Assembly (NCBI GenBank): GCA_963744145.1
Contig: CAVUSO010000001.1
Coordinates: 5,472,001 to 5,536,000, forward strand
Direction of reading: 5' to 3'
Length of the DNA stretch: 64,000 nucleotides
Source of the DNA: an uncultured cyanobacterium
GTDB taxonomy: Bacteria > Cyanobacteriota > Cyanobacteriia > Cyanobacteriales > CAWUOF01
The notes below the pieces were generated by a model, which saw only the letters and a list, made by a program, of their open reading frames with translations, did no database searches and was not told the origin of the DNA. A program made the position numbers and the translations under genes. Numbering within the stretch: the first letter of the stretch is position 1; the number at the start of each line of letters is the position of its first letter. Below, one piece after another: positions 1-64,000 of the stretch.

Positions 1-33
1 GGTGACGATAAGTACAAAAACGCAGATCTCCAT
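1..33 (-). CDS. Possible 5' end of a gene running off the window (MEICVFVLIVT...)
   Basis: ATG at 33 on the minus strand with an AAGGGGG SD-like sequence upstream; only 11 codons visible. Confidence 0.35.
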   Translation of the reverse strand, partial: MEICVFVLIVT

Positions 34-232
34 ACTCACATCCCCCTTGACGAATTAACTCGATCGCCAATTGAGCTAATTGAGTCATCTTCCCTGGAGT
101 TTTCACGTTAGTAATTTGTGGTGTAACTAGCATGATATTATTTATTTTCTGAGTTTGATTCTATTATACAGCCTATTCCAGGTTTATGAAGTTCATCAAG
201 GTGATCTGTGGGGCAGGGCGGGTTCATTAATA

Positions 233-278
233 CCTCGACTACCCTTCGACTACGCTCAGGGCAAGCGCTCGGCACAAG
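233..278 (+). repeat. Small dispersed repeat CCCTTCGACTACGCTCAGGGCAAG (242-265) nested inside a related unit CCTCGACTA|CGCTCGGCACAAG
   Basis: Read directly; the same unit forms the array at 48004-48169. Confidence 0.8.
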
Positions 279-521
279 GGTTATTTGTGTGTAGCAAGTT
301 CATCGGTGAACCCTACAGAGATTCACCAAAAAATCGATCAGGATTAGAGGATGACAAGATTAACAGGATTTGTAGGGGCAGGTGAATGAATTTATGATCA
401 CAATCAACCGGGATTTGTAGGGGCAGGTTCACCAATCAATTCTGCTCCAAACCGATCACGGACAGGCAAGATGCCTGTCCCACTCATAAACCTGCCCAAC
501 CAATACAGATCACTCACAAGC

Positions 522-678
522 CAATACGGTTCGTTTAAGGATATTTTGGGAGATATCGACGGAAGAAGGGCGAAGCATTCGGACATAATATTAACGGGTT
601 TAAGCAATAAATTATCGCCCGAATGCTATGCCTCCGGCACGCTACGCGAACGCCCCTACACTTAACCGAACCGTATTG
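522..678. mobile_element. 157-bp MITE with 18-bp TIRs and a 10-bp target duplication (Nezha-like)
   Basis: CAATACGGTTCGTTTAAG (522-539) and CTTAACCGAACCGTATTG (661-678) are 17/18 inverted repeats; ACTCACAAGC occurs at both 512-521 and 679-688. Confidence 0.9.
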
Positions 679-809
679 ACTCACAAGCGACTTTAACCGA
701 TCGCAATTCATGCTAAATCTTACTGTACTTCATCAACCACCGAATCCGCTGTATCGCCATTCTCTCAGAGTTGGCAACTATTTTCGCGACTAGATTGGTT
801 GACTCATCC

Positions 810-3458
810 TTAACTATTATAGACAAAAACTGGTAAATAAACAGTAAAAGTAGAGCCTTGCTCCATATCGCTTTCTGCGATAATATCTCCTCCCATCATT
901 TGACAAAAGCTGAGACTATTAGCAAGTCCTAATCCTGTACCACCATAAATCCGTTTAGTTAAATCTAGATGACCCGGATATGCTTCAAAAATTGTTTTGA
1001 GTTGTTCTACTGTAATTTTTGTCTCCAGATCATTAATTGAGAAGCGAATCCATTCTAGATTATTTTCGCTGGCGTGATGATGTCCAAAAGGAGCAATTTG
1101 ATTGCTTCTTGACTGAGTATTAAGAACGCGAAAATCCGGATTATGTTCCTGGATAATATCCAATTTGATTGTACTCCCATGACTAGATTTAGCTGCATGA
1201 TTAAGTAAATTAATCAGAATCTGCTTGACTTTTTCTCGATCAGCATACATATTGATAATTGCTGGAGAAAAGTTAATCTGTAACGAGTTTTGATTAGCTT
1301 TAAATAACGGTTCAATTGAGTTTTTAACTTCCTGAATTAATCCCGATACATCAAAGTAAGCAGGATGAAACTTAATCCGGTTTAATTCAATATTTGATAA
1401 GTCAACGATATCGTTAATTACCGCTAATAATTCTTTACCAGATGTATTAATCGATTGCAGATCACTGAGAAATTCCGGTGTCACTGATTCAAATGCTTGA
1501 GCATCTTCTTGGAGCAATTCACTATAACCGATAATCGCTGTTAATGGTGTCCGTAATTCGTGGCTCATATTAGCAAGAAAGTTGCTTTTAGCTTCATTAG
1601 CTGCATCAGCTGCTGATTTAGCTGCATATAATTCTGTTTCACCTTTTTTCCGTTCACTAATATCACGAGCAAAAATACAATTGTATTCTTTATTGTTAAA
1701 TTTTAAATAACTAACGGTGATTTCTACAGGAAATGGTTCTCCTACTTTCGGACAATGATAGGATTCTAATCTGACGGAACCAAATTCTTTAATTTCTTCC
1801 CAATAATCGGGCCAAACTTCCGGAGGAAAATCAGGGTTGATATCATGTAATGTTAAGGAAACCAGCTCTGCTAGAGTATAACCTAAAGATAGACAAGCGG
1901 CATCATTAACGTAGAAAAATTGACCATTTTTGGTCACCCAAAAGATCGCATCCGCTGCTTGATTAACAGCAAATTGGGTAAATTGTAAAACTTCTTCAAC
2001 TCGTTCCCGATGGACAATTTCTTCTTCTAGTTGCTCGATCGCTGTGGTTAAATCTGCGGTTCGCTCTTCTACTCTTAATTCTAATTCTTCATTCGCTTGT
2101 TGCAGTGCAGCTTCGATTTGTTTGCGTACCGTAATATCAAACCCAATGAAAACTGCTGCTTGTCCTTGCATATATTTGTGAGCAACTACTAAAAAATGTC
2201 GCGGTTCTCCCCCAACTATTGTTTCAATTTCGTGACTATCTTCGATCGCTGGACTGGCAAAAAATTGGGGTACTAAATCATTAAATTTAGGACTACCGGA
2301 GAGAAATCCGATTTTTTTACCAATAAAATCTTCGGGGGAGCATTTGAAGGTTTGTGCTAAGTATCCATTTACCCCCAAATAAATTAAATCCGAATTAAAC
2401 CAGGAAATACAACCTGGTACAGCATCTAAAACAGCTTGTAATTGATCGAGAGTTTTTTCTAATTCAGCTTTAGCATGGGTGCGATCGTAAGTTCCTAATA
2501 CTAATGCTGCATAATCACCGATCGACGCAGCAAAATGTTGTTCTCCTAATTTCCATTTTCGAGCTGGACCAATATGTTCACAACATAAAAACCCGACTAA
2601 TTGTCCCTCGATCCGAATTGGTACAGCTAACATTGAGGTAATTTCGATCGGAATTAAATCTGATTCTAAAAATTCGGCTACTTTTGCATCAGTTTTAACA
2701 TCATTAATGATGATTACCCTTTCTTGTTCTAACAGGTGCAAATAATTTCTCAACTTAGCAGTTGCTAGTTCTTTTCCGCTAGAATGATCTTTGGTACTTT
2801 TCTCGTATAACTCAATACAATATAAATGAGTATTAGTCGCAGAACTGGGTTGCTTTGCGATTCCACTTTCCTTGACTAATTCTAGATTTCCCCATAACCA
2901 TAAGCTGACTTTTTCTATATCTAAAGTTCGGGATGTAGCTTCAGTAATTTCCTGTAAAGCAGCTTTTAAATCTCTGCTATTTTGGGTTTTGCTCCGCGCT
3001 AGTTCTACTAAAACTCGTTCCTGTTGACGTAGTTCGATTTCATTCGCATGGATTTGAGCAATATCAGCAATAGGTATAGGTTGAGTTTCTGTTGCTAAGA
3101 CAATTAATCCTCCAATTTCACTATTGGAATTAGTCCAAGGAGAGATTTCCCATTTGATTCTGATCAAATTGGTTTCTGTTTGATATTCTTCTTCCCACTT
3201 TTCTACTTTTCCAGTTAAACTAGAAGTACAAACTTTTTGCCATTGCTCAGAATCGATCACTAAATGATGCGGTTTTCCCCAGGATGGACGAATTTCTTTG
3301 AGCGATCGCCCAATTAATTTTTCTGGAGCTATACCACACTGTTTCATCCACTGTGTACTTGTGAGCAAATAACGCAGTTTATGATCTACCATTGCGATCG
3401 CAATTGGTAAAGATTGTAACAACTGTGCAAATAGTTCTGGGGAATTGGGAGCATACAT
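810..3458 (-). CDS. PAS-GAF-PAS-PAS sensor histidine kinase with a degenerate ATPase domain
   Basis: H-box FLANMSHELRTPL and G2 GGTGLGL present; PAS and GAF motifs; N and G1 boxes altered. Confidence 0.9.
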   Translation of the reverse strand: MYAPNSPELFAQLLQSLPIAIAMVDHKLRYLLTSTQWMKQCGIAPEKLIGRSLKEIRPSWGKPHHLVIDSEQWQKVCTSSLTGKVEKWEEEYQTETNLIRIKWEISPWTNSNSEIGGLIVLATETQPIPIADIAQIHANEIELRQQERVLVELARSKTQNSRDLKAALQEITEATSRTLDIEKVSLWLWGNLELVKESGIAKQPSSATNTHLYCIELYEKSTKDHSSGKELATAKLRNYLHLLEQERVIIINDVKTDAKVAEFLESDLIPIEITSMLAVPIRIEGQLVGFLCCEHIGPARKWKLGEQHFAASIGDYAALVLGTYDRTHAKAELEKTLDQLQAVLDAVPGCISWFNSDLIYLGVNGYLAQTFKCSPEDFIGKKIGFLSGSPKFNDLVPQFFASPAIEDSHEIETIVGGEPRHFLVVAHKYMQGQAAVFIGFDITVRKQIEAALQQANEELELRVEERTADLTTAIEQLEEEIVHRERVEEVLQFTQFAVNQAADAIFWVTKNGQFFYVNDAACLSLGYTLAELVSLTLHDINPDFPPEVWPDYWEEIKEFGSVRLESYHCPKVGEPFPVEITVSYLKFNNKEYNCIFARDISERKKGETELYAAKSAADAANEAKSNFLANMSHELRTPLTAIIGYSELLQEDAQAFESVTPEFLSDLQSINTSGKELLAVINDIVDLSNIELNRIKFHPAYFDVSGLIQEVKNSIEPLFKANQNSLQINFSPAIINMYADREKVKQILINLLNHAAKSSHGSTIKLDIIQEHNPDFRVLNTQSRSNQIAPFGHHHASENNLEWIRFSINDLETKITVEQLKTIFEAYPGHLDLTKRIYGGTGLGLANSLSFCQMMGGDIIAESDMEQGSTFTVYLPVFVYNS

Positions 3459-3503
3459 AATTAGATTCCATTTTCTGATTGTTGAATTCAGCCCAATCTC
3501 AAG

Positions 3504-4673
3504 TTATAGATCGACTATTGCTTGTAAACCTCGTACTAATCTACCAATTCCTGCTACTACGGTTTCTTTTTGTAAAGACCCATAAGCGATCCGCACATAA
3601 CAACCATTTTCCATCCCAAAGGTGGTGCCGGGAATGACTGCTACCTGATATTCTCTAATTAGGCGCTCTACTAACTCCATTGTGGGTATGTTACTATAAA
3701 TTTTAACGAGAAAATAAAATGCTCCATTAGCGGTGGGTATATAGCATAAATGTTGAATTTTGTCAAGTTCATGGAGGACAATCTCGCGAACTTGGGCGAT
3801 CGCGTTTAATTTGTCACGACAATAACTTTTACCAGCTTGTAAGGCTCCTAAAGCAGCATATTGGGAAATTACAGGTGGACAGATTAAAATTGTATCTTGG
3901 ATTTTATTAACTGACAGGAGGAGATGGGGAGGAATGACCATATAGCCTATTCTCCATCCTGCGAAACCGTATGCTTTAGATAGGGTGAAAAGTGAAATTG
4001 TATATTCGCTACTATTTGGGATGCTACCAGGAGAAAAATGTGGGGTGTCGTTGTAAGTAAAATATTCATAAGCTTCATCATGGATATGATAAATATTATA
4101 CACTCGGCAAATTTCATTGATTTCTGTTAAGATTTCTCGCGGGTAAACCGCACCAGTCGGATTATTAGGTGAAATGGTCACGATCGCTCGGGTTTTGGGA
4201 GTGATTGCTTGTTTAATTATTTGTGGTTGCAATTGATAATTTTCATCAGTTGGGACAAGTACCGGGTGACAATTAGCCATAGTAATGGCCATCTCATGAT
4301 TAAAATAATAAGGTATTTGCAGGATAATTTCGTCACCGGGATTAGCGATCGCGAGGATCGTATTCATAAATGCCATATTACTCCCAGCTGTGATCACGAG
4401 GCAATTTTGGTGATTGATCGTGATCCGGTTCTCAGCTTGAAGTTTATCGGAAATGGCATTTAATAAACTCGGAATCCCAATTACTGGTTTATATTTATGA
4501 TTGTCTAAATTAGCTAGAAATAGAGGAATTTGCGCGATCGCTTGTGGTGGTGGTCCATAATATACCACTCCCTGTCCTAAAGAAATTGTACCGGGATGAT
4601 TCCGGATTAATTCTGCGACAATAGGAATGATGGGAGACTGAACCAACTGCATGCGGTAGATTTCACTTTTCAT
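3504..4673 (-). CDS. Class I/II PLP-dependent aminotransferase
   Basis: SPNNPTG, DEAY and SKAYGFAGWRIG motifs. Confidence 0.92.
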   Translation of the reverse strand: MKSEIYRMQLVQSPIIPIVAELIRNHPGTISLGQGVVYYGPPPQAIAQIPLFLANLDNHKYKPVIGIPSLLNAISDKLQAENRITINHQNCLVITAGSNMAFMNTILAIANPGDEIILQIPYYFNHEMAITMANCHPVLVPTDENYQLQPQIIKQAITPKTRAIVTISPNNPTGAVYPREILTEINEICRVYNIYHIHDEAYEYFTYNDTPHFSPGSIPNSSEYTISLFTLSKAYGFAGWRIGYMVIPPHLLLSVNKIQDTILICPPVISQYAALGALQAGKSYCRDKLNAIAQVREIVLHELDKIQHLCYIPTANGAFYFLVKIYSNIPTMELVERLIREYQVAVIPGTTFGMENGCYVRIAYGSLQKETVVAGIGRLVRGLQAIVDL

Positions 4674-5494
4674 ATTACGATCTTTGGGTGTTTAAATTGA
4701 TAACCTGCTACTTGCAATTTTTGATTTGATACTCGCGCATTATAAGGACGATCGCTAACCAGATTAGTATCCCAAGTTACGGGGGGTAACCCATTTTTTG
4801 CTAAGACTCCATCAATCAATTCTCGATTTGTTAATTCTCCATGATCGACCAAGTTATAAATACCTTGTAATCGATGTTGACGGGCAAATTCGATCGCGCC
4901 AACAATATCATCAAGATGTATCCAATTAGTTGCTTCTGCACCATTTCCAGCGCGAGTAGTACCTGCAATCCGTCCAAAGATTTTTACTAATTCCCGTGAT
5001 GGTCCATAAATTCCTCCTAACCGAAATATACAAACCTTCAGGTTTGCTGAAGATACTGATAATAATAATTGCTCGACTTGTGCTAAAATTTCGCCATTGC
5101 GATTTGCTGGTGCTAAAGATGAGTTTTCATCTACCCATGCACCTTTTCGGTCACCATAAACAGCATAACTACCTGTATAAATTAACTGTCGCACTTCTGG
5201 ATGTTGTTTTAAAACTCCGATCAGAGTTTTGGCGGTATTTAAGTAGGTTTCTTCATAGAGATTGGCATTTTTAGCACCAATACTTAACAAAATTGTATCT
5301 TGATTTTGGACTACAGATGCTAACCCAACTTGATCATTACCCTCAACGACTATTACCCGATCCGCGATCGCTTCTAATTCCCTTACTTTAGTGGGACTAG
5401 TTGTCGTTACGGTTACGGACAATTTTAAATCTTGATACCAGTAACAAGCAACTTTTTTACCGACATAACCACAGCCAATAATTGCCACATTCAT
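4670..5494 (-). CDS. Atypical SDR / NAD-dependent epimerase family protein
   Basis: IIGCGYVG Rossmann motif; RLGGIYGP; NWIHLDDI. Confidence 0.9.
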   Translation of the reverse strand: MNVAIIGCGYVGKKVACYWYQDLKLSVTVTTTSPTKVRELEAIADRVIVVEGNDQVGLASVVQNQDTILLSIGAKNANLYEETYLNTAKTLIGVLKQHPEVRQLIYTGSYAVYGDRKGAWVDENSSLAPANRNGEILAQVEQLLLSVSSANLKVCIFRLGGIYGPSRELVKIFGRIAGTTRAGNGAEATNWIHLDDIVGAIEFARQHRLQGIYNLVDHGELTNRELIDGVLAKNGLPPVTWDTNLVSDRPYNARVSNQKLQVAGYQFKHPKIVI

Positions 5495-5527
5495 TGTTAA
5501 TCACCAAAATATATTACTATCTTATTG

Positions 5528-5965
5528 CTAGTTACCTCTTGATGGTTCTTCACTAAATAGATCAAGAGGTAAATGACCATACATATCCCTAATTCCTTCA
5601 TCCCTACTAGATTGACAAGATACTAAGACTCCACGATGATTACCTAAATAGGATTCAGCATAACATAATCCCGTTTTGGGGTTAAATTTTAGATAAATTG
5701 GTCCGGGAATGTGAGGAATTTTTTGGTTGACTTCATACCCAAGGAATTTGGTATAAGCTGTTAAAGCAAGTAATCCTTCCTCGATGGTATTAGCACAAAT
5801 CCCAAAAATTTGGTAATCTGATTGACTGGTTAGCAACAATAAAGCTGTCCGAATTAGCATTTTATTTGGGATTTCCTCGGTTGGGTGATCTGTTATCCGA
5901 TCGAAGCTCTTGAGAATTTTTTGAGCTGTGGTAATATTCATGAAGGTCGAATTTGGTAGGGACAT
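5528..5965 (-). CDS. Conserved cyanobacterial protein (DUF1824-like)
   Basis: GICA, YLKFN, RGVLVSCQS and YGHLPLDLF motifs. Confidence 0.75.
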   Translation of the reverse strand: MSLPNSTFMNITTAQKILKSFDRITDHPTEEIPNKMLIRTALLLLTSQSDYQIFGICANTIEEGLLALTAYTKFLGYEVNQKIPHIPGPIYLKFNPKTGLCYAESYLGNHRGVLVSCQSSRDEGIRDMYGHLPLDLFSEEPSRGN

Positions 5966-6137
5966 AGACTTGGTGGGATGAGGTTTCTAGTATTTTACTA
6001 TAGTCTGTGGTTAAATTTGTCTGGTTAATGATATTCTGGATCGATCAGCAAAGCAAGTTGGGTTAAGATTGAGGTAATCTATCTTAATAATTAAGTCGAT
6101 CGCTGTATAATCATATATTTGGTCGAGGAAAAAATAG

Positions 6138-7589
6138 ATGTTAATTCGCTTAAATCTCAGAGGAAAACTATTAGCAGGATATACTGTTCCCATGATATTA
6201 TTGTTAGGTATAGCTGGGATAGTTTACAGTAATGGTAAACAAGTAGCTAAGACATTTATAGAAGTTGAGAGGGTACAAGCTCTTTTAATTGAAAGCAATA
6301 AAATGTCTTTGGCTACGGAAGGAATGATTCGGAGTGCTAGGGGCTATATGATTGATAAAAATGAATCATTTCTCAAAGAATATCAGCAAAATATAGATGC
6401 AGCAAAAACAGCAGCTAAGTCAGCCGAGCCATTAATTAAAATCCCTGCTCAGAAAAAAAGTCTTGATGAAATGGTGCAACAAATTAATTTATATGAAGAT
6501 TTTCATAATCAAATTATTCAGTTGCTCGAAAATGGTAAACAAGCCGAGGCTTTACAAGCATTTAAAAGTGGGAAAGGAACTAGTTTTGTCCGTAAATTTG
6601 AGCAATTAAATCGGGATTTTAACAAAATTGAGCAACAGGTACTTAATCAAGAAACTAACAAAACTAAAGCTGATATGAATTTATTAATTTTAGTGACGCT
6701 GGGGGGATTTTTATTAATAATAATTTTTAAGATATCTTTTGTTTTATTACTTTCAGCAACCGTCACTCAGACAATTAATCAAGTCATCAATTCCATCGCT
6801 TCATCTTCAACAGAAATTGCGACAACGGTGGAAGAGCAAGAGCGAATTGCTAGTCAGCAAGCTGCTTCGGTACATGAAACTACTAGCACAATGGATGAGT
6901 TGGGTGCATCCTCTAGAGTGACAGCTGAACAAGCAGAATCAGCTGCGGTAGCGACCCAACAAACATTACAGTTAGCTGAAACTGGAATTCATGCGGTAGA
7001 TCAGACTTTAGAAAAAATGGAAATGTTAAAAAATAAAGTAACCGCGATCGCTGAACAGATTGAGCGTTTGACTATTCATACTAGCCAAATTGGTAATATT
7101 AACAGTTTAGTCAGGGACTTAGCTAACCAAACAAATATGTTAGCACTAAATGCTGCGGTAGAAGCAGTACGTGCTGGAGAACATGGGAAAGGTTTTGGAG
7201 TAGTAGCACTCGAAATTCGCAAATTAGCTGACCAAAGTAAAAAATCGGCGGAAAAAATTAGTAATTTGATCGATGATATTCAAGTCTCTATTAATGCGAC
7301 AGTAAAGGTTACTGGTGAAGGAAAAACAACTGTAGATGAAGGGTTACAGATTACCCAAAAAACCGCCGCAGTCTTTACTGATGTATCTGATGCAATTAAC
7401 AGTATTGTAGTCAGCACTCAACAAATTTCTTTTACTGCTAAAGAACAAGCGATCGCGGTTCAACAAGTTATCGATGCGATGAATAATATTAATCAAGGAG
7501 CTGTCGAATCGGCGACAGGAATTACTCAAACCAAAATCGGTACTCAAAAATTAAATGAAGCAGCTTTGAGTTTGAAAGCAATTGTCTAA
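6138..7589 (+). CDS. Methyl-accepting chemotaxis protein with a CHASE3-like sensor
   Basis: Two TM segments; signalling hairpin LANQTNMLALNAAVEAVRAGEHGKGFGVVA. Confidence 0.93.
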   Translation: MLIRLNLRGKLLAGYTVPMILLLGIAGIVYSNGKQVAKTFIEVERVQALLIESNKMSLATEGMIRSARGYMIDKNESFLKEYQQNIDAAKTAAKSAEPLIKIPAQKKSLDEMVQQINLYEDFHNQIIQLLENGKQAEALQAFKSGKGTSFVRKFEQLNRDFNKIEQQVLNQETNKTKADMNLLILVTLGGFLLIIIFKISFVLLLSATVTQTINQVINSIASSSTEIATTVEEQERIASQQAASVHETTSTMDELGASSRVTAEQAESAAVATQQTLQLAETGIHAVDQTLEKMEMLKNKVTAIAEQIERLTIHTSQIGNINSLVRDLANQTNMLALNAAVEAVRAGEHGKGFGVVALEIRKLADQSKKSAEKISNLIDDIQVSINATVKVTGEGKTTVDEGLQITQKTAAVFTDVSDAINSIVVSTQQISFTAKEQAIAVQQVIDAMNNINQGAVESATGITQTKIGTQKLNEAALSLKAIV

Positions 7590-7660
7590 GCGATCATCAC
7601 AAATTGATTGAGGATTGGAAGAATTAATTTCTAATTTGGCGATCGCTTAAGTAAGTCTAG

Positions 7661-9241
7661 CTAATCATGGAACAAAGTTTGGATGATTTGGTCAAAATCG
7701 CGACCATAGACTTGTTGACCATATTCTTCCCATGCTTGCTCAGAAATATAGGGCGATCGCATCACAGTAGCTTGTTGAATACTCACCATAAAAGAACGAC
7801 GTAGATTCTGATATTTCTCAAAAGCTTGCTCTATTGCTTTTAGATCATTCCCAAGGTTTTTCTGGGCAAGATCGGCAATTAAAGCTGTTACGATCATCCC
7901 ATCTTCTAATCCTTGATTTGCTCCTTGAGCCATAAATGGGGGCATTCCATGGGCAGCATCTCCAACTAAAACGGCTCTTCCTCTATACCAATTTGGTTGA
8001 TTTTCAGTTGAAAAATCTACTGAATTTAAGCAAGCTGTATTTGGAAACTGAAGCGAATCAGAAAGTGTACTACGGTGAATATAAAATGGACGCTTATAGA
8101 CAAGCTCTGGGGGAGAGTTTCCTACTAATTGTTTAATTGCATCAGGAAAACCATTTTGTTCTAGGATTGACAATACTACATCAATCAATTTCCTGCCCGA
8201 TTTAGTTTGTAACAAGTCAAAAGAAAAAGGTAAATGAATAACATATCCAGGTTGATAATTAGATATTTGAAATAAAATTAGCCTAGGGCTGATCATATTG
8301 GTAGTATGATCAGCACAAAGATCGGAACTGATAGTCACAACTCGTTCATTGTGAAAAAATGTTTGCTGAAGCTCTTGCAAAATAGCTGTAGATAAATTGG
8401 GTATATATTGACATCCGATCGCTGCAAATCCACTATATTCAGGTTTGGCGAAAATTTCATACTGACTATTTTGATACAGCGATTTCCGCACTTGAGAATT
8501 AATTCCATCTGCTGCTACAAGTAGCTTACTACGAATCGATTTCAGGTTTAGTTGTTGGGGATCATTTTCTGAATTATTAAGTTGATTCTCTAAAGATTTT
8601 TGGGGATTTTCCCAATGAGCATAGGGATTTAATTCTAGGTTGCTGCTAGAAACACAATCGACGCTGATCCAGTCTAACTCAGGATCATCTACGACATTGA
8701 TACAGCGATGGTTTGCTTGGACTTGTGCTGATGGTAATAAACCTCTTAAAGTTGTCTGTAAATTATACCAGGAAATTGATATTCTTCCCTCTCCATACTG
8801 TTGGAACCAATCATCATAACTTAAAGAAATTGCATGGATCTTTTCTCCTTGAAAATTTCTTTGTATCCATTGGGGTGCAGCTTTGGGTGCAGCACTAGGG
8901 TGTTGATTTGGAGAACTGATGAAATTAGCAAACTGGGTACTAGCTTGTTTCACTGCTTCATAAGCCTTGAGCGATAAATATTTTAAGGATTGTAAACCAT
9001 TAGGAAGTAGATCAATAATTTGACCTACTTGACGAAAAGCACGAGCTTGATCAATGACAAGGATATTTTTAATTCCCCGTTGATATAACCCGATCGCAGT
9101 AGCTAATCCAACTGGACCAGCACCGACAATCAGGACATCATAGACCTGATCAGGATCTGATAAAACCGGATTTTCTTCCTTGACGACTAGGGAACTTGAT
9201 GGATTGAGTTCAAGCAGAGAATTTGGTTGAGGTTCTGACAT
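7661..9241 (-). CDS. FAD-dependent monooxygenase (aromatic hydroxylase family)
   Basis: GAGPVG, ADG and GDAAH..P..AQGANQG motifs. Confidence 0.9.
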   Translation of the reverse strand: MSEPQPNSLLELNPSSSLVVKEENPVLSDPDQVYDVLIVGAGPVGLATAIGLYQRGIKNILVIDQARAFRQVGQIIDLLPNGLQSLKYLSLKAYEAVKQASTQFANFISSPNQHPSAAPKAAPQWIQRNFQGEKIHAISLSYDDWFQQYGEGRISISWYNLQTTLRGLLPSAQVQANHRCINVVDDPELDWISVDCVSSSNLELNPYAHWENPQKSLENQLNNSENDPQQLNLKSIRSKLLVAADGINSQVRKSLYQNSQYEIFAKPEYSGFAAIGCQYIPNLSTAILQELQQTFFHNERVVTISSDLCADHTTNMISPRLILFQISNYQPGYVIHLPFSFDLLQTKSGRKLIDVVLSILEQNGFPDAIKQLVGNSPPELVYKRPFYIHRSTLSDSLQFPNTACLNSVDFSTENQPNWYRGRAVLVGDAAHGMPPFMAQGANQGLEDGMIVTALIADLAQKNLGNDLKAIEQAFEKYQNLRRSFMVSIQQATVMRSPYISEQAWEEYGQQVYGRDFDQIIQTLFHD

Positions 9242-9294
9242 GGTTGTAATAATTATTTATGATCGTAATTTTAGTTGGCTCACCTGGAATAAAA

Positions 9295-10503
9295 TTAATC
9301 ATCAGAAACTACTGCAACTGGTGATAATATTCTAGTAGTAGCAACAACTAGCAATAAGGCAACTAGAAATGCGATCGCACCTCCTAATGTGCTAGCTGTC
9401 AGAATTAGTGGTTGACTGAAAATGGCTGCAAATAAACTCATTCCAGCACTAAAACCACTAAAATATATCCCTACTCCTAATCCTCCCCAACCTGGTGGAA
9501 CCAGAGATAGGGCTAAAGGAACTGGACTATTTAAAACTAAACTGAAACAAGGAATTAGTGCGATCGCAACTAATACTCTCATCTCATTCTCCATGATTCC
9601 CATCAATAATAAAAATCCAGCAGTTGTACCCAATCCGATTAACATGGTCTGGACATTACCCCAGCGGACCGCCAATGCACCTGCGGGAATTGCTAAGATT
9701 GCTAAACCAAAACTTACTCCAAACATTAATAAATCGATCGGGATTCCTGGGATTTGGGTCTTAAACACTAAAGGGATGCTTCCCATCAATAATCGTAATC
9801 CCCAAGCGATACTTAATCCTGTGCCAAATAACAAACTTAACCCTGGAATTGAAAGTAGTTGAGTCTGACGGGAATGATCACTAATTTCTTCTATAGTTGC
9901 ATCAGGAGAAATTATCCTTAATACCCAGATCGCTCCTAATAATACGACTGAACCGATAAAAAATGGAATTCCAGGTCCAGCACTTAAAATTACTTTATCT
10001 ATAAAAGGCTTGATCGCACCAATTACTCCACCTATTAAAATTAACACACTCATCGCTTGGGGTAATTCCTTTGGAGTTGCATATTGTCCTAATAAAGCGA
10101 TCGCTGGACTCCGAAATAGGGCCATTGCTATTGTCCATAGGACCAATACTACTAACAATAACCAGTGTAAGGTCTCTCTGGGCTCCAGAAAAATAAAGAT
10201 TGCAGGAATGGCAATAAATAGAACTGAAGATAAAATCACACCGATCGCAATGAGCGGAAAACGAGTCCCCATCCACTGTCTAGTGCGATCGGACAATCCT
10301 CCCATCAGCGGTTCGATCAGAATAGCTAGAGCATCTTCTCCTATTTGTACTACTTTATCTAATCCTGGAAAACCAAAACCAGCTAGCAATTGTGGTAACC
10401 ATACCCGATAAATTAACCAGGTCAAACTAATTGCCCATTGGAGCACCATTAACCCACTAACTTGTCGCCAGAGAATTTTATCTGGGGTAGGAGAGGCTTC
10501 CAT
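9295..10503 (-). CDS. MFS transporter
   Basis: About 12 hydrophobic helices; motif A-like GGLSDR...GTR. Confidence 0.88.
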   Translation of the reverse strand: MEASPTPDKILWRQVSGLMVLQWAISLTWLIYRVWLPQLLAGFGFPGLDKVVQIGEDALAILIEPLMGGLSDRTRQWMGTRFPLIAIGVILSSVLFIAIPAIFIFLEPRETLHWLLLVVLVLWTIAMALFRSPAIALLGQYATPKELPQAMSVLILIGGVIGAIKPFIDKVILSAGPGIPFFIGSVVLLGAIWVLRIISPDATIEEISDHSRQTQLLSIPGLSLLFGTGLSIAWGLRLLMGSIPLVFKTQIPGIPIDLLMFGVSFGLAILAIPAGALAVRWGNVQTMLIGLGTTAGFLLLMGIMENEMRVLVAIALIPCFSLVLNSPVPLALSLVPPGWGGLGVGIYFSGFSAGMSLFAAIFSQPLILTASTLGGAIAFLVALLLVVATTRILSPVAVVSDD

Positions 10504-10604
10504 ATTTTTCCTTATGCTTGTAATATGGTAATAAGTTCATTATGCAAATTCTCAGGACAAAGTTAATAAAAATTAAAATTTGATTAACTTAAAAACATCA
10601 AATT

Positions 10605-11069
10605 ATGAGCGGGAAGTTTCAATTTGGATTAATAGCAAGATTGGTCATGTCAATGGCGATCGCCATGGTTGAGTTGAATTCGATCTCATCATCAGCTTTA
10701 AGTGCATCTAAACCAACTCTACAAAGTTTACCTAACGGTGATTATTTTTACGGAGAATCTCGTTCTCCGAACATCAGTGGAGCTAGATATCTAATTTTCC
10801 GCAAACATGGTCAGATCATTATTGGACGTAACTACATCGATCATTCCGATGAATGGACTTGCTTTCGTGGTAAAGCTAATGGGTTAAAAATTACCAACAT
10901 CACAGCCGGAATTCAACCTATTCCTGTGGATAAAGGATCTGTATCCTGGGAATTTAGCCCCAGTGTAGCGATCGATCTGAGTAAATTTTCTCGATTGCTA
11001 TTTAACCAAGCACCTGCAAATATGAAGCAAGGTTTCCAAACTTGTGTACAATTATTTCAAAATCAGTGA
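10605..11069 (+). CDS. Hypothetical exported protein
   Basis: N-terminal signal-like segment; 154-aa ORF filling the intergenic gap. Confidence 0.7.
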   Translation: MSGKFQFGLIARLVMSMAIAMVELNSISSSALSASKPTLQSLPNGDYFYGESRSPNISGARYLIFRKHGQIIIGRNYIDHSDEWTCFRGKANGLKITNITAGIQPIPVDKGSVSWEFSPSVAIDLSKFSRLLFNQAPANMKQGFQTCVQLFQNQ

Positions 11070-11170
11070 TAATAGATGCTGTTGCTCAACTTTTGCATCT
11101 GGTGAGCAACAACAGCATCTTTTCCAGAAGTTAAACTTCAGCAAACTATCGCTAAATTGGAGTAGGTCAA

Positions 11171-11338
11171 ATGACTTTAATTCGCATCTTAGCTGCAATC
11201 TTCATCCCTCCGTTAGGTGTATTTTTAACAGTTGGGATTGGTGGTGCTTTTTGGATCAACCTAATTCTGACCTTATTGGGATTTATTCCCGGTATTGTCC
11301 ATGCGATCTGGGTAATTGCGAAGCATGATGGTGATTAG
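11171..11338 (+). CDS. YqaE/Pmp3 family small membrane protein (55 aa; not in the ORF track)
   Basis: Translates to MTLIRILAAIFIPPLGVFLTVGIGGAFWINLILTLLGFIPGIVHAIWVIAKHDGD, a typical Pmp3 pattern. Confidence 0.92.
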   Translation: MTLIRILAAIFIPPLGVFLTVGIGGAFWINLILTLLGFIPGIVHAIWVIAKHDGD

Positions 11339-11342
11339 TTTG

Positions 11343-11413
11343 TCTCGTACTTATGGTGCTCATTAAACCCGATTAATTCATAAAGAACTGGGTTTTTCAC
11401 CACAAGTACGAGA
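11343..11413. terminator. Long imperfect hairpin between convergent genes
   Basis: Outer arms TCTCGTACTT/AAGTACGAGA; inner arms GGTG/CACC and AAACCC/GGGTTT. Confidence 0.55.
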
Positions 11414-11472
11414 AACTTGGATATTAATGGGAGCCCGCTAGCGACATTTTTGAAGTGTGAACTTACTGATCT

Positions 11473-12645
11473 TTAATATTCAGGAACCGAAGCATCTATT
11501 TCTCGACTCCAAGCAGTAATTCCACCTTTGACATTAATTCCTTCAATCCCAACATTTTTGAGAATTCCTAAAGCTTTAGCAGATCTTCCACCTAGCTTAC
11601 AATGGGCAATCAACCGATGACCATTTAACAATTCCTTGATCTTACTTACACCAGCACCACTTTCAATATCAGGTAAAGGTACTAAAATCGATCCGGGAAT
11701 TTTGGCAATCTCATATTCATTAGGATTGCGTACATCAATTAAAACAAAATCTTTAGTGCCGCGATCGAGAATTTCCTTGAGTTCTTGGACGGTAATCTCT
11801 TGCATTTCCATTTGTTGTTTAGCCTCTGCTGCTTTAGCTTGAGTAACCCCACAGAAAAATTCGTAGTCGATTAATTTTTCAATTACTGGACGGATCGGAT
11901 TGGGACGCAATTTTAATTCTCGGAATTTCATTTCCAAAGCATTAAACAACAATAGTCTACCACTCAGAGTCATCCCTTGACCCAGAATAATTTTGATCGT
12001 CTCGGTTGCTTGAATACAGCCAATAATCCCTGGTAAAATTCCTAACACACCACCTTCAGCACAGGAAGGAACCATCCCTGGAGGTGGTGGTTCTGGATAG
12101 AGGTCACGGTAGTTTGGTCCATCTTGGTAGTTAAAGACTGTAGCTTGTCCTTCAAACCGGAAAATAGAACCGTAGACATTAGGTTTATTTAACAAAACAC
12201 AAGCATCATTAACTAGATAGCGTGTGGGAAAATTATCAGTCCCATCAACAACGATATCGTAGGGTTTAATCAGATCAAGAGCGTTTTCGGAAGTGATCCG
12301 GGTTTCGTAAAGATCAACCTGACAATCGGGGTTAATTTCCAAAATCCGGTTTTGAGCTGAAGCAATTTTTGGTTTACCTACCCAGGATGTACCATGAATG
12401 ATTTGTCGTTGTAAGTTGGAACTATCAACCACATCAAAATCAACTATCCCCAGTCTACCAATCCCAGCTGCGGCTAGGTAAAGTAGTAAGGGAGAACCAA
12501 GTCCACCTGTGCCAATACATAATACACTAGCGGCTTTAAGACGTTTTTGTCCTTCTAATCCGACTTCGGGGAGGATTAAATGACGGGAGTACCGCTCGTA
12601 TTCTTCTTTATTGAGTTGGATTTCGTTTAAGTTTGGGTTTAACAT
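11473..12645 (-). CDS. moeB: Molybdopterin-synthase adenylyltransferase MoeB with C-terminal rhodanese domain (MoeZ-type)
   Basis: RYSRHLIL, GTGGLG, SNLQRQ and DGTDNF; rhodanese HCKLGGRS. Confidence 0.93.
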   Translation of the reverse strand: MLNPNLNEIQLNKEEYERYSRHLILPEVGLEGQKRLKAASVLCIGTGGLGSPLLLYLAAAGIGRLGIVDFDVVDSSNLQRQIIHGTSWVGKPKIASAQNRILEINPDCQVDLYETRITSENALDLIKPYDIVVDGTDNFPTRYLVNDACVLLNKPNVYGSIFRFEGQATVFNYQDGPNYRDLYPEPPPPGMVPSCAEGGVLGILPGIIGCIQATETIKIILGQGMTLSGRLLLFNALEMKFRELKLRPNPIRPVIEKLIDYEFFCGVTQAKAAEAKQQMEMQEITVQELKEILDRGTKDFVLIDVRNPNEYEIAKIPGSILVPLPDIESGAGVSKIKELLNGHRLIAHCKLGGRSAKALGILKNVGIEGINVKGGITAWSREIDASVPEY

Positions 12646-12720
12646 CGCAGCCTATGTAGCGCAGAGCAAGTCATTATAACATAGTAGATAAAATACTAGC
12701 TCATTAAGTTGGGATTTCCA

Positions 12721-13260
12721 ATGACTGGTAGTAGGGCAACATCAACGAATTACAATGCTGAAGTTCTAGACCAAAAAATCTGGACGAATAGCTATTATGG
12801 ACTGCTGGGACTTCATCCCTCTGCATCATCCCTGGAAATTAGACGCTCCTATCGGGAATTGAGTAAACTCTACCATCCTGATACAACGGATCTACCTACA
12901 GCGATCGCTTGTGCTAAGTTCCAACAACTAAATGAAGCTTATTCCACCCTGAGCAGTCCAGAAAAACGACTGCTCTATGACCAAAAAATTCGTTATTCTA
13001 GGATGGCGGTGATTCAACCCCTAAATCAGGTCAGGAATTCACCCAATGTCCCCCAATCCTCATCCTCTGCTTATCTTGATCCCACGGATCGTCCTCTTTC
13101 CCCAGGGGAAATATTTGTTCTATTGATTCTTGGTCTGACCCTAATTGGCTGTCTAGTTTTAGCGATCGCTATTGCTATAATTCGTGGTAATAATTCTTTC
13201 CCAACACCAGAATTAACTCATCAAATCATCCTCAACCAGCTCCATCACTTCCATTTTTAG
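12721..13260 (+). CDS. J-domain protein with a C-terminal TM helix
   Basis: YHPD J-domain motif; ATG at 12721 preferred over the TTG at 12709. Confidence 0.88.
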   Translation: MTGSRATSTNYNAEVLDQKIWTNSYYGLLGLHPSASSLEIRRSYRELSKLYHPDTTDLPTAIACAKFQQLNEAYSTLSSPEKRLLYDQKIRYSRMAVIQPLNQVRNSPNVPQSSSSAYLDPTDRPLSPGEIFVLLILGLTLIGCLVLAIAIAIIRGNNSFPTPELTHQIILNQLHHFHF

Positions 13261-13310
13261 TGTTTCCTCAAAAAAAACCTCAGTAATTAACTAGATTAAC
13301 CACATCCAAT

Positions 13311-13583
13311 ATGACTTTACCGACAGCTAACACACCCTTATACAATCATCCCCTCCCCAAGATCGAATTTTGGCTCGCATCTCAAGGATGTCAACAAGAT
13401 CGAGAAAACTTACACTGTTGGTCTTTAGTTCGACCAACTTGGAAAGCTGAGATTTCCTTAGATATCGATCAAATTAACGTCTGCTATGTCGGTGCGGGCA
13501 CAAATGGGCACGATATCAATCGCGCTTTCAAATATTCCCTCAGTCGTGAAGATATTGAAAATGCGATCTTTTCCGGACCCTAA
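13311..13583 (+). CDS. Conserved cyanobacterial protein (DUF3143-like)
   Basis: TPLYNHPLPKIE and FKYSLSREDIENAIFSGP. Confidence 0.8.
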   Translation: MTLPTANTPLYNHPLPKIEFWLASQGCQQDRENLHCWSLVRPTWKAEISLDIDQINVCYVGAGTNGHDINRAFKYSLSREDIENAIFSGP

Positions 13584-14333
13584 TTAAACCTTACCAAAAC
13601 GGCGATCGCGCTGTTGGTAATTACTCAAAGCGCGATGAAAATCAGCTCGGTCAAAATCAGGCCACAAAGTATCTGTAATATATATTTCTGCATAAGCAAC
13701 TTGCCAAAGTAAGAAATTACTAATCCGCATTTCGCCACTAGTCCGAATTAATAAATCCGGATCACCAATCTCAGCTGTATAAAGATGATCCGCAAACAAC
13801 GCTTCATTAATATCTTCCGGTGCTAATAACCCTTGCTTGACTAGAGTCGCGATCGCCCGAGTTGCTTGCAAAATTTCCTGACGACCGCCATAATTAGTCG
13901 CGACCGTAAACTTAATCCCCTGATTATCACGAGTCACTTCCACCGATCGCTCAATTTCTGCGAGTAAAGAAGCAGGGAGTGCCCTTAAATTCCCCACACA
14001 GCGAATTTGCACATTTTCTTGCATCAAATACTCTATTTCTTGACGAATCACTTGTTCAAACAAAGTCATTAAAAAATTGACTTCCTCCATCGGTCTACCC
14101 CAATTTTCCGTCGAAAAAGCATAAACCGTTAGTGCTTGAATCCCCCAATCATTACAACAACGCAGCAATTTTTTCAAAGCAGACACCCCTTGACGATGGC
14201 CAATAATCCGGGGTAAACCCTGGCGTTTTGCCCAACGACCATTACCATCCATAATTACAGCTACATGGTGAGGGAGTCGCTCCCGATCTAAATCAGCTGG
14301 CAACTGTTGTAAAAAAGTTTGCTTAATCGTCAT
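13584..14333 (-). CDS. uppS: Isoprenyl transferase (undecaprenyl diphosphate synthase)
   Basis: [19 protein letters not shown] and [18 protein letters not shown] at 14333 overlaps the cdaA stop. Confidence 0.95.
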
Positions 14334-15253
14334 TTTTTCTCCCGAGACGTCGATGCAGAAAGACGAAATAAACGTGAAATCAGTGCCCATCCCTTTGACC
14401 AAATTTGACGTCCTAGACTGCGAATTGGAGCAGCAACTGCACTCTCGTCCAAGGATGGCGAAAATCGGGCTTCTAGCATTTCTTTCAGCTTACTGCTAGT
14501 TAAAGGTCGATTCAGCCCTCCTCGTTCAGCTAAAGAAATAGAACCTGTTTCTTCAGATACAACAACACAAATACAATTTTCGACTCGCTCTGTCACTCCC
14601 ATCGCTGCACGATGACGTGTCCCTAACTGACGGGAAGCCGTGCGATCAGAAATTGGTAAAATGACTCCAGCTGAGACAATCCGTGATCCCCGCACCAAAA
14701 CCGCCCCATCATGTAATAAAGTTGTAGTTTGAAATAAGGTTTGAATCAATTCCTTAGAAACCTCAGCATTAAGTTTCACCCCAGGAACGGAAAAATCGCG
14801 CTCATCAATGGGAGCCCCGGTTTCTAAAATTAACAGCGCTCCAGTCCGATTTTGGGAAAGTTCTTTCACTGCATCAACAATTTCATCAATTACACTATCC
14901 GCTTTGGGAATAGCTCCACGACGCGATGGTTGAAATAACTGTAAAATTTCGCCACGACCCAATTGTTCTAAAAAACGACGGAATTCTGATTGTAAAATTA
15001 CTGCCATGGAGACAGCTGAACCAATTACCAAATTATGGAGGACAAAACTTAACAGGGTCAGCTCCAGTTTGGCACTGATGGTAGCAGCAACCATTAAAAT
15101 AATCAAGCCCCTCACCATCCACAGGGTACGTCGCTCGCCAATAATGACGAGTACCATATAAGTAAGGGCTAAAACTGACCCAATATCGATCGGGTCTTTG
15201 AGCCATTGCTTCCAAAATTCAATAATATGAAGCAGCAAGGATTCACTCAGCAA
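14330..15253 (-). CDS. cdaA: Diadenylate cyclase
   Basis: Three N-terminal TM helices; DAC motifs LHDGA, GTRHRAA and VSEETG. Confidence 0.93.
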
Positions 15254-15347
15254 TTGCTTGAACGCACCCCAACTAAATCGAAGATTTTAGTTGAGGATTC
15301 TTACGTCAAGAACTCGTCTTAACGTCGTTAGCTACTCTTGGGAAAGT

Positions 15348-15375
15348 GTACGGGTGTATGGCAATACACCCCTAC
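15348..15375. repeat. Short REP-like palindrome GTACGGGTGTAT-GGCA-ATACACCCCTAC
   Basis: Inverted repeat with GTA.../...CTAC ends. Confidence 0.6.
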
Positions 15376-15532
15376 CAGCGATCAGGCTCACAGAAAATCT
15401 GTTGATCGCATCGGGTCTATGTTATAGTACCGTGAGGCGATTACCTGATTCTCTAATTATACAAGTACAGAGGTATTGCCATAGGTATCTATCGAGCTTT
15501 TATTGGTTGGTTCGCTCACCCCAAAAATGCTC

Positions 15533-16921
15533 CTATGCCAATCTTTCGGGTAATCGATCTTGTCGGATTAAGTCTTGATATGTTTCTCGCTGCAAAATCA
15601 GGTTAGCTTCTCCAGACTTGGCTAAAACTGCTGCTGGTCGAGGTAACCGATTGTAGTTAGAAGCCATGCTATAATTATATGCTCCTGTTGACATCACCAC
15701 TAAAATGTCTCCGATCGCAAAATTTGGTAATTGAGCATTTTGAATGAGAATATCTCCAGATTCGCAGTGTTTACCAGCGATCGTGACTGTTTCCGTGATG
15801 GGAGCTGACATCCGATTAGCCAGAAGACAGCGATAAACTGATTGGTAGGTAATCGGACGGGGATTATCAGACATTCCTCCATCAACAGATAGATAGGTCC
15901 TTACTCCCGGTACAATTTTATGACTACCCAATGTGTAAGCAGTCAGACCAGCAGGACCGATGATCGATCGACCAGGTTCACATAAAAGTTTAGGTAAAGG
16001 GATCTGTTCAGCTTGACAAGCTGTGGTGACACCGACACTGATGGTCTTTACCCATTCATCAATACTGGGAGGATCATCATGTTCAGTATAGCGAATGCCT
16101 AATCCGCCGCCGATATTTATTTCTTCTATAGATAAACCATAAGTTGTGGCTAATTTGAGCCACTGTGCCATTAAAACTGCTAAATCTTGATGGGGTTGAA
16201 GTTCAAAAATTTGGGAACCAATATGAGCGTGTAACCCGATCGTCTGAAGTAGAGGTTGCTGACTGACAAAGGTAAATACTTCGGTAATCTGATCCGGATC
16301 GAACCCAAATTTGTTATCTAAATGTCCAGTCCGGATATATTCATGGGTATGACATTCAATTCCTGGAGTCAATCTGAGCATGACTCGGACAGGATGAGTA
16401 GCAATTTCTACTAATTTATGCAAGTCTAACCAATTATCGGCGACGATCGTCACCCCTGAGTCAATGGCAAGCTGAAGTTCTGCTAAGGATTTATTATTGC
16501 CATGGAGGTAAATTTTGGCTGGACTTACTCCTGCACTTAGAGCTGTGTAGAGTTCTCCTCCGGAAACTACATCAATTCCTAACCCTTCTTGAGCAGCGAT
16601 CGCACAGATGGCAATACAATTCCAAGCTTTAGAAGCATACAATACCTGAGATTGCCCCTGATAATACTGTTCTAAAGCATTTCGATACTGACGACAAGCG
16701 GTGCGGAGGGTTTCTTCATCGATAATATAGAGGGGAGAGCCAAATTGTTGCACCAGAGTGGTAACATCACAACCACCAACTTCTAGGTGATCTTGGTGAT
16801 TTACTTGGGCTGTGAGGGGTAAAAGTTGCTGATTGGGAGAACGGTCTGTGGGATTAATGTTTGTCTGAGTGAGATACTGACTTCCTGAGTTTTGTACTAT
16901 AGCTGGGTAAGTTGATACCAT
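15533..16921 (-). CDS. lysA: Diaminopimelate decarboxylase
   Basis: YASKA PLP lysine, HIGSQ, EPGR, CESGD and GAYNYSMASNYN. Confidence 0.96.
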   Translation of the reverse strand: MVSTYPAIVQNSGSQYLTQTNINPTDRSPNQQLLPLTAQVNHQDHLEVGGCDVTTLVQQFGSPLYIIDEETLRTACRQYRNALEQYYQGQSQVLYASKAWNCIAICAIAAQEGLGIDVVSGGELYTALSAGVSPAKIYLHGNNKSLAELQLAIDSGVTIVADNWLDLHKLVEIATHPVRVMLRLTPGIECHTHEYIRTGHLDNKFGFDPDQITEVFTFVSQQPLLQTIGLHAHIGSQIFELQPHQDLAVLMAQWLKLATTYGLSIEEINIGGGLGIRYTEHDDPPSIDEWVKTISVGVTTACQAEQIPLPKLLCEPGRSIIGPAGLTAYTLGSHKIVPGVRTYLSVDGGMSDNPRPITYQSVYRCLLANRMSAPITETVTIAGKHCESGDILIQNAQLPNFAIGDILVVMSTGAYNYSMASNYNRLPRPAAVLAKSGEANLILQRETYQDLIRQDRLPERLA

Positions 16922-17019
16922 GATGAATTAATTATCCTTGCTTGAACCAATCCGAATAAGTCTCGCTTTTTAGTGTACAATTGGAGATTGTGCATTCGAC
17001 CATCTTTAAGTTCTTTCTC

Positions 17020-17625
17020 GTGACTTTTCTGCAAATTAAATTTCTGAGCGCTGATGGGCTTGATCGGGTAGTCGCACTTGATCAACTTTGTTTTGGTAAA
17101 CTTTGGACTTTTGATGGTTATCGTCAGGAGTTGGATAATCCTCAATCTGATCTGTTGGTTGCTTATTTGTCTACCGAGCCAGAAATTACCCAGGAATCTT
17201 CTCCCTTAGATCCGCTCCCTCTAGTTGCGTTGGGCTGTGCTTATGCTATTCTCGAAGAATGTCATATTACTATTTTGGGCGTTCATCCGAGCTATCGACA
17301 GCAAGGATTAGGACAAGTGATGTTATATAGTCTATTAATGGTGGCACGCGATCGGCAATTAGAAAGGGCAACCTTAGAAGTCGCAGTTTCTAACCATTCA
17401 GCTCGCTCTCTTTATCAAAAATTTGGGTTTCGGGAAGCAGGTCGCAGGCAAAATTATTATCAACAGACGGGAGAAGATGCTCTAGTTTTGTGGCGTAATG
17501 GTTTGCATCGGGCAGAATTTAGAGAAGAATTGGTAGCATGGCACCAAAAAATTACCGATCGAGTTGATCGATCTGGTTGGATTTGGTCTGGCTTAGGCTC
17601 AAAATTATCTGACAAAAATAACTAG
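17020..17625 (+). CDS. rimI: Ribosomal protein N-acetyltransferase (GNAT)
   Basis: HITILGVHP.YRQQGLG, LEV..SN..A..LY.KFGF...GRR..YY; GTG start inferred. Confidence 0.85.
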   Translation: MTFLQIKFLSADGLDRVVALDQLCFGKLWTFDGYRQELDNPQSDLLVAYLSTEPEITQESSPLDPLPLVALGCAYAILEECHITILGVHPSYRQQGLGQVMLYSLLMVARDRQLERATLEVAVSNHSARSLYQKFGFREAGRRQNYYQQTGEDALVLWRNGLHRAEFREELVAWHQKITDRVDRSGWIWSGLGSKLSDKNN

Positions 17626-18019
17626 GATATTGATACTAATTATAGTGATTTAATGCTATTTCCATCAGTCCAGATTGGCTCAGAATGCGAATCGATTAAG
17701 ATTCTTTGGGGAGACAATCACAAATTTCTTGGGGTGTGACGGGATTGCGAAATGGTTCTAAAATACAAGGTGTTGCTGCTAATCTGCCTAATAATCCTAA
17801 CAGTTCGGGATGACCTGTGCTATTTGATGTTGGCTCAAACCAAATGTTGAAGGGGGTAGTGGAAATAAAGTAATGGGAGAGAGGAAAAATAGGATTTCCC
17901 CCCTAAAAATATACGGAAACCTGGATTAAAGGCGATCGCCCAAGATGGCAACAGGACAAAAGATTTCGCTATGCTAAGATTATTGGCTACCGGCACTCAG
18001 CAGGTGATGGGAACTTATC

Positions 18020-20497
18020 ATGTTTGAACGCTTCACAGAAAAAGCTATAAAAGTAATCATGTTGGCCCAAGAGGAAGCTCGCCGCTTGGGACACAATTTT
18101 GTGGGAACAGAACAGATCCTCCTGGGTCTGATTGGCGAAGGTACTGGGGTCGCGGCTAAAGTCCTCAAATCGATGGGGGTCAATCTCAAAGATGCTCGGA
18201 TTGAGGTTGAGAAAATCATTGGTAGAGGTTCTGGATTTGTGGCTGTGGAAATTCCGTTCACCCCCAGAGCTAAGCGTGTACTCGAATTATCTCTCGAAGA
18301 AGCTCGTCAGTTAGGACATAACTATATTGGCACAGAGCATTTGCTGTTAGGCTTAATTCGCGAAGGAGAAGGTGTAGCCGCCCGCGTGCTGGAAAATCTG
18401 GGGGTCGATCTATCGAAAGTCCGAACTCAAGTGATTCGGATGTTAGGAGAAACCGCAGAAGTATCCGCTGGTGGATCGCAAGGACGGACAAAAACACCAA
18501 CTTTAGATGAATTTGGCTCAAATTTGACCCAAATGGCAGCCGAAGGGAAGCTAGATCCAGTCGTAGGTCGTCAAAAGGAAATTGAACGGGTAATCCAAAT
18601 TCTCGGTCGTCGGACTAAGAATAATCCCGTGTTGATTGGAGAACCAGGGGTAGGAAAAACCGCGATCGCCGAAGGATTAGCTCAACGCATCGCTAATAAT
18701 GATATCCCAGATATTCTAGAAGAAAAACGGGTAGTTACCCTAGATATTGGGTTGTTAGTAGCAGGAACTAAATATCGCGGGGAATTTGAAGAACGTCTGA
18801 AAAAAATTATGGATGAAATCCGCTCGGCGGGAAATGTCATCCTAGTAATTGACGAAGTTCATACCCTGATTGGTGCAGGTGCGGCTGAAGGTGCGATCGA
18901 TGCAGCAAATATTCTCAAACCAGCTTTAGCTAGAGGTGAATTGCAATGTATTGGTGCTACTACTTTAGATGAATACCGCAAACATATTGAACGCGATGCA
19001 GCTCTAGAACGTCGTTTTCAACCAGTGATGGTGGGTGAACCGAGTGTGGATGAAACCATCGAAATTCTCTATGGTCTCAGAGAACGCTATGAGCAACACC
19101 ATAAACTAAAAATATCTGATGCGGCTCTGTTTGCTGCGGCTAAACTCTCCGATCGCTATATTTCCGATCGCTATCTACCCGATAAAGCGATCGATTTAAT
19201 CGATGAAGCAGGATCAAGAGTACGTCTAATTAACTCCCAACTTCCCCCCGCAGCGAAAGAATTGGATAAGGAGCTACGTCAAGTTCTGAAGGAAAAAGAC
19301 GATGCAGTCCGCTCCCAGGATTTTGATCGTGCTGGAGAACTTCGCGATCGGGAAATGGAAATTAAAGCAGAAATCCGGGCGATCGCCAGTAACAAAAAAA
19401 CCTCTGGGGACAGTACCGATGACTCTCCGGTTGTCGATGAAGAAGATATTGCTCAAATTGTCGCTTCTTGGACTGGAGTCCCAGTTAACAAACTGACCGA
19501 GTCGGAATCAGAGAAGTTACTCCACATGGAAGACACCTTGCACCAACGTCTGATTGGTCAAGAAGAAGCGGTCAAAGCTGTTTCCAAAGCAATTCGTCGC
19601 GCTCGGGTAGGGTTGAAAAATCCGGCTCGACCGATCGCAAGTTTTATTTTCTCTGGTCCGACTGGTGTGGGGAAAACTGAGCTGACTAAATCTTTAGCTG
19701 CTTACTTTTTCGGTTCGGAAGACGCGATGATCCGGTTGGATATGTCCGAATATATGGAACGTCATACTGTTTCCAAGCTAATCGGTTCTCCTCCGGGTTA
19801 TGTTGGTTATAACGAAGGTGGTCAACTGACTGAAGCAGTCCGTCGTCGTCCCTATACGGTGGTGCTATTTGATGAAATCGAAAAAGCTCACCCTGATGTC
19901 TTCAATATGCTTCTGCAAATTCTAGAAGACGGACGTTTGACGGATGCTAAAGGTCGGACAGTAGACTTCAAAAACACCTTACTGATTATGACCTCAAATA
20001 TCGGTTCTAAGGTGATTGAAAAAGGTGGTGGTGGAATCGGGTTTGAGTTCTCTGATAATCAAGCAGAAGCTCAATATAATCGGATTCGTTCTCTGGTGAA
20101 TGAAGAACTTAAGCAGTATTTCCGTCCAGAGTTTCTTAACCGTCTAGATGAAATTATTGTCTTCCGTCAATTAACCAAGGAAGAAGTCAAGCAAATTGCT
20201 GACATTATGCTGAAAGACTTGTTCAAGCGGTTAACTGACCAAGGTATTGTCTTGGAAGTAACAGAACGTTTCAAAGATCGCTTAGTCGAAGAAGGTTACA
20301 ATCCCAGTTATGGGGCTCGACCTCTACGTCGTGCGATTATGCGTTTGCTGGAGGATGTTTTAGCTGAGGAAATCCTCTCTGGTCGAGTTAAAAATGGTGA
20401 TACTGCTACAGTCGATGTAGACAATGAAGGTCAAGTGAAAGTGCTACCCCAAGAAAAACGGGAATTACTTCCTTTTTCTAGCAGTGCTGAATCGTAA
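18020..20497 (+). CDS. clpC: ATP-dependent Clp protease ATP-binding subunit ClpC
   Basis: [26 protein letters not shown]-domain; two AAA modules ([16 protein letters not shown]); UVR coil. Confidence 0.97.
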
Positions 20498-20521
20498 TTA
20501 AACGGAGATCTCGGTGAAGAA

Positions 20522-20590
20522 GGGCGAAGCATTCGGATATAAATTAACTGGTTTAAGTGATAAATTATCGCCCGAATGCTTCGCCCCTAC
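20522..20590. repeat. REP-like hairpin related to the MITE interior at 565-660
   Basis: 15-bp arms GGGCGAAGCATTCGG/CCGAATGCTTCGCCC followed by CTAC; loop similar to 580-620. Confidence 0.8.
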
Positions 20591-20619
20591 ACTGTATTGA
20601 TCTATGACCTGGAAAAATG

Positions 20620-20655
20620 AAAAAACGGTAGAAATTATCTTCTCTACCGTTTTTT
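20620..20655. terminator. Bidirectional intrinsic terminator between clpC and Uma2
   Basis: AAAAAACGGTAGA...TCTACCGTTTTTT. Confidence 0.7.
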
Positions 20656-20744
20656 CGCTGGAGCTAATACCAATTTAATAACGACGGGCGATCGCTTGAT
20701 TCCGAGCATCAAAGAGTCCTTATAAAAAACACAAACCTCAATCT

Positions 20745-21305
20745 CTACTCAAACAATTCGCCTACCAATACATTAAAACCTGGTAACAACGGACTGGTTA
20801 AATGATCTTCTTTAAATAACGTCTTGGCTAATTTCAAAGTTCCATCTTCCCGACGGTAAACCTCAATTTTTTCTTCTTTCCAGTCAAAAATCCAATATTC
20901 CCGTACTCCTTGGGCTGAATACAATTTTAACTTTGACTGCCGATCGCGTTTTTCATTTTCCTTACCCGGAGACATTACTTCTACCACCAACTCTGGTGCT
21001 GCGTTTAAATGTCCGGAATTATCTAATATTTTTGCTAAACGTTCATTGCTTACCCAAACTACATCAGGAATAACATTATCAGCATCTGTAAAGATAATAC
21101 CTGGAGCGGGTACAGTCTTACCTAAGCCTGTCTGTCTTGACCAATTTTTTAATGCCGTATAAGCATTACCAGCAACTTCTTGATGACCCCAGTGTGGTGC
21201 TTTTGTCACAAATAAGTCTCCATCAATTATCTCATAACGGTTGCCATTATCAGGGAATAATTCTAAATCAGCGGTTGTCCAGTAGACTTTTTCGGTAATT
21301 GACAT
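20745..21305 (-). CDS. Uma2 family putative endonuclease
   Basis: RYEIIDG, IPDVVW, APELVVEV.SP and K.KLY...GVREYW. Confidence 0.9.
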   Translation of the reverse strand: MSITEKVYWTTADLELFPDNGNRYEIIDGDLFVTKAPHWGHQEVAGNAYTALKNWSRQTGLGKTVPAPGIIFTDADNVIPDVVWVSNERLAKILDNSGHLNAAPELVVEVMSPGKENEKRDRQSKLKLYSAQGVREYWIFDWKEEKIEVYRREDGTLKLAKTLFKEDHLTSPLLPGFNVLVGELFE

Positions 21306-21545
21306 AGCTTTTACTCTCCTGGAGAAAATGCGATCGGCTCATAATTATTTAACAATCCGATATAATCATAATACCTTTACTTTGTTCAAGGCATAAAAAT
21401 TGGGGTAAGCTTCGACTCGCTGAGCGGTTAAACGAGCGGGCAAACTTTTGATTATTTATGCACCGAAATGCTTCCATCCCCTACATTTAACTGAACTGGA
21501 TTGATTTATAATATTTTAATTTCCATGAATCATCAGCAGGAATAA

Positions 21546-22154
21546 ATGACAACCGAGAAAAAAGATTTAGAAAAAACATCGTTGATCGAACAAATATGGC
21601 AGCAAATTCGAGAAAATATCCAGATTTTGGCGATCGCTTTAATCTTAGCTCTGGTGATCCGCACTTTTGTAGCTGAACCCCGGTATATTCCTTCTAATTC
21701 GATGGTGCCAACTTTAGTGATTGGCGATCGCTTAGTTGTGGAAAAAATTTCCTACTATTTTCATCCGCCGACGACAGGTGATATTATTGTATTCACTCCT
21801 CCGGAACAATTACAAAATACCGGATATAGCCAAGACCAAGCATTTATTAAACGTGTGATTGGTGAACCGGGACAGACTGTGCAAATTCAAAAACACCAAG
21901 TTTATCTCAATCATCAACCCTTAGAGGAAGATTACCTGGCTCAACCACCTACCTATGAATGGGGTCCGGCTCAAGTTCCAGAAAATGAATTCTTTGTGAT
22001 GGGAGACAACCGTAACTATAGTTTAGATTCCCACAAGTGGGGGTTTTTACCAAAAGAAAATATTATCGGTCGCGCTTGTTTTCGGTTTTGGACTTTTGAG
22101 CAGATTTGGACCGATTTAATTCATGCTCAGGAATTGATAATTGATAATGATTAA
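21546..22154 (+). CDS. lepB: Signal peptidase I (extreme C-terminus apparently frameshifted)
   Basis: PSNSMVPTL catalytic Ser, IKRVIG Lys, GDNRNYSLDS. Confidence 0.92.
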   Translation: MTTEKKDLEKTSLIEQIWQQIRENIQILAIALILALVIRTFVAEPRYIPSNSMVPTLVIGDRLVVEKISYYFHPPTTGDIIVFTPPEQLQNTGYSQDQAFIKRVIGEPGQTVQIQKHQVYLNHQPLEEDYLAQPPTYEWGPAQVPENEFFVMGDNRNYSLDSHKWGFLPKENIIGRACFRFWTFEQIWTDLIHAQELIIDND

Positions 22155-22180
22155 TGCTCCATTATCAATTATCTAATTAA

Positions 22181-22942
22181 TTAGCGGACAATTCTAACCG
22201 TCCAAAAATCTGTAGCTAAATCTGGATTTAAAATATAATCATAGGGCATGGTAAAATAGCCATTCATTCCCCAATCACTTCCCCAAGAATTCCGAATGAT
22301 AAATCTTTGTTGAGCATCATCATAGCCAGCAATTAAAACCGCATGACCCCCAAGTTGTTTTTCATCACTTCCTGGTAATTGGAGAACACCTGTATTAGCT
22401 ACCTCCTGACTTTCAAAACTATCATAAACTGTCATGCCAAAAACTACCGGATAGCTATCAGCGAGACATCCTTTAATTTGGTTTAAATCCTGTGCTACCT
22501 GACTATAAGATACGGCAGTATGTCTACTGGCAGTATCATAGCAAGTTACAGTCGGTTTAGCTGTAAATTTATCGGGATTATAAGGCCAGATTGATTCCGG
22601 GCAAATCCCAAATTTATTAACAGATTTGATCGCATCTCTAATCATCGCCCCGCTATCTTGGTCTGTGGTGCCTTCAATATCTCTAGTAACATAGTAAGTA
22701 AATAGACGACTGGGTGTAAAAGTAAATAACTTTTCTTTTTTTTGGCAATACTGAAAGGCTGCACATACAGATTGGGCAGTACAACTACCAATACTACCTT
22801 GATCATAAACTGGTGGTAATTGTTGACGGATATCGACTTTGGCTGGTAAACTGTGAACCACATGGGCTGGTGCTGCATAGCGAACGTCTCTATGGTCTTT
22901 AGCATCAGGAATGTAGCCGTAACCCCGAGGTGTAGTAGTCAT
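22181..22942 (-). CDS. C1 (papain-family) cysteine peptidase
   Basis: DQGSIGSCTA, GGHAV and RNSWGSDWG catalytic motifs. Confidence 0.92.
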   Translation of the reverse strand: MTTTPRGYGYIPDAKDHRDVRYAAPAHVVHSLPAKVDIRQQLPPVYDQGSIGSCTAQSVCAAFQYCQKKEKLFTFTPSRLFTYYVTRDIEGTTDQDSGAMIRDAIKSVNKFGICPESIWPYNPDKFTAKPTVTCYDTASRHTAVSYSQVAQDLNQIKGCLADSYPVVFGMTVYDSFESQEVANTGVLQLPGSDEKQLGGHAVLIAGYDDAQQRFIIRNSWGSDWGMNGYFTMPYDYILNPDLATDFWTVRIVR

Positions 22943-23296
22943 AAAATAATTAATGTGAAAACAACAGGTTAAATGAATTTAGCTGATCTAGTGATTTAAT
23001 TGCTAGTGTTTCCTGCAAAAATCTTTTGAGATTTATTTCCTACAGCACTACTACCAAAACTTTGCTCTCTCTTGTCTATCTAGCTTTTAGGGATCGAGGG
23101 AAATGTGGAAAATTACCTGAAGTAGTCTTGCCCCATTTTATAGCAACGAGAATCTGTTGTCAAGGAAAGGGGGGAAAAATCTTGCTTCTGTCAATTTTCC
23201 TTGATTTAATCACATACTTTCTTGAAAGTCCCACCAAGATCACCGATCATTAATCCCGAGATTCTTGTCCTGTATGTATTTAGTCACTTGACCAAT

Positions 23297-24634
23297 ATGC
23301 TCCAAAAACAGTATAATTTTTTACCGCGATTTTCCCAACTGGCGATCGCGAGTGTTGTTTCTAACATCATGGTGCCATTAGAAGGCTTAGTTGATTTAGC
23401 GTTTCTTGGTCACTTACCTGATATTAGCTACTTAGCAGGGGTAATCTTAGCTACTATTTTATTTGATTACTTATACAGAGCAATTCCTTTACGGACTAGC
23501 ACCAACGCACTGACAGCTCAAGCTGTAGGTTTGAATGATCCAAAAGGAATTCTGCTAGCGGGATTACGCAGTGGTTTGATTGCTTTGGGTCTGAGTGTAA
23601 TAATCTTAGTCTGGCAATATCCGATCGAAAAATTAGGATTTTCGCTGCTGAATGGTTCCCCAGAAATTGAAGCTGCGGGGGTTGGTTATTTTTATGGTCG
23701 AATTTGGGGAACTCCTGCGGTATTTCTGAATTTTGGTTTATGTGGTTGGTTTTTGGGACAAGAGATGAACCAGATCGTTTTATGGACATCTGTGATCTCT
23801 AATGTGAGTAATCTGGTGTTAGATTATATCACCATCATGCAGTGGGGCTGGGGCAGTATGGGTGCAGGACTAGCCACAGCTTTAAGTCAATATATAGCTT
23901 TGATCACGGGTTTAGTGTGGGTAGGATCTAAGATTGATCGGCAATATTTATCAGCCGCTTTTAAAGAAGTTTTTCAGTGGCAATCTTTGCAGGCAATTTT
24001 ATTTTTTAATACTAACATTTTAATCAGGTTTTTATGTTTATTTTCGGTCTATGGTATTATTACAAACATCAGCGCCACCATGGGAACTACCCTATTAGCA
24101 CAGAATGGATTATTGCTGCAAATCGTCATTTTGAATCAGTTTATCATGCAAGGAATTAGCATGACTACTCAAACCCTGACGGGTAATTTTTATGGCAAAG
24201 GAGAAAAAGAACTACTCAATCCTTTGTTGCAAGTTTCCCTAGCTATCACTATTTCTATTTCTCTAACTTGTGCCCTGGTAACAGCTTTATTTCCAGCACA
24301 AGTATTCGGAATTTTAACCAATCATACAGAAGTAAGTGCAGATATCAACCGATATATTTTCTGGCTCTTACCACTATTGACGCTTACTGGTGTGGCTTTT
24401 ACAATGGAAGGTTATTTCATTGGCTTAAAAGAAGTAGTAATTATCCGCAATGCCGCATTAATGGCTTTTTTTATCGGATTTTTACCCTTTGTAACCCTCG
24501 CCTTTTACTGGCATAATAATCACATCTTATGGTGGTCTTTAGTGTCTTATCTGAGTACGGTAATTATTGTTTTAGTAGTCGAATTTGTAAAAAGATTAGG
24601 TCTGGCATCTACGAAACCTCAATTACTATCATAA
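23297..24634 (+). CDS. MATE family efflux transporter
   Basis: About 12 TM helices; SNIMVPL..LVD.AFLGHL; G..GAG.AT; paralog of 59194-60600. Confidence 0.88.
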   Translation: MLQKQYNFLPRFSQLAIASVVSNIMVPLEGLVDLAFLGHLPDISYLAGVILATILFDYLYRAIPLRTSTNALTAQAVGLNDPKGILLAGLRSGLIALGLSVIILVWQYPIEKLGFSLLNGSPEIEAAGVGYFYGRIWGTPAVFLNFGLCGWFLGQEMNQIVLWTSVISNVSNLVLDYITIMQWGWGSMGAGLATALSQYIALITGLVWVGSKIDRQYLSAAFKEVFQWQSLQAILFFNTNILIRFLCLFSVYGIITNISATMGTTLLAQNGLLLQIVILNQFIMQGISMTTQTLTGNFYGKGEKELLNPLLQVSLAITISISLTCALVTALFPAQVFGILTNHTEVSADINRYIFWLLPLLTLTGVAFTMEGYFIGLKEVVIIRNAALMAFFIGFLPFVTLAFYWHNNHILWWSLVSYLSTVIIVLVVEFVKRLGLASTKPQLLS

Positions 24635-24642
24635 TATTGTCA

Positions 24643-24671
24643 AAATCGGGTAGGTATATCCTACCCGATTT
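24643..24671. terminator. Hairpin between convergent MATE and cysK
   Basis: Perfect 12-bp stem AAATCGGGTAGG/CCTACCCGATTT. Confidence 0.65.
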
Positions 24672-24694
24672 AATAGAAAAACAAGCATAACCAA

Positions 24695-25669
24695 CTAATT
24701 TGGAGCTAATCCCTTAGTAGCTAACCAGTCCAGATTAAACAACCGTGATTGATAACGGGCACCACCATCACAAAGTACAGTTACAATCGTCTTCCCAGGA
24801 CCAATTTTTTGAGCTAGTGCGACAGCAGCACCAACATTAATTCCCACCGATCCACCCATAAACAATCCATCTTTTCGCAATAGTTGGTAAACTACTCGCA
24901 CTGCTTCTTGATCATCAATTTGAATTGCATCATCAATCGGTACATCTTCCATATTCGCAGTGACTCGACTATTACCAATCCCTTCGGTAATGGAATTTCC
25001 CTCAATTTTAATTTCCCCAGTTTTCACATAACTGTAAAGTCCACTACCTTTTGGGTCAGCTAAAATATTTTGAATCTGAGGATTTTTTTCTTTCAGAAAC
25101 ATCGCTACACCAGCAAAAGTTCCACCTGTACCTGTTGCTGCTACCCAAGCATCAACTTTACCATCAGTCTGTGCCCAAATTTCTGGTCCAGTAGTTTTAT
25201 AATGAGCGCATCGGTTCGCTAAGTTATCAAATTGATTAGCCCAAATTGCATTTTCCCTTTCTGCGGCTAATCTACCAGAAAGTTTCACATAATTATTCGG
25301 ATCTTTATAAGGTACAGCAGGAACAGTTATTACTTCTGCACCTAATGTTCTTAAAGCATCAATCTTTTCTTGAGATTGGGTTTCTGGAATGACAATTAAA
25401 CACTGATAACCTTTAGCATTGCAAATATGAGCTAATCCAATTCCCGTATTCCCTGCGGTTCCTTCGACTACTGTACCTCCAGGTTTAAGTAAACCTTTTT
25501 CTTCTGCATCTTGAATAATATAAAGAGCTGCTCGATCTTTTACTGATCCACCTGGATTGAGAAACTCCGCTTTACCAAGAATTTCGCAACCAGTTTCCTC
25601 ACTGAAACTATTTAACCGAATCAATGGGGTATTTCCGATTGTACCAATAAAACCTGCTTTGATATCCAT
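24695..25669 (-). CDS. cysK: Cysteine synthase family protein
   Basis: KAEFLNPGGSVKDR, TAGNTG and GTGGT; ATG at 25669. Confidence 0.88.
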   Translation of the reverse strand: MDIKAGFIGTIGNTPLIRLNSFSEETGCEILGKAEFLNPGGSVKDRAALYIIQDAEEKGLLKPGGTVVEGTAGNTGIGLAHICNAKGYQCLIVIPETQSQEKIDALRTLGAEVITVPAVPYKDPNNYVKLSGRLAAERENAIWANQFDNLANRCAHYKTTGPEIWAQTDGKVDAWVAATGTGGTFAGVAMFLKEKNPQIQNILADPKGSGLYSYVKTGEIKIEGNSITEGIGNSRVTANMEDVPIDDAIQIDDQEAVRVVYQLLRKDGLFMGGSVGINVGAAVALAQKIGPGKTIVTVLCDGGARYQSRLFNLDWLATKGLAPN

Positions 25670-25786
25670 AATTCCCAATTTCTCGATCCTAATCAAAAAA
25701 AAACCTGACAGTTAACCAATGGTAATTTGTCAGGCTTTTGTTATTTTAGGTGTATACCTAAACACTACTAAAGCAGATGCTCAATC

Positions 25787-26425
25787 CTATTTATTTGGTT
25801 GAGGAGTTAGACGTAGATAGGGTTTGACCGCATTGAAACCTTTGGGGAATTTTTCTGCTAATTCTTGCGGATCTTGAATCGAAGGGACAATTACACAGTC
25901 ATCTCCATCTTTCCAGTTCGCAGGGGTCGCAACACTATATTTATCAGTAAGTTGCAGAGAGTCAATCACTCGGAGCAATTCGTCAAAGTTACGTCCAGTG
26001 CTAGCAGGATAGGTTAGGGTAAGACGAAGTTTCTTTTGGGGATCGATAATGAAAACCGAACGCACAGTTAGGGTGTTATTAGCGTTAGGATGGATCATGT
26101 CGTAAAGATCGGAAACTTTCCGATCTGGATCTGCCAAAATTGGGTAATTGAGGGTAACTTTCTGGGTTTCCTCGATGTCTTTGATCCAACCTAGATGAGA
26201 TTGCTCATCATCAACGCTCAGAGCAATGGTTTTGACGTTACGTTGATCAAATTCTGGTTTCAAACGGGCTACTTCACCCAGTTCCGTGGTACAAACCGGG
26301 GTAAAATCCTTCGGATGAGAGAATAATACTACCCAACTGTCTCCAGCCCAGTCAAAAAATTTGATTTCTCCGGTTGAGGATGCTTGCGTAAAATTAGGTA
26401 CTGTATCGCCTAATCGGAGGGTCAT
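25787..26425 (-). CDS. 1-Cys peroxiredoxin (Prx6)
   Basis: FSHPKDFTPVCTTE; YPASTGRNFDE. Confidence 0.95.
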   Translation of the reverse strand: MTLRLGDTVPNFTQASSTGEIKFFDWAGDSWVVLFSHPKDFTPVCTTELGEVARLKPEFDQRNVKTIALSVDDEQSHLGWIKDIEETQKVTLNYPILADPDRKVSDLYDMIHPNANNTLTVRSVFIIDPQKKLRLTLTYPASTGRNFDELLRVIDSLQLTDKYSVATPANWKDGDDCVIVPSIQDPQELAEKFPKGFNAVKPYLRLTPQPNK

Positions 26426-26580
26426 AACCGATTACCTGTGTTCTAAGTTACAAAAATATTTAAGTCTACTTGGAAATCTTGACACAATACTCTGGTTTTC
26501 CCATCGGTGTTAAGATATTTTTTACAATTCCTTACAATACCCAATTTCCGGAAAAATTATCCTTGGTCAAAGGGTTGCCT

Positions 26581-26859
26581 ATGTTACAATTATTATCTTC
26601 TGTCATCCATGCGATCGCACCTTTTTTAGGACCTGTTTGTTTTGTTTGTGCTTGGCTAATTATATTTTTGATATTTTGGAGCATTTTTAGTGCGATCGTT
26701 AGTACGATTAAGATTGGGAAACAAATGCACCAAATTCCCTGTGCTAATTGTGTTTTCTTTACCAAAGATTATCATCTTAAATGTCCAGTTCAGCCGAAAT
26801 TAGCTCTGACCGAAGCAGCGATCGGCTGTCTAGACTTTCGTTCCCATCATCAAAACTAG
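26581..26859 (+). CDS. Small membrane protein with a Cys cluster
   Basis: TM segment followed by HQIPCANC.FF....LKC.V.P......A..C.DF. Confidence 0.7.
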   Translation: MLQLLSSVIHAIAPFLGPVCFVCAWLIIFLIFWSIFSAIVSTIKIGKQMHQIPCANCVFFTKDYHLKCPVQPKLALTEAAIGCLDFRSHHQN

Positions 26860-27809
26860 CTAAGATCGAGGAGAACTTTTAATATTCCTTTTTGTTGAGC
26901 GCGATCGAAGGCAATCAGTCCGTCGGTTAAACTATATCTGGCTTGAACTAAATAATCAACATCTACAGTTTTTTGTGATAGTAACTCTAACGCTGGGGAG
27001 AAAGGACCACAACGAGAACCGATTAAAGTAATTTCATCTACTACTAAAGCAGAAATATCAAGAGTGAGTTGATTGGCATAGGTGCTTTTCAGAACTAAAA
27101 TACCACGGGGACGTAAAGCACGACGCGCGATCGCAAATCCAGCGGTATTACCAGTACATTCTACCGCAATATCAAAAGTTTTATCGGTAACTTGTGCTGA
27201 TGTACTTGTTTTAATTCCCCTTGCTTCTAGATGAGCTAATTTCTCCTGATGCCGTCCAATTACCAGTAAATTACAACCAGTTAATGCTAAGGTTTGTGCA
27301 ACTAACTGTCCTAATTTGCCATCTCCAACTACTAAAACTTGGTGACTAGAATTAATTTTGACTTGTTGTTGAATTTCTAAGGCAGCTGCGATCGGTTCTG
27401 TGAATGTAGCTGCATCAGTAGATATATGATCAGGGACAAGATGTAAATTGGCAATGGGTAAAGTCAGATATTCAGCAAAAGCACCATTCCGATTGACAAT
27501 TCCCAGGACAGTTCGGTTTTCACAGTGGGTAGATTGCTGACTTAAACAGTAACGACATTTACCACAAACAGCATTGATTTCACCAACAACACGTTGGTTA
27601 ATCAGGTTAGTCGGTCCTTGTTCGACCACTCCGACAAATTCATGTCCTAATACACCTGTGTAGGGATAATATCCTCTCATTAATTCTAAATCAGTATTAC
27701 AAATTCCGGCACATAAAACTTTAATGAGTGCTTCTCCGGTTGGGGGTTGGGGAATGGGGATATCTGTGCGTAGTTGGAGTTGGTTATTGTCTAGATATAG
27801 GGCTTTCAT
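26856..27809 (-). CDS. Zn-dependent alcohol dehydrogenase (MDR family)
   Basis: GICNTD, GHEFVG, CxxCxxC structural Zn site, GDGKLG. Confidence 0.92.
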   Translation of the reverse strand: MKALYLDNNQLQLRTDIPIPQPPTGEALIKVLCAGICNTDLELMRGYYPYTGVLGHEFVGVVEQGPTNLINQRVVGEINAVCGKCRYCLSQQSTHCENRTVLGIVNRNGAFAEYLTLPIANLHLVPDHISTDAATFTEPIAAALEIQQQVKINSSHQVLVVGDGKLGQLVAQTLALTGCNLLVIGRHQEKLAHLEARGIKTSTSAQVTDKTFDIAVECTGNTAGFAIARRALRPRGILVLKSTYANQLTLDISALVVDEITLIGSRCGPFSPALELLSQKTVDVDYLVQARYSLTDGLIAFDRAQQKGILKVLLDLS

Positions 27810-27940
27810 TATTGATGAACAAAGACTGACAGAAAATGGTTAATTGATTAGTATTGTAGCTAGAAAAATTGCTGATTATAATTCCAGCGAAAAAAGGAGT
27901 GGAGATTTGATTCTCCACACCATTATTTACCTCTAGCTGA

Positions 27941-28084
27941 TTAAATCAGACCCAATTGGGCTAAAACCCCATGACCAGTCAGATATTCAGTAGCTACAGC
28001 AATCACAAACCCCAACATTGCTAGACGACCATTCCAGGTTTCGGCAAATTGGGTAAAGCCAAACTTTGATTCTTGATTTTGCAT
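27941..28084 (-). CDS. High-light-inducible protein (HLIP/SCP, 47 aa; not in the ORF track)
   Basis: MQNQESKFGFTQFAETWNGRLAMLGFVIAVATEYLTGHGVLAQLGLI; ExxNGRxAMxG chlorophyll-binding motif. Confidence 0.95.
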   Translation of the reverse strand: MQNQESKFGFTQFAETWNGRLAMLGFVIAVATEYLTGHGVLAQLGLI

Positions 28085-28113
28085 AGATCAGATATCGTCC
28101 TTTAAATCAATAC

Positions 28114-28131
28114 TCTGTAATTAAATTTAAC
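28114..28131 (-). promoter_or_regulatory. HLR1 (RpaB)-like direct repeat upstream of the hli gene
   Basis: Minus strand GTTAAATT-TA-ATTACAGA versus consensus (G/T)TTACA(T/A)(T/A)-N2 repeat. Confidence 0.5.
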
Positions 28132-28560
28132 ATATGCTTGCCAAATCTGCAACATTAATTTATAATTCGAGCGGGGAGGCAACATCCACCAATAAACAAA
28201 TTTGAGCGATCGCACAGTTGAGAAACAAAAAATAAAAAAAGACTAGGAGACCCATACCTAGTCTTTTGAGAAGTTGATGCGGAGGATGTAACTGATCTTT
28301 AGATTTATATGATATATACTTACTCTTTTTAAAAAAAGTGACAAAAGTAATATTTTTATGAAAAAATCAAGAATATTATACTAGGAAAATAGTCTGAGTG
28401 AGCAGCAATAAAAAAAAGGAACTTTGCTAGAGTTCCTTTTCATCCAGGGTAATAACACAAGCATTTTTACAATATATACATTAGTCGGTTAATTAGTAGT
28501 ATCAAAAGTCATTAGTTTAAGTAGGATAAAAGTCATAGTTATGAGGGAGACTAGATTTAA

Positions 28561-29139
28561 CTAATTCCAGATTTTTTCTAAATTGATCACCAAACCCAGT
28601 AACACATTTTCACCGGATAAGGTAGATGGAGATTTGAGAATTTCTACTTCTTGACCAGGACGATAAATTTCTACTTCTTGTTTTTTTCGGTTGATCAACC
28701 ACCCCAAACGACAGCCATTTTCGCGGTATTCTTTCATTTTTTCTTGAGTATTTTTTAAGCTATCACTGGGAGAAAGCAGTTCAATCACAAAATCAGGACA
28801 TAAAGGAATAAATTTTTCTTTTTCTTCAATACTCAAACTTTCCCATCGACTTATTTCGATCCAAGATACATCTGGAGAACGATTTGCTCCATTAGGGAGA
28901 ATAAAACCCGTGGAAGAATCAAATACCTCCCCAAGATGATATTGCTCATTCCATAACTCTACTTGGACAATTAACTTAACATTTTTTCGACCACTTTCTC
29001 CCCCTGTAGGTGCCATAATAATTAATTCACCTTTAGCATTACGCTCAAATTTTAAATCAGAATTTTCTTGACAGAGTTGATAAAACTCTGCATTAGTTAG
29101 ATTGATTACAGAGTTGAGGTTTACAGTTATCGCATTCAT
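28561..29139 (-). CDS. Uma2 family putative endonuclease
   Basis: ERNAKGELIIMAPTG, RSPDVSW and PDFVIELLSPSD. Confidence 0.92.
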   Translation of the reverse strand: MNAITVNLNSVINLTNAEFYQLCQENSDLKFERNAKGELIIMAPTGGESGRKNVKLIVQVELWNEQYHLGEVFDSSTGFILPNGANRSPDVSWIEISRWESLSIEEKEKFIPLCPDFVIELLSPSDSLKNTQEKMKEYRENGCRLGWLINRKKQEVEIYRPGQEVEILKSPSTLSGENVLLGLVINLEKIWN

Positions 29140-29164
29140 TTATTTTGACTCTGAATTAGACAAA

Positions 29165-29971
29165 TCATGATAAAGGTGCGATCACTGATGTAAATAGGGG
29201 AATTAGTTCAGGTTGACTAACCACTAAAGTTGGATAATTGCGATCGCGATAATTTTGACCAATTTCCAGAGGAAAAATTGGTGTTGATTCTAAGGGGTGC
29301 CAAACTCCATTTGCGGCTTTAACTATCACCCAAGCTGCGGCAATATCCCAAATTTTGGGTGTTGCTTCTATTCCTCCTAATGTCAATCCAGCAGCGACCA
29401 TTAGAAAGTTATAACTCGCTACTCCTAACATTCTAATTTTAGTCGGAAAAGGATGTTTAATTGCAGAAATACTCCGGGAACAAAAACTAAAAAAGTGATT
29501 TCCAGAAGGAGCATCTTGACTGGTATAAATCCGAGCAGACTTGAAAAAAGCACCTTGAGGTAAATTAAGGTTGTTTTGCTCATCCCAAAAACCATGAAAG
29601 GTCTGATTGAGTGGTGGTAAAGAAATATAACCGAAAACGGGTGTTCCTTGGTAAAGTAAAGCTAGACATATTCCCCAAATTGGAATTCCCCGGGCAAAAT
29701 TGGTAGTACCATCTAAAGGATCAATAATCCAGCACCAGTCGGAGTGGGGAAATATATGTTGACTTTCTTCACTTAAAATTCCATGAGTAGGAAAAGCATT
29801 CGCGATCGCTGCTCGAATTTCTTGATCTGCCCATTGATCTGATGCTGTTACTAACGAACCATCGGCTTTTTCTGCTGCTTGAACTTGACCAAAATCTGCC
29901 ATTAATTGGTTACCAACCTTAGCACAAGTTGCCTCAGCAAAAGTTAAAATTACAGTAAAAAAGTCATTCAT
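29165..29971 (-). CDS. Inositol monophosphatase family protein
   Basis: SEE, WIIDPLDGTTNF and WDIAAA. Confidence 0.92.
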   Translation of the reverse strand: MNDFFTVILTFAEATCAKVGNQLMADFGQVQAAEKADGSLVTASDQWADQEIRAAIANAFPTHGILSEESQHIFPHSDWCWIIDPLDGTTNFARGIPIWGICLALLYQGTPVFGYISLPPLNQTFHGFWDEQNNLNLPQGAFFKSARIYTSQDAPSGNHFFSFCSRSISAIKHPFPTKIRMLGVASYNFLMVAAGLTLGGIEATPKIWDIAAAWVIVKAANGVWHPLESTPIFPLEIGQNYRDRNYPTLVVSQPELIPLFTSVIAPLS

Positions 29972-31388
29972 TGATAACACCTTGCATCACCGATGCGATC
30001 GCTTGTTTAGCATTGGTACGAAATTCTACCACATTAACTTGATTAAGCAAGGTGACAGCACCAATCATCCCTAATCCAGATACCGCAAATACTAATCCAT
30101 AAGCCAAAACTGGGATCGAAAATAAAGAACGACCTAAATCTAGTAATGCTCCTCCCGAGACAGTCGCGATCGCTTGAGATATTGCTTGTGCTAATCCCCA
30201 AGCACCTAGAAAAGTTCCTGCTGTTTCTGCTGCGGTTAAATCTAACATTAAACTAACTGCGGAATTAGTCATGATTCCGGAAGCTATTCCAAACAAAAAC
30301 AAACTAATTTTGAGGACTATTACATTAGCGGTGAAACCAGCAGCAATTAATAATCCAAAACTACTTGTTACTAACCAGCATCCGATCCGAGCTGTGGTCA
30401 TTTTCCCTAAGCGTGGGATGATGAAAAAACCAGTTATACTCATTCCTATTAATACACCAGTACCCCAAAAAGCATGTAAAGCTGCACCTTGAGCTACACT
30501 CATTCCAAATACTTCTCCACCATAAGGTTCTAAAATTGGTTGTTGTAAGAACAAGCAAATGGTCATTAATGAGAGAAAACTAAAAAATAGTCCAGTTTGA
30601 CGACTAGCGGTCAAAACTTTTAAAGCTATACTTAAAGTAATTCTATCTTCTCGGTTTACTATCATGGAGCGAGAACTATATTGTGAATATTTATTTTCTA
30701 CTCCTATAGTCCCGATCAATCCCAAGCTAACGACCAGCAAAGGTAAAATAATAAACAAATGATTTACGGATGTTTGTAAAGTTTGGAGAGTTAATGATTC
30801 TAATAATTTTTTACTAATAATTGCACCAGCTACAATACCGACCATTAACATCGACCAAACAACTCCGACTAATTTAGAGCGATTGTTTTCCTCAGAAACA
30901 TCTACTAAAAGAGCTGCAAAAGGAGTAGAACTTAAACAAATACAAAGACCATATAAAGCTAACATTAAAGCTAAAGCTGCTGCCCAAATAGTGCTGTCTA
31001 AATTCCAGCCAGCACTGATACTAGCACCTAATTGCCATAGAATTTGCACTGCTGAAAATATGCAAATTACTAAAAAAGACAATCCTGTCCAAATATATCC
31101 CGTCCGATGATAACCCCAGAGTTTTTTACTGTCAGACATTTGTCCAAACCAGACTCGTGCTGGAGCTACAAATTGACTCATCGCTAAGATCGCTCCACTA
31201 ATTGTAGCTGGTACAGCTAATAATTTTGGATCAATCATGACTCGACTAAGTACCCCCATGACTAAGACAGACATCATTCCTAAACCCATCTGAAATAGTC
31301 CCAAGCGAAACATGGTTAATAAATTAATCTGGGAGACTTGTTTTTCTGCATCTTCTAGGTATAAATTGGGTAAATCATCTTTTGCCAT
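29964..31388 (-). CDS. pucC: BCD-family (PucC-like) MFS transporter
   Basis: RLGLFQMGLG, R.WFGQMSD, ILEPYGG and MLDLT....AGTF.GAWG. Confidence 0.85.
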   Translation of the reverse strand: MAKDDLPNLYLEDAEKQVSQINLLTMFRLGLFQMGLGMMSVLVMGVLSRVMIDPKLLAVPATISGAILAMSQFVAPARVWFGQMSDSKKLWGYHRTGYIWTGLSFLVICIFSAVQILWQLGASISAGWNLDSTIWAAALALMLALYGLCICLSSTPFAALLVDVSEENNRSKLVGVVWSMLMVGIVAGAIISKKLLESLTLQTLQTSVNHLFIILPLLVVSLGLIGTIGVENKYSQYSSRSMIVNREDRITLSIALKVLTASRQTGLFFSFLSLMTICLFLQQPILEPYGGEVFGMSVAQGAALHAFWGTGVLIGMSITGFFIIPRLGKMTTARIGCWLVTSSFGLLIAAGFTANVIVLKISLFLFGIASGIMTNSAVSLMLDLTAAETAGTFLGAWGLAQAISQAIATVSGGALLDLGRSLFSIPVLAYGLVFAVSGLGMIGAVTLLNQVNVVEFRTNAKQAIASVMQGVINE

Positions 31389-31590
31389 AACTACTTCTCC
31401 AAAAAAATATTACTTTATCTATTTTCTGATTAAAAAGTTAAACTTGATCAATATCTTTGAGCCGATGGTCTAAAAATTCTAGTGATTGACCGAGGTATGG
31501 AGCGGTTTTCTGCTAAACAAGTTGGTAGTAAGTGCAATATTTTCTTGATTGTCATCGCTTACTACCAACAATATACTGCTAATCTTGCTA

Positions 31591-33009
31591 CTAGAAAATC
31601 TGAATATCACTACCAGCCAAATTTCCTCCTGCTAATTGCAGAAAAATTCCACCTTTAAAAGCAACTAAACCAGAGGTCGGATCAAAAAGAATTTGTCCAT
31701 TATTAAGTGAAGTGCCAGAAAAATTACCATTTGCTGGTAAAGCTCCAGGACTACTAATGAACGTATAAGTGCTATTTGCTAAGAAATCAGAAGATAGATC
31801 AATGCGAGAGACTCCAGTTTGGAAACCGGTAATTGTATCAGCCTTAGCTGAGGTCTGTCCAGCACCGATAAATGTCGATGTCGTACCACCAAAGAGAAAT
31901 GTATCAGCCCCATTACCACCAACTAACAGATTACCAGAACCGCGCGGTGCTAACAGATCATTTCCATCACCACCATTTAAAGTTTCTGCACCACTACCAC
32001 CATAAAGTACATCATTACCAGCATCTCCCAACAGGAGAGCTTTTGTATTTATTGCTGTGGCGTTAATGGTATCATCTCCATCACCACCATCGGCAAAAGT
32101 ACCTGATAGCATGACAATATTATCATTCCCAGCATCACCAAAAAATGCTGACGCTGTACCCCAGAGGTAGTCGTTACCTTGTCCTCCATACAAAAAGGCT
32201 CCTGAACCTTGACCGATTAAAGTATCATTACCTTTGTTACCATATAAAGCACCTGCACCAACTAAACAGTCATCACCATCACCACCGTATAGTTGAGCCC
32301 CTGTACCAATAGCAATTAGGGTATCATTACCTAAATCTCCTGATAAAAAGCCATTACCACTACTAAACAAATAATCATCACCTAAACCACCCCAAAGGCT
32401 ATCATTGGCACTACCATAAATAACATCGTTACCTTGGTTGCCATATAAGAAGCCATTACCATCACCCATTAAGGTATCATTACCAATTCCACCTAGCATT
32501 GTGACACTATATGTAGTACCACCTTGAGCTATTAATAAATCGTCACCTAAATCTCCAGATAGAAAAACGTTCCCCGCAGCACCACCCATGATACAATCAT
32601 TGCCTTGACCGCCATAAGCTAGATCTCCATTGCCATTAGCGGTGATGGTATCATTACCAGTATTACCATAAATAACATTTGCGCCTTGTCCGGATATGAT
32701 CAAGTCGTTACCAGGTCCACCGATGAGAGTATCAGTGCTAAATCCGACCAGAGTATCGTCACCCAAATCTCCAGATAAATAATCATTTCCTCCTGTGATC
32801 GATACTTGGAGATAGTCATTACCTTGTCCACCAAATAAAGAATCTCGATGACCTCTCGCAATCAGTGTATCATCCCCTTGATTACCATATAATTTACTAC
32901 CACCAGCAGGATTAGTGGCGACGAAATCATTTCCACCTAGTGCTATGATAGTATCGACTTTAGGGAAAAAACTGATTACGTCATCGCTGTTACTAAGGAA
33001 AGTAGTCAT
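31591..33009 (-). CDS. RTX/hemolysin-type Ca-binding Gly-rich repeat protein
   Basis: Many GxxGxD-x-L nonapeptides; C-terminal DTITGF...IDLS; AGGAG SD before the ATG at 33009. Confidence 0.9.
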   Translation of the reverse strand: MTTFLSNSDDVISFFPKVDTIIALGGNDFVATNPAGGSKLYGNQGDDTLIARGHRDSLFGGQGNDYLQVSITGGNDYLSGDLGDDTLVGFSTDTLIGGPGNDLIISGQGANVIYGNTGNDTITANGNGDLAYGGQGNDCIMGGAAGNVFLSGDLGDDLLIAQGGTTYSVTMLGGIGNDTLMGDGNGFLYGNQGNDVIYGSANDSLWGGLGDDYLFSSGNGFLSGDLGNDTLIAIGTGAQLYGGDGDDCLVGAGALYGNKGNDTLIGQGSGAFLYGGQGNDYLWGTASAFFGDAGNDNIVMLSGTFADGGDGDDTINATAINTKALLLGDAGNDVLYGGSGAETLNGGDGNDLLAPRGSGNLLVGGNGADTFLFGGTTSTFIGAGQTSAKADTITGFQTGVSRIDLSSDFLANSTYTFISSPGALPANGNFSGTSLNNGQILFDPTSGLVAFKGGIFLQLAGGNLAGSDIQIF

Positions 33010-33156
33010 TGTTTGCTCCTTGCTACGCAACCAGCGTAGTTGAATGTTGACAATTGAGCTGAATGGTTAGAAATGGTTGATCATTAAAAAAAATTAATTT
33101 ATCTGTTAAATAAACTTTGATTTTAATTAATTCTTTAATTATTCTTAAATTTTGAT

Positions 33157-34098
33157 TTATCTAACAGATTGTGTTTCTGCATAAGCCGCATAAACTCCTT
33201 GTACATTATACCAATTTAGAAAAATCCGAGCAAGCTCCAAGGCTAATTGTGATTTACCTTGACTAATCAACCATTGTAAAAATGGTGCCATTGTCCGTTC
33301 GTTTATTCTACCTCCTAGGGATAAAATTCCCCATAAGATCCGATGGAATTGGGTCATTTGAATCATCATTCGCACTTCCCAAGTAGGATGTTTTTGATAA
33401 AATAATACCCCCATTCGTCCCCGTTGAATTTCTTTTTCAATCAGACCGGGAATTTGAGTTAAAGTAAAAGGTGGGTGCCAATGATAACCTACTGCTGCTG
33501 GACATTTAATTAATTTTAATCCTAGTTGTTTAAGTCTCACTCCTAGTTCTAAGTCTTCCCAACCATAGAGTTGAAACTGTGGATCGAAAAGTCCAGCTTG
33601 TTCTAACCAGTGACGCGCGATCGCGACGTTTCCAGTCGCAAAATAAGCAGCAGAAAAATCAGTGATTTTATAGGGTTCAGCAGTGGGATTGTCAAAGTTA
33701 CAGGTATTAATTACTGCTCCATAGGTAAAAACCCGATCGCTCCCTAATTTTTTCTTTCCTTGAATTAAAGCATCCCCATGGGCTTGAAGAAAGTTTTCTG
33801 TAACTACTAAATCACTATCAATAAAAATAATTGTATCTCCAATTGCCTGTTCTATTCCTAAATTTCGAGCTATTGCTGGTCCTTGATGTGCTTGAGATAG
33901 CGATCGCAACTGGGGAAACCTGAGTGCATATTCCTGTAACCACTCCACTGTTCCATCTGTAGATCCATCATCTACTACCACCACTTCATATCCAGATACG
34001 GGAGTATCATTGGTAAATAGCTGTCTTGCTAATCCTCCTAAACACTTTTCCAGAATCCCGCGACGATTATAAGTGGGAATAACTATACTAAAAAACAC
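33157..34098 (-). CDS. GT2 family glycosyltransferase
   Basis: IPTYNR, VVDDGSTD, FIDSD and YGWEDLE; GGAGG SD before the GTG at 34098. Confidence 0.92.
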   Translation of the reverse strand: MFFSIVIPTYNRRGILEKCLGGLARQLFTNDTPVSGYEVVVVDDGSTDGTVEWLQEYALRFPQLRSLSQAHQGPAIARNLGIEQAIGDTIIFIDSDLVVTENFLQAHGDALIQGKKKLGSDRVFTYGAVINTCNFDNPTAEPYKITDFSAAYFATGNVAIARHWLEQAGLFDPQFQLYGWEDLELGVRLKQLGLKLIKCPAAVGYHWHPPFTLTQIPGLIEKEIQRGRMGVLFYQKHPTWEVRMMIQMTQFHRILWGILSLGGRINERTMAPFLQWLISQGKSQLALELARIFLNWYNVQGVYAAYAETQSVR

Positions 34099-34219
34099 AG
34101 TACCTCCGCTATAGATATTTTTCAACCCTTTGATTTTAGGTCAAGAATGGGTAAAGTTTAGTAATCAGTGATTTTGATTGCTAGGATTTAGTCAGGGAAG
34201 CATCAGCATGACCAAAGAG

Positions 34220-34244
34220 AGAGACGTTCCAGCGGAACGTCTCT
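34220..34244. repeat. Short palindrome AGAGACGTTCC-AGC-GGAACGTCTCT
   Basis: Perfect 11-bp stem downstream of the Uma2 gene. Confidence 0.6.
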
Positions 34245-34268
34245 AGGATGGTGCATCGAAATGAATTG

Positions 34269-35084
34269 TTAGATGGGCAAATTATTGGGATCGATACCCT
34301 GTGATTTCAAATAAGTTATTAGCTTTTCTTTTTCTTGACGTTCCTGTTCCTTTTCTTGACGTTCCTGTTCCGCACGTTGACGTTCCTGTTCCGCACGTTG
34401 ACGTTCCTGTTCCGCACGTTGACGTTCCTGTTCAATTTTTTCTACAGCCCAAGGTAACAAATTCCCAGCCCGATCCCACCATCGTAACCAATACCCTCTT
34501 CTTCCTTCTTTTATTCCTTTCCAAGTTCCTAAAAATAGTCCCATTACCTCCAACCAATGACGACCATTTTCATCAGGTTGTTTTAGCTCATAGCGCCCAT
34601 TTTCCAGTTGATAATATTCTAATAAACCTCCATCTGGGTCAAAAATTATGTAAAGGGGAACTTGCAATATTTGTTCGTAAAAAAACCATCTTCCCGGTGG
34701 ATAGGTGCGTTTCACTGAATATTCTCCACCTTCTTGATCTGATAAAAATTCCATGACTATCGCTGGTACTTCCCCTTCTAAATGGGGTGTATAGCTTTGA
34801 CGTTCTGCTAAAATCTCTTTTACTGAAGCGATATATACCCAATCTGGGGCTTTGAGTACCAATTGCCCGTTTAATGTGGCACATAGACCAAAGTTGGAAG
34901 CGATTAACATCTGTGGTTGAATCAACCCACTGATTTCTAAACTTTCCCGTAAAGCTCCAGCTAAAAGTGGTTGTCCTGTATTGTCCACTGGTTCATCCTC
35001 TAACTGAAAACCATCAGGTAAGGTTTCCCAAGAAATGACCAGTCCTGTGCTGGGTGATTTGGTTTCATTGAGTAGGGTTGCCAT
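34269..35084 (-). CDS. Uma2 family protein with a C-terminal EQERQRA coiled-coil repeat
   Basis: KAPDW, VMEFLS and WLRWWD; 21-bp tandem repeat at about 34336-34432. Confidence 0.88.
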   Translation of the reverse strand: MATLLNETKSPSTGLVISWETLPDGFQLEDEPVDNTGQPLLAGALRESLEISGLIQPQMLIASNFGLCATLNGQLVLKAPDWVYIASVKEILAERQSYTPHLEGEVPAIVMEFLSDQEGGEYSVKRTYPPGRWFFYEQILQVPLYIIFDPDGGLLEYYQLENGRYELKQPDENGRHWLEVMGLFLGTWKGIKEGRRGYWLRWWDRAGNLLPWAVEKIEQERQRAEQERQRAEQERQRAEQERQEKEQERQEKEKLITYLKSQGIDPNNLPI

Positions 35085-35130
35085 AAACGCTACCTTTGGT
35101 TAGATTTGTTTTGATCTTATCAAAATAGAT

Positions 35131-36714
35131 TAAGTAGTCGGACAAAAGTAATAGGTACTGTATTAACTTTTGTAAAACGTATGGGTCAAGCAATAAGCTG
35201 GACAAAGTCATCGAAAAATTAGTCCAATCTGGGGAAGATTGGCCAAAGAAGTGGCTGGACAATGGGAGCAAAAAATTAGACTTATTTTGGTAATTAAGGG
35301 GATAAGTGAGGTCGATTTTAGCTTCAAAAAAAACACCCTGATTGTGAAATAATTATAGAGCTAACTTAAAAGTTTGAAGAAAATGTCATCTCCTCCTTTG
35401 AGAATATTTTTAACATCTGCGGAAAATCAAACCTTATGGGAATTAAATAGAGCCGAGGGAGTTCCACTAAGAACAAGAGATTGGGCTGCTGACTTGAGAT
35501 TATCATCAATGGGATGGAAAGTGGAACAGATCGGCAAGTATCTGAACTGGTCAATTAAGACAGTGAGAGCCACAATACATCGTTGGGAAAAACAGGGATT
35601 AGCAGGATTATGGGATGCGCCTCGTCCGGGCAGGAAAAGAAAATGGAGTCAGGCAGATTTGGCAGAAATTGAAAAAAAACTAGAGACAGAGGAACGAGCT
35701 TATAATAGTCGTCAGTTAGTGAAATATCTAGCCCAGGAAAGGCAAGTAAAACTGAGCCAAAGACAGTTGCGTCGAATCCTCAAAAAAAACTATCGGTGGA
35801 AAAGAACGAGAACATCTCTAAAAGGAAAGCAAGACCAGGAAAAAAGAGCAACTAAAAGAAATGATTTAGAGATGTTGGAATTCGCGGCAGCCGCGGGTGA
35901 AATATGTTTAAAATATTTGGATGAATCAGGATTTAGCCTGTGGGCTGAACCTGTATATACCTGGGGGAAAATCGGCCAACAGAAACAGATCAAACAGCCT
36001 AAAAAGAAAGGGAAAAGATTAAATATATGTGGATTTTTGGCCGTGGGAGAAAGCTTTGAATATGGATTAAGTTTTAAGAGTTTTGACAGTAAGAATTATA
36101 TCAAATTAATGGATTGGCAAGCCGCGCAAGCGGAAACTAGATTGAAAGAAACGGGCAAAATAACTGTAATTGTCCAAGACCAATATTCCGTTCACGTAAG
36201 TAAATTGACGAAGAGCAACTATGATCAATGGGAAAAACAAGGATTATATATATTCCTATTATCCAGTTACTCTCCCGAATTAAATCTGATTGAAACGGAG
36301 TGGGAAAGAATCAAAGAAGATGAATTAGCTGGTCAAATGTTTGAGAATGAATATGAATTAACCATCGCGGTAAGAGCAGCAATCGAAGCTCGTCAAACTA
36401 GTAAGGGCTTAGAAGTAAAAAGATTTAGATTTGGTGGTCAGCCTAGCCAGGATGAACAAAAATCCTAATCGGGTTTATTCTAGTTCTAGTCAACCGGAAA
36501 AATTCCATTAATTGTTTAATGAGAGGCTGAGGCAAAACTGACCATATTTATAGTTAATAGAAAATCTGGAAATGCAGTTTTCTTACTCTCTAGTGAAACC
36601 TATTCAGTTGGACGGAGGGAATACTTTTATATGCTTTTCTCTGGTAAATTTGTGGGTCAAATTTACTCTTAAATAAAGTTAACATAGTTAACTTTATTTA
36701 TGTCCGACTACTTA
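35131..36714 (+). mobile_element. IS630-family insertion sequence, copy 1 (1,584 bp including both TA)
   Basis: Ends TA-AGTAGTCGGACA ... TGTCCGACTACT-TA; DDE transposase inside; near-identical copy at 44021-45604. Confidence 0.95.
35383..36468 (+). CDS. IS630 family transposase
   Basis: HTH N-terminus (GL..L.D.PR.GR); DDE residues in YLDESGF, VQDQYSVH and YSPELNLIE. Confidence 0.95.
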   Translation: MSSPPLRIFLTSAENQTLWELNRAEGVPLRTRDWAADLRLSSMGWKVEQIGKYLNWSIKTVRATIHRWEKQGLAGLWDAPRPGRKRKWSQADLAEIEKKLETEERAYNSRQLVKYLAQERQVKLSQRQLRRILKKNYRWKRTRTSLKGKQDQEKRATKRNDLEMLEFAAAAGEICLKYLDESGFSLWAEPVYTWGKIGQQKQIKQPKKKGKRLNICGFLAVGESFEYGLSFKSFDSKNYIKLMDWQAAQAETRLKETGKITVIVQDQYSVHVSKLTKSNYDQWEKQGLYIFLLSSYSPELNLIETEWERIKEDELAGQMFENEYELTIAVRAAIEARQTSKGLEVKRFRFGGQPSQDEQKS

Positions 36715-36760
36715 GGTTTTTGATAAAATTTTAAAGCATAAGCAATGGAAAGTAGTAACT

Positions 36761-38104
36761 ATGGATTTGCAAGGCTTTTTTAAAGCAATAAACCCAACTA
36801 AGACCCTGAAAGTTGAAAATGCTGAGGATCGAAAATATTATATTGACTTTTCCTCAGTGCGAGGTGGTCAGATTATTGAGGAACTTAAGGATCATATTAT
36901 CTTGTTTAGTCCGGATGAACCTACTTGTACTTTATTTACTGGTCATATTGGTTGTGGGAAGTCTACAGAATTATTTTGCTTAAAAGCTGAGTTGGAACAA
37001 GATGGTTTTCATGTTGTGTATTTTGAATCGAGTGAAGATTTGGAATTGACTGATGTGGATATTAGTGATATTTTACTCGCGATCGCACGTCGGATTAGTC
37101 AAAGTTTAGAGAATTTAGAAATTGCCGAACCTAAAAAGTTTAAAGAGTTACTACAAGGTGCTGTTAATGTTTTAAATTCCCAAGTTACGGGAGTTAAGTT
37201 TAAGTTTATGGGTAATGAATTGGGGGTAACTTCCGATCAAGATAAATTTACCCTGGCTTTGGGAATTGGTGAAATTACTACTAAAACAAAAAGTGATCCT
37301 AATCTTCGGGAAAAGCTTAATCAATATTTAGCACCCCAAAAAACTCAACTATTAGATGCTATTAATCGAGAATTGATCGAACCAGCGATCGCGAAGTTAA
37401 AACAATTAGGTAAAAAAGGATTAGTGGTAATTGTCGATAATCTAGATCGTTTAGATAATCGTCAAAAACCCTGGGGGCGATCGCAACCAGAATATCTATT
37501 TGTAGATCAAGGAGAATATTTAACTAAACTGCATTGTCATCTTGTTTATACCATGCCGTTAGCCCTAAAATTCTCCAATGATTATGGTAATCTTACCCAA
37601 AGATTTCTTCAAGAACCGAAAGTGTTACCGATGGTGACGGTAAAATTAAAAGATGGTGGTGAATGTGAAGAAGGGATTATGTTACTCAAAAAAATGGTGA
37701 TGGCACGAGTATTTCCCGATCGCCAGGAGTCGGAACGTTTTGAAGCTATTACTGAAGTTTTTGAGGATATAGAAAGCTTAAATCGTCTTTGTTATATGAG
37801 TGGGGGTCATGTTCGAGATTTGTTAAGATTATTGACTGATTGGCTGACAAAAGGAAAAAAATTTCCCCTCTCTCGGAAAACTTTAGAAGAATTAATTCGT
37901 CAGCGTTATAATAATATGATTATGCCAATTTCTGATCAAGAGTGGGATTTGTTGCGACAAGTTAAGCAACGTCAGCGAGTTACTGATGATGATGGATATC
38001 AAAAATTGATTCGGAGTCGGTTTGTATTTGAATATCATTATGATGAGGAGATTTGGTTTGATCTTAATCCTATTTTAGCTGAAGCTAAGGAATTGCAGCT
38101 ATGA
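36761..38104 (+). CDS. P-loop ATPase (AAA+/STAND-like), partner of the downstream giant protein
   Basis: Walker A GHIGCGKS, Walker B VVIVDNLD, SGGHVRDLLRL; stop overlaps the next ATG (ATGA at 38101-38104). Confidence 0.88.
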   Translation: MDLQGFFKAINPTKTLKVENAEDRKYYIDFSSVRGGQIIEELKDHIILFSPDEPTCTLFTGHIGCGKSTELFCLKAELEQDGFHVVYFESSEDLELTDVDISDILLAIARRISQSLENLEIAEPKKFKELLQGAVNVLNSQVTGVKFKFMGNELGVTSDQDKFTLALGIGEITTKTKSDPNLREKLNQYLAPQKTQLLDAINRELIEPAIAKLKQLGKKGLVVIVDNLDRLDNRQKPWGRSQPEYLFVDQGEYLTKLHCHLVYTMPLALKFSNDYGNLTQRFLQEPKVLPMVTVKLKDGGECEEGIMLLKKMVMARVFPDRQESERFEAITEVFEDIESLNRLCYMSGGHVRDLLRLLTDWLTKGKKFPLSRKTLEELIRQRYNNMIMPISDQEWDLLRQVKQRQRVTDDDGYQKLIRSRFVFEYHYDEEIWFDLNPILAEAKELQL

Positions 38105-41100
38105 CTGAAGATATCTCTAGCGAAAATCAGAATGTTTTAGAGGATATATCCTGGACAATTACTGTTTCTCAGGGTGAGTTTAGGTTACTCTTAATTCGTT
38201 GTAATTATCTGAGTTTACGTGATGAGTTATCTCAGCAATTACAACAAGTTTGTCCGCTGGAAATTCAGGTTCTAAATCTCAAAGCATCTGAACAAACTCT
38301 CTATAATAGGATTCAGCTAGAATTAGGGACAACCCAGCCAAATGCACTGATGGTTTTTGGCTTAGAAATGGTTGATAATTTGGAGCATTTGTTGTCTGCT
38401 GCTAATCAAGTCAGGGAAGAATTTCAGAAAAATTTTCATTTTCCCTTATTATTATGGGTTAATGATGAAGTCTTTATCCAATTAGTTAGGGTTGCACCGG
38501 ATTTTGAAAGTTGGGCAAATACTACTGAGTTGCTGATTAGTCAGGAGCAATTAGGAAATTTGCTGAAAGACAGAGCTACAGAATGGTTTAACGATCGGTT
38601 AATTATAACTCAGAGTGAAAGTTTAGAGTTACAAGCGGAATTGACCTCGGCTTATCGGGATTTACAGAGATATAATGAAGTTTTAGATCAGGAATTAGTA
38701 GCAAATTTAGAGTCTTTGCTTGGTAGTGTTAAATTTATTAATAATAAAATAGATGAAGCTTTAGCACATTATCAAAAAGCTGCGGATATTTGGCGGGAAA
38801 TTAATCAATTAGATCGATTAGGAATAGTGCTGAGAGAGATGACACTTTGCTATTATCAAAAAGCTCTTCCTGATCGTGATATAGAAGATGCTCATTGGCA
38901 GCTAACTAAGAATTATCTTCTGCAATCTATTGAAATTTTACAAGCCGCTAATCGTTTAGATTTAATTGCTAATTGCTTGTTAAATTTTGGGATAATTTTA
39001 CGGCGATTAAAAGATTGGCAATTATTGGAAAGTTTGGCAAGGCAATCTTTGCAGTTGCACCAAGATAAAACTAAATCTCTGCAATTAGCACAGGATTATG
39101 GTTTTTTAGCTGAAGTAGCTTTAGCTCGTCAAGATTGGTTAGAAGCAAAAAAATTAGCTGAAAATACTATTACGTTATTAAACTCAATTACAGATGAGAA
39201 TAGTTCTGATTTAATTCGATCTTATTTGGTTAGTCAATGTTACTTTATTTTAGCACAGGTACAACAAAATTTAGGTGAAACTGCAATAGCTATTGCAAAA
39301 TTGGAAAAAGCTAAAAAAATCAGTAGTCCTGAATATGATACTCAATTTTATCTCGAAATCATCAATTATTTACAAAAACTTTATTTTGAACAACACCAAT
39401 ATCAATTAGCTTTTGAAATTAAATTAGAACGGCAATCGATTGAGCAACAATATGGATTGCGAGCGTTTATTGGTGCAGGAAGACTTCAAGCTCAAAAGCA
39501 AGCAAAATTAACTATTACTCAAGATAAAAGTGTTGAAAATGTAGCTTCGGAAATAGTTGCTTCTGGGCGGGATTTGGATGTAAATAAGTTAATTCAGCGG
39601 ATTGGTGAACCTAGTTATAAGCTAATTGTAATTCATGGACAATCCGGTGTGGGGAAGAGTTCTCTGGTAAATGGTGGTTTGATTCCAGCATTGAAGCGGA
39701 AAAGTATTGGTATTCAGGATGTTTTATCTATAGCAATGCGGGTTTATACTGATTGGATTAGAGAATTAGGACGGTTATTGGGAGAAGCTTTATTAGCAAG
39801 AAAAATTGTTGATGAGAAAATTTTGAGTTTGACTTCTCGAGATATATCTGAAGAGGATATTTTAACCATAATTATTGAACAGTTACAGAAAAGTGAGTCA
39901 TATAATCTGCGACCAGTATTGATTTTTGACCAGTTTGAAGAGTTCTTTTTTGTCTATTCTAATCCTGTTGACAGAATCGCATTTTCCCAATTTTTGGGAA
40001 ATTGTCTCAAGATTGGTTATGTCAAGGTAATTTTATCCCTTCGCGAAGATTATTTGCACTATTTGCTGGAATGGGAAAATCAGGATAGTATGAATAGCAT
40101 TGGTAATGATATTCTTTGCAAAAATATTCGCTATCATTTAGGAAATTTTTCACCTGATGCAGCTACAACAATTATTCGGAATTTAACGGAGAGAGCAAAT
40201 TTTAAGTTAGATGAAGTATTAATTAAGGAATTGGTAAAGGATTTAGCCGGAGAATTAGGTGAAGTGCGCCCAATTGAATTGCAAATAGTGGGAGCGCAAC
40301 TGCAAACAGAAAATATTACTACTTTGGCTCAATATCAAAATTGTGGTGAAAATGCAACGGAAGAATTAGTGAAACGCTATTTAGCAGAAGTAGTAAATGA
40401 CTGCGGTAAGGAAAATGAGCAAATTGCTGAGTTGGTACTATTTTTATTAACAGATGAAAAAATAAATCGACCTCTAAAAACTCGCACTGAATTAGATAGA
40501 GATGTGCAAGCATTGGCAACAAATTTAAGTTTAGATATTAATGGATTAGATTTAGTATTAAATATTTTTGTTGGTTCTGGGTTGGTTTTACTTTTACCGG
40601 AAAAGCCAGAAGATCGCTATCAGTTAGTGCATGATTATTTAGCAGCATTTATTCGTCAGCAAAAACCGAAGTTAAATGAGATAATTGCAGAACTAGAAAA
40701 GGAAAAAGAGAAAAATCGAATTGCCCAGGAAAAACTGCAACAATCTGAAGAAACAAAAAAAATCTTGGAAACAGCGAATAAAACTGCTAAACAACGGATT
40801 AAAATCGGTTCTGCTTTCTTAGGAATATCATTATTAGTGGCAGTAGGAACGGGAATATATGCTACTCAAAACCTTAGAGAAACAAAGGAAATTGGAAGAT
40901 TAGAACTAGAAGGGGTGAGTATTTTGAGACAATTTGAATCTGGGCAATCCGACTCTGACCAAATGGAAACATTGGTGTCAGCAATGCGGGCTGGACAAGA
41001 TTTGAAATCCCTAGTGAAAAATCGTCCTCTGAAAGAATATCCTATCGTTAGTCCGCTTTTAGCTTTAGAGACGATTCTAGATAATATTCGGGAAAAAAGT

Positions 41101-43956
41101 GAACTGAAAGGTGATCAGATTTCTGTCAATAGTAACAATTTTAGTCCTCAATGCGATCGCATTGTCACCACTTCAGATAACAAAACTGCCCGAGTCTGGG
41201 ATTTATCGGGGAAATTGCTCGCCGAACTCAAAGGTCATCAGATTTCTGTCAATAGTAACAATTTTAGTTCTCAATGCGATCGCATTGTCACTACTTCAGA
41301 CGACAAAACTGCCCGAGTCTGGGATTTATCGGGGAAATTACTCGCCGAACTTAAAGGTCATCATGGTCGGGTCTATAGTGCCAATTTTAGTCCTCAAGGC
41401 GATCGCATTGTCACTACTTCAGATGACAAAACTGCCCGAGTCTGGGATTTATCGGGAAAATTGCTGGTCCAACTCAAAGGTCATCATGGTCGGGTCTATA
41501 GTGCCAATTTTAGTCCTCAAGGCGATCACATTGTCACTACTACTTCAGATGACAAAACTGCCCAAGTCTGGGATTTATCGGGAAAATTGCTGGCCGAACT
41601 CAAAGGTCATCATGGCCGGGTCAATAGTGCCAATTTTAGTCCTCAAGGCGATCGCATTGTCACTACTTCAGATGACAAAACTGCCCGAGTCTGGGATTTA
41701 TCGGGGAAATTGCTGGCCGAACTCAAAGGTCATCAGAGTTCTTTCAATAGTGCTAATTTTAGTCCTCAAGGCGATCGTATTGTCACTACTTCAGATGACA
41801 AAACTGCCCGAGTTTGGGATTTATCGGGGAAATTGCTCGCTGAACTCAAAGGTCATCAGGATTATATCAATAGTGCCAATTTTAGTCCTCAAGGCGATCG
41901 CATTGTCACTACTTCAGATGACAAAACTGCCCGAGTCTGGGATTTATCGGGGAAATTGCTGGCTGAACTCAAAGGTCATCAGGATTGGGTCAGAAGTGCC
42001 AATTTTAGTCCTCAAAGTGATCGCATTGTCACTACTTCAGATGACAAAACTGCCCGAGTCTGGGATTTATCAGAGAAATTGCTGGCCGAACTCAAAGGTC
42101 ATCAGAGTTCTTTCAATAGTGCTAATTTTAGTCCTCAAGGCGATCGCATTGTCACTACCGCTTTAAATGACACTTTAAATGACAAAACTGCCCGAGTCTG
42201 GGATTTATCGGGGAAATTGCTGGCTGAACTCAAAGGTCATCAGGATTGGGTCAGAAGTGCCAATTTTAGTCCTCAAGGTGATCGCATTGTCACTACTGCG
42301 TTCAATGACAAAACTGCCCGAGTTTGGGATTTATCGGGGAAATTGCTGGCTGAACTCAAAGGTCATCAGGATTGGGTCAGTAGTGCCAATTTTAGTCCTC
42401 AAGGTGATCGCATTGTCACTACTGCGTTCAATGACAAAACTGCCCGAGTTTGGGATTTATCGGGGAAATTGCTCGCCGAACTCAAAAGTCCTCAGAATGG
42501 GGTCAGTAGTGCCAATTTTAGTCCTCAAGGTGATCGCATTGTCACTACCGCTTTAAATGACAAAATTGCCCGAGTCTGGGATTTATCGGGGAAATTACTC
42601 GCCGAACTCAAAGGTCATCAAAATTCGGTTTTAAGTGCCAATTTTAGTCCTCAAGGTAATCGCATTGTCACTACCGCTTTAAATGACAAAACTGCCCGAG
42701 TCTGGGATTTATCAGGGAAATTGCTCGCTGAACTCAAAGGCCCTCAGTATGGTCCTCAGCATTCGGTCATTAAAGCCAATTTTAGTCCTCAAGGTGATCA
42801 CATTGTCACCATTTCTTTTGACAAAACTGCCCGAGTCTGGGATTTATCGGGGAAATTGCTCGCTGAACTTAAAGGTCATCACGATTATGTTAATAGTGCC
42901 AATTTTAGTCCTCAAGGCGATCGTATTTTCACCACTTTACATGACACTGCCCAAGTCTGGGATTTATCAGGTAGACAATTAGCAGAATTCAAACAAGATT
43001 ACGATCATAGCAAATTCGGTGACGGTAAAGCCAACTTTAGTCCAGATGGCAATCTGATCATCTTCCTACTTGGAAACACAGCAAAAATTTGGCAAATAAA
43101 AAGTGTTGGTAACTTAGATTTACTATTAGAACGGGGTTGCAAATGGTTAAATTATTATCTGATCAATCATCCCAAAGAATTAGAGAAATTAGAAATATGT
43201 CAAAACGACTCTAACAAATTTGAGGCCGCACCATTTATGTTTGAGGAAGGAGAAATTGAAGCTAGAAGTGGTAATATTGATAATGCAGTTTCTAATTTCA
43301 GCATAGCGTTAAAGTGGAATCCCAAATTAAATTTTGATCCCAATATAAAAGCACAGCAATTAGCAAAAGCTAATAATCTAGTTAAGCAAGGAGAAGAGTT
43401 AGCACAAACTGGTGATATCAAAAATATTAACCCTGCAATTAGTCTTTTTCAACAAGCCGTAAAACTTGACCCCAATTTAGATTTTCAGCCAGAGCAAAAA
43501 GCTAAGGAAATAGTAGCTGGTAATCTAGTTTATAAAGGGGAAGAGTTAGCACAAACTGGTAACATAAAAGACGCAGTTACTATTTTTAAACAAGCATTAA
43601 AACTGGACCCTAGTTTAGATTTTCAACCAGAGCAAAAAGCTAAGGAAATGGTAGCGGGCAATCTAGTTTATAAAGCGGCAGAATTAGCAAAAACTGGTAA
43701 TATAAAAGACGCAGTTACTATTTTTAAACAAGCATTAAAACTGGACCCTAGTTTAGATTTTCAACCAGAGCAAAAAGCTAATGAGGTACTAGCTAATGAT
43801 CTAGTTAATAAAGGGGAGAAATTAGCAAAAACTGGTAATATAAAAGACGCAGTTACTATTTTTAAACAAGCAATAAAACTTGACCCTAATTTAGATTTTC
43901 AGCCAGAGCAAAAAGCTAAGGAAATAGCAGAGTCTGTTAAGAATAGCGAAATGTAA
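38101..43956 (+). CDS. 1,951-aa protein: N-terminal domain, TPR-like region, STAND (nSTAND1-like) NTPase, TM helix, about 16 WD40 repeats, TPR-like repeats
   Basis: HGQSGVGKSS, LIFDQFEE, SLREDY and YQLVHDYL; TM IGSAFLGISLLVAVGTGIYA; GH...WD repeats. Confidence 0.9.
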   Translation: MTEDISSENQNVLEDISWTITVSQGEFRLLLIRCNYLSLRDELSQQLQQVCPLEIQVLNLKASEQTLYNRIQLELGTTQPNALMVFGLEMVDNLEHLLSAANQVREEFQKNFHFPLLLWVNDEVFIQLVRVAPDFESWANTTELLISQEQLGNLLKDRATEWFNDRLIITQSESLELQAELTSAYRDLQRYNEVLDQELVANLESLLGSVKFINNKIDEALAHYQKAADIWREINQLDRLGIVLREMTLCYYQKALPDRDIEDAHWQLTKNYLLQSIEILQAANRLDLIANCLLNFGIILRRLKDWQLLESLARQSLQLHQDKTKSLQLAQDYGFLAEVALARQDWLEAKKLAENTITLLNSITDENSSDLIRSYLVSQCYFILAQVQQNLGETAIAIAKLEKAKKISSPEYDTQFYLEIINYLQKLYFEQHQYQLAFEIKLERQSIEQQYGLRAFIGAGRLQAQKQAKLTITQDKSVENVASEIVASGRDLDVNKLIQRIGEPSYKLIVIHGQSGVGKSSLVNGGLIPALKRKSIGIQDVLSIAMRVYTDWIRELGRLLGEALLARKIVDEKILSLTSRDISEEDILTIIIEQLQKSESYNLRPVLIFDQFEEFFFVYSNPVDRIAFSQFLGNCLKIGYVKVILSLREDYLHYLLEWENQDSMNSIGNDILCKNIRYHLGNFSPDAATTIIRNLTERANFKLDEVLIKELVKDLAGELGEVRPIELQIVGAQLQTENITTLAQYQNCGENATEELVKRYLAEVVNDCGKENEQIAELVLFLLTDEKINRPLKTRTELDRDVQALATNLSLDINGLDLVLNIFVGSGLVLLLPEKPEDRYQLVHDYLAAFIRQQKPKLNEIIAELEKEKEKNRIAQEKLQQSEETKKILETANKTAKQRIKIGSAFLGISLLVAVGTGIYATQNLRETKEIGRLELEGVSILRQFESGQSDSDQMETLVSAMRAGQDLKSLVKNRPLKEYPIVSPLLALETILDNIREKSELKGDQISVNSNNFSPQCDRIVTTSDNKTARVWDLSGKLLAELKGHQISVNSNNFSSQCDRIVTTSDDKTARVWDLSGKLLAELKGHHGRVYSANFSPQGDRIVTTSDDKTARVWDLSGKLLVQLKGHHGRVYSANFSPQGDHIVTTTSDDKTAQVWDLSGKLLAELKGHHGRVNSANFSPQGDRIVTTSDDKTARVWDLSGKLLAELKGHQSSFNSANFSPQGDRIVTTSDDKTARVWDLSGKLLAELKGHQDYINSANFSPQGDRIVTTSDDKTARVWDLSGKLLAELKGHQDWVRSANFSPQSDRIVTTSDDKTARVWDLSEKLLAELKGHQSSFNSANFSPQGDRIVTTALNDTLNDKTARVWDLSGKLLAELKGHQDWVRSANFSPQGDRIVTTAFNDKTARVWDLSGKLLAELKGHQDWVSSANFSPQGDRIVTTAFNDKTARVWDLSGKLLAELKSPQNGVSSANFSPQGDRIVTTALNDKIARVWDLSGKLLAELKGHQNSVLSANFSPQGNRIVTTALNDKTARVWDLSGKLLAELKGPQYGPQHSVIKANFSPQGDHIVTISFDKTARVWDLSGKLLAELKGHHDYVNSANFSPQGDRIFTTLHDTAQVWDLSGRQLAEFKQDYDHSKFGDGKANFSPDGNLIIFLLGNTAKIWQIKSVGNLDLLLERGCKWLNYYLINHPKELEKLEICQNDSNKFEAAPFMFEEGEIEARSGNIDNAVSNFSIALKWNPKLNFDPNIKAQQLAKANNLVKQGEELAQTGDIKNINPAISLFQQAVKLDPNLDFQPEQKAKEIVAGNLVYKGEELAQTGNIKDAVTIFKQALKLDPSLDFQPEQKAKEMVAGNLVYKAAELAKTGNIKDAVTIFKQALKLDPSLDFQPEQKANEVLANDLVNKGEKLAKTGNIKDAVTIFKQAIKLDPNLDFQPEQKAKEIAESVKNSEM
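41100..42990 (+). repeat. 15 near-identical ~123-bp WD40-coding tandem repeats
   Basis: Recurrent aaaactgcccgagtctgggatttatcggggaaattgct...ctcaaaggtcat unit. Confidence 0.95.
43370..43930 (+). repeat. Four ~138-bp TPR-like coding repeats
   Basis: LVxK.E.LA.TG.IK...F.QA.KLDP.LDFQPEQKA occurs four times. Confidence 0.9.
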
Positions 43957-44020
43957 CTTTTATTTAAGAAAATTTCAGGAACAGGTTAATTCCTGCGATC
44001 GCACTAAGTTAAATAATTGC

Positions 44021-45604
44021 TAAGTAGTCGGACAAAAGTAATAGGTACTGTATTAACTTTTGTAAAACGTATGGGTCAAGCAATAAGCTGGACAAAGTCA
44101 TCGAAAAATTAGTCCAATCTGGGGAAGATTGGCCAAAGAAGTGGCTGGACAATGGGAGCAAAAAATTAGACTTATTTTGGTAATTAAGGGGATAAGTGAG
44201 GTCGATTTTAGCTTCAAAAAAAACACCCTGATTGTGAAATAATTATAGAGCTAACTTAAAAGTTTGAAGAAAATGTCATCTCCTCCTTTGAGAATATTTT
44301 TAACATCTGCGGAAAATCAAACCTTATGGGAATTAAATAGAGCCGAGGGAGTTCCACTAAGAACAAGAGATCGGGCTGCGACCTTGAGATTATCATCAAT
44401 GGGATGGAAAGTGGAACAGATCGGCAAGTATCTGAACTGGTCAATTAAGACAGTGAGAGCCACAATACATCGTTGGGAAAAACAGGGATTAGCAGGATTA
44501 TGGGATGCGCCTCGTCCGGGCAGGAAAAGAAAATGGAGTCAGGCAGATTTGGCAGAAATTGAAAAAAAACTAGAGACAGAGGAACGAGCTTATAATAGTC
44601 GTCAGTTAGTGAAATATCTAGCCCAGGAAAGGCAAGTAAAACTGAGCCAAAGACAGTTGCGTCGAATCCTCAAAAAAAACTATCGGTGGAAAAGAACGAG
44701 AACATCTCTAAAAGGAAAGCAAGACCAGGAAAAAAGAGCAACTAAAAGAAATGATTTAGAGATGTTGGAATTCGCGGCAGCCGCGGGTGAAATATGTTTA
44801 AAATATTTGGATGAATCAGGATTTAGCCTGTGGGCTGAACCTGTATATACCTGGGGGAAAATCGGCCAACAGAAACAGATCAAACAGCCTAAAAAGAAAG
44901 GGAAAAGATTAAATATATGTGGATTTTTGGCCGTGGGAGAAAGCTTTGAATATGGATTAAGTTTTAAGAGTTTTGACAGTAAGAATTATATCAAATTAAT
45001 GGATTGGCAAGCCGCGCAAGCGGAAACTAGATTGAAAGAAACGGGCAAAATAACTGTAATTGTCCAAGACCAATATTCCGTTCACGTAAGTAAATTGACG
45101 AAGAGCAACTATGATCAATGGGAAAAACAAGGATTATATATATTCCTATTATCCAGTTACTCTCCCGAATTAAATCTGATTGAAACGGAGTGGGAAAGAA
45201 TCAAAGAAGATGAATTAGCTGGTCAAATGTTTGAGAATGAATATGAATTAACCATCGCGGTAAGAGCAGCAATCGAAGCTCGTCAAACTAGTAAGGGCTT
45301 AGAAGTAAAAAGATTTAGATTTGGTGGTCAGCCTAGCCAGGATGAACAAAAATCCTAATCGGGTTTATTCTAGTTCTAGTCAACCGGAAAAATTCCATTA
45401 ATTGTTTAATGAGAGGCTGAGGCAAAACTGACCATATTTATAGTTAATAGAAAATCTGGAAATGCAGTTTTCTTACTCTCTAGTGAAACCTATTCAGTTG
45501 GACGGAGGGAATACTTTTATATGCTTTTCTCTGGTAAATTTGTGGGTCAAATTTACTCTTAAATAAAGTTAACATAGTTAACTTTATTTATGTCCGACTA
45601 CTTA
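44021..45604 (+). mobile_element. IS630-family insertion sequence, copy 2
   Basis: Same ends and length as 35131-36714; offset 8,890 bp. Confidence 0.95.
44273..45358 (+). CDS. IS630 family transposase
   Basis: Matches copy 1 except DRAATL versus DWAADL. Confidence 0.95.
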   Translation: MSSPPLRIFLTSAENQTLWELNRAEGVPLRTRDRAATLRLSSMGWKVEQIGKYLNWSIKTVRATIHRWEKQGLAGLWDAPRPGRKRKWSQADLAEIEKKLETEERAYNSRQLVKYLAQERQVKLSQRQLRRILKKNYRWKRTRTSLKGKQDQEKRATKRNDLEMLEFAAAAGEICLKYLDESGFSLWAEPVYTWGKIGQQKQIKQPKKKGKRLNICGFLAVGESFEYGLSFKSFDSKNYIKLMDWQAAQAETRLKETGKITVIVQDQYSVHVSKLTKSNYDQWEKQGLYIFLLSSYSPELNLIETEWERIKEDELAGQMFENEYELTIAVRAAIEARQTSKGLEVKRFRFGGQPSQDEQKS

Positions 45605-45637
45605 AACTTAGTTTAGTAATAATACAACCAGGTAATT

Positions 45638-45973
45638 ATGTCTGAACCAGATTTAATCAATAAACATTCTCTTCATGAAGCGATCGCCGATATATGGTGT
45701 GAGATTCAACAAACACCAGCAGAACACTGGCCCAATTTACTTCAGATGATACGGTTATTTCGTGAAAGCGTGACCAAGACACCTGCACCATCAGATGCTT
45801 GGAAAAAAGCTATGGATGAAATTAACAATCCTGATCCAATAGTAGAAGCAGTGCGACAGAAAGCTTTAGGCAAATTATCCAGAAAATGGGAAGAAGAAGG
45901 AGATGAGGAGGAGCAGACTGAAACTGCTAAAATTCTCTCTAAAGCATTAGATGAAAATCCCATATCTATCTAA
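45638..45973 (+). CDS. Putative antitoxin-like protein, copy 1 (no adjacent toxin)
   Basis: Highly similar to 46810-47160, which is coupled to a PIN gene; acidic C-terminal part. Confidence 0.65.
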   Translation: MSEPDLINKHSLHEAIADIWCEIQQTPAEHWPNLLQMIRLFRESVTKTPAPSDAWKKAMDEINNPDPIVEAVRQKALGKLSRKWEEEGDEEEQTETAKILSKALDENPISI

Positions 45974-46047
45974 AATATTCGATGAGAACAATTATAATAT
46001 AATATTATAGTAAGGATTTTTACTGGTGCTCATTCACTTTCACTATT

Positions 46048-46461
46048 ATGCCTGCTAAGGATATTTACCATGATGCGGTTAAGAATGCTTTAAGTAAGGA
46101 TGGTTGGACAATTACTGCCGATCCTTATTTTATCATATACAAAAAATTAAAACTCATTGCCGATCTTGGTGCTGAACGTCCATTTTTAGCAGAGAAACAG
46201 ATGGAGAAAATTGTTGTTGAGGTTAAGAGTTTTCTTAATCCATCTTTTATTTATGATCTTGAACAAGCTCTCGGTCAGTATATTCTCTATCGTAATTTTC
46301 TCAAAAGAACTGCACCAGAGAGACAACTCTATTTAGCAATGAGTCAGAGGATTCATAACATTTATTTTGATGAAACAATCCAAATTGTTGTTGAGGAAAA
46401 TCAGCTTAAATTAATTATTGTAGATCCAGATAAGGAGGTCATCACAAAATGGATAAATTAA
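46048..46461 (+). CDS. xisH: XisH family protein
   Basis: [35 protein letters not shown] and ALGQY..Y. Confidence 0.93.
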
Positions 46462-46790
46462 ACCATTATCGTTCATTGATTCAGAAAATTCTCACCGAGT
46501 ATGATCAACTTTGTTCCCAAGTTGCGATTCCTGATGTAGAAATGCTTTTGGCTTTTGATGAACAAAGAGATCAATATTTATGGTTTCAAGTTGGATGGAC
46601 TCCAACCGAAAGAATTAAAGGAATTTCAGTTCACATTCGGATTAAAAATGAGAAGATTTACATTGAGGAAGATTGGACAGAAGAAGGGATGGCAAATGAG
46701 TTATTAAGATTAGGTATTCCTCCCGAAGATATAGTGTTAGCATTTCAGCCTCCCGAGGTGAGAAAGTTTACTGAGTTCGCTATAAAATAA
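46449..46790 (+). CDS. xisI: XisI family protein
   Basis: [22 protein letters not shown]...[12 protein letters not shown]. Confidence 0.93.
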
Positions 46791-46809
46791 CCCAAAATAG
46801 GTAATAATT

Positions 46810-47160
46810 ATGTCTGAATCTGATTTAATAAATAAACATTCTCTCAACGAAGCGATCGCAGAATTCCTGCGTGAGATTCAACAAACACCAGAAGAATATT
46901 GGCCCAATTTATTGCAGATGATACGGCTATTTCGTGCCAGTGTGACCAAAGCCCCTGCACCATCAGATGCTTGGAAAAAAGCTATGGATGAAATTAACAA
47001 TCCCGATCCAATAGTAGAAGCAGCGCGACAGAAAGCTTTAGGCGAATTATTCAGAAAATGGACAGAGGAGGGAGATGAAGAGGAGCAAAAAGAAACTGGG
47101 GATTATCTCCGTCGGGTACTTGATGAAGACCGTCTTTCTAATCGACCTTTGTTTTCATGA
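46810..47160 (+). CDS. Putative antitoxin, copy 2
   Basis: Stop overlaps the PIN gene ATG (ATGA); ends in LDEDRLSNRPLFS. Confidence 0.7.
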   Translation: MSESDLINKHSLNEAIAEFLREIQQTPEEYWPNLLQMIRLFRASVTKAPAPSDAWKKAMDEINNPDPIVEAARQKALGELFRKWTEEGDEEEQKETGDYLRRVLDEDRLSNRPLFS

Positions 47161-47609
47161 GCAGATTTGTATTTCTAGATTCTGGCCCACTGGGAATGGC
47201 GACAAACCCAAGAAACTCACCTATGTATTTAGAATGCCAACTTTGGCTATATTCCTTACCCCAGGGAGGCTATACAGCAGTTCTACCTGAAATCGCAGAC
47301 TATGAGGTGCGGCGTGAATTACTCCGAGCTAGTAAGGTAGCAGGTATTATACGTCTTGACCAACTCAAGTCTGCGATTAGATATATTCCTATTACAACAG
47401 AAACGATGCTCAAAGCTGCTGAGTTATGGGCTATGGCGCGACGTTCGGGAAGACCAACAGCCGACCCTCATGCACTTGATGGGGATATAATTTTAGCAGC
47501 GCAAGCAATATTGTTAGCAAATGAAGGAAATGAGGTGATAGTTGCTACAACAAATGTAGGGCATTTGTCACAGTTTGTTGATGCGCGTGAATGGTGGTTG
47601 ATTCAGTAA
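47157..47609 (+). CDS. PIN-domain (VapC-like) ribonuclease toxin
   Basis: FLDSGPLG, PEIADYEVRREL, LDGDIILAAQA and ATTNVGHL. Confidence 0.88.
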   Translation: MSRFVFLDSGPLGMATNPRNSPMYLECQLWLYSLPQGGYTAVLPEIADYEVRRELLRASKVAGIIRLDQLKSAIRYIPITTETMLKAAELWAMARRSGRPTADPHALDGDIILAAQAILLANEGNEVIVATTNVGHLSQFVDAREWWLIQ

Positions 47610-47641
47610 GGAAACTATTTTAGTAAGGTGGGTTTTATCCA

Positions 47642-47812
47642 ATGTCTGAACCAGATTTAACCAATAAACATCCTCTTCATGACGCGATCGCAGAGATATC
47701 GTGTGAGATTCAACAAATACCAGCTGAACACTGGCCTAATTTACTTCAGATTATACGGCTATTTCGTGAAAGTATGACCAAAGCATCTGGATCATCAGAT
47801 CCTTGGAAATGA
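47642..47812 (+). pseudogene. Truncated third copy of the antitoxin-like gene (56 aa)
   Basis: MSEPDLTNKHPLHDAIAEISCEIQQIPAEHWPNLLQIIRLFRESMTKASGSSDPWK*; homology stops at a solo MITE TIR. Confidence 0.8.
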
Positions 47813-47861
47813 ACTGAACCGTATTGATATATAGCTGATCTGTTGGTTGCATAAATGGTGA

Positions 47862-47932
47862 GGGCAAAGCATTTCGGTCATATTCTCCTTCGTTTGGGCG
47901 ATAATTTCTTCGCCGAAATGCTTTGCCCCTAC
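47862..47932. repeat. REP-like hairpin
   Basis: GGGCAAAGCATTTCGG/CCGAAATGCTTTGCCC followed by CTAC. Confidence 0.75.
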
Positions 47933-48003
47933 AGGAATGAAAATTAAATAACTTGATGATTCATGTATAGTTGCGATCCGATCGCTCTGATCGCAACTAT
48001 ATA

Positions 48004-48169
48004 CCCTTCGACTTCGCCCCCTTCGACTACGCCCCCTTCGACTACGCTCAGGGCAAGCTTCGACTACGCTCAGGGCAAGCTTCGACTACGCTCAGGGTAA
48101 ACTCAGGGTAAACTTCGACTTCGCCCTTCGACTACGCTCAGGGTAAACTCAGGGAACACTCAGGGCAAG
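48004..48169 (+). repeat. Nested/tandem array of a ~22-nt unit CTTCGACTACGCTCAGGG(C/T)AA(G/A)
   Basis: Four full units, three left halves and three right halves. Confidence 0.9.
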
Positions 48170-48200
48170 CCTAATTGAATTATTTAATTTATATTCCTAA

Positions 48201-48851
48201 TCAAGAAATGGGATTTTTATTGATCTTTACCCAAGCTCGAAAAGCTTTCATTGTTTTATTTCTCCCCTCAATTTTGCTGCGTTCTAAATACTCAGAAATC
48301 ATATTGATTAGGGGAAATCCTGGAAAATGAGGACTTTCATGCTGTTGAACATATTGTTCCGATTTTAATACATTAATTTCTAATTTATTTCCATCAAAAC
48401 GCCATAATTCTCTCACACCTAAAGCTTCATAATTATTAAATCTTGTCCGAGAAGTTAGATCAATTTCAATCGCTAAATCTGGTGGTGGATCTATGGTTAA
48501 ATCAAGGCGCGATTTCCCTCGAACTGTTGCTTCGTTTTCGATATAAAAACAATCATCAGCTTCTATTCCCTGATTCATGAGTTCGCTTTTAAAAGTAGTC
48601 GATCCCAAACTCCTAAATTCAATATCTAGTTCTTCCAGCATAACTTTGATAAAATCGCCAATCATGATTTTATCATCTTCTTGTTCTGGTAGAGGCACCA
48701 TGATTTCTAAGACTCCCTGACTGTAATTAATTCGACTTCCTCGTTTTTCACTAAATTCTTTTAGTAGCTGTTCATACATTTTCCAGCTAACGTTATTGAG
48801 CAGGAGTTGCTGACCAGGAGAGATCATTATTTGTTTAAGTTGTACTTGCAT
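48201..48851 (-). CDS. Uma2 family putative endonuclease
   Basis: VSW..YE.LL, GSTTF, PPDLAIEID and Y..LGV.ELW. Confidence 0.9.
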   Translation of the reverse strand: MQVQLKQIMISPGQQLLLNNVSWKMYEQLLKEFSEKRGSRINYSQGVLEIMVPLPEQEDDKIMIGDFIKVMLEELDIEFRSLGSTTFKSELMNQGIEADDCFYIENEATVRGKSRLDLTIDPPPDLAIEIDLTSRTRFNNYEALGVRELWRFDGNKLEINVLKSEQYVQQHESPHFPGFPLINMISEYLERSKIEGRNKTMKAFRAWVKINKNPIS

Positions 48852-49049
48852 AATAGTTATCCGTCTATCCTACTAATCCTTGGGGCGTTGATCACTATTG
48901 TCTATTTAATGTAACATATCATTAATAAAAACTGGCCCAAGTGTGACTCGATCGCCGATCTGATCTAAATTTGTCCTCAGTCTGATCTAATTACCCGATC
49001 GGCTTTAAAACTGCGATCGCGCTTGTTTACAAAACTTAATCTAAAAGCT

Positions 49050-49068
49050 ATTGACAAGTATTATCAAT
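49050..49068 (+). promoter_or_regulatory. Fur box overlapping a TTGACA -35 element upstream of FTR1
   Basis: ATTGACAAGTATTATCAAT differs at 2 positions from the palindrome ATTGATAATNATTATCAAT; lies upstream of an iron permease. Confidence 0.75.
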
Positions 49069-49222
49069 AAATTGCAAAATACATTTTTAGTAAAAGCATT
49101 TGGAATCAGCGTAGAACAGCAAAAAAAGCTAAACCTCATCCAGGGGTTAGCTTTTTCATGAGAAAACTCAGGCTCAAATTTTCTGATCATCGTGAATTCC
49201 AAGCAATCAAAGGAACCAAAAT

Positions 49223-50728
49223 ATGTCGCAATTGCTGAAATTATGTTCGAGGGGATGGCGCAAACTCGTTGTTCTGGGGTTAAGCGTCATGTTTTTAGTG
49301 ATCACATTACCCGCTTTTGCAGTTCGGACTCCACAGCAGAATATGCAGCAGCTAGATCACTATATTGAGCAAGCAATTGAAAAAACTGAAGCAAAAGATT
49401 TGCAACAAGCAGCAACGATATTTGAAAAATACCGTACTGAGTGGTTTGATGTGGAAGATGGAGTAAAAGGAAATTCCCGTCAAGCTTATAAAGAAATTGA
49501 ACAGGTAATGGGTGAAGTAAAATTTGCCTTTTCTAATCAACCACCCGATCGGGTGGAAATATTAAAATCCCTAAATCAGTTACATCAAGTCAATCAAACA
49601 TTTATCAATGGTAGATTTAAGGCTACAGAAAGCACCCCATCAGCTCCGACTAAAGTCACTGTCAAAACTCTAATTGAAAGACTTAATCGCGCCGAAACTG
49701 CGATCGCGAATCAGGATATTTCTACAGCGGTGACAGAAATAAAACAATTTCAGACTGATTGGTTAGAAGTAGAAGGAATAGTTGCGACTAAATCGAAAGA
49801 TGCTTATGTAAATATTGAAAACAACATGGGGAAAGCTTATGGTTTTCTCAATGCTAGTACCCCAGATATCAAAGCTGCTGAAAATGCGATCGGAGAATTA
49901 AAACAAGACTTACAACCTTATGCAAGTGAAGATTTGCGCTATAATTTTGTTGATGCGGCGCTGATTTTAATCCGAGAAGGGATGGAAGCGTTATTAGTTC
50001 TAATTGCTCTACTTGCTTTCCTGAACAAAAGTGGTAACAGTCATCAAACCCGTTGGCTGTGGTTAGGAACAGGATTAGGAGTTATTGCTTCAATTATTAC
50101 CGGAGTAGTAATTCAAATATTTTTTGCTAATCTAACTGGTGCTGGTGCTAATCGAGAAATGTTGGAAGGTTTTACTGGTCTTATTGCCGCAACGATGCTA
50201 TTTTATATTAGCTATTGGCTGCATAGTAAATCATCCCTAGATGCGTGGCAAGGATATATCCGCAACCAAGCAACTTCTGCTCTAGCATCGCAAAGTGTCT
50301 TTTCCCTATCCTTATTAGCATTCTTAGCAGTTTTTCGGGAAGGAGGAGAAACCGTATTATTTTATATAGGGATTGCTCCTTCGATTAGTAATGCGGACTT
50401 AATAGGAGGTTTAGCCCTAGGTACAATTATTTTAGTAATAGCCGCTATTCTGATTTTAGGTTTAGGCTTAAAAATTCCCTTGAAACCCTTTTTCCTCATT
50501 ACCAGCTTGCTAATTTATTACTTAGGATTCAAATTTGTAGGTAGTGGAATTCACGCTTTACAAGTTGCTAAAATAATTTCCACCAATCCGGCTAATTTCT
50601 TGCCTAATTGGGAACCACTTGGTTTGTATCCTACTTGGGAAACAACTTTGGTACAGATATCAATTCTTTTAGTAGCTTTAGCATTGGTCTGGCTCAATCG
50701 TTCGCGAGAACTGAAAAAGCTCGCTTAA
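49223..50728 (+). CDS. FTR1-family iron permease with two N-terminal extracytoplasmic helical domains
   Basis: Signal peptide; two RExxE motifs (IREGMEA, FREGGET); about 7 TM helices. Confidence 0.92.
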   Translation: MSQLLKLCSRGWRKLVVLGLSVMFLVITLPAFAVRTPQQNMQQLDHYIEQAIEKTEAKDLQQAATIFEKYRTEWFDVEDGVKGNSRQAYKEIEQVMGEVKFAFSNQPPDRVEILKSLNQLHQVNQTFINGRFKATESTPSAPTKVTVKTLIERLNRAETAIANQDISTAVTEIKQFQTDWLEVEGIVATKSKDAYVNIENNMGKAYGFLNASTPDIKAAENAIGELKQDLQPYASEDLRYNFVDAALILIREGMEALLVLIALLAFLNKSGNSHQTRWLWLGTGLGVIASIITGVVIQIFFANLTGAGANREMLEGFTGLIAATMLFYISYWLHSKSSLDAWQGYIRNQATSALASQSVFSLSLLAFLAVFREGGETVLFYIGIAPSISNADLIGGLALGTIILVIAAILILGLGLKIPLKPFFLITSLLIYYLGFKFVGSGIHALQVAKIISTNPANFLPNWEPLGLYPTWETTLVQISILLVALALVWLNRSRELKKLA

Positions 50729-50764
50729 ACATCAGAAAATTCAACTCATATTCAGGCATTAACT

Positions 50765-51217
50765 ATGTTCCGTTCACCTTTTAATTTGCTCAAAAGTCTC
50801 TTGATTGTTGTAGTTCTTACCGCTTGTAGCAGTCCACCTCCTCCACCTGTAAGTTCTCCATCAGCTCCACCTACTGCTAATCCAACTGTTGCTCCACCCA
50901 AATCAGAAGCTACCGCAGCCGATCCTCAGAAAGTTTTAGGGCAAATGCAAGAAATTTTGTCAAAAACTCAAGCCGCAGTGAAAGCTAATGACTTTGCTAA
51001 AGCTCAGGAAACTTATAAAGATTTTGATGACGGTTATTGGAGCAAAATTGAAGATGGTGTCAAAGCTAAATCTAAACAAAGTTATGAGCAAATTGAAGAT
51101 GGCATGAATAGTGTCTCTAATAATCTAAAAGCGACTAAGCCTGATCAAGCAAAAACGATCGCAGCGATCGAATCTTTCACAAAAACTCTTAATGCTTATC
51201 AGAGCAGCTTGAAATAG
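50765..51217 (+). CDS. Lipoprotein homologous to the FTR1 N-terminal domains
   Basis: Lipobox VLTAC, Pro-rich linker, WSKIEDGVKAKSKQSYEQIE. Confidence 0.8.
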   Translation: MFRSPFNLLKSLLIVVVLTACSSPPPPPVSSPSAPPTANPTVAPPKSEATAADPQKVLGQMQEILSKTQAAVKANDFAKAQETYKDFDDGYWSKIEDGVKAKSKQSYEQIEDGMNSVSNNLKATKPDQAKTIAAIESFTKTLNAYQSSLK

Positions 51218-51344
51218 TAGGGCAGGTGTGGCTTAGGCGATCGCTAACTAATAGGGAATTGCGATCGCCTATTTTCGCTCAAAAATAGGTTCTAAATTAC
51301 CCAAATTTTCCAAAATTATTCAAATATTTGGCCAATTTGACGAC

Positions 51345-53123
51345 TTAGAAATTCAAAGTAGTTCTCAGGACAGCAGCAAAGACATCAGGATTACGTGCAT
51401 CGTGATTAGGTGCAGTTAACCAGAGCAAACCAGGGGTAATCGAGATATGGTCATTGAGTCGATGGGCATAAAATGCTTCAATGTGGTATCCAACATTACG
51501 ATCGTTTCGTTGTCCTGGGGGAAAGCCGATCGCCCGGGCCAACTCAGCGTTGCTCGTCCCAGCTAGTCTGGGTTGGATACCGAGAATTAAGCCAGCTAAA
51601 TTTCCTTTTTTAACTAAATCGGGAAAAATGATATTCACCCGGTAGTCCCAGATCGAAGCATCACCACGATTTCCGGATTGGAGAGCGCGAGCCGCTAAGT
51701 AGGCAACCGAGCCACCTAATTGGAATTTTGGTGAAAAGTCATAGAAACCTGCCAGCAAATAAGTATTGGCGCTCAGTGGACCGATATTGCTCAGGTGAGA
51801 AGCGTTACTACCGGATAGGGTATTGACGGAATTCAAGGAGTAGGCATTGAGATAGGAGAAAGCTAATTTCAAGCGACCAAAATAAAATACTGGCTCGAAT
51901 GTCGCAGTATAGCCACCTTTCTGGAATCCTACACTGGGATCGTTGCCAGTGAAGTCTGTTCCCAAGGAAACCACCATATTTACCCAGGGGGCAGGCTCCC
52001 AGCCGACCGAGATGGTAGACTGCTGATAGGTAGAGTAAATCAGAGAGTTGATTTTACCGTAATAAGATACAGGACCAGTCGTCGAGTTATTTAATGGAGT
52101 AATCGGCGCACCGACATCCCTAGTGCTGGAATAAGCACCAAGAAAAACTGTCAACTCCTTGTTAATTGGGAAACTATAGGATAAGTCGTTGAGGCTGATT
52201 TCTGAGGGAGGGTTTGACCTCATTCTGGCTTCATCAGTAAAACCATTTAAGACCATACTACCGCCTTGAGGAAATTTGGTGGCTGTAGTAAATGGTTGGA
52301 GATTGCCAGTTCGCAAAGAAACTGCTAAATTGTCCTTACCAGTGAAACTGCTATTTAAGTTGAGGACGGTATCATTACCAAAGGTAGCATGATTAGCCGG
52401 ACCGGCAGTTTTACCAAAAGCATCACCCAGATACGTGATTACTCGACCCGTTAGTTTAGTTGTCGGTGAAAAGCGTTGGGCTTCCAGAGCTGCTGTTTTT
52501 GTGGCTAATGTATCGATTCTCTTTGATAGATTAGCTAGTTCGCTCGCAAAGTTCTCTTGGAGCTTTTGGATTATGCCTAAATCCTCTTTACTTATCCCTG
52601 CCGATCGATTGGCAATGATTTGATTAATTTGTTCCAAACATTTGTTTAACCCAGCCGCAAACTCGTAACGAGTCATGCTCCGGTTTCCCTGATAGGTGCG
52701 GTTTGGATAACCCGCAATACAACCATATCGTTCCACTAAGGATTGCAAAGCTACAAAAGCCCAATCTGTTGGTTGAACATCCCTTAATTGAGAAACCGAG
52801 GTCACCTGTTCTAAAGAGTCAGTTGGCTCGGATAAGTCGGAATCAATACTATCTGTTAACTCCAGATTTGGTTGGAGTTCTTCCCTGGATAGTTGTTCAA
52901 CCCGATCGGCTGGAGAAATAGTTAATTTTTGAGTAAGGGAAACATTTTCCGCTATTTTCACTTGGTGATCGGCAAGTTGAGTAACTGAAGGTTCGTCAAT
53001 TGTAGATGTTTTTTTACTTAGAGGAAAATCTGCGGCTATGGCATTAACTGAATATAGCAGACCCCCAGAAATCGTTAAAACTCTTGGAAAAATCTTACCA
53101 AAAAGTTTCTGCATTTTCTCCAC
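51345..53123 (-). CDS. Cyanobacterial SLH-domain porin (iron-uptake/OprB-like)
   Basis: QVTSVSQLRDVQPTDWAF..LQSLVERYGC SLH; QRFSPTTKL.G; C-terminal LRTTLNF. Confidence 0.93.
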   Translation of the reverse strand: MEKMQKLFGKIFPRVLTISGGLLYSVNAIAADFPLSKKTSTIDEPSVTQLADHQVKIAENVSLTQKLTISPADRVEQLSREELQPNLELTDSIDSDLSEPTDSLEQVTSVSQLRDVQPTDWAFVALQSLVERYGCIAGYPNRTYQGNRSMTRYEFAAGLNKCLEQINQIIANRSAGISKEDLGIIQKLQENFASELANLSKRIDTLATKTAALEAQRFSPTTKLTGRVITYLGDAFGKTAGPANHATFGNDTVLNLNSSFTGKDNLAVSLRTGNLQPFTTATKFPQGGSMVLNGFTDEARMRSNPPSEISLNDLSYSFPINKELTVFLGAYSSTRDVGAPITPLNNSTTGPVSYYGKINSLIYSTYQQSTISVGWEPAPWVNMVVSLGTDFTGNDPSVGFQKGGYTATFEPVFYFGRLKLAFSYLNAYSLNSVNTLSGSNASHLSNIGPLSANTYLLAGFYDFSPKFQLGGSVAYLAARALQSGNRGDASIWDYRVNIIFPDLVKKGNLAGLILGIQPRLAGTSNAELARAIGFPPGQRNDRNVGYHIEAFYAHRLNDHISITPGLLWLTAPNHDARNPDVFAAVLRTTLNF

Positions 53124-53193
53124 CCCCTACATTTTAAGCTAAATCTCAAATCAGGCTGAATCTTTGATTGTTTCCGACTATAAGCGAGACAGA

Positions 53194-54906
53194 TTACCTA
53201 TAGATATAGACCAATCTTAACTGACGAGTTAATTCTGATTGCACTTCACCTTTGACACGGTTTCCCCGTTGACATTGTTCCAACTTAATATTGTCAACGT
53301 AGAATTTTATGTTGTACTCCATATTACCGACCGCGATATCACCCCCTGCTCCTGAATATGCAGTAGTCCAAATTCGGGGAGTTTGCCAGGATGATTCAGT
53401 ACTTTTAAACCGTTCATTAATCCATTTCATCATGTCTTTTACATAGTCATCTAGTTTCCTTTCATCGATACCTGATTTAGAAATCTTCAGAAACAACTTA
53501 TTCATTCTTAGCTTCAATAAGTCAATCTTTTTCTCCCATTCCTCGGTCAAATAAATCGGGTCTTTTTCGTTTAATTCAGGATTTTTTGACCAAATTGTAT
53601 ACCAGTCTCTCACTAAACTAATTAAGTTAGTTTCTCCAGCCTCAGCTTCGATTTCTTTTAACCCAGCTACTCGCTGATTTCCCTGACGCTCTCTGACTAG
53701 CTCCAACCCGGCCATTTTCGCTATTTCTAGGTAATAACCTTGAACTTTTCTAACTTCTTCTGACTCTAATCCACCTTTTTCTAGGACTTGGATTTTCTCA
53801 ATCAAAGTTCCAAAGGATTGTTGAATTTGGATGATTTGACTATTAACTTTTCTTTCTGCGATTAAACGCTCTCGTCCAAATTGTTTTCTCCGATGTTCGC
53901 GATCGCTGAGTTCTGGCTCATCTGGAATATCAACAAAGTTATAATAAATCTCCATATACTTCAGTTTTTCATCGATATCTCCTAAAGTATCTGGATGAGC
54001 AAAGACAACTCCTCTGAGAATTTCGATGACTTTGGATTGGACATAATCAGCTCTCATCGTCATCGTGACTGAATAATAATAATGAGGCGAAGGACGACTG
54101 AGGTTAGTTATGCTTTGGTTTTGCATATTTGCATTGGGAACAAATACTTCGCAATCCGTTTCTACTAATAGTAATTGAGTCAACCGGATGCCAATTTTTT
54201 TGATGATCGCCAATTCACCACCAGGCATAACAATCACATCACCAAATTGAAAAGGCGAATCTATCAATAAAACTAGGCCACTGAAAAAATTAGCTAAAAT
54301 ATCTTTTAGGGCAAAACCGATGACAACAGTAGCACCTCCCAGGGTCACCCAAAGTCCACTCAAATCAATTCCTAAGGATTGAATGAAAAATAGGATGCCA
54401 AACACGTAGATGACAGAAGGAATCGTATTTTCCAACAGGGGAATTAATACGTCATCCCACATGGCTTCACTTTGTTGGGCATATTTTTTCAAGTAGTAGG
54501 CAATTACTTGAGTAAAAAGCTGAGATATCCAATAACTTCCTACTAAAACAATTAACCCTGTCAATCCCTGTTCCAGCCAACCAACTACTGATACAGCCTG
54601 AAATCGATAGAAAGCATATTTCAGACTGAGAGCGACTACCGATATTAAAAAAGGAGTTTGGGAAATATTGAGAGCAATCAGTCCAATTTCTTTTTCGTAG
54701 CGACGCAAGACGAAGCGCAGTCCTTGGAACAGGACGACATAGAGGACCAATCCAATAATTAATGCTAAACCTAAATTGAACCCAAAAGCTAAAATCTGTT
54801 CATTAAGTGATTCTGACAATATTGGATCTGGGATAACAGGTGGTTTAATCGGTATGGGTGTGGGTGATCCTGTTTCCTCTGGTGTCTGGGCGAGAATAAA
54901 CATCAT
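53194..54906 (-). CDS. MscS family mechanosensitive channel with long C-terminal extension
   Basis: GFALKDILANFFSG....D.PF..GD and VPN. Confidence 0.9.
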   Translation of the reverse strand: MMFILAQTPEETGSPTPIPIKPPVIPDPILSESLNEQILAFGFNLGLALIIGLVLYVVLFQGLRFVLRRYEKEIGLIALNISQTPFLISVVALSLKYAFYRFQAVSVVGWLEQGLTGLIVLVGSYWISQLFTQVIAYYLKKYAQQSEAMWDDVLIPLLENTIPSVIYVFGILFFIQSLGIDLSGLWVTLGGATVVIGFALKDILANFFSGLVLLIDSPFQFGDVIVMPGGELAIIKKIGIRLTQLLLVETDCEVFVPNANMQNQSITNLSRPSPHYYYSVTMTMRADYVQSKVIEILRGVVFAHPDTLGDIDEKLKYMEIYYNFVDIPDEPELSDREHRRKQFGRERLIAERKVNSQIIQIQQSFGTLIEKIQVLEKGGLESEEVRKVQGYYLEIAKMAGLELVRERQGNQRVAGLKEIEAEAGETNLISLVRDWYTIWSKNPELNEKDPIYLTEEWEKKIDLLKLRMNKLFLKISKSGIDERKLDDYVKDMMKWINERFKSTESSWQTPRIWTTAYSGAGGDIAVGNMEYNIKFYVDNIKLEQCQRGNRVKGEVQSELTRQLRLVYIYR

Positions 54907-55084
54907 CTGACTTCCTCATGATGGGCTAAATTGTTGGCATCAAGAACCTATCTGTTTGACTGTGATCAGAAGTAATTTACTATTGAGCTGCAACATTAAC
55001 GAGTTTGGAGCTAGCGGTTGTTAGGCCGCTCGCCAACAAATGTGAACATATAAACACGAACATCCTGCGATCGGATGCTGGGCT

Positions 55085-55220
55085 ACCCCAAGTATAGATG
55101 GCATTTATATTAGTCCACCTCTGGCAGCGAACTCCCATGACGCATCCACTTAGCATACGCTTGTGCATCGGTAAAGGCAATATGGACGACTGGATAATTT
55201 TCTTGACTTCGTAGCGTCAT
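55085..55220 (-). pseudogene. Remnant of a formylglycine-generating enzyme (FGE/SUMF1) family gene
   Basis: Three frames give NYPVVHIAFTDAQAYAKW, WEFAARGGL and NAIYTWG; the RLPTEAE segment is missing. Confidence 0.75.
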
Positions 55221-55221
55221 C

Positions 55222-56784
55222 CTACAATTCCGATGTAACCGGATTTGCTCTCATGGCCAAAGCTCTGGCTGTATCGCGCACTATATTTAATACAGCATCG
55301 ATATCAGCACGAGTAGTGCGGAAATTGACCAGACAAGCACGCAAGGCATAACGTTTAGATATAGTAGTATTGGAAAGGTAAGCTTTTCCATTAGACTGGA
55401 CTGCATATAAAATTTGAGCATTTATTTGATCGAGTTCAATATTGATCGTCTCACTCTCTATTTCGGCTGCTGATTGCAGTTTAGTACGCAGGGAAATTGG
55501 TACATAACGAAAACAGCAAATGCTTAACTCTACTGGTGCAAGCAGTTCAAAATCTTCTGCTGCACTCACACATTCACCGAAATATTCTGCCAAACTATTA
55601 TTCTCAATAATTGCCGCACGGATGCGCCTGACCCCGTAATAACGTATCAACATCCAGAGTTTTAAAGCTCGAAATCGCCGGGAAAGTTCGATGCTATAAT
55701 CCCAAAAAACAAAAGATTCAGCATTAGTCTCCTCATGCAGTTGAAGATATTCTCCCAGATTAAATGACAAAGCACTGCGAACTAAAGCAGCATCGCGCAA
55801 CAACAGACAACCACAATCAATCGGTGTATACAGCCATTTATGGGCATCGACAGCAACCGAATCCGCTCGCTCAATTCCCTCCAATAGAGAGCATTTGTGC
55901 GGATCTAATGCAGCTAAGGCTCCATAAGCACCGTCAACATGAAACCAAAGTTGATATTCCTCAGCCACCTCCGCAATTTCGGCCAAGGAATCTACAGCAC
56001 CTGTAGCAGTTATACCAGCATTCCCTACTACACAAAACGGTCGGAGTCCTTTATGCAAGTCAGTTTCTATGCACTGACGTAAGCTCGATATATCAACTCG
56101 GAACTTAGCATCGCATTTGACCGCACGGAATTGCTCGCGCCCTAATCCCAGAATATCAGCCATTTTGGGAATGGAAAAGTGCGTGCGATCGGAGCCATAA
56201 ATAGTCATTGGCGCTTCAGTATGCCACAAACCTTTTTCTGAAACTAAATTAGATGATTTGACTCGATGGGCGCTCAGTAAAGCAGTTAAGTTCGCGATCG
56301 AACCCCCGCTGGTAAGAAAACCCGATGCAGAATCCCCATAACCAATCAGGGAACCCAACCAACGCACTACCATCTTTTCTAATTCTGTTGCTGCTGGTGC
56401 GGCTCGCCAAGAGTTAACATTGGGATTAAGTGCTGATGCGATCAAATCTGCACAAGCTCCTACTGGAGTAGAAACTGAGGCAATATAACCCAAGAAGCGC
56501 GGATGTCCTGTGTGACGAGTTGCGCCAAAGATCGAGCGACAATCATCCATCAACTGCTCTAAGGAATCGCCTTCTTCAGGTAACTCAGAACTTAATTGCC
56601 CCGCTAATTTTTGGGCACAATTGTATTCAAAAAGTGGAATTTCAGAAAGATGGGTGAAATAGTCGGTCACCAGTGCCATAGATTGCGTCATGAGTTCTTG
56701 CAATGCCTTTTCCGTCAGGTCTAGGGATGAGGAAGACACGCTAGGTTTTGCTTCTATATTGGCATTGCTGTTTGAGTAGTTCAT
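55222..56784 (-). CDS. Group II PLP-dependent (aromatic-L-amino-acid-type) decarboxylase
   Basis: HPRFLGY, SGGSIAN, HFSI.K, WFHVDGAYG, DAHKWL (PLP Lys) and SRRFRALKLW. Confidence 0.92.
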   Translation of the reverse strand: MNYSNSNANIEAKPSVSSSSLDLTEKALQELMTQSMALVTDYFTHLSEIPLFEYNCAQKLAGQLSSELPEEGDSLEQLMDDCRSIFGATRHTGHPRFLGYIASVSTPVGACADLIASALNPNVNSWRAAPAATELEKMVVRWLGSLIGYGDSASGFLTSGGSIANLTALLSAHRVKSSNLVSEKGLWHTEAPMTIYGSDRTHFSIPKMADILGLGREQFRAVKCDAKFRVDISSLRQCIETDLHKGLRPFCVVGNAGITATGAVDSLAEIAEVAEEYQLWFHVDGAYGALAALDPHKCSLLEGIERADSVAVDAHKWLYTPIDCGCLLLRDAALVRSALSFNLGEYLQLHEETNAESFVFWDYSIELSRRFRALKLWMLIRYYGVRRIRAAIIENNSLAEYFGECVSAAEDFELLAPVELSICCFRYVPISLRTKLQSAAEIESETINIELDQINAQILYAVQSNGKAYLSNTTISKRYALRACLVNFRTTRADIDAVLNIVRDTARALAMRANPVTSEL

Positions 56785-56813
56785 CTAATTATTTTGGCGA
56801 TATTGTGTTATTT

Positions 56814-57691
56814 TTACCCATCTATGGCAGGTAAATTTCCTCCATTTTTGACCCAATTGGCACAGGCTAGATCTAATTTTTGAGCCATCAGCTCTTCATA
56901 TCGATCTAACTGGCGATCGCTTAACCAATTTTGCCACCGCCCATTAGTACCTCTGTAAATAAATCGATGTTTTTCAAAATCGCGATGCTCAAACTTTTCT
57001 GAGTTTTCTCTCATGTAAGCTAAGGAAGATTTATCTAAAATCATTTCTGCTTTTTTACTGTCTAGATTATTAATATCTATAAACTCAGCAATTTTTTTAA
57101 CTTGAGCAATTTTATCATGGATTAAATCGGCATAGTGAACTAGCAGAACATTAGACAAATACCTGAATTGCCACCAACTCTTGATAAATTCAAAAAATCC
57201 CAGTAAGGCATTCCAGTTTCTATCCATTTGTCCCAAAATGCTCCAAAATTATCTGGTATATTGTACCACCTAACGGGAGAAGTAAGCAGGGCTTCTGGAG
57301 TCAAAGCATGAAGGTGATTAAACAAAGACATTCCCACGTCTCTAGCATCTCTAACCAAACAAATATATTTCCATTCAGGATAATAGGGCAAAGCTTCCAA
57401 AGACAGGTGACTCTTTAAAAATCTTCGCTGGGTTAAATTTTCTATTAGTTCAATCTTTGGCTCCAATGGCTCACCAGTATGCTCTACCCAAGGACTTAAG
57501 TCATGGAGATACTTAAAATCATCGTGACCGTTAACTAAAAGATTAACGATTTGTTGGGTTAATGTAGTCCCTGATTTATAACAAGAAATAATCACAATAT
57601 CGTCTTGGCGCGGTGTAATCATATCCCAGATCGTGGAGTCTCGCAAGAAGTCTTTGACAACTTTTCTTTTGATTAGCGGTATTAAGGACAT
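56814..57691 (-). pseudogene. PAPS-dependent (SULT-type) sulfotransferase split by a single-base frameshift
   Basis: ORF1 has YKSGTT, KSHL and RDARDVGMS; ORF2 has SWW...NVLLVHYADL and F.YRGTNGRW; junction at the A6 run 57192-57197. Confidence 0.85.
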
Positions 57692-57840
57692 AATTTTTAA
57701 TTTACTCCGGATCTCTGGGATCTGTGGTAAAAAAGGGTAAAAAGTATCTTAAGCTACAAATTTTTGGTTAATGAGGGCGGAAATGCTCGCTGTTCAGGCA
57801 ATATAAATCTTATTTATAACCATAAATCCGGGAGAGCCGC

Positions 57841-58866
57841 TTAGATAGGAACTAATTCAATCAGAATAGCGAAATTTTCGAGCCAGAAATTACGTACCCA
57901 TTTAAACCCAGATTTTTCAAATATTTCTCTATATTCTATCTCAGTAGATATCTTGCCACTGCCCAGACATAGCTCAAATATATCTATCCATTTTGCCTGA
58001 TGGAATTGGTCTCCTGGAGTAATCAACAAATCAATGACTAATAATTTACCTGTCTGGGGTATAGCTTGACGTACATTCTGGAGAATTTTTGAGCAGTTAT
58101 TGCTATCCCAATCTGCCAGAACTAGTGATAATATATACAGATCGCCACCAGTAGGTACAGATTTAAACATATCTCCACCTACTACTTCGCATTGGTGGGC
58201 TACTTCTTCTATGTCCAGAACCTTTGTTCCTTTAGTAAATGTTTCTGGTAGATCGAAAAGTATACCCTGCAAATGCGGGTTATTCTTCAGAATCAATGAA
58301 ATCAATAAACCTTTCCCACCTCCTACATCTACCACCTTACTAAAGTTAGAAAAGTCGTAAAATTTCATTAATGATATAAATAAACTTTTGGTTAAATTAA
58401 CCATTGCATTATCAGCTATAGCCTTGGCTTCAGGATGCTTGGTTAAATATTCCCAGTAGCTGTTGGCTGAGTAACGATCGCTGATTGCAGGTTTACCCTC
58501 TTTCACAGAGCGATACATTTCCCCTATACTACCCCAAACCCACTCTTCACTATTCATTATGGCCAAGTAATGTAAAGATTCAGGATGGTCTTTTTGGAGA
58601 TATTTTCCTATGGGAGTTAGAGCAAATCGCTGGGGAGCAATTTCAGTAAAAATACCTACACTAGCCAGGGCACGAAGTAGTCGATCAAGAGATGGGGCAT
58701 GGCTATCACTAGCTTTAGCTAGTTCATCAATATTTTCAGCCCCGTCTTTTAGCAAGTCAGGGATACCTAATTTCACAGCTACATTGATTGCTTGTGAAAT
58801 TCGTGCGCCGCTAAACAGCCTAGTTAGAATAGTAAAAGCACTCTCAGGTGATTCATTGATCATCAT
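57841..58866 (-). CDS. SAM-dependent methyltransferase (Methyltransf_2, COMT/ASMT-like) with dimerisation domain
   Basis: L.RLLRALASVG.F, VVDVGGGKG, LFDLP and GDMF..VP..D; ATG at 58866. Confidence 0.9.
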   Translation of the reverse strand: MMINESPESAFTILTRLFSGARISQAINVAVKLGIPDLLKDGAENIDELAKASDSHAPSLDRLLRALASVGIFTEIAPQRFALTPIGKYLQKDHPESLHYLAIMNSEEWVWGSIGEMYRSVKEGKPAISDRYSANSYWEYLTKHPEAKAIADNAMVNLTKSLFISLMKFYDFSNFSKVVDVGGGKGLLISLILKNNPHLQGILFDLPETFTKGTKVLDIEEVAHQCEVVGGDMFKSVPTGGDLYILSLVLADWDSNNCSKILQNVRQAIPQTGKLLVIDLLITPGDQFHQAKWIDIFELCLGSGKISTEIEYREIFEKSGFKWVRNFWLENFAILIELVPI

Positions 58867-59193
58867 GTTATTTTTTTCCCTTAATCGGCCCAAAACTAGC
58901 GAAGCTGATCTAAACCGCCAAGTAGCGCAAAGTAGTAATGAAAAACTACACACAGTAAGGATTGTATCACTCAACTTAATAGAGTGTTGGTGACTTAAGT
59001 TTCATAGCACAACTTGTCTAACCTATTGACAGTCTGTAAATCAACCGTTACATCTATTTACATAAAGAAACAAAAGAGGGAAAAAGACAAATGTAACCAT
59101 TGATGAAAAAGGCATTTTGAACAACTACGCTGCTGAACCACCCATTTACTTTGCTGAGAACCCTTCACTTGAACAACGTCAGTTTGACGAATA

Positions 59194-60600
59194 TCATCTT
59201 GGCGCGGGGCAATTTTTTTCTACTATCTGAGTAATGGATGGTTCGATTTCTGGAATATCGGTGATATCATCACCAAAATTAACGTTAAATGTTTGGGGCA
59301 AATTTAATCCCAGTATCACCATTCTGGATGTGAGAAAAATCAATAAAGCCAACCATAATATCTGGTTACTTTCTAATTTCCAAGCTGCGAAAACAGTTGG
59401 AGCGAACCCGAATACAATCGCCCCGATACTAACATTGCGGATAATTCGTCCTTCTGCCAAACCCAAGTAATAGCCATCTAGCATAAAACTTACAGCACCA
59501 GATATGATCGCTAGCATTAACCAAGGAAGATAAATATCAATGTTTTGAGTTACTTCTGGATGGTTAGTTAATAGGCCAAATATAGTTTGAGGAAATAGTA
59601 AAGGTACTAACCCACAGCTAATTCCCCCAATGAAGCTAGTTCCTATAGAAACGACCACTAGGGGGAATAACTGTCCTAAAGCTCCATTACCTTTAAAGTT
59701 TCCTGCTATTGTTTCTGTGCCCAACCCAAGTCCTTCTACAAAATAAATGCTTAAAGCAAATATCTGTAGTAGTAAGGCATTTTCCGTATATACAATTGTC
59801 CCCAATCCTGCCCCCTGGTAATTAAAGATTACAAAAGCAAGGAGAACGATAAAATTGCTGGCAAAGATATTTCCATTTAGAGTTAAAGTCGCTTGAAAAG
59901 CTGAAATATCAAAAATTTTGCCAGCTCCAGTTTTGATCTCTTGCCAATTGATTTCTGCACAGAAGAAAATCAATCCGACCAAGAGGGAAAAATATTGACT
60001 GATCGCATAAGATGCTCCAGCGCCAATACTTTCCCACCCCCACCGCATAATTAAGAGGTAGTCAAGACCAATTTTAACTCCATTGCCAAGAACAGATAGG
60101 AGAACAACTAGACTGTTTTTTTCACGTCCTAAAAACCAACCAATCAAGACAAAATTAACCAAAATAGCAGGGGCTGCCCAGATTTGAGTATAGAAATAGG
60201 CAAGACCAGCAGCTTTCACCTCTGGTGTAGTTGCCACTAGACTAAACCAAGACTCTCCCAGAGGATACTGCAACACTACGATCCCAATCCCGATCACTAG
60301 GGCTATAAACCCATTCCGCAGTCCGACTAATAGCACCCCTTCCGGGTCATTTCTTCCTACTGCTTGAGCTGTTACTCCAGTAGTTCCCATCCGTAAAAAG
60401 GTTAATACTAGGTAGAGACTATTAAGTAGATTTGCAGCTAAGGCAACTCCAGCTAAGTGATGAATTTCTGATAAATGTCCTAAGAAGGTGATGCTGATGA
60501 TATTAGCCAGAGGGACCATCACATTGGAAAGGACATTAGCAACTCCCAGTTGGAAGAAACGAGGTACGAAGTCATACTGTTTTGGCAGGGTGATATTCAT
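59194..60600 (-). CDS. MATE family efflux transporter
   Basis: SNVMVPL, FLRMGTTG.TAQA.G, about 12 TM helices. Confidence 0.9.
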   Translation of the reverse strand: MNITLPKQYDFVPRFFQLGVANVLSNVMVPLANIISITFLGHLSEIHHLAGVALAANLLNSLYLVLTFLRMGTTGVTAQAVGRNDPEGVLLVGLRNGFIALVIGIGIVVLQYPLGESWFSLVATTPEVKAAGLAYFYTQIWAAPAILVNFVLIGWFLGREKNSLVVLLSVLGNGVKIGLDYLLIMRWGWESIGAGASYAISQYFSLLVGLIFFCAEINWQEIKTGAGKIFDISAFQATLTLNGNIFASNFIVLLAFVIFNYQGAGLGTIVYTENALLLQIFALSIYFVEGLGLGTETIAGNFKGNGALGQLFPLVVVSIGTSFIGGISCGLVPLLFPQTIFGLLTNHPEVTQNIDIYLPWLMLAIISGAVSFMLDGYYLGLAEGRIIRNVSIGAIVFGFAPTVFAAWKLESNQILWLALLIFLTSRMVILGLNLPQTFNVNFGDDITDIPEIEPSITQIVEKNCPAPR

Positions 60601-60715
60601 TATTTTATATTTCATTAAAATGAATGTTAATGATCAGGTAAATTGGCGGAATATATTTCCCTTTCCTATGATTGTAAATTTAGATGCCCTGAAGGATCTG
60701 CCAAAATCAACTTTT

Positions 60716-63364
60716 ATGAATTCTTACACCCAACAGTTTCCCACCTTATTTGACTATTTTCTAAAAAATTTGCCCCTAGCTGTGGCGATGCTAGACAAGC
60801 AAAGACAATATTTAGCAGTTTCAGAGCAATGGCTGCAAATTTATGGACTGGAAAAATCGCAAGTTATGGGGAATATATGTGAGCAAATTGCTCCAGATTT
60901 AGGAGAAAATTGCCAAGAATTTACTCTGAGAGAAGAAATGAGTAATATAGTTGCTTGTCCTTGGAGAGATGAGCATGGTGAAATTGGGGGATTGATTCTG
61001 ATCAAAGAACTTTTAGGAGCAACTGTAGTGGAACAACAACTTGGTCAATTGGAACCACAAGTCGAAGCAGACACTCGACAATTACAACAGACGATTACAC
61101 AATTACAAGAGGAAATTTTGCGTCGAGAAAAAACCGAAATTCTTTTACGCGAAAGTGAAACTCGTTATCAGACTTTAACCCAAATTGCTCCGGTAGGTAT
61201 TTTTCAGACAGATGCTTCCGGAAAATGTTTATATGCAAACGATCGCTGGTTAGATCTAGCAGGGATGACTCAAGCAGAGAATTTGGGTGATGGTTGGGCA
61301 AAAGCGATTCATCCAGATGATCGTCAGAATGTTTTTCAGACTTGGCAACAAGCGATCGAAAATGATTTACCTTATCAAGTAGAGTTTCGACTCCTCCATG
61401 GGGATCAGACTATAGTTTGGGTATTAGCTCATGCTTTAGCCGAAAAAAATTATGCTGGGGAAGTAATTGGTTTTGTTGGTTCCGTTACGAATATTAGCGA
61501 TCGCAAATTAATGGAAGCTAGCTTACGGTCAAATGAAGCTAGATATCGGGCGATCGTAGAAGATCAAACTGAATTAATTTGTCGTTTTCTCGATGATGGC
61601 AAAATAACTTTTGTTAATAACGCTTACTGTCGTTGTTTTGGGATTGAACGAGAAACAGCGATCGGTCAAATCTTCCTGTCCTTAATTCCTCCAGAAGAGT
61701 TTACTTCAGCTCAACAACATTTAGCAAGTCTCAATCGAGAACAACCTGTCACGACGATCGAATGTCCTGTGATCACGTCTAATCAGGAAATCCGGTGGTA
61801 TCTTTGGACAATCCGGTTGCTTTTTGAAGACAATAATCTACCAGAATTTCAAGCAGTGGGAAGAGATATAACTGAGCGGAAACAAGCTGAAGAAGCGAGA
61901 AGACAAAGTGAGGAAAAATTCCGCAATCTTGCCCAACGGGAAGAATTATTGAATCAACTCACCCATCAAATTCGTCAATCTTTAGATTTAGATACAATTC
62001 TGGAAACTACAGTCCAAGAAATCCGCAATCTGTTACAACTTGATCGTTGTCAATTTAGTTGGTATCGAACTCAAGCTGAACCACCTAGATTAGATATAGT
62101 TAAAGAATCTGCTTTACCTACCTTACCAAGTTTGATTGGTTCTTATCCAGTCACCAGAAGTTCTGTGTCTTCTTTAGAAAGATTATTAAACCGAGATTTG
62201 ATTCGGATTGATCATACACAAATGCTAGAATGTCCTGAAGAAAAAAGACTTTTGTTAAGAATGGGATATAGTTCCCTGTTAGCATTACCAATTGAAAATT
62301 CAGTTGGTGATATTGGGATAGTTAGTTGTATTTCTTGCACAGAAATTCGTCCTTGGACTGATCCGGAGGTGGATCTTTTAGAAGCTGTATGTACTCAAGT
62401 CGCGATCGCAATTAACCAAGCTGAACTCTTTCAACAAACTCGGAAAACCGCCCAAGTTGCTCAAGCAAAAACTTTAGAATTAGAAGCAGCTTTAAGAGAT
62501 TTACAAAAAGCCCAATCTCAACTAATTCAAAGCGAAAAAATGTCTTCATTAGGTCAATTAGTTGCGGGTATTGCTCATGAAATTAATAATCCAGTGAGTT
62601 TTATTTATGGAAATATTAAACCTGCCCAAGAATATGCAAATAGCCTATTACAACTAATTAATCTCTATCAAAAAACTTATCCTCATCCTTCCTTAGAAAT
62701 TATTGATGCGATCGAAGATATTGAATTAGATTTTTTAGCTGGGGATTTATATAAACTGCTTGATTCAATGAAAATAGGAGCAGAAAGAATCCAGGAAATT
62801 GTGCTTTCGTTAAGGATATTTTCCCGATTAGATGAAGCTCAGATGAAAGCAGTTAATATCCATGAAGGAATTGAAAGTACCCTGATGATTTTAAATAGTA
62901 GAACTAATGCTAATCAATACCGTCCGGAGATTAAGATTTTTAAAAACTATGGTAAATTACCTTTAGTTGAGTGCTATCCAGGACTGCTCAATCAAGTATT
63001 TATGAATCTGATTTCTAATGCGATCGATGCTTTAGATGAAGCAGTGGTTAATCAACATATTACTACTTCACCGATAATTCTGATTCGGACAGAAGTTAAA
63101 GAAGATGATCATGTAGTTATTTCTATAGTTGATAACGGAATAGGGATTGAAGAGTCAATCCAATCCAGGTTATTTGACCCCTTTTTTACCACTAAGCCGG
63201 TTGGTAGTGGTACAGGTTTGGGGTTATCGATTAGCTATCAAATTATTGTGGAAAAACATGGTGGTAAGTTAACCTGTTTTTCTATTCTAGGACAAGGAGC
63301 TGAGTTGACAATTGAGATTCCTTTAAAACCACATCAGAATCAATCCACTGCTGTGCAAGGGTAG
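60716..63364 (+). CDS. PAS-PAS-PAS-GAF sensor histidine kinase
   Basis: EKMSSLGQLVAGIAHEINNP, NLISNAIDA, DNGIG and PFFTTK..GTGLGL; start inferred after the divergent MATE. Confidence 0.92.
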   Translation: MNSYTQQFPTLFDYFLKNLPLAVAMLDKQRQYLAVSEQWLQIYGLEKSQVMGNICEQIAPDLGENCQEFTLREEMSNIVACPWRDEHGEIGGLILIKELLGATVVEQQLGQLEPQVEADTRQLQQTITQLQEEILRREKTEILLRESETRYQTLTQIAPVGIFQTDASGKCLYANDRWLDLAGMTQAENLGDGWAKAIHPDDRQNVFQTWQQAIENDLPYQVEFRLLHGDQTIVWVLAHALAEKNYAGEVIGFVGSVTNISDRKLMEASLRSNEARYRAIVEDQTELICRFLDDGKITFVNNAYCRCFGIERETAIGQIFLSLIPPEEFTSAQQHLASLNREQPVTTIECPVITSNQEIRWYLWTIRLLFEDNNLPEFQAVGRDITERKQAEEARRQSEEKFRNLAQREELLNQLTHQIRQSLDLDTILETTVQEIRNLLQLDRCQFSWYRTQAEPPRLDIVKESALPTLPSLIGSYPVTRSSVSSLERLLNRDLIRIDHTQMLECPEEKRLLLRMGYSSLLALPIENSVGDIGIVSCISCTEIRPWTDPEVDLLEAVCTQVAIAINQAELFQQTRKTAQVAQAKTLELEAALRDLQKAQSQLIQSEKMSSLGQLVAGIAHEINNPVSFIYGNIKPAQEYANSLLQLINLYQKTYPHPSLEIIDAIEDIELDFLAGDLYKLLDSMKIGAERIQEIVLSLRIFSRLDEAQMKAVNIHEGIESTLMILNSRTNANQYRPEIKIFKNYGKLPLVECYPGLLNQVFMNLISNAIDALDEAVVNQHITTSPIILIRTEVKEDDHVVISIVDNGIGIEESIQSRLFDPFFTTKPVGSGTGLGLSISYQIIVEKHGGKLTCFSILGQGAELTIEIPLKPHQNQSTAVQG

Positions 63365-63426
63365 GGATGAAGCATTCGAGCAAGAATTCTAGCTCAAACC
63401 CGTTAATATTAGATCCGAATGCTTCA
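63361..63426. repeat. REP-like hairpin overlapping the kinase stop codon
   Basis: GTAGGGATGAAGCATTCG...CGAATGCTTCA. Confidence 0.65.
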
Positions 63427-63667
63427 CTCATTCTTCTCTCGAATACCCACACCACCAGAAACTAATTGATCATGACCATTATTATATAGCCTAAACTAAA
63501 AAACTAGATGGGATAACGGGTTAAATAGAAGTGAGGGCAAATATTATCTGAATTTATTTCTTCTTTGGCGTTTTATGCCTTTATAGATAATTTGGATAAG
63601 TTGGTATTTTAGTAATCAGTTTGGTATACTAAATATTGAAAAATCAATATGATCAGGATTGAACAGG

Positions 63668-64000
63668 ATGGTTAGCGCCTCAGTTAAAATTGCCGGATAT
63701 AAATTAAGTGTTGAAATCTATCACAGTTCAAGAACTCTAGTTTATCGGGGGTATCGAGAAACGGACAAAAAACCTGTAGTAATTAAACTCCTGAAAAATA
63801 ATTATCCCAGTTTTACGGAGCTAATTCAGTTTCGCAATCAATATACCATTACCAAAAATCTAAACTTTCCCAGTATTATCAAACCACTGACCCTAGAAGT
63901 CTACCATAATAGCTATGCCTTAGTCATGGAAGATGATGGATTGTTATCTTTATCAGATTATCTTAAAATCACAAAAAATAAAACCAAAATAAATAAATCT
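63668..64000 (+). CDS. 5' part of a Ser/Thr kinase (typical N-terminus of cyanobacterial kinase/AAA/histidine-kinase fusions)
   Basis: MVSASVKIAGY...IYHSSRTLVYRG...PVVIKLLK..YPS..EL.QFRNQYTI...YALVMED, open to the window end. Confidence 0.85.
   Translation, partial: MVSASVKIAGYKLSVEIYHSSRTLVYRGYRETDKKPVVIKLLKNNYPSFTELIQFRNQYTITKNLNFPSIIKPLTLEVYHNSYALVMEDDGLLSLSDYLKITKNKTKINKS

Follow-up and report, generated by a model that had tools for sequence, protein, structure and literature searches.

A two-gene module of cyanobacteria was characterized in which a small soluble ATPase (gene A) is followed directly by a giant protein (gene B) that carries a single predicted transmembrane (TM) helix between an nSTAND1 NTPase and a hypervariable WD40 propeller. 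In our assessment the pair stands about an even chance of being an NLR-like conflict receptor, serving immunity or non-self recognition, with an extracytoplasmic sensor and with A docked on B. The evidence lies in how the domains are arranged, in the conservation both of the pair and of the TM helix with its charge bias, and in a topological rule that is obeyed by sister architectures.

Locus and gene junction

The window is the whole stretch of DNA that was analysed, 64 000 nucleotides in length. The following features define the locus.

36761..38104, + strand: gene A, 447 aa, soluble AAA+/STAND-like ATPase, the constant partner
38101..43956, + strand: gene B, 1951 aa, comprising Nd, a TPR array, nSTAND1, a charged helix, a TM helix, WD40 repeats and a TPR-like tail
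38087..38104, + strand: A/B junction, SD-like AAGGAA at 38087-38092 followed by an ATGA overlap
35131..36714, + strand: IS630-family copy 1, 1584 bp, with a DDE_3 transposase at 35374-36468
44021..45604, + strand: IS630-family copy 2, in the same orientation as copy 1, with four mismatches between the copies

Both open reading frames lie where the original prediction had placed them, and the coupling that it described was found at the junction: the gene B ATG (38101-38103) overlaps the gene A TGA (38102-38104), giving a 4-nt overlap, and AAGGAA sits 9-14 nt 5' of the gene B ATG. The gene pair is flanked by two direct 1584-bp IS630-family copies, an arrangement that was considered as a composite transposon. 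TA is present at both ends of the terminal inverted repeats of each copy. IS630-family elements duplicate a TA target, so that with these terminal TA dinucleotides a shared outer duplication is indistinguishable from two separate insertions. A gap of 46 bp separates copy 1 from the start of gene A, and the native promoter may therefore be lost; copy 2 starts 64 bp after the gene B stop. Scanning of positions 36300-44300 gave 26 promoter-like sites against 23.9 expected, no excess over chance, and three terminator-like sites against 5.2 expected, which is uninformative. tRNA genes, sought as integration marks, were not found within the window. The neighbours of the pair in the window include IS630 transposases, Uma2 and XisH/XisI; on the chromosome, both here and at Nostoc loci, housekeeping genes adjoin it.

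The small ATPase

Gene A has an intact Walker A motif (GHIGCGKS, residues 61-68, nt 36941-36964), a Walker-B-like VVIVDNLD (residues 222-229) and a conserved SGGHxRDLL helix from residue 347, and is 68-81% identical to its top 120 homologues. Its Pfam matches were weak (KAP_NTPase, AAA_22, AAA_16 and ATPase_2). The match to PF07693 (KAP) was marginal, at 23.7 bits against a cut-off of 20 and over profile positions 4-165 of 293 only, and the TM segments associated with the KAP family (title of Aravind et al., 2004, as cited in PMC8195603) have no candidate in gene A, where the top 19-residue hydropathy is 0.87. In the profile search with the gene A family the best informative PDB match was RdrA (PDB entry 8fnu; E = 1.2e-4, positions 22-220). 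An AF2 model of gene A was built with 21 close homologues and is of low confidence (pLDDT 59), so that fold assignments are weak: the C-terminal part looks winged-helix-like in the model, and the Foldseek matches (HslU, Apaf-1, SSO1545, Cdc6/Orc1 and also RdrA) have TM-scores of 0.2-0.3 and serve as leads only. Gene A relatives at 40-44% identity carry TIR (P0182 and P0192), CHAT+TRADD-N (P0169) and alpha/beta hydrolase (P0194) domains.

The pair itself contains no nuclease, TIR, caspase or other effector domain in A or B by Pfam and PADLOC, in agreement with the original prediction. PADLOC-DB v2 returned only a partial PDC-S20 match (E = 1.7e-8) and mad8 (E = 2.9e-4) for gene A and only HEAT-ARM_XIII, driven by the repeats, for gene B; single-protein hits were thus obtained, but no PADLOC system model matched the pair, Avs and bNACHT included.

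Domain organization of gene B

Gene B was divided into the following segments.

38101..38595, + strand: Nd, an alpha/beta N-terminal domain without an assigned family name (residues 1-165; AF2 model and alignment)
38611..39450, + strand: N-terminal TPR array (residues ~171-450; Pfam TPR_12)
39565..40692, + strand: nSTAND1 NTPase (residues 489-864; PF20703)
40693..40797, + strand: K/E-rich helix, a coiled-coil candidate (residues ~865-899; read by eye from the sequence)
40798..40866, + strand: single predicted TM helix (residues ~900-922, IKIGSAFLGISLLVAVGTGIYAT; hydropathy and family comparison)
40867..41097, + strand: helical linker from the TM helix to the propeller (residues ~923-999; family comparison)
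41098..42975, + strand: 16 highly repetitive WD40 repeats (residues ~1000-1625)
43342..43953, + strand: C-terminal TPR-like tail of 46-aa (138-nt) repeats

This series reproduces the one originally proposed, namely an alpha/beta N-terminus without a Walker A motif, TPR-like helices, a STAND-type NTPase, one TM helix, about 16 WD40 repeats and TPR-like repeats. One element of the proposal was not borne out: Nd had been suggested to be possibly a dead ATPase, and the hhalign probabilities for this were 0.3% with the family of the partner ATPase and 1% with the core of nSTAND1.

In the AF2 model of Nd and the TPR array (pLDDT 89.9, pTM 0.85), Nd has the order a0-b1-a1-b2-a2-b3-a3-b4-a4-b5-a5 and no P-loop. 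The alpha/beta order alone does not settle the fold. Residues G25, L29, C34 and R105 are invariant in the family alignment. For Nd, both the window copy and 43 relatives gave scattered chance matches in Pfam and no family, and the ESM Atlas matches are unnamed cyanobacterial clusters of ~190 aa. Foldseek with the Nd+TPR model returned TPR proteins only (LGN and kinesin light chain); a PDB profile search of the gene B N-terminus likewise matched only the TPR part, with the TPR region of AfsR among the matches. No canonical STAND/NLR effector or adaptor was found N-terminal to the NTPase, where Nd has no Pfam family and the remainder is TPR.

The NTPase was assigned by PF20703, the match of 101.1 bits (E = 1.4e-28) exceeding the cut-off of 27.1. 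It holds the sole Walker A motif of gene B (GQSGVGKS at residue 513) and a Walker B motif FDQFEE; G-S-G-x-G-K and F-D-Q-F-E-E are invariant in 29 nSTAND1 relatives.

The WD40 units measure 123-126 nt, the best copies being 87-96% identical, and have a mean pairwise identity of 0.79 (14 units). Their variation is focused on the four residues after GH and on the TTS/TTAxN loop. The tail was delineated from repeat families D4 and D6 and four TPR_2 stretches. Source labels such as 'ribosome assembly protein 4' and 'eIF2A-related protein', given to relatives, were rejected as driven by the WD40 repeats, and the non-repeat parts matched no housekeeping family.

Predicted docking of A on Nd

That the ATPase couples physically to the N-terminal ~150 aa of gene B had been suggested and was supported by structure prediction. 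The predicted A-Nd complex reached an ipSAE, a model confidence and not a measured quantity, of 0.79 (0.78-0.79 over three runs), compared with 0.00 for the best of three controls. Among solved complexes 116 of 157 attain the ipSAE mark, and among mismatched pairs two of 215, counts that are only a rough guide to A-Nd because our own alignments were used for it. Contacts agreed between runs to at least 95%, and the partner pLDDT was at least 83. On the Nd side the predicted interface is formed by residues 11-33, 99-109 and 122-143, among which F27, L29, R105, E106, F108, D122, S137 and W138 are conserved; on the A side the P-loop contributes residues 63-64 and the Walker B region residues 227-232, together with the helix 352-366. 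Nd is predicted to dock on the nucleotide-binding face of A. Natural fusions of the two domains exist in both orders, as Nd followed by the ATPase (P0125) and as the ATPase followed by Nd (P0269).

The pair across genomes

At least 592 loci were identified in species-representative genomes by a pattern scan with tblastn confirmation, mainly in filamentous, multicellular cyanobacteria, from which the original prediction had noted similar pairs. The best 80 of these at least 592 loci were surveyed in detail. An Nd-TPR-nSTAND1 gene lies downstream on the same strand for 77 of the 82 ATPase genes and at 75 of these 80 loci, which supports the proposed genomic coupling of the pair; among the other five loci, three are cut off by the edge of a contig, and the partner is missing from two (L075 and L077). 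The 4-nt overlap of the window recurs in 16 of 77 related pairs. Tandem duplicated pairs were found at L013 and L052, and genomes carry several copies of the pair. The pair is also plasmid-borne, and in one of two plasmid regions viewed toxin-antitoxin genes and integrases adjoin it. A NACHT gene was observed among the neighbours of the plasmid copies.

ORF clustering of the 80 loci revealed no third conserved gene or effector, other clusters being antisense artefacts within the repeats. At 15-18 Nostoc loci there is a clade-specific synteny with the large and small subunits of an aconitase-family enzyme, a ChlI-like AAA protein and two unnamed upstream ORFs.

Membrane helix and topology

TM calls are based only on Kyte-Doolittle hydropathy, with a 19-residue window value of at least 1.6, and on family comparison. 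The helix of the window copy is moderate by this measure (1.82 over 19 aa) and is the sole such segment after the NTPase. A hydrophobic peak near residue 815 was rejected as a TM segment; it falls within the nSTAND1 domain and recurs at the same position in homologues. The helix is preceded by the K/E-rich segment, which terminates in a basic stretch, KTAKQRIK, and is followed by the helical linker, for which the CCTM segment was matched in 14 relatives, including TM-less ones.

Across the family, a TM helix directly follows nSTAND1 in 51 of 59 evaluable partners, in many with a hydropathy of 2.0-3.5. K/R residues are more frequent upstream than downstream in 49 of these 51, with means of 4.9 in the 15 aa upstream of the helix and 1.96 downstream. 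WD40 repeats follow in 39 of the 51, and all 39 have one TM segment only. A type-II (N-in/C-out) single-pass receptor would combine a single helix, a positive-inside bias and an exported C-terminal domain; the first two are seen in the gene B family. An anchor of this orientation would put the variable C-terminal module across the membrane, either in the periplasm or in the lumen of the thylakoid, and from this an extracytoplasmic position of the gene B propeller is inferred.

Where the C-terminal module is exchanged, the membrane segments change with it. In five listed CHASE2 variants the TM helix leads into CHASE2, an extracytoplasmic domain, and two to three further TM segments. Three Ser/Thr kinase variants add a second hydrophobic segment to the helix, giving a hairpin, ahead of an active-looking kinase with HRDIK and DFG motifs. 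One HisKA+HATPase_c variant and one adenylate/guanylate cyclase variant have no TM helix. The sister architectures obey a topological rule: one TM segment before CHASE2, a hairpin before a kinase and none before a cyclase or histidine kinase. Six of the 59 partners are tail-anchored, stopping 2-5 residues after the TM helix while A, Nd, TPR and nSTAND1 are kept. Finally, the TM helix is missing from five of the 44 relatives with WD40 repeats, although linker and propeller are present in them, which indicates that the module can work in the cytoplasm.

Comparison with known systems

Avs and bNACHT proteins have a tripartite logic with a presumed oligomerization switch, as in gene B; the pair differs in having no fused nuclease, protease or TIR, and in a gene B that is predicted to be membrane-anchored and is accompanied by a second ATPase gene. 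In fungi, the HET-E/NWD NACHT-WD40 allorecognition proteins resemble gene B in their near-identical units with few variable surface positions, whereas gene B is nSTAND1 rather than NACHT, lacks a HET effector and adds a TM helix and a partner ATPase. Plant sensor and helper NLRs are paired, with two linked NTPase genes forming one receptor unit. This is an analogy and no homology is claimed: gene A has neither a sensor nor an effector domain, and is predicted to bind a dedicated docking domain.

Avs proteins are summarized in PMC10907252; the logic of an NTPase with a repeat sensor is common to them and gene B. The definition of the nSTAND1 domain comes from predicted counter-invader systems found in multicellular bacteria (Kaur, Iyer, Burroughs & Aravind, 2021; PMC8195603). 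As far as the accessible text of that work extends, its systems share with gene B the NTPase, C-terminal superstructure-forming repeats and multicellular hosts; they carry an N-terminal effector or EAD/Death-like adaptor where gene B has an alpha/beta domain and TPRs, gene B adds the predicted docking of a linked ATPase and a TM helix between NTPase and repeats, and the pair is absent from the account. For the WD40 repeats, Hu et al. (2017; PMC5587647) describe a highly repetitive class with variable hotspot sites and an identity threshold of 0.7. The gene B value of 0.79 lies above this threshold, although our unit definition differs from their eight-contiguous-repeat rule.

The receptor-like PCTM/TIR-ParA proteins (bioRxiv 10.64898/2026.10.19.760177), so far as the available portion of the preprint describes them, are type-II single-TM proteins enriched in multicellular bacteria, and follow the same concept of a constant cytoplasmic NTPase, one TM segment and a variable extracytoplasmic sensor. 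Their NTPase is a SIMIBI ParA, with no second ATPase and no WD40 repeats, whereas the pair is AAA+/STAND. RdrA of RADAR (PDB entries 8fnu and 8hra) is only weakly similar to gene A, which is half its size; a gene for the RdrB adenosine deaminase is absent beside the pair and none is conserved in the 80 loci. The iSTAND/MoxR-vWA ternary systems place a MoxR AAA+ protein and a vWA protein beside an inactive STAND (Kaur et al., 2020; PMC7159879). The pair has neither a MoxR nor a vWA gene beside it, and the STAND motifs of gene B are intact. Neither an earlier description of the pair nor an experiment on it was found in the literature searched, as the original prediction had stated for functional studies.

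Discussion

The original interpretation is retained for the coupled genes, the STAND NTPase and the TM helix, and abandoned for the dead ATPase. In the mechanism that we propose, Nd of B would hold A by its nucleotide-binding face and a single type-II (N-in) helix would anchor B in the membrane. Binding of a ligand to the WD40 propeller would be relayed to the nSTAND1 switch by way of the TM helix and the charged helix; nucleotide-dependent oligomerization of B would then cluster or free the docked A subunits, and the output might be executed by these subunits or by clustered TM helices. The direction of signalling and the output are both inferred.

A role in immunity or non-self recognition is suggested by relatives and genomic context. 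It is favoured because gene A relatives bear TIR, CHAT/TRADD-N and hydrolase domains, and because of the RdrA match, the WD40 hypervariability, the plasmid copies and the origin of nSTAND1 in predicted counter-invader systems; it is questioned because the cyclase, histidine-kinase and Ser/Thr-kinase variants resemble ordinary signal-transduction outputs, and because neither protein carries an effector domain and no PADLOC system model matched. In its most specific form, B would be a transmembrane NLR of a filamentous cyanobacterium whose hypervariable propeller lies beyond the cytoplasm (periplasmic, or at the septal or cell surface) and recognizes non-self, such as components of phages or proteins from neighbouring or foreign cells, with nSTAND1 as the switch and A as the executor. 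This version is put forward tentatively, as possible rather than probable.

Somewhat unlikely, yet to be taken seriously, is ordinary environmental signalling, in which A and Nd-TPR-nSTAND1 would form a constant ATP-dependent switch between a TPR, WD40 or CHASE2 sensor and outputs that are interchangeable. A WD40 copy such as that of the window would then detect, or act as a scaffold for, a physiological partner in the periplasm or cytoplasm. The C-terminal modules of the family (five CHASE2, three Ser/Thr kinase, one HisKA+HATPase_c and one cyclase) argue for such signalling, as do the lack of an effector domain in both A and B, the housekeeping neighbours on the chromosome in the window and at Nostoc loci, and the match to the AfsR TPR region; STAND NTPases include the regulators MalT and AfsR. 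Against it stand the fusions of close gene A relatives to TIR, CHAT/TRADD-N and hydrolase effectors, and a pattern of hypervariable WD40 sites typical of recognition under diversification. Multiple copies per genome, plasmid carriage, the toxin-antitoxin and integrase neighbours in one of the two plasmid regions and the tandem duplicated pairs at L013 and L052 also count against it.

The helix might instead be peripheral or buried, leaving all of B, propeller included, in the cytoplasm as in other bacterial STAND-WD40 proteins. The moderate hydropathy of the window copy (1.82) and the five of 44 WD40 relatives that keep linker and propeller without a helix would fit this arrangement, but it is improbable in view of the basic bias upstream of 49 of 51 helices, the hydropathy of 2.0-3.5 that is often found in relatives, the coherent architecture rule for CHASE2, kinase and cyclase or histidine kinase, and the existence of tail-anchored forms.

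STAND/NLR assemblies that act by disrupting membranes are known, the plant ZAR1 resistosome among them, and the TM helix could itself be the effector, with nSTAND1 oligomerization bundling helices into a pore that kills or arrests the cell, the TPR array and A sensing and the C-terminal repeats accessory. The six of 59 tail-anchored partners that keep A, Nd, TPR and nSTAND1, the enzymatic domain that takes the same position in TM-less variants and the absence of another effector in the pair point this way; we nevertheless consider a pore to be of similarly low probability, since a large hypervariable WD40 region, hard to call accessory, follows the helix in 39 of 51 TM-bearing partners, the same helix begins the TM segments of a standard sensor topology in the CHASE2 variants, and one glycine-rich helix is poorly suited to forming a pore.

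By definition, immune receptors of the NLR/STAND kind sense inside the cell. If gene B is a transmembrane NLR, the sensing of a surface receptor would be fused with NLR-type signalling through a two-ATPase relay, which would broaden the NLR concept to include bacterial sensing across a membrane and provide a testable model for the recognition of phage or non-self by multicellular cyanobacteria. The module offers a defined predicted interface with named residues and a hypervariable propeller suited to the mapping of specificity, and the natural swap variants (CHASE2, kinase, cyclase, histidine kinase and tail anchor) dissect sensor from output. With at least 592 loci, the family places a STAND switch behind a membrane anchor, follows an in/out rule for its C-terminal modules and, by predicted docking, holds a second ATPase on a dedicated domain. 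Even if it serves only as a signalling switch, it would still be an uncharacterized architecture of two NTPases, abundant in a phylum of ecological importance.

Architecture of the gene pair

Gene A, encoding a P-loop ATPase, and gene B, encoding its giant nSTAND1 partner with a WD40 propeller, were recovered at exactly the coordinates of the original prediction, both on the + strand and joined by an ATGA overlap. AAGGAA occupies an SD-like position 9–14 nt upstream of the gene B ATG.

Features of the pair
36761–38104, + strand: gene A, 447 aa ORF
38101–38104, + strand: ATGA junction, TGA of gene A overlapping ATG of gene B
38101–43956, + strand: gene B, 1951 aa ORF
Gene B residues ~865–899: K/E-rich helix, 3' of nSTAND1, ending in KTAKQRIK
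Gene B residues ~900–922: sole hydrophobic segment past the NTPase (Kyte–Doolittle 1.82)
Gene B after this segment: helical linker, then 16 WD40 repeats
Gene B tail: TPR-like units of 46 aa, period 138 nt

Gene A carries a Walker A motif (GHIGCGKS, residue 61) and a Walker-B-like strand (VVIVDNLD), in keeping with the active-looking ATPase predicted, and contains no hydrophobic segment (peak 19-residue hydropathy 0.87). Pfam returned weak matches to KAP_NTPase, AAA_22, AAA_16 and ATPase_2. The family is large and strikingly conserved, with 4094 proteins at E ≤ 1e-3 among 8000 scored candidates; the 120 matches listed share 68–81% identity and are nearly all cyanobacterial. In 50%-identity clusters, 2561 were found at E ≤ 1e-3 and 283 at E ≤ 1e-30. 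A PDB profile search matched the family to SRP receptors over the P-loop only and to the RADAR defence system's KAP-type ATPase, RdrA (PDB entry 8fnu; E 1.2e-4, positions 22–220). The AF2 model of the gene A product is poor (pLDDT 59), and its Foldseek matches (HslU, Apaf-1, SSO1545, Cdc6/Orc1 and RdrA) only suggest an AAA+/STAND-like fold. Relatives at 40–44% identity include fusions with TIR (P0182, P0192), CHAT plus TRADD-like-N (P0169) and an α/β hydrolase (P0194), and proteins with AAA_16 and TPR (P0152, P0166). TIR, caspase-like and TRADD-N domains are described as effectors or adaptors of predicted counter-invader systems in multicellular bacteria (PMC8195603; PMC7159879).

In gene B, Pfam assigned nSTAND1 (PF20703) to residues 489–864 (E 1.4e-28), at least 13 WD40 stretches and a C-terminal TPR_2; the sole Walker A motif is at residue 513. 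With an alignment of 43 homologous rows as input, AlphaFold2 gave a confident model of residues 1–488 (pLDDT 89.9, pTM 0.85). Its N-terminal α/β domain (Nd, residues 1–165) has the order α0-β1-α1-β2-α2-β3-α3-β4-α4-β5-α5 over residues 7–163, and a helical repeat array at 171–450 matches the TPR domains of LGN and kinesin light chain by Foldseek and PDB profile search. The ORF, domain and repeat findings thus confirm in every point the anatomy read earlier: an N-terminal α/β region lacking Walker A, TPR-like helices before a STAND-type NTPase, about 16 WD40 repeats and C-terminal TPR-like repeats. Of the coiled coil proposed ahead of the TM helix, the K/E-rich helix was seen.

Pairwise identity among the near-identical WD40 units averages 0.79 over 14 units (best DNA copies 87–96% identical), with variation focused on the four residues after GH and the TTS/TTAxN loop. 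Hu et al. (2017; PMC5587647) describe this pattern, with its variable hotspot sites, as 'highly repetitive WD40'. Alternative-frame ORFs on the + strand in this region (41111–42166, 351 aa; 42179–42556, 125 aa) were rejected as stop-free-repeat artefacts, and similar antisense or off-frame ORFs recur across related loci.

Conservation and genomic context

Scanning one genome per species with tblastn confirmation gave at least 592 loci, of which the best 80 were examined by searching their ORFs with gene B segments. In these 80, a same-strand Nd–TPR–nSTAND1 gene follows 77 of 82 ATPase genes, so the genomic coupling proposed from the window, where the genes overlap by 4 nt, holds in related loci. 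The same overlap occurs in 16/77 pairs, and the gap is at most 500 nt in 68/77. The partner is present in 75 of the 80 loci; three others stop at a contig edge, and two (L075, L077) lack it. Beyond the two genes, none is conserved family-wide in these loci. Recurrent neighbours proved to be antisense artefacts in repeats or Nostoc-clade synteny (aconitase-family subunits, ChlI-like AAA). Tandem duplicated pairs occur on single contigs at L013 (1482–7627, 9995–14244) and L052 (2272–8855, 9151–13631), and Nostoc sp. UHCC 0302 has copies on three plasmids; several paralogous pairs per genome suggest diversifying specificities.

Cyanobacterial chromosomal DNA makes up the window, where genes for ClpC-like, signal peptidase, PucC, XisH/XisI and several Uma2 proteins are present; Uma2 abundance is typical of cyanobacterial genomes.

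Features surrounding the pair
20745–21305, 28561–29139, 34269–35084, 48201–48851: four Uma2-family genes (putative restriction endonuclease-like) within 28 kb
31591–33030: RTX/hemolysin-type calcium-binding repeat protein, 479 aa, upstream of the IS-bracketed pair
33157–34125: family-2 glycosyltransferase, adjoining the RTX-repeat gene
34314–34439: five tandem copies of a 21-nt unit, TTGACGTTCCTGTTCCGCACG, inside ORF 34269–35084 (minus strand)
35131–36714: IS630-family copy 1, 1584 bp, DDE_3 transposase of 364 aa, direct repeat of copy 2
44021–45604: IS630-family copy 2, 1584 bp, direct repeat differing from copy 1 at 4 positions
45633–45932, 46805–47104, 47637–47936: ~300-nt direct repeat, present three times (later copies match the first at 86% and 61% identity)

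The minus-strand ORF with the 21-nt units has a weak Uma2 endonuclease-like domain. Small unnamed ORFs of 111, 116 and 150 aa overlap the copies of the ~300-nt repeat; these ORFs flank the XisH/XisI pair (46048–46790) just past IS630 copy 2 and may form a small paralogous gene family.

The IS630 copies, each bounded by TA and carrying perfect 14-bp terminal inverted repeats, lie 46 bp before the gene A start and 64 bp after the gene B stop. This layout resembles a composite transposon, a candidate for which the TA ends are no proof of joint transposition; copy 1 may have removed or displaced the native promoter. G+C in the 5' half of the pair (0.34–0.35) is below that of the surroundings (~0.39). 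The pair is also found in nine plasmid records from Nostoc, Calothrix and Acaryochloris, with one further weak match in Acidisarcina (25% identity). On Acaryochloris marina pREB2 (L081, 127434–146729) it sits between HicA/HicB and RelE/ParE toxin–antitoxin genes, near two tyrosine recombinases (integrases), one gene with a NACHT domain and one with pentapeptide repeats, a region that looks like a mobile 'conflict island'.

Predicted docking of gene A on Nd

Nd matched no Pfam family in 43 members, and an Atlas search was uninformative. The suggestion that it is a dead ATPase is unsupported, because its profile showed no similarity to the gene A family or the nSTAND1 core.

Nd–TPR (alignment A2) was folded with the gene A family (alignment A3), following the proposal to model the ATPase with the N-terminal ~150 residues. 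The ipSAE was 0.79 (0.78–0.79 in three runs), the best of three controls scoring 0.00; the runs share at least 95% of contacts, with partner pLDDT of at least 83. Of 157 solved complexes, 116 score this high, as do 2 of 215 mismatched pairs; both counts are only approximate here because our own alignments were used. The model supports, and does not show, binding of the gene A product by Nd. The predicted interface comprises Nd residues 11–33, 99–109 and 122–143, including conserved F27, L29, R105 (invariant), E106, F108, D122, S137 and W138. On gene A it comprises a conserved N-terminal motif (3–14), the P-loop (63–64), the Walker B region (227–232) and the SGGHxRDLL helix (352–366). Nd is therefore predicted to cover the nucleotide-binding face, the site of the neighbouring protomer in an AAA+ ring, and might either block or complete the nucleotide site. 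Conserved C34, N35, Y36, G87 and E89 lie outside the interface at strand ends and could, speculatively, form a ligand site.

Natural fusions give independent support for physical coupling. In P0125, Nd (6–150) precedes the ATPase (163–604), reversing the gene order, so it is not a read-through artefact; in P0269 the ATPase precedes Nd. We are confident that the two products are paired and dock.

Membrane topology and C-terminal variants

Among 71 partner proteins, 12 were left out (11 with incomplete nSTAND1 or N runs, one too near a contig end). A hydrophobic 19-mer (KD ≥ 1.6) directly follows nSTAND1 in 51 of the 59 evaluable partners, agreeing with the single TM helix predicted for the window protein; gene B is very likely membrane-anchored. 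WD40 repeats come next in 39 of the 51, all with a single TM segment; six are tail-anchored, ending within 15 residues of the helix, four are cut by a contig end and two have a short unknown tail. K/R residues average 4.9 over the 15 positions preceding the helix against 1.96 downstream, with an upstream excess in 49/51.

The Nd profile gave 244 matches at E ≤ 1e-3. Among the 120 listed the C-terminal module is variable and mostly WD40; other forms carry CHASE2 (P0282, P0337, P0341, P0359, P0383), Ser/Thr kinase (P0360, P0386, P0387), HisKA+HATPase_c (P0382), cyclase (P0276) or TPR (P0373). In CHASE2 forms the helix is followed by extracytoplasmic CHASE2 and 2–3 more TM segments. In kinase forms a weaker second hydrophobic segment follows eight residues on, the two being read as a hairpin, and then a kinase with HRDIK and DFG. 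The histidine-kinase and cyclase forms lack the helix. ATP-requiring modules are therefore cis, and a known extracytoplasmic sensor follows one TM helix. Applied to the window protein, this rule would probably place the propeller in trans, in the periplasm or thylakoid lumen.

The kinase, histidine-kinase and cyclase variants also favour a general signal-transduction switch, which we consider possible at perhaps one chance in a few. The helix is absent in 8 of the 59, and five of these keep WD40 repeats; with the same linker, these five relatives indicate that the module can also work in the cytoplasm. They favour the alternative, improbable in our view, that the helix of the window protein does not span the membrane and that the propeller is cytoplasmic. 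About equally improbable is a TM helix acting as a pore-forming effector, favoured by the tail-anchored forms, short partners of 926–993 aa that end 2–5 residues past the helix (L013 at 11347–14244, L032, L051, L054, L066, L073). At L074, at L033 and in the first of the two L013 pairs, a separate WD40 ORF follows a shortened partner, which may reflect split or frameshifted genes.

Interpretation

nSTAND1 and STAND–WD40 proteins are already known, and receptor-like type-II TM immune NTPases were recently proposed for ParA proteins (bioRxiv 10.64898/2026.10.19.760177). Full-text searches of openly available papers gave no account of the pair, the docking domain or the topological rule, and PADLOC v2 has no model for the pair.

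On balance we favour a role in immune or non-self recognition. Overall we prefer, at about even odds for the whole chain, an NLR-like conflict receptor of two NTPases. The gene A product would be the constant partner, docked on Nd; gene B would be a membrane-anchored nSTAND1 switch whose diversifying WD40 sensor, in the window copy, lies across the membrane; and the output may be assembly or release of the gene A product or clustering of the TM helices.

What the first reader, a model, noticed from the sequence alone, without database searches (positions are those of the whole stretch)
41100..43100. WD40 array homogenised at DNA level but hypervariable and shuffled at two patches
Seen: 15 units share an almost invariant scaffold. 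Patch 1, after GH, varies: QISVN x2, HGRVY x2, HGRVN, QSSFN x2, QDYIN, QDWVR x2, QDWVS, QNGVS, QNSVL, QHSVI, HDYVN. Patch 2 varies among TSDD, ALND, AFND, ISFD and TLHD, with in-frame micro-duplications (TTT, LNDTLND, GPQYGPQ). The patches reassort: QSSFN and QDWVR each occur with two different patch-2 types. Many units carry a HIP1 site between the patches. Known: fungal HET-E/NWD receptors show the same pattern of concerted evolution with variable top-face residues. Inference: a recombination-driven specificity-diversifying sensor.
Basis: partly seen in the sequence, partly recalled or inferred. Interest (0 to 1): 0.8.

Follow-up and report, generated by a model that had tools for sequence, protein, structure and literature searches.

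The report
Repetitive WD40 sensor with variable patches
A cyanobacterial STAND-ATPase receptor carries sixteen WD40 blades, fifteen of them nearly identical, that differ mainly at the ligand-contact positions; this pattern is already known from fungal HET-E receptors and other bacterial highly repetitive propellers, so it is a clear example of a known kind, not a new one.

Summary
Window 41086..42969 encodes 15 in-frame WD40 units (mean 88% nt, 82% aa identity), followed by a degenerate 16th. They lie in a 1951-aa protein: N-terminal TPR, nSTAND1 NTPase, one hydrophobic helix, WD40 array, TPR-like tail. Amino-acid variation sits in the d-a loop/start of strand a (after GH) and in the b-c turn. 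The same columns (12, 13, 15, 31, 33 of a 41-column unit) are the most diverse in 7 other arrays from genomes and in 51 repetitive arrays from database homologues. They correspond to the four positively selected codons of fungal HET-D/E. Nonsynonymous diversity at these columns is 2.3 times the synonymous diversity of the scaffold. Two chimeric units (u09, u10) support shuffling, but a spatial recombination test was not significant. HIP1 occurs in 6 of 15 units and in none of 7 other repetitive arrays, so it is not the driver. No close orthologue exists. A near-allelic pair elsewhere in the family (99.4% identical upstream) differs by three units and one patch swap. The pattern is in print (Hu 2017, Dyrka 2020, Pereira and Lupas 2022), so this is a new member of a known kind. 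New here: domain-swap evidence places the propellers outside the cytoplasm.

The parts
36761..38104 (+). Partner gene: 447-aa P-loop ATPase, whose stop overlaps the start of the next gene (ATGA)
   Evidence: ORF. Weak KAP_NTPase/AAA_16/AAA_22 Pfam matches. A homologue lies directly upstream in 11 of 11 homologue loci that have 1.5-kb flanks and beside all 3 paralogues in this genome. Weak PADLOC match PDC-S20, E 1.7e-8.
38101..43956 (+). 1951-aa nSTAND1 NTPase gene that holds the array
   Evidence: ORF; Pfam.
38101..39540 (+). N-terminal region (residues 1-480): about 145-aa domain of unknown function followed by TPR repeats
   Evidence: TPR_12 E 2.5e-13 at residues 292-358, nothing before about residue 200. 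Residues 1-150 match stand-alone 155-229-aa frames in other genomes and unnamed cyanobacterial clusters of 139-162 aa. No stand-alone copy in this genome.
39565..40692 (+). nSTAND1 NTPase module (residues 489-864), Walker A GQSGVGKS
   Evidence: PF20703, E 1.4e-28, 101 bits against a cut-off of 27.1; the motif is read in the translation.
40804..40860 (+). Hydrophobic helix (residues 902-920), predicted single membrane span between NTPase and propellers
   Evidence: Kyte-Doolittle 19-mer mean 1.82; 5 K/R on the N side against 3 on the C side. A helix at the same place is present in dCache (2 of 2) and CHASE2 (3 of 3) variants of the family and absent in cyclase variants (0 of 5).
41086..42072 (+). 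WD40 units u01-u08, predicted first 8-bladed propeller; patch 2 uniformly TSD[DN]
   Evidence: Unit table. AF2 model residues 73-401 align to 8-bladed propellers: ODA16 Z 29.1, rmsd 2.0, 326 aligned; Tako8 Z 27.0.
42073..43113 (+). WD40 units u09-u16, predicted second propeller; patch 2 A[LF]ND, ISFD, TLHD; u16 degenerate
   Evidence: DSSP of the model shows four strands per unit; pLDDT is lower in u16.
41153..42147 (+). Six HIP1 octamers (GCGATCGC) starting at 41153, 41276, 41399, 41648, 41894 and 42140, each encoding part of G/C-D-R in the a-b loop between the patches
   Evidence: 6 in the array, 0 in the other 3987 nt of the gene; genome density 1.01 per kb.
43114..43200 (+). Helical cap after the propellers with a conserved Cys pair (GCxWL...C)
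   Evidence: Helices at 748-776 of the model; C756 nearly invariant and C776 invariant in alignment A1.
43368..43930 (+). Second internal repeat: about 3.5 units of 138 bp (46 aa), TPR-like, 85-88% identical
   Evidence: TRF, 88% matches; families D3/D5; TPR_2 E 2.6e-24.
35131..36715 (+). IS630-type insertion sequence, upstream copy
   Evidence: DDE_3/HTH_32 transposase; inverted ends; 10 near-full copies in the genome.
44021..45604 (+). IS630-type insertion sequence, downstream copy in the same orientation
   Evidence: 99.8% identical to the upstream copy.

Best explanation
The region is the ligand-binding part of a STAND-type (nSTAND1) signalling NTPase of a HIP1-rich cyanobacterium. Sixteen WD40 blades are predicted to fold into two 8-bladed propellers. 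Fifteen blades stay about 88% identical at DNA level through turnover of whole units within the array: duplication, deletion, unequal crossing-over or conversion. Amino-acid diversity is kept or promoted at four to five positions per blade. These lie in the d-a loop/first strand and in the b-c turn, on the top face of the propeller where WD40 proteins bind partners. New binding surfaces therefore arise by point change at these positions, by loop-length changes (the 3- and 12-nt duplications), and by recombining half-units and whole units. Ligand binding would then switch on NTP-dependent oligomerisation of the nSTAND1 module, acting with the conserved upstream ATPase. Shown here: the architecture, the concentration of variation, its agreement across many independent arrays, the chimeric units, and repeat-number polymorphism in a near-allelic pair of the family. 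Inferred: selection for diversity, ongoing recombination in this particular array, the sensor role, the downstream output, and the extracytoplasmic location of the propellers.
For: Architecture: WD40 E 4.5e-127 in 13 stretches; nSTAND1 101 bits. Fold: AF2 mean pLDDT 82.6. Best PDB match by Foldseek is 2ymu, 'highly repetitive propeller' (E 1.1e-36). Sequence match to 2ymu has E 9.9e-139. First propeller = u01-u08. Location of patches: in the DSSP of the model, patch 1 lies in the loop after strand d and at the start of strand a, patch 2 at the b-c turn, and HIP1 in the a-b loop on the other face. Concentration of variation: a hot set defined from 7 other arrays has pN 0.367 in this array, reached by 1 of 20000 random 5-column sets. 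The ratio dN(hot)/dS(scaffold) is 2.3 here, 2.9 in the paralogue at C1:3399350, 26.8 in L022 and 2.2 in L018, while the scaffold ratio is 0.09-0.43. Minimal events are 17 nonsynonymous/3 synonymous in hot columns against 24/18 elsewhere, Fisher p=0.044. Generality: 51 of 71 WD-bearing homologues among the top 120 hits have mean unit identity of 0.70 or more. In these, column 13 is among the five most diverse in 47 of 51, column 31 in 46, column 15 in 42, column 12 in 27 and column 33 in 23. Shuffling: u09 equals u06 over codons 1-27, including a private synonymous GCT, and equals u12/u13 from codon 29 on. u10 equals u08 over codons 1-26, including CTG GCT and AGA, then differs. 45 of 120 pairs of biallelic informative sites show all four combinations. 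Turnover in the family: P0046 and P0048 are 99.4% identical over 1106 aa before the array but have 12 and 15 units and one patch-1 swap. Four pairs 90-93% identical before the array share 21-46% of hot-column residues against 77-80% of other array columns. Positions equal those under positive selection in fungal HET-D/E (passages read).
Against: dN/dS computed within the patch codons alone is only 1.36-1.48 (patch 1, hot set) and 0.39 for patch 2. The excess of pN(hot) over pS(scaffold) in this array is borderline: bootstrap fraction at or below zero is 0.04. The Fisher test is p=0.044 on few events. The PHI-like test of spatial clustering of incompatibilities is not significant (p=0.14), and incompatibility within halves (19/56) does not differ from that between halves (26/64). 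Recurrent mutation therefore cannot be excluded, and the chimeric pairs were picked after inspection. Patch 2 in this array is largely a two-state difference between the two predicted propellers. Mapping to the top face rests on strand topology and homology, not on coordinates, which the tools do not return. No orthologue closer than 56-58% was found, so the polymorphism of this gene is unknown. No effector domain, ligand or phenotype is known, and there is no PADLOC match for residues 1-995.
Confidence: 0.62

Rival explanations
1. Recent amplification only. The array arose a short time ago from one blade, as proposed for WRAP-type propellers. It has since drifted, with differences accumulating fastest in the least constrained surface loops. 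There is no ongoing recombination and no selection for diversity.
For: Pereira and Lupas 2022 describe cyanobacterial STAND-linked propellers as recently amplified (passages read). dN/dS inside the hot codons is near 1. The recombination test is not significant. Loops are the least constrained part of a WD40 blade (general knowledge, recalled).
Against: pN at hot columns exceeds the scaffold pS in the four youngest arrays, by 2.2- to 26.8-fold; neutral drift should not exceed it. 51 of 71 homologues are in the repetitive state, which needs a steady process and not a coincidence of recent births. Chimeric units carry shared synonymous markers. A 3-unit difference separates alleles that are 99.4% identical upstream. 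Scaffold pS of 0.19 shows that the units of this array are not very young.
Confidence: 0.2
2. HIP1-driven shuffling. The HIP1 octamer between the patches is the recombination site that reassorts patch 1 and patch 2.
For: HIP1 lies between the patches in 6 of 15 units at 3.2 per kb, against 1.01 per kb in the genome. The u06/u09 breakpoint interval (codon 27 position 3 to codon 29-33) contains it.
Against: The six sites are copies of one repeated unit and are not independent. There are 0 HIP1 sites in 7 of 7 other repetitive arrays that show the same variable columns and reassortment. u10, one of the two chimeric units, has no perfect HIP1. Any crossover that reassorts the patches must fall in the invariant 14 codons between them, so co-location carries no information.
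Confidence: 0.04
3. Structural or scaffolding propeller without a variable recognition role. The repeats are kept similar for stability, and the variable positions are simply tolerated.
For: Hu 2017 report that highly repetitive WD40 proteins are predicted to be more stable (abstract and passages). No ligand or phenotype is known.
Against: The variable positions are the known interaction hot spots and are the same in 51 arrays. Hot columns are about 21-23% identical between proteins that are 90-93% identical upstream. The C-terminal module of the family is exchanged for classical sensor domains, dCache and CHASE2.
Confidence: 0.1
4. Assembly artefact: unit number or order is wrong because of collapse or mis-joining of repeats.
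For: Tandem 123-bp units are hard for short reads. No laid contig spans the array.
Against: All 15 units are distinct in sequence, and the frame stays open for 1951 aa. The contig is 7.63 Mb. In run X1, 25 of 27 laid pieces are at least 99% identical, and two listed pieces bridge unit boundaries (u04/u05 and u15/u16) with more than 31 nt on each side. However, X1 may be the source sample.
Confidence: 0.03

Closest known systems
WRAP domain of Npun_R6612 (PDB 2ymu) and other 'highly repetitive' cyanobacterial WD40 propellers (Chaudhuri 2008 and Dunin-Horkawicz 2014, as cited in Pereira and Lupas 2022, PMC9218822)
   Same: C-terminal WD40 array of a cyanobacterial STAND ATPase with very similar blades, forming a double propeller. 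It is the best PDB match by sequence (E 9.9e-139) and by Foldseek. The gene is coupled to a second ATPase gene.
   Different: WRAP has 14 blades (7+7), 10 point differences and no synonymous changes (passage). Here there are 16 blades, predicted 8+8, scaffold pS is 0.19, and about 18% of residues differ. The partner here is a 447-aa P-loop ATPase without TIR or caspase. A hydrophobic helix precedes the array. The NTPase is nSTAND1.
Fungal HET-D/HET-E and the NWD family (Paoletti 2007, PMC1805685; Dyrka 2014, PMC4986451)
   Same: STAND NTPase plus highly similar WD40 repeats. Variation is focused on two pairs of codons flanking a conserved residue, in the d-a loop and the b-c turn. Repeat-number polymorphism and unit reshuffling occur, seen here in the family pair P0046/P0048.
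   Different: The fungal proteins have a NACHT NTPase and a HET effector; here the NTPase is nSTAND1 and no HET domain is found. Fungal repeats are exchanged between paralogues; here the DNA repeat family is confined to this one gene. RIP does not exist in bacteria. The fungal proteins are cytosolic, whereas these propellers are probably extracytoplasmic.
Highly-Repetitive (HR) WD40 class of Hu et al. 2017 (PMC5587647)
   Same: Internal identity is at least 0.7 and the protein is prokaryotic. The paper states that most sites are conserved while the predicted interaction hot-spot sites are diverse (passage).
   Different: The paper gives no analysis of shuffling, topology or this NTPase family in the passages read.
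DGR-diversified nSTAND1/NACHT C-type-lectin sensors of multicellular bacteria (Dore 2024, PMC10907252)
   Same: An nSTAND1 NTPase with a diversified C-terminal sensor; some sensors are predicted to be periplasmic (passages).
   Different: Diversification there uses a reverse transcriptase and a template repeat. Here no reverse transcriptase was found among the ORFs scanned from 24.7 to 54.9 kb, and the only similar DNA in the genome is the array itself.
Apaf-1
   Same: STAND NTPase followed by a double WD40 propeller that binds the activating ligand (Foldseek matches 3shf/3sfz; role as described in Kaur 2020).
   Different: Apaf-1 blades are divergent, the protein is cytosolic, and it carries a CARD effector.

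Membership tests
WD40 repeat / beta-propeller | Pfam WD40 (PF00400) repeats above threshold, with four-stranded blades | tested here: met
   E 4.5e-127, 409.6 bits, 13 stretches. The DSSP of the AF2 model shows four strands per unit. 8-bladed propeller matches reach Z 27-29.
Highly-Repetitive WD40 (Hu 2017) / highly repetitive propeller (Pereira and Lupas 2022) | Internal repeat identity at least 0.7 (Hu) or median blade identity above 60% (Pereira and Lupas) | tested here: met
   Mean pairwise unit identity is 0.82 aa and 0.88 nt over 15 units. The thresholds were read.
Highly-Repetitive WD40 (Hu 2017) | Diversity confined to the predicted top-face hot-spot sites | tested here: met
   Columns 12, 13, 15 and 30/31 carry the diversity. 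The face is assigned from strand topology and from homology with HET-E, not from coordinates.
nSTAND1 NTPase (PF20703; Kaur 2021) | Match to the nSTAND1 model above the gathering score, with a P-loop | tested here: met
   101.1 bits against a cut-off of 27.1, residues 489-864. GQSGVGKS is read.
Fungal HNWD/NWD (HET-D/E) family | N-terminal HET domain | tested here: not met
   The Pfam scan of residues 1-490 at E up to 0.1 lists only TPR families and chance-level hits.
Fungal HNWD/NWD (HET-D/E) family | NACHT NTPase | tested here: inconclusive
   The best NTPase model is nSTAND1. Only 25 of 54 matching Pfam families were listed, so a weaker NACHT match cannot be excluded.
Fungal HNWD/NWD (HET-D/E) family | Concerted evolution of repeats between paralogous genes | tested here: not met
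   blastn of a unit against the whole genome finds only this array plus a 72-86% remnant at C1:6735491-6735713. The paralogue at C1:3399350 has its own distinct repeat family.
Fungal HNWD/NWD (HET-D/E) family | Positive selection at the two codon pairs on the top face | tested here: inconclusive
   dN(hot)/dS(scaffold) is 2.3, with bootstrap fraction at or below zero of 0.04. dN/dS within the hot codons is 1.48. No likelihood codon model was available.
Fungal HNWD/NWD (HET-D/E) family | Repeat-number polymorphism between strains | not testable with these tools
   No orthologue above 58% identity was found, and the sequencing runs gave contigs only. Polymorphism was seen in another member pair of the family, P0046/P0048.
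WRAP (Npun_R6612-like) | Blades without synonymous differences (very recent amplification), 14 blades, operon with a TIR-STAND gene | tested here: not met
   Scaffold pS is 0.19. There are 16 units. The upstream gene has no TIR match.
DGR target | Nearby reverse transcriptase and a template repeat | tested here: not met
   No reverse-transcriptase family was found among the ORFs scanned between 24.7 and 54.9 kb. No second copy of the repeat lies outside the array.
Known anti-phage STAND systems (Avs, bNACHT) in PADLOC | Match to a PADLOC model | tested here: inconclusive
   No match for residues 1-995. The partner ATPase weakly matches candidate PDC-S20 (E 1.7e-8) and mad8. The library dates from 2023.

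The most novel reading that the evidence does not exclude
The diversified double propeller is not an intracellular NLR-type sensor. It is the extracytoplasmic half of a single-pass transmembrane STAND receptor. The hydrophobic helix sits 40-65 residues after the NTPase module. In sister proteins the same helix leads into dCache or CHASE2 domains, and it is missing when the C-terminus is a cytoplasmic cyclase. This helix would place the shuffling WD40 blades and the TPR tail in the periplasm, which in filamentous cyanobacteria is shared along the filament (recalled). There the array would act as a variable receptor for external or neighbour-derived ligands, such as phage parts or non-kin cells, and would signal inward to an NTPase switch.
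Probability: 0.3. Interest if true: 0.7.

Novelty: new member of a known kind. Interest (0 to 1): 0.4.

Why it matters
The pattern shows that a regime first worked out for fungal allorecognition genes also operates in a large cyanobacterial nSTAND1 family. In that regime the repeats are kept alike so that they can be reshuffled, while the contact residues diversify. The same four to five positions per blade are involved here. This makes the family a tractable bacterial model for how repeat-based receptors generate specificity without a dedicated mutator. The idea was already raised for bacterial NLRs (Dyrka 2020), and the hot-spot diversity was noted by Hu 2017, so the value of this locus is as a well-resolved example. 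The probable extracytoplasmic placement of the propellers and the conserved partner ATPase are the parts that could add something new.

Tried and rejected
(1) Strain comparison of this gene failed. The genome search over 61 genomes and the protein search gave no relative above 56-58% identity before the array.

(2) Sequencing runs gave only Logan contigs.
- X1 (soil metagenome, possibly the source sample) gives pieces at 99-100% identity, but none spans the array.
- X2 carries a relative about 94-98% identical in the flanks. One laid 127-nt unit piece has 11 differences, 9 of them in or beside the two patches. The piece was laid on its best-matching unit, so this is a hint only.
- Parts without cover say nothing.

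(3) The PHI-like permutation test and the comparison of within-half against between-half incompatibility were both not significant.

(4) HIP1 as a recombination site is rejected.

(5) Exchange between paralogues is rejected.

(6) A DGR is rejected.

(7) Variable residues could not be mapped on coordinates, because the structure tool returns no coordinates. Strand topology was used instead.

(8) PADLOC and NCBIfam gave no family for the NTPase half.

(9) A PDB sequence search for the partner ATPase gave nothing below E 0.18.

(10) The search of earlier findings had nothing for this place.

(11) The conserved Cys pair in the cap was considered as support for a periplasmic location. It was dropped because variants without the hydrophobic helix (L013, L023) keep it.

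(12) Literature searches found no paper treating this gene or the membrane topology of nSTAND1-WD40 proteins. Dunin-Horkawicz 2014 and Chaudhuri 2008 are not in the library and were seen only as citations.
Full report
**What is there.** The finding lies inside one long gene, 38101..43956 (+), which encodes 1951 aa.
- Pfam gives WD40 (E 4.5e-127, 13 stretches) and the STAND clade nSTAND1 (PF20703, residues 489-864, 101 bits against a cut-off of 27.1).
- TPR repeats occupy the N-terminal 480 residues, and TPR-like repeats form the last 280.
- A 447-aa P-loop ATPase gene ends at 38104, four bases into this gene.
- A homologue of that ATPase lies directly upstream in 11 of 11 homologue loci fetched with flanks, and beside all three paralogues in this genome. 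The two genes therefore form a conserved module.
- The genome has 7.7 Mb, 39% G+C and 1.01 HIP1 sites per kb. XisH/XisI genes lie just downstream.

**The observation.** TRF reports a 123-bp period with 14.9 copies at 41101..42968.
- Cut in frame, the array has 15 units of 40-46 aa and a degenerate 16th unit (41086..43113).
The two cases of one patch-1 type with two patch-2 types are real. The three in-frame duplications are visible in the codon alignment.
- Units are 80-93% identical to u07 at DNA level. Mean pairwise identity is 0.88 nt and 0.82 aa.
- HIP1 is perfect in 6 of 15 units.
- The long ORFs in other frames (41111..42166 and others) are by-products of the repeat.

**Where the variation sits.**
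- An AlphaFold2 model of residues 925-1705, built on an alignment with nine homologues, has mean pLDDT 82.6.
- Its best PDB match by Foldseek is 2ymu, the 'highly repetitive propeller'. By sequence the match to 2ymu has E 9.9e-139.
- VIA-align places model residues 73-401 (units u01-u08) on 8-bladed propellers: ODA16 with Z 29.1, rmsd 2.0 and 326 aligned residues, and Tako8 with Z 27.0. The prediction is therefore two 8-bladed propellers.
- In the DSSP string of the model each unit reads as follows: strand d (LLAELK), loop (GH + 3 residues), strand a (VxSANF), loop (SPQGD, which holds the HIP1 site), strand b (RIVTTS), turn (DDK), strand c (TARVWD).
- Patch 1 is thus the d-a loop and the start of strand a. 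Patch 2 is the b-c turn. In WD40 propellers both lie on the top face (textbook knowledge, recalled; stated for HET-E in Paoletti 2007).
- I could not compute this from coordinates, because the tool does not return them.
- Patch 2 is uniform (TSD[DN]) in u01-u08 and changes to A[LF]ND in u09-u13. In this array it therefore mostly distinguishes the two predicted propellers.

**Is the pattern more than chance, and is it general?**
- I fetched 20 homologue loci plus two intact paralogues from this genome. I aligned all units to a 41-column profile built from six units of this array.
- Eight arrays, including this one, have mean unit identity of at least 0.70.
- In the seven others the most diverse columns are 31, 13, 15, 12 and 33.
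- Taking that set as given, its nonsynonymous diversity in the window array (0.367) was reached by 1 of 20000 random sets of five columns.
- The ratio dN(hot)/dS(scaffold) is 2.3 here, 2.9 in the paralogue at C1:3399350, 26.8 in L022 and 2.2 in L018, and 1.0-1.7 in the four older arrays. The scaffold dN/dS is 0.09-0.43.
- The excess is borderline in this array alone: bootstrap fraction at or below zero is 0.04, and the Fisher test on minimal events gives p=0.044.
- dN/dS within the hot codons themselves is only about 1.4-1.5, and below 1 for patch 2.
- Among the 120 best database homologues, 72 have five or more units. Of the 71 other than this protein, 51 are repetitive at 0.70 or more.
- In those 51 arrays, column 13 is among the five most diverse in 47, column 31 in 46, column 15 in 42, column 12 in 27 and column 33 in 23.
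- These 51 overlap in part with the genome loci, and the profile came from this array, so the two sets are not fully independent.
- Columns 13/15 flank the conserved V14 and columns 31/33 flank the conserved D32, 18 columns apart. Paoletti 2007 describe the same arrangement for codons 7/9 and 25/27 of the fungal HET-D/E repeats.

**Shuffling.**
- u09 equals u06 over codons 1-27, with one difference in codon 1 and a shared private synonymous GCT. From codon 29 on it equals u12/u13.
- u10 equals u08 over codons 1-26, including CTG GCT and AGA, then carries the u11-type 3' half.
- 45 of 120 pairs of biallelic informative sites show all four combinations.
- The incompatibilities are not spatially clustered (PHI-like p=0.14; within halves 19/56, between halves 26/64). 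The chimeric pairs were chosen after inspection. Recombination in this array is therefore likely but not proven.
- Younger arrays show the same pattern more plainly. In the paralogue at C1:3399350 the states at columns 13, 15, 31 and 33 occur in almost all combinations. L022 contains repeated two-unit blocks.

**HIP1.**
- The six sites are copies of one unit, and the rest of the gene has none.
- None of the seven other repetitive arrays has a HIP1 site.
- The breakpoint intervals contain the site but extend over the invariant inter-patch segment.
- I reject a specific role for HIP1.

**Strain comparison.**
- No orthologue closer than 56-58% before the array exists in the collections searched.
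- Public runs gave contigs only; see Tried and rejected.
- Within the family, P0046 and P0048 are 99.4% identical over 1106 aa before the array. They have 12 and 15 units, differing by three inserted units and one unit with a changed patch 1.
- Four pairs 90-93% identical upstream, with equal unit numbers, share 21-46% of hot-column residues but 77-80% of the other array columns.
- Position-matched units need not be orthologous, so this measures change of the binding surface, whether by substitution or by shuffling.

**Topology.**
- A hydrophobic 19-mer (residues 902-920, mean hydropathy 1.82) lies between the NTPase and the array. It has five K/R before it and three after.
- Such a segment is present in 55 of 72 WD-bearing family members.
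- In family members whose C-terminal module is dCache (2 of 2) or CHASE2 (3 of 3), a helix stands at the same place before the domain and further helices follow it. In members ending in a class-3 cyclase (0 of 5) there is none.
- dCache and CHASE2 are extracytoplasmic sensor domains (recalled). This suggests that the propellers of this protein face the periplasm.
- 17 of 72 WD-bearing members lack the helix, so WD40 arrays of the family also occur in the cytoplasm.

**What is known.**
- Hu 2017 define highly repetitive WD40 proteins and state that their hot-spot sites are diverse (passages).
- Dyrka 2020 note 80-90% internal identity in bacterial NLR repeats and suggest a fungal-like regime (passage).
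- Pereira and Lupas 2022 catalogue such propellers and interpret them as recent amplifications linked to innate immunity (passages).
- Kaur 2021 name nSTAND1 (passage).
- Dore 2024 describe nSTAND1 sensors diversified by DGRs (passages).
- The Nature 2026 survey notes WD40 sensors among bacterial STANDs (passages).
- The finding is therefore a new member of a known kind.

**Verdict.** It is unsupported for HIP1 and unproven for positive selection and ongoing recombination in this one array.

Noticed in passing
window 35131..36715 and 44021..45604: Two copies of one IS630-type element, 99.8% identical and in the same orientation, bracket the ATPase + nSTAND1-WD40 gene pair like a composite transposon. 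The genome holds 10 near-full copies. I estimate, by my own arithmetic and not from a call, that about 0.1 pairs this close would be expected by chance.
   Followed up: partly
window 40804..40860 (residues 902-920): A hydrophobic helix lies between the NTPase and the propellers. Sister proteins have dCache or CHASE2 after the same helix, and cyclase variants lack it. This suggests that the WD40 array is extracytoplasmic.
   Followed up: partly
window 43368..43930: A second internally similar repeat in the same protein: about 3.5 units of 138 bp (46 aa, TPR-like), 85-88% identical. Its variable positions were not analysed.
   Followed up: no
genome C1:3399350-3405000 (outside the window): A paralogue of 1887 aa has 13 or more WD40 units at 95% nt identity. 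Only columns 13, 15, 31 and 33 vary, in nearly all combinations, and it has its own upstream ATPase (66% identical to the window's).
   Followed up: partly
genome C1:6730720-6735725 (outside the window): A decayed paralogous module. Only remnants of the ATPase remain. The NTPase gene is split into frames of 357, 299 and 445 aa with an in-frame TAA, and it ends after about 2.5 WD40 units. It is the only other DNA in the genome resembling the array (72-86%).
   Followed up: partly
window 38101..38550 (residues 1-150): The N-terminal domain has no Pfam family. In other cyanobacterial genomes it also occurs as stand-alone 155-229-aa frames, but not in this genome. It may be an adaptor of the effector-associated-domain type.
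   Followed up: partly
window 45638..47609: Downstream cluster: XisH and XisI genes, flanked by two similar 111/116-aa ORFs of unknown family, and a 150-aa ORF without a Pfam match.
   Followed up: no
window 28561..29139, 34269..35084, 48201..48851: Three Uma2-family (putative restriction endonuclease-like) genes lie within 20 kb around the module.
   Followed up: no
window 42463..42588 (u12), 42715..42849 (u14), 41086..41208 (u01): Three units have lost the His of the GH dipeptide (SP, GP and GD). This His is part of the structural hydrogen-bond tetrad of WD40 blades (recalled).
   Followed up: no
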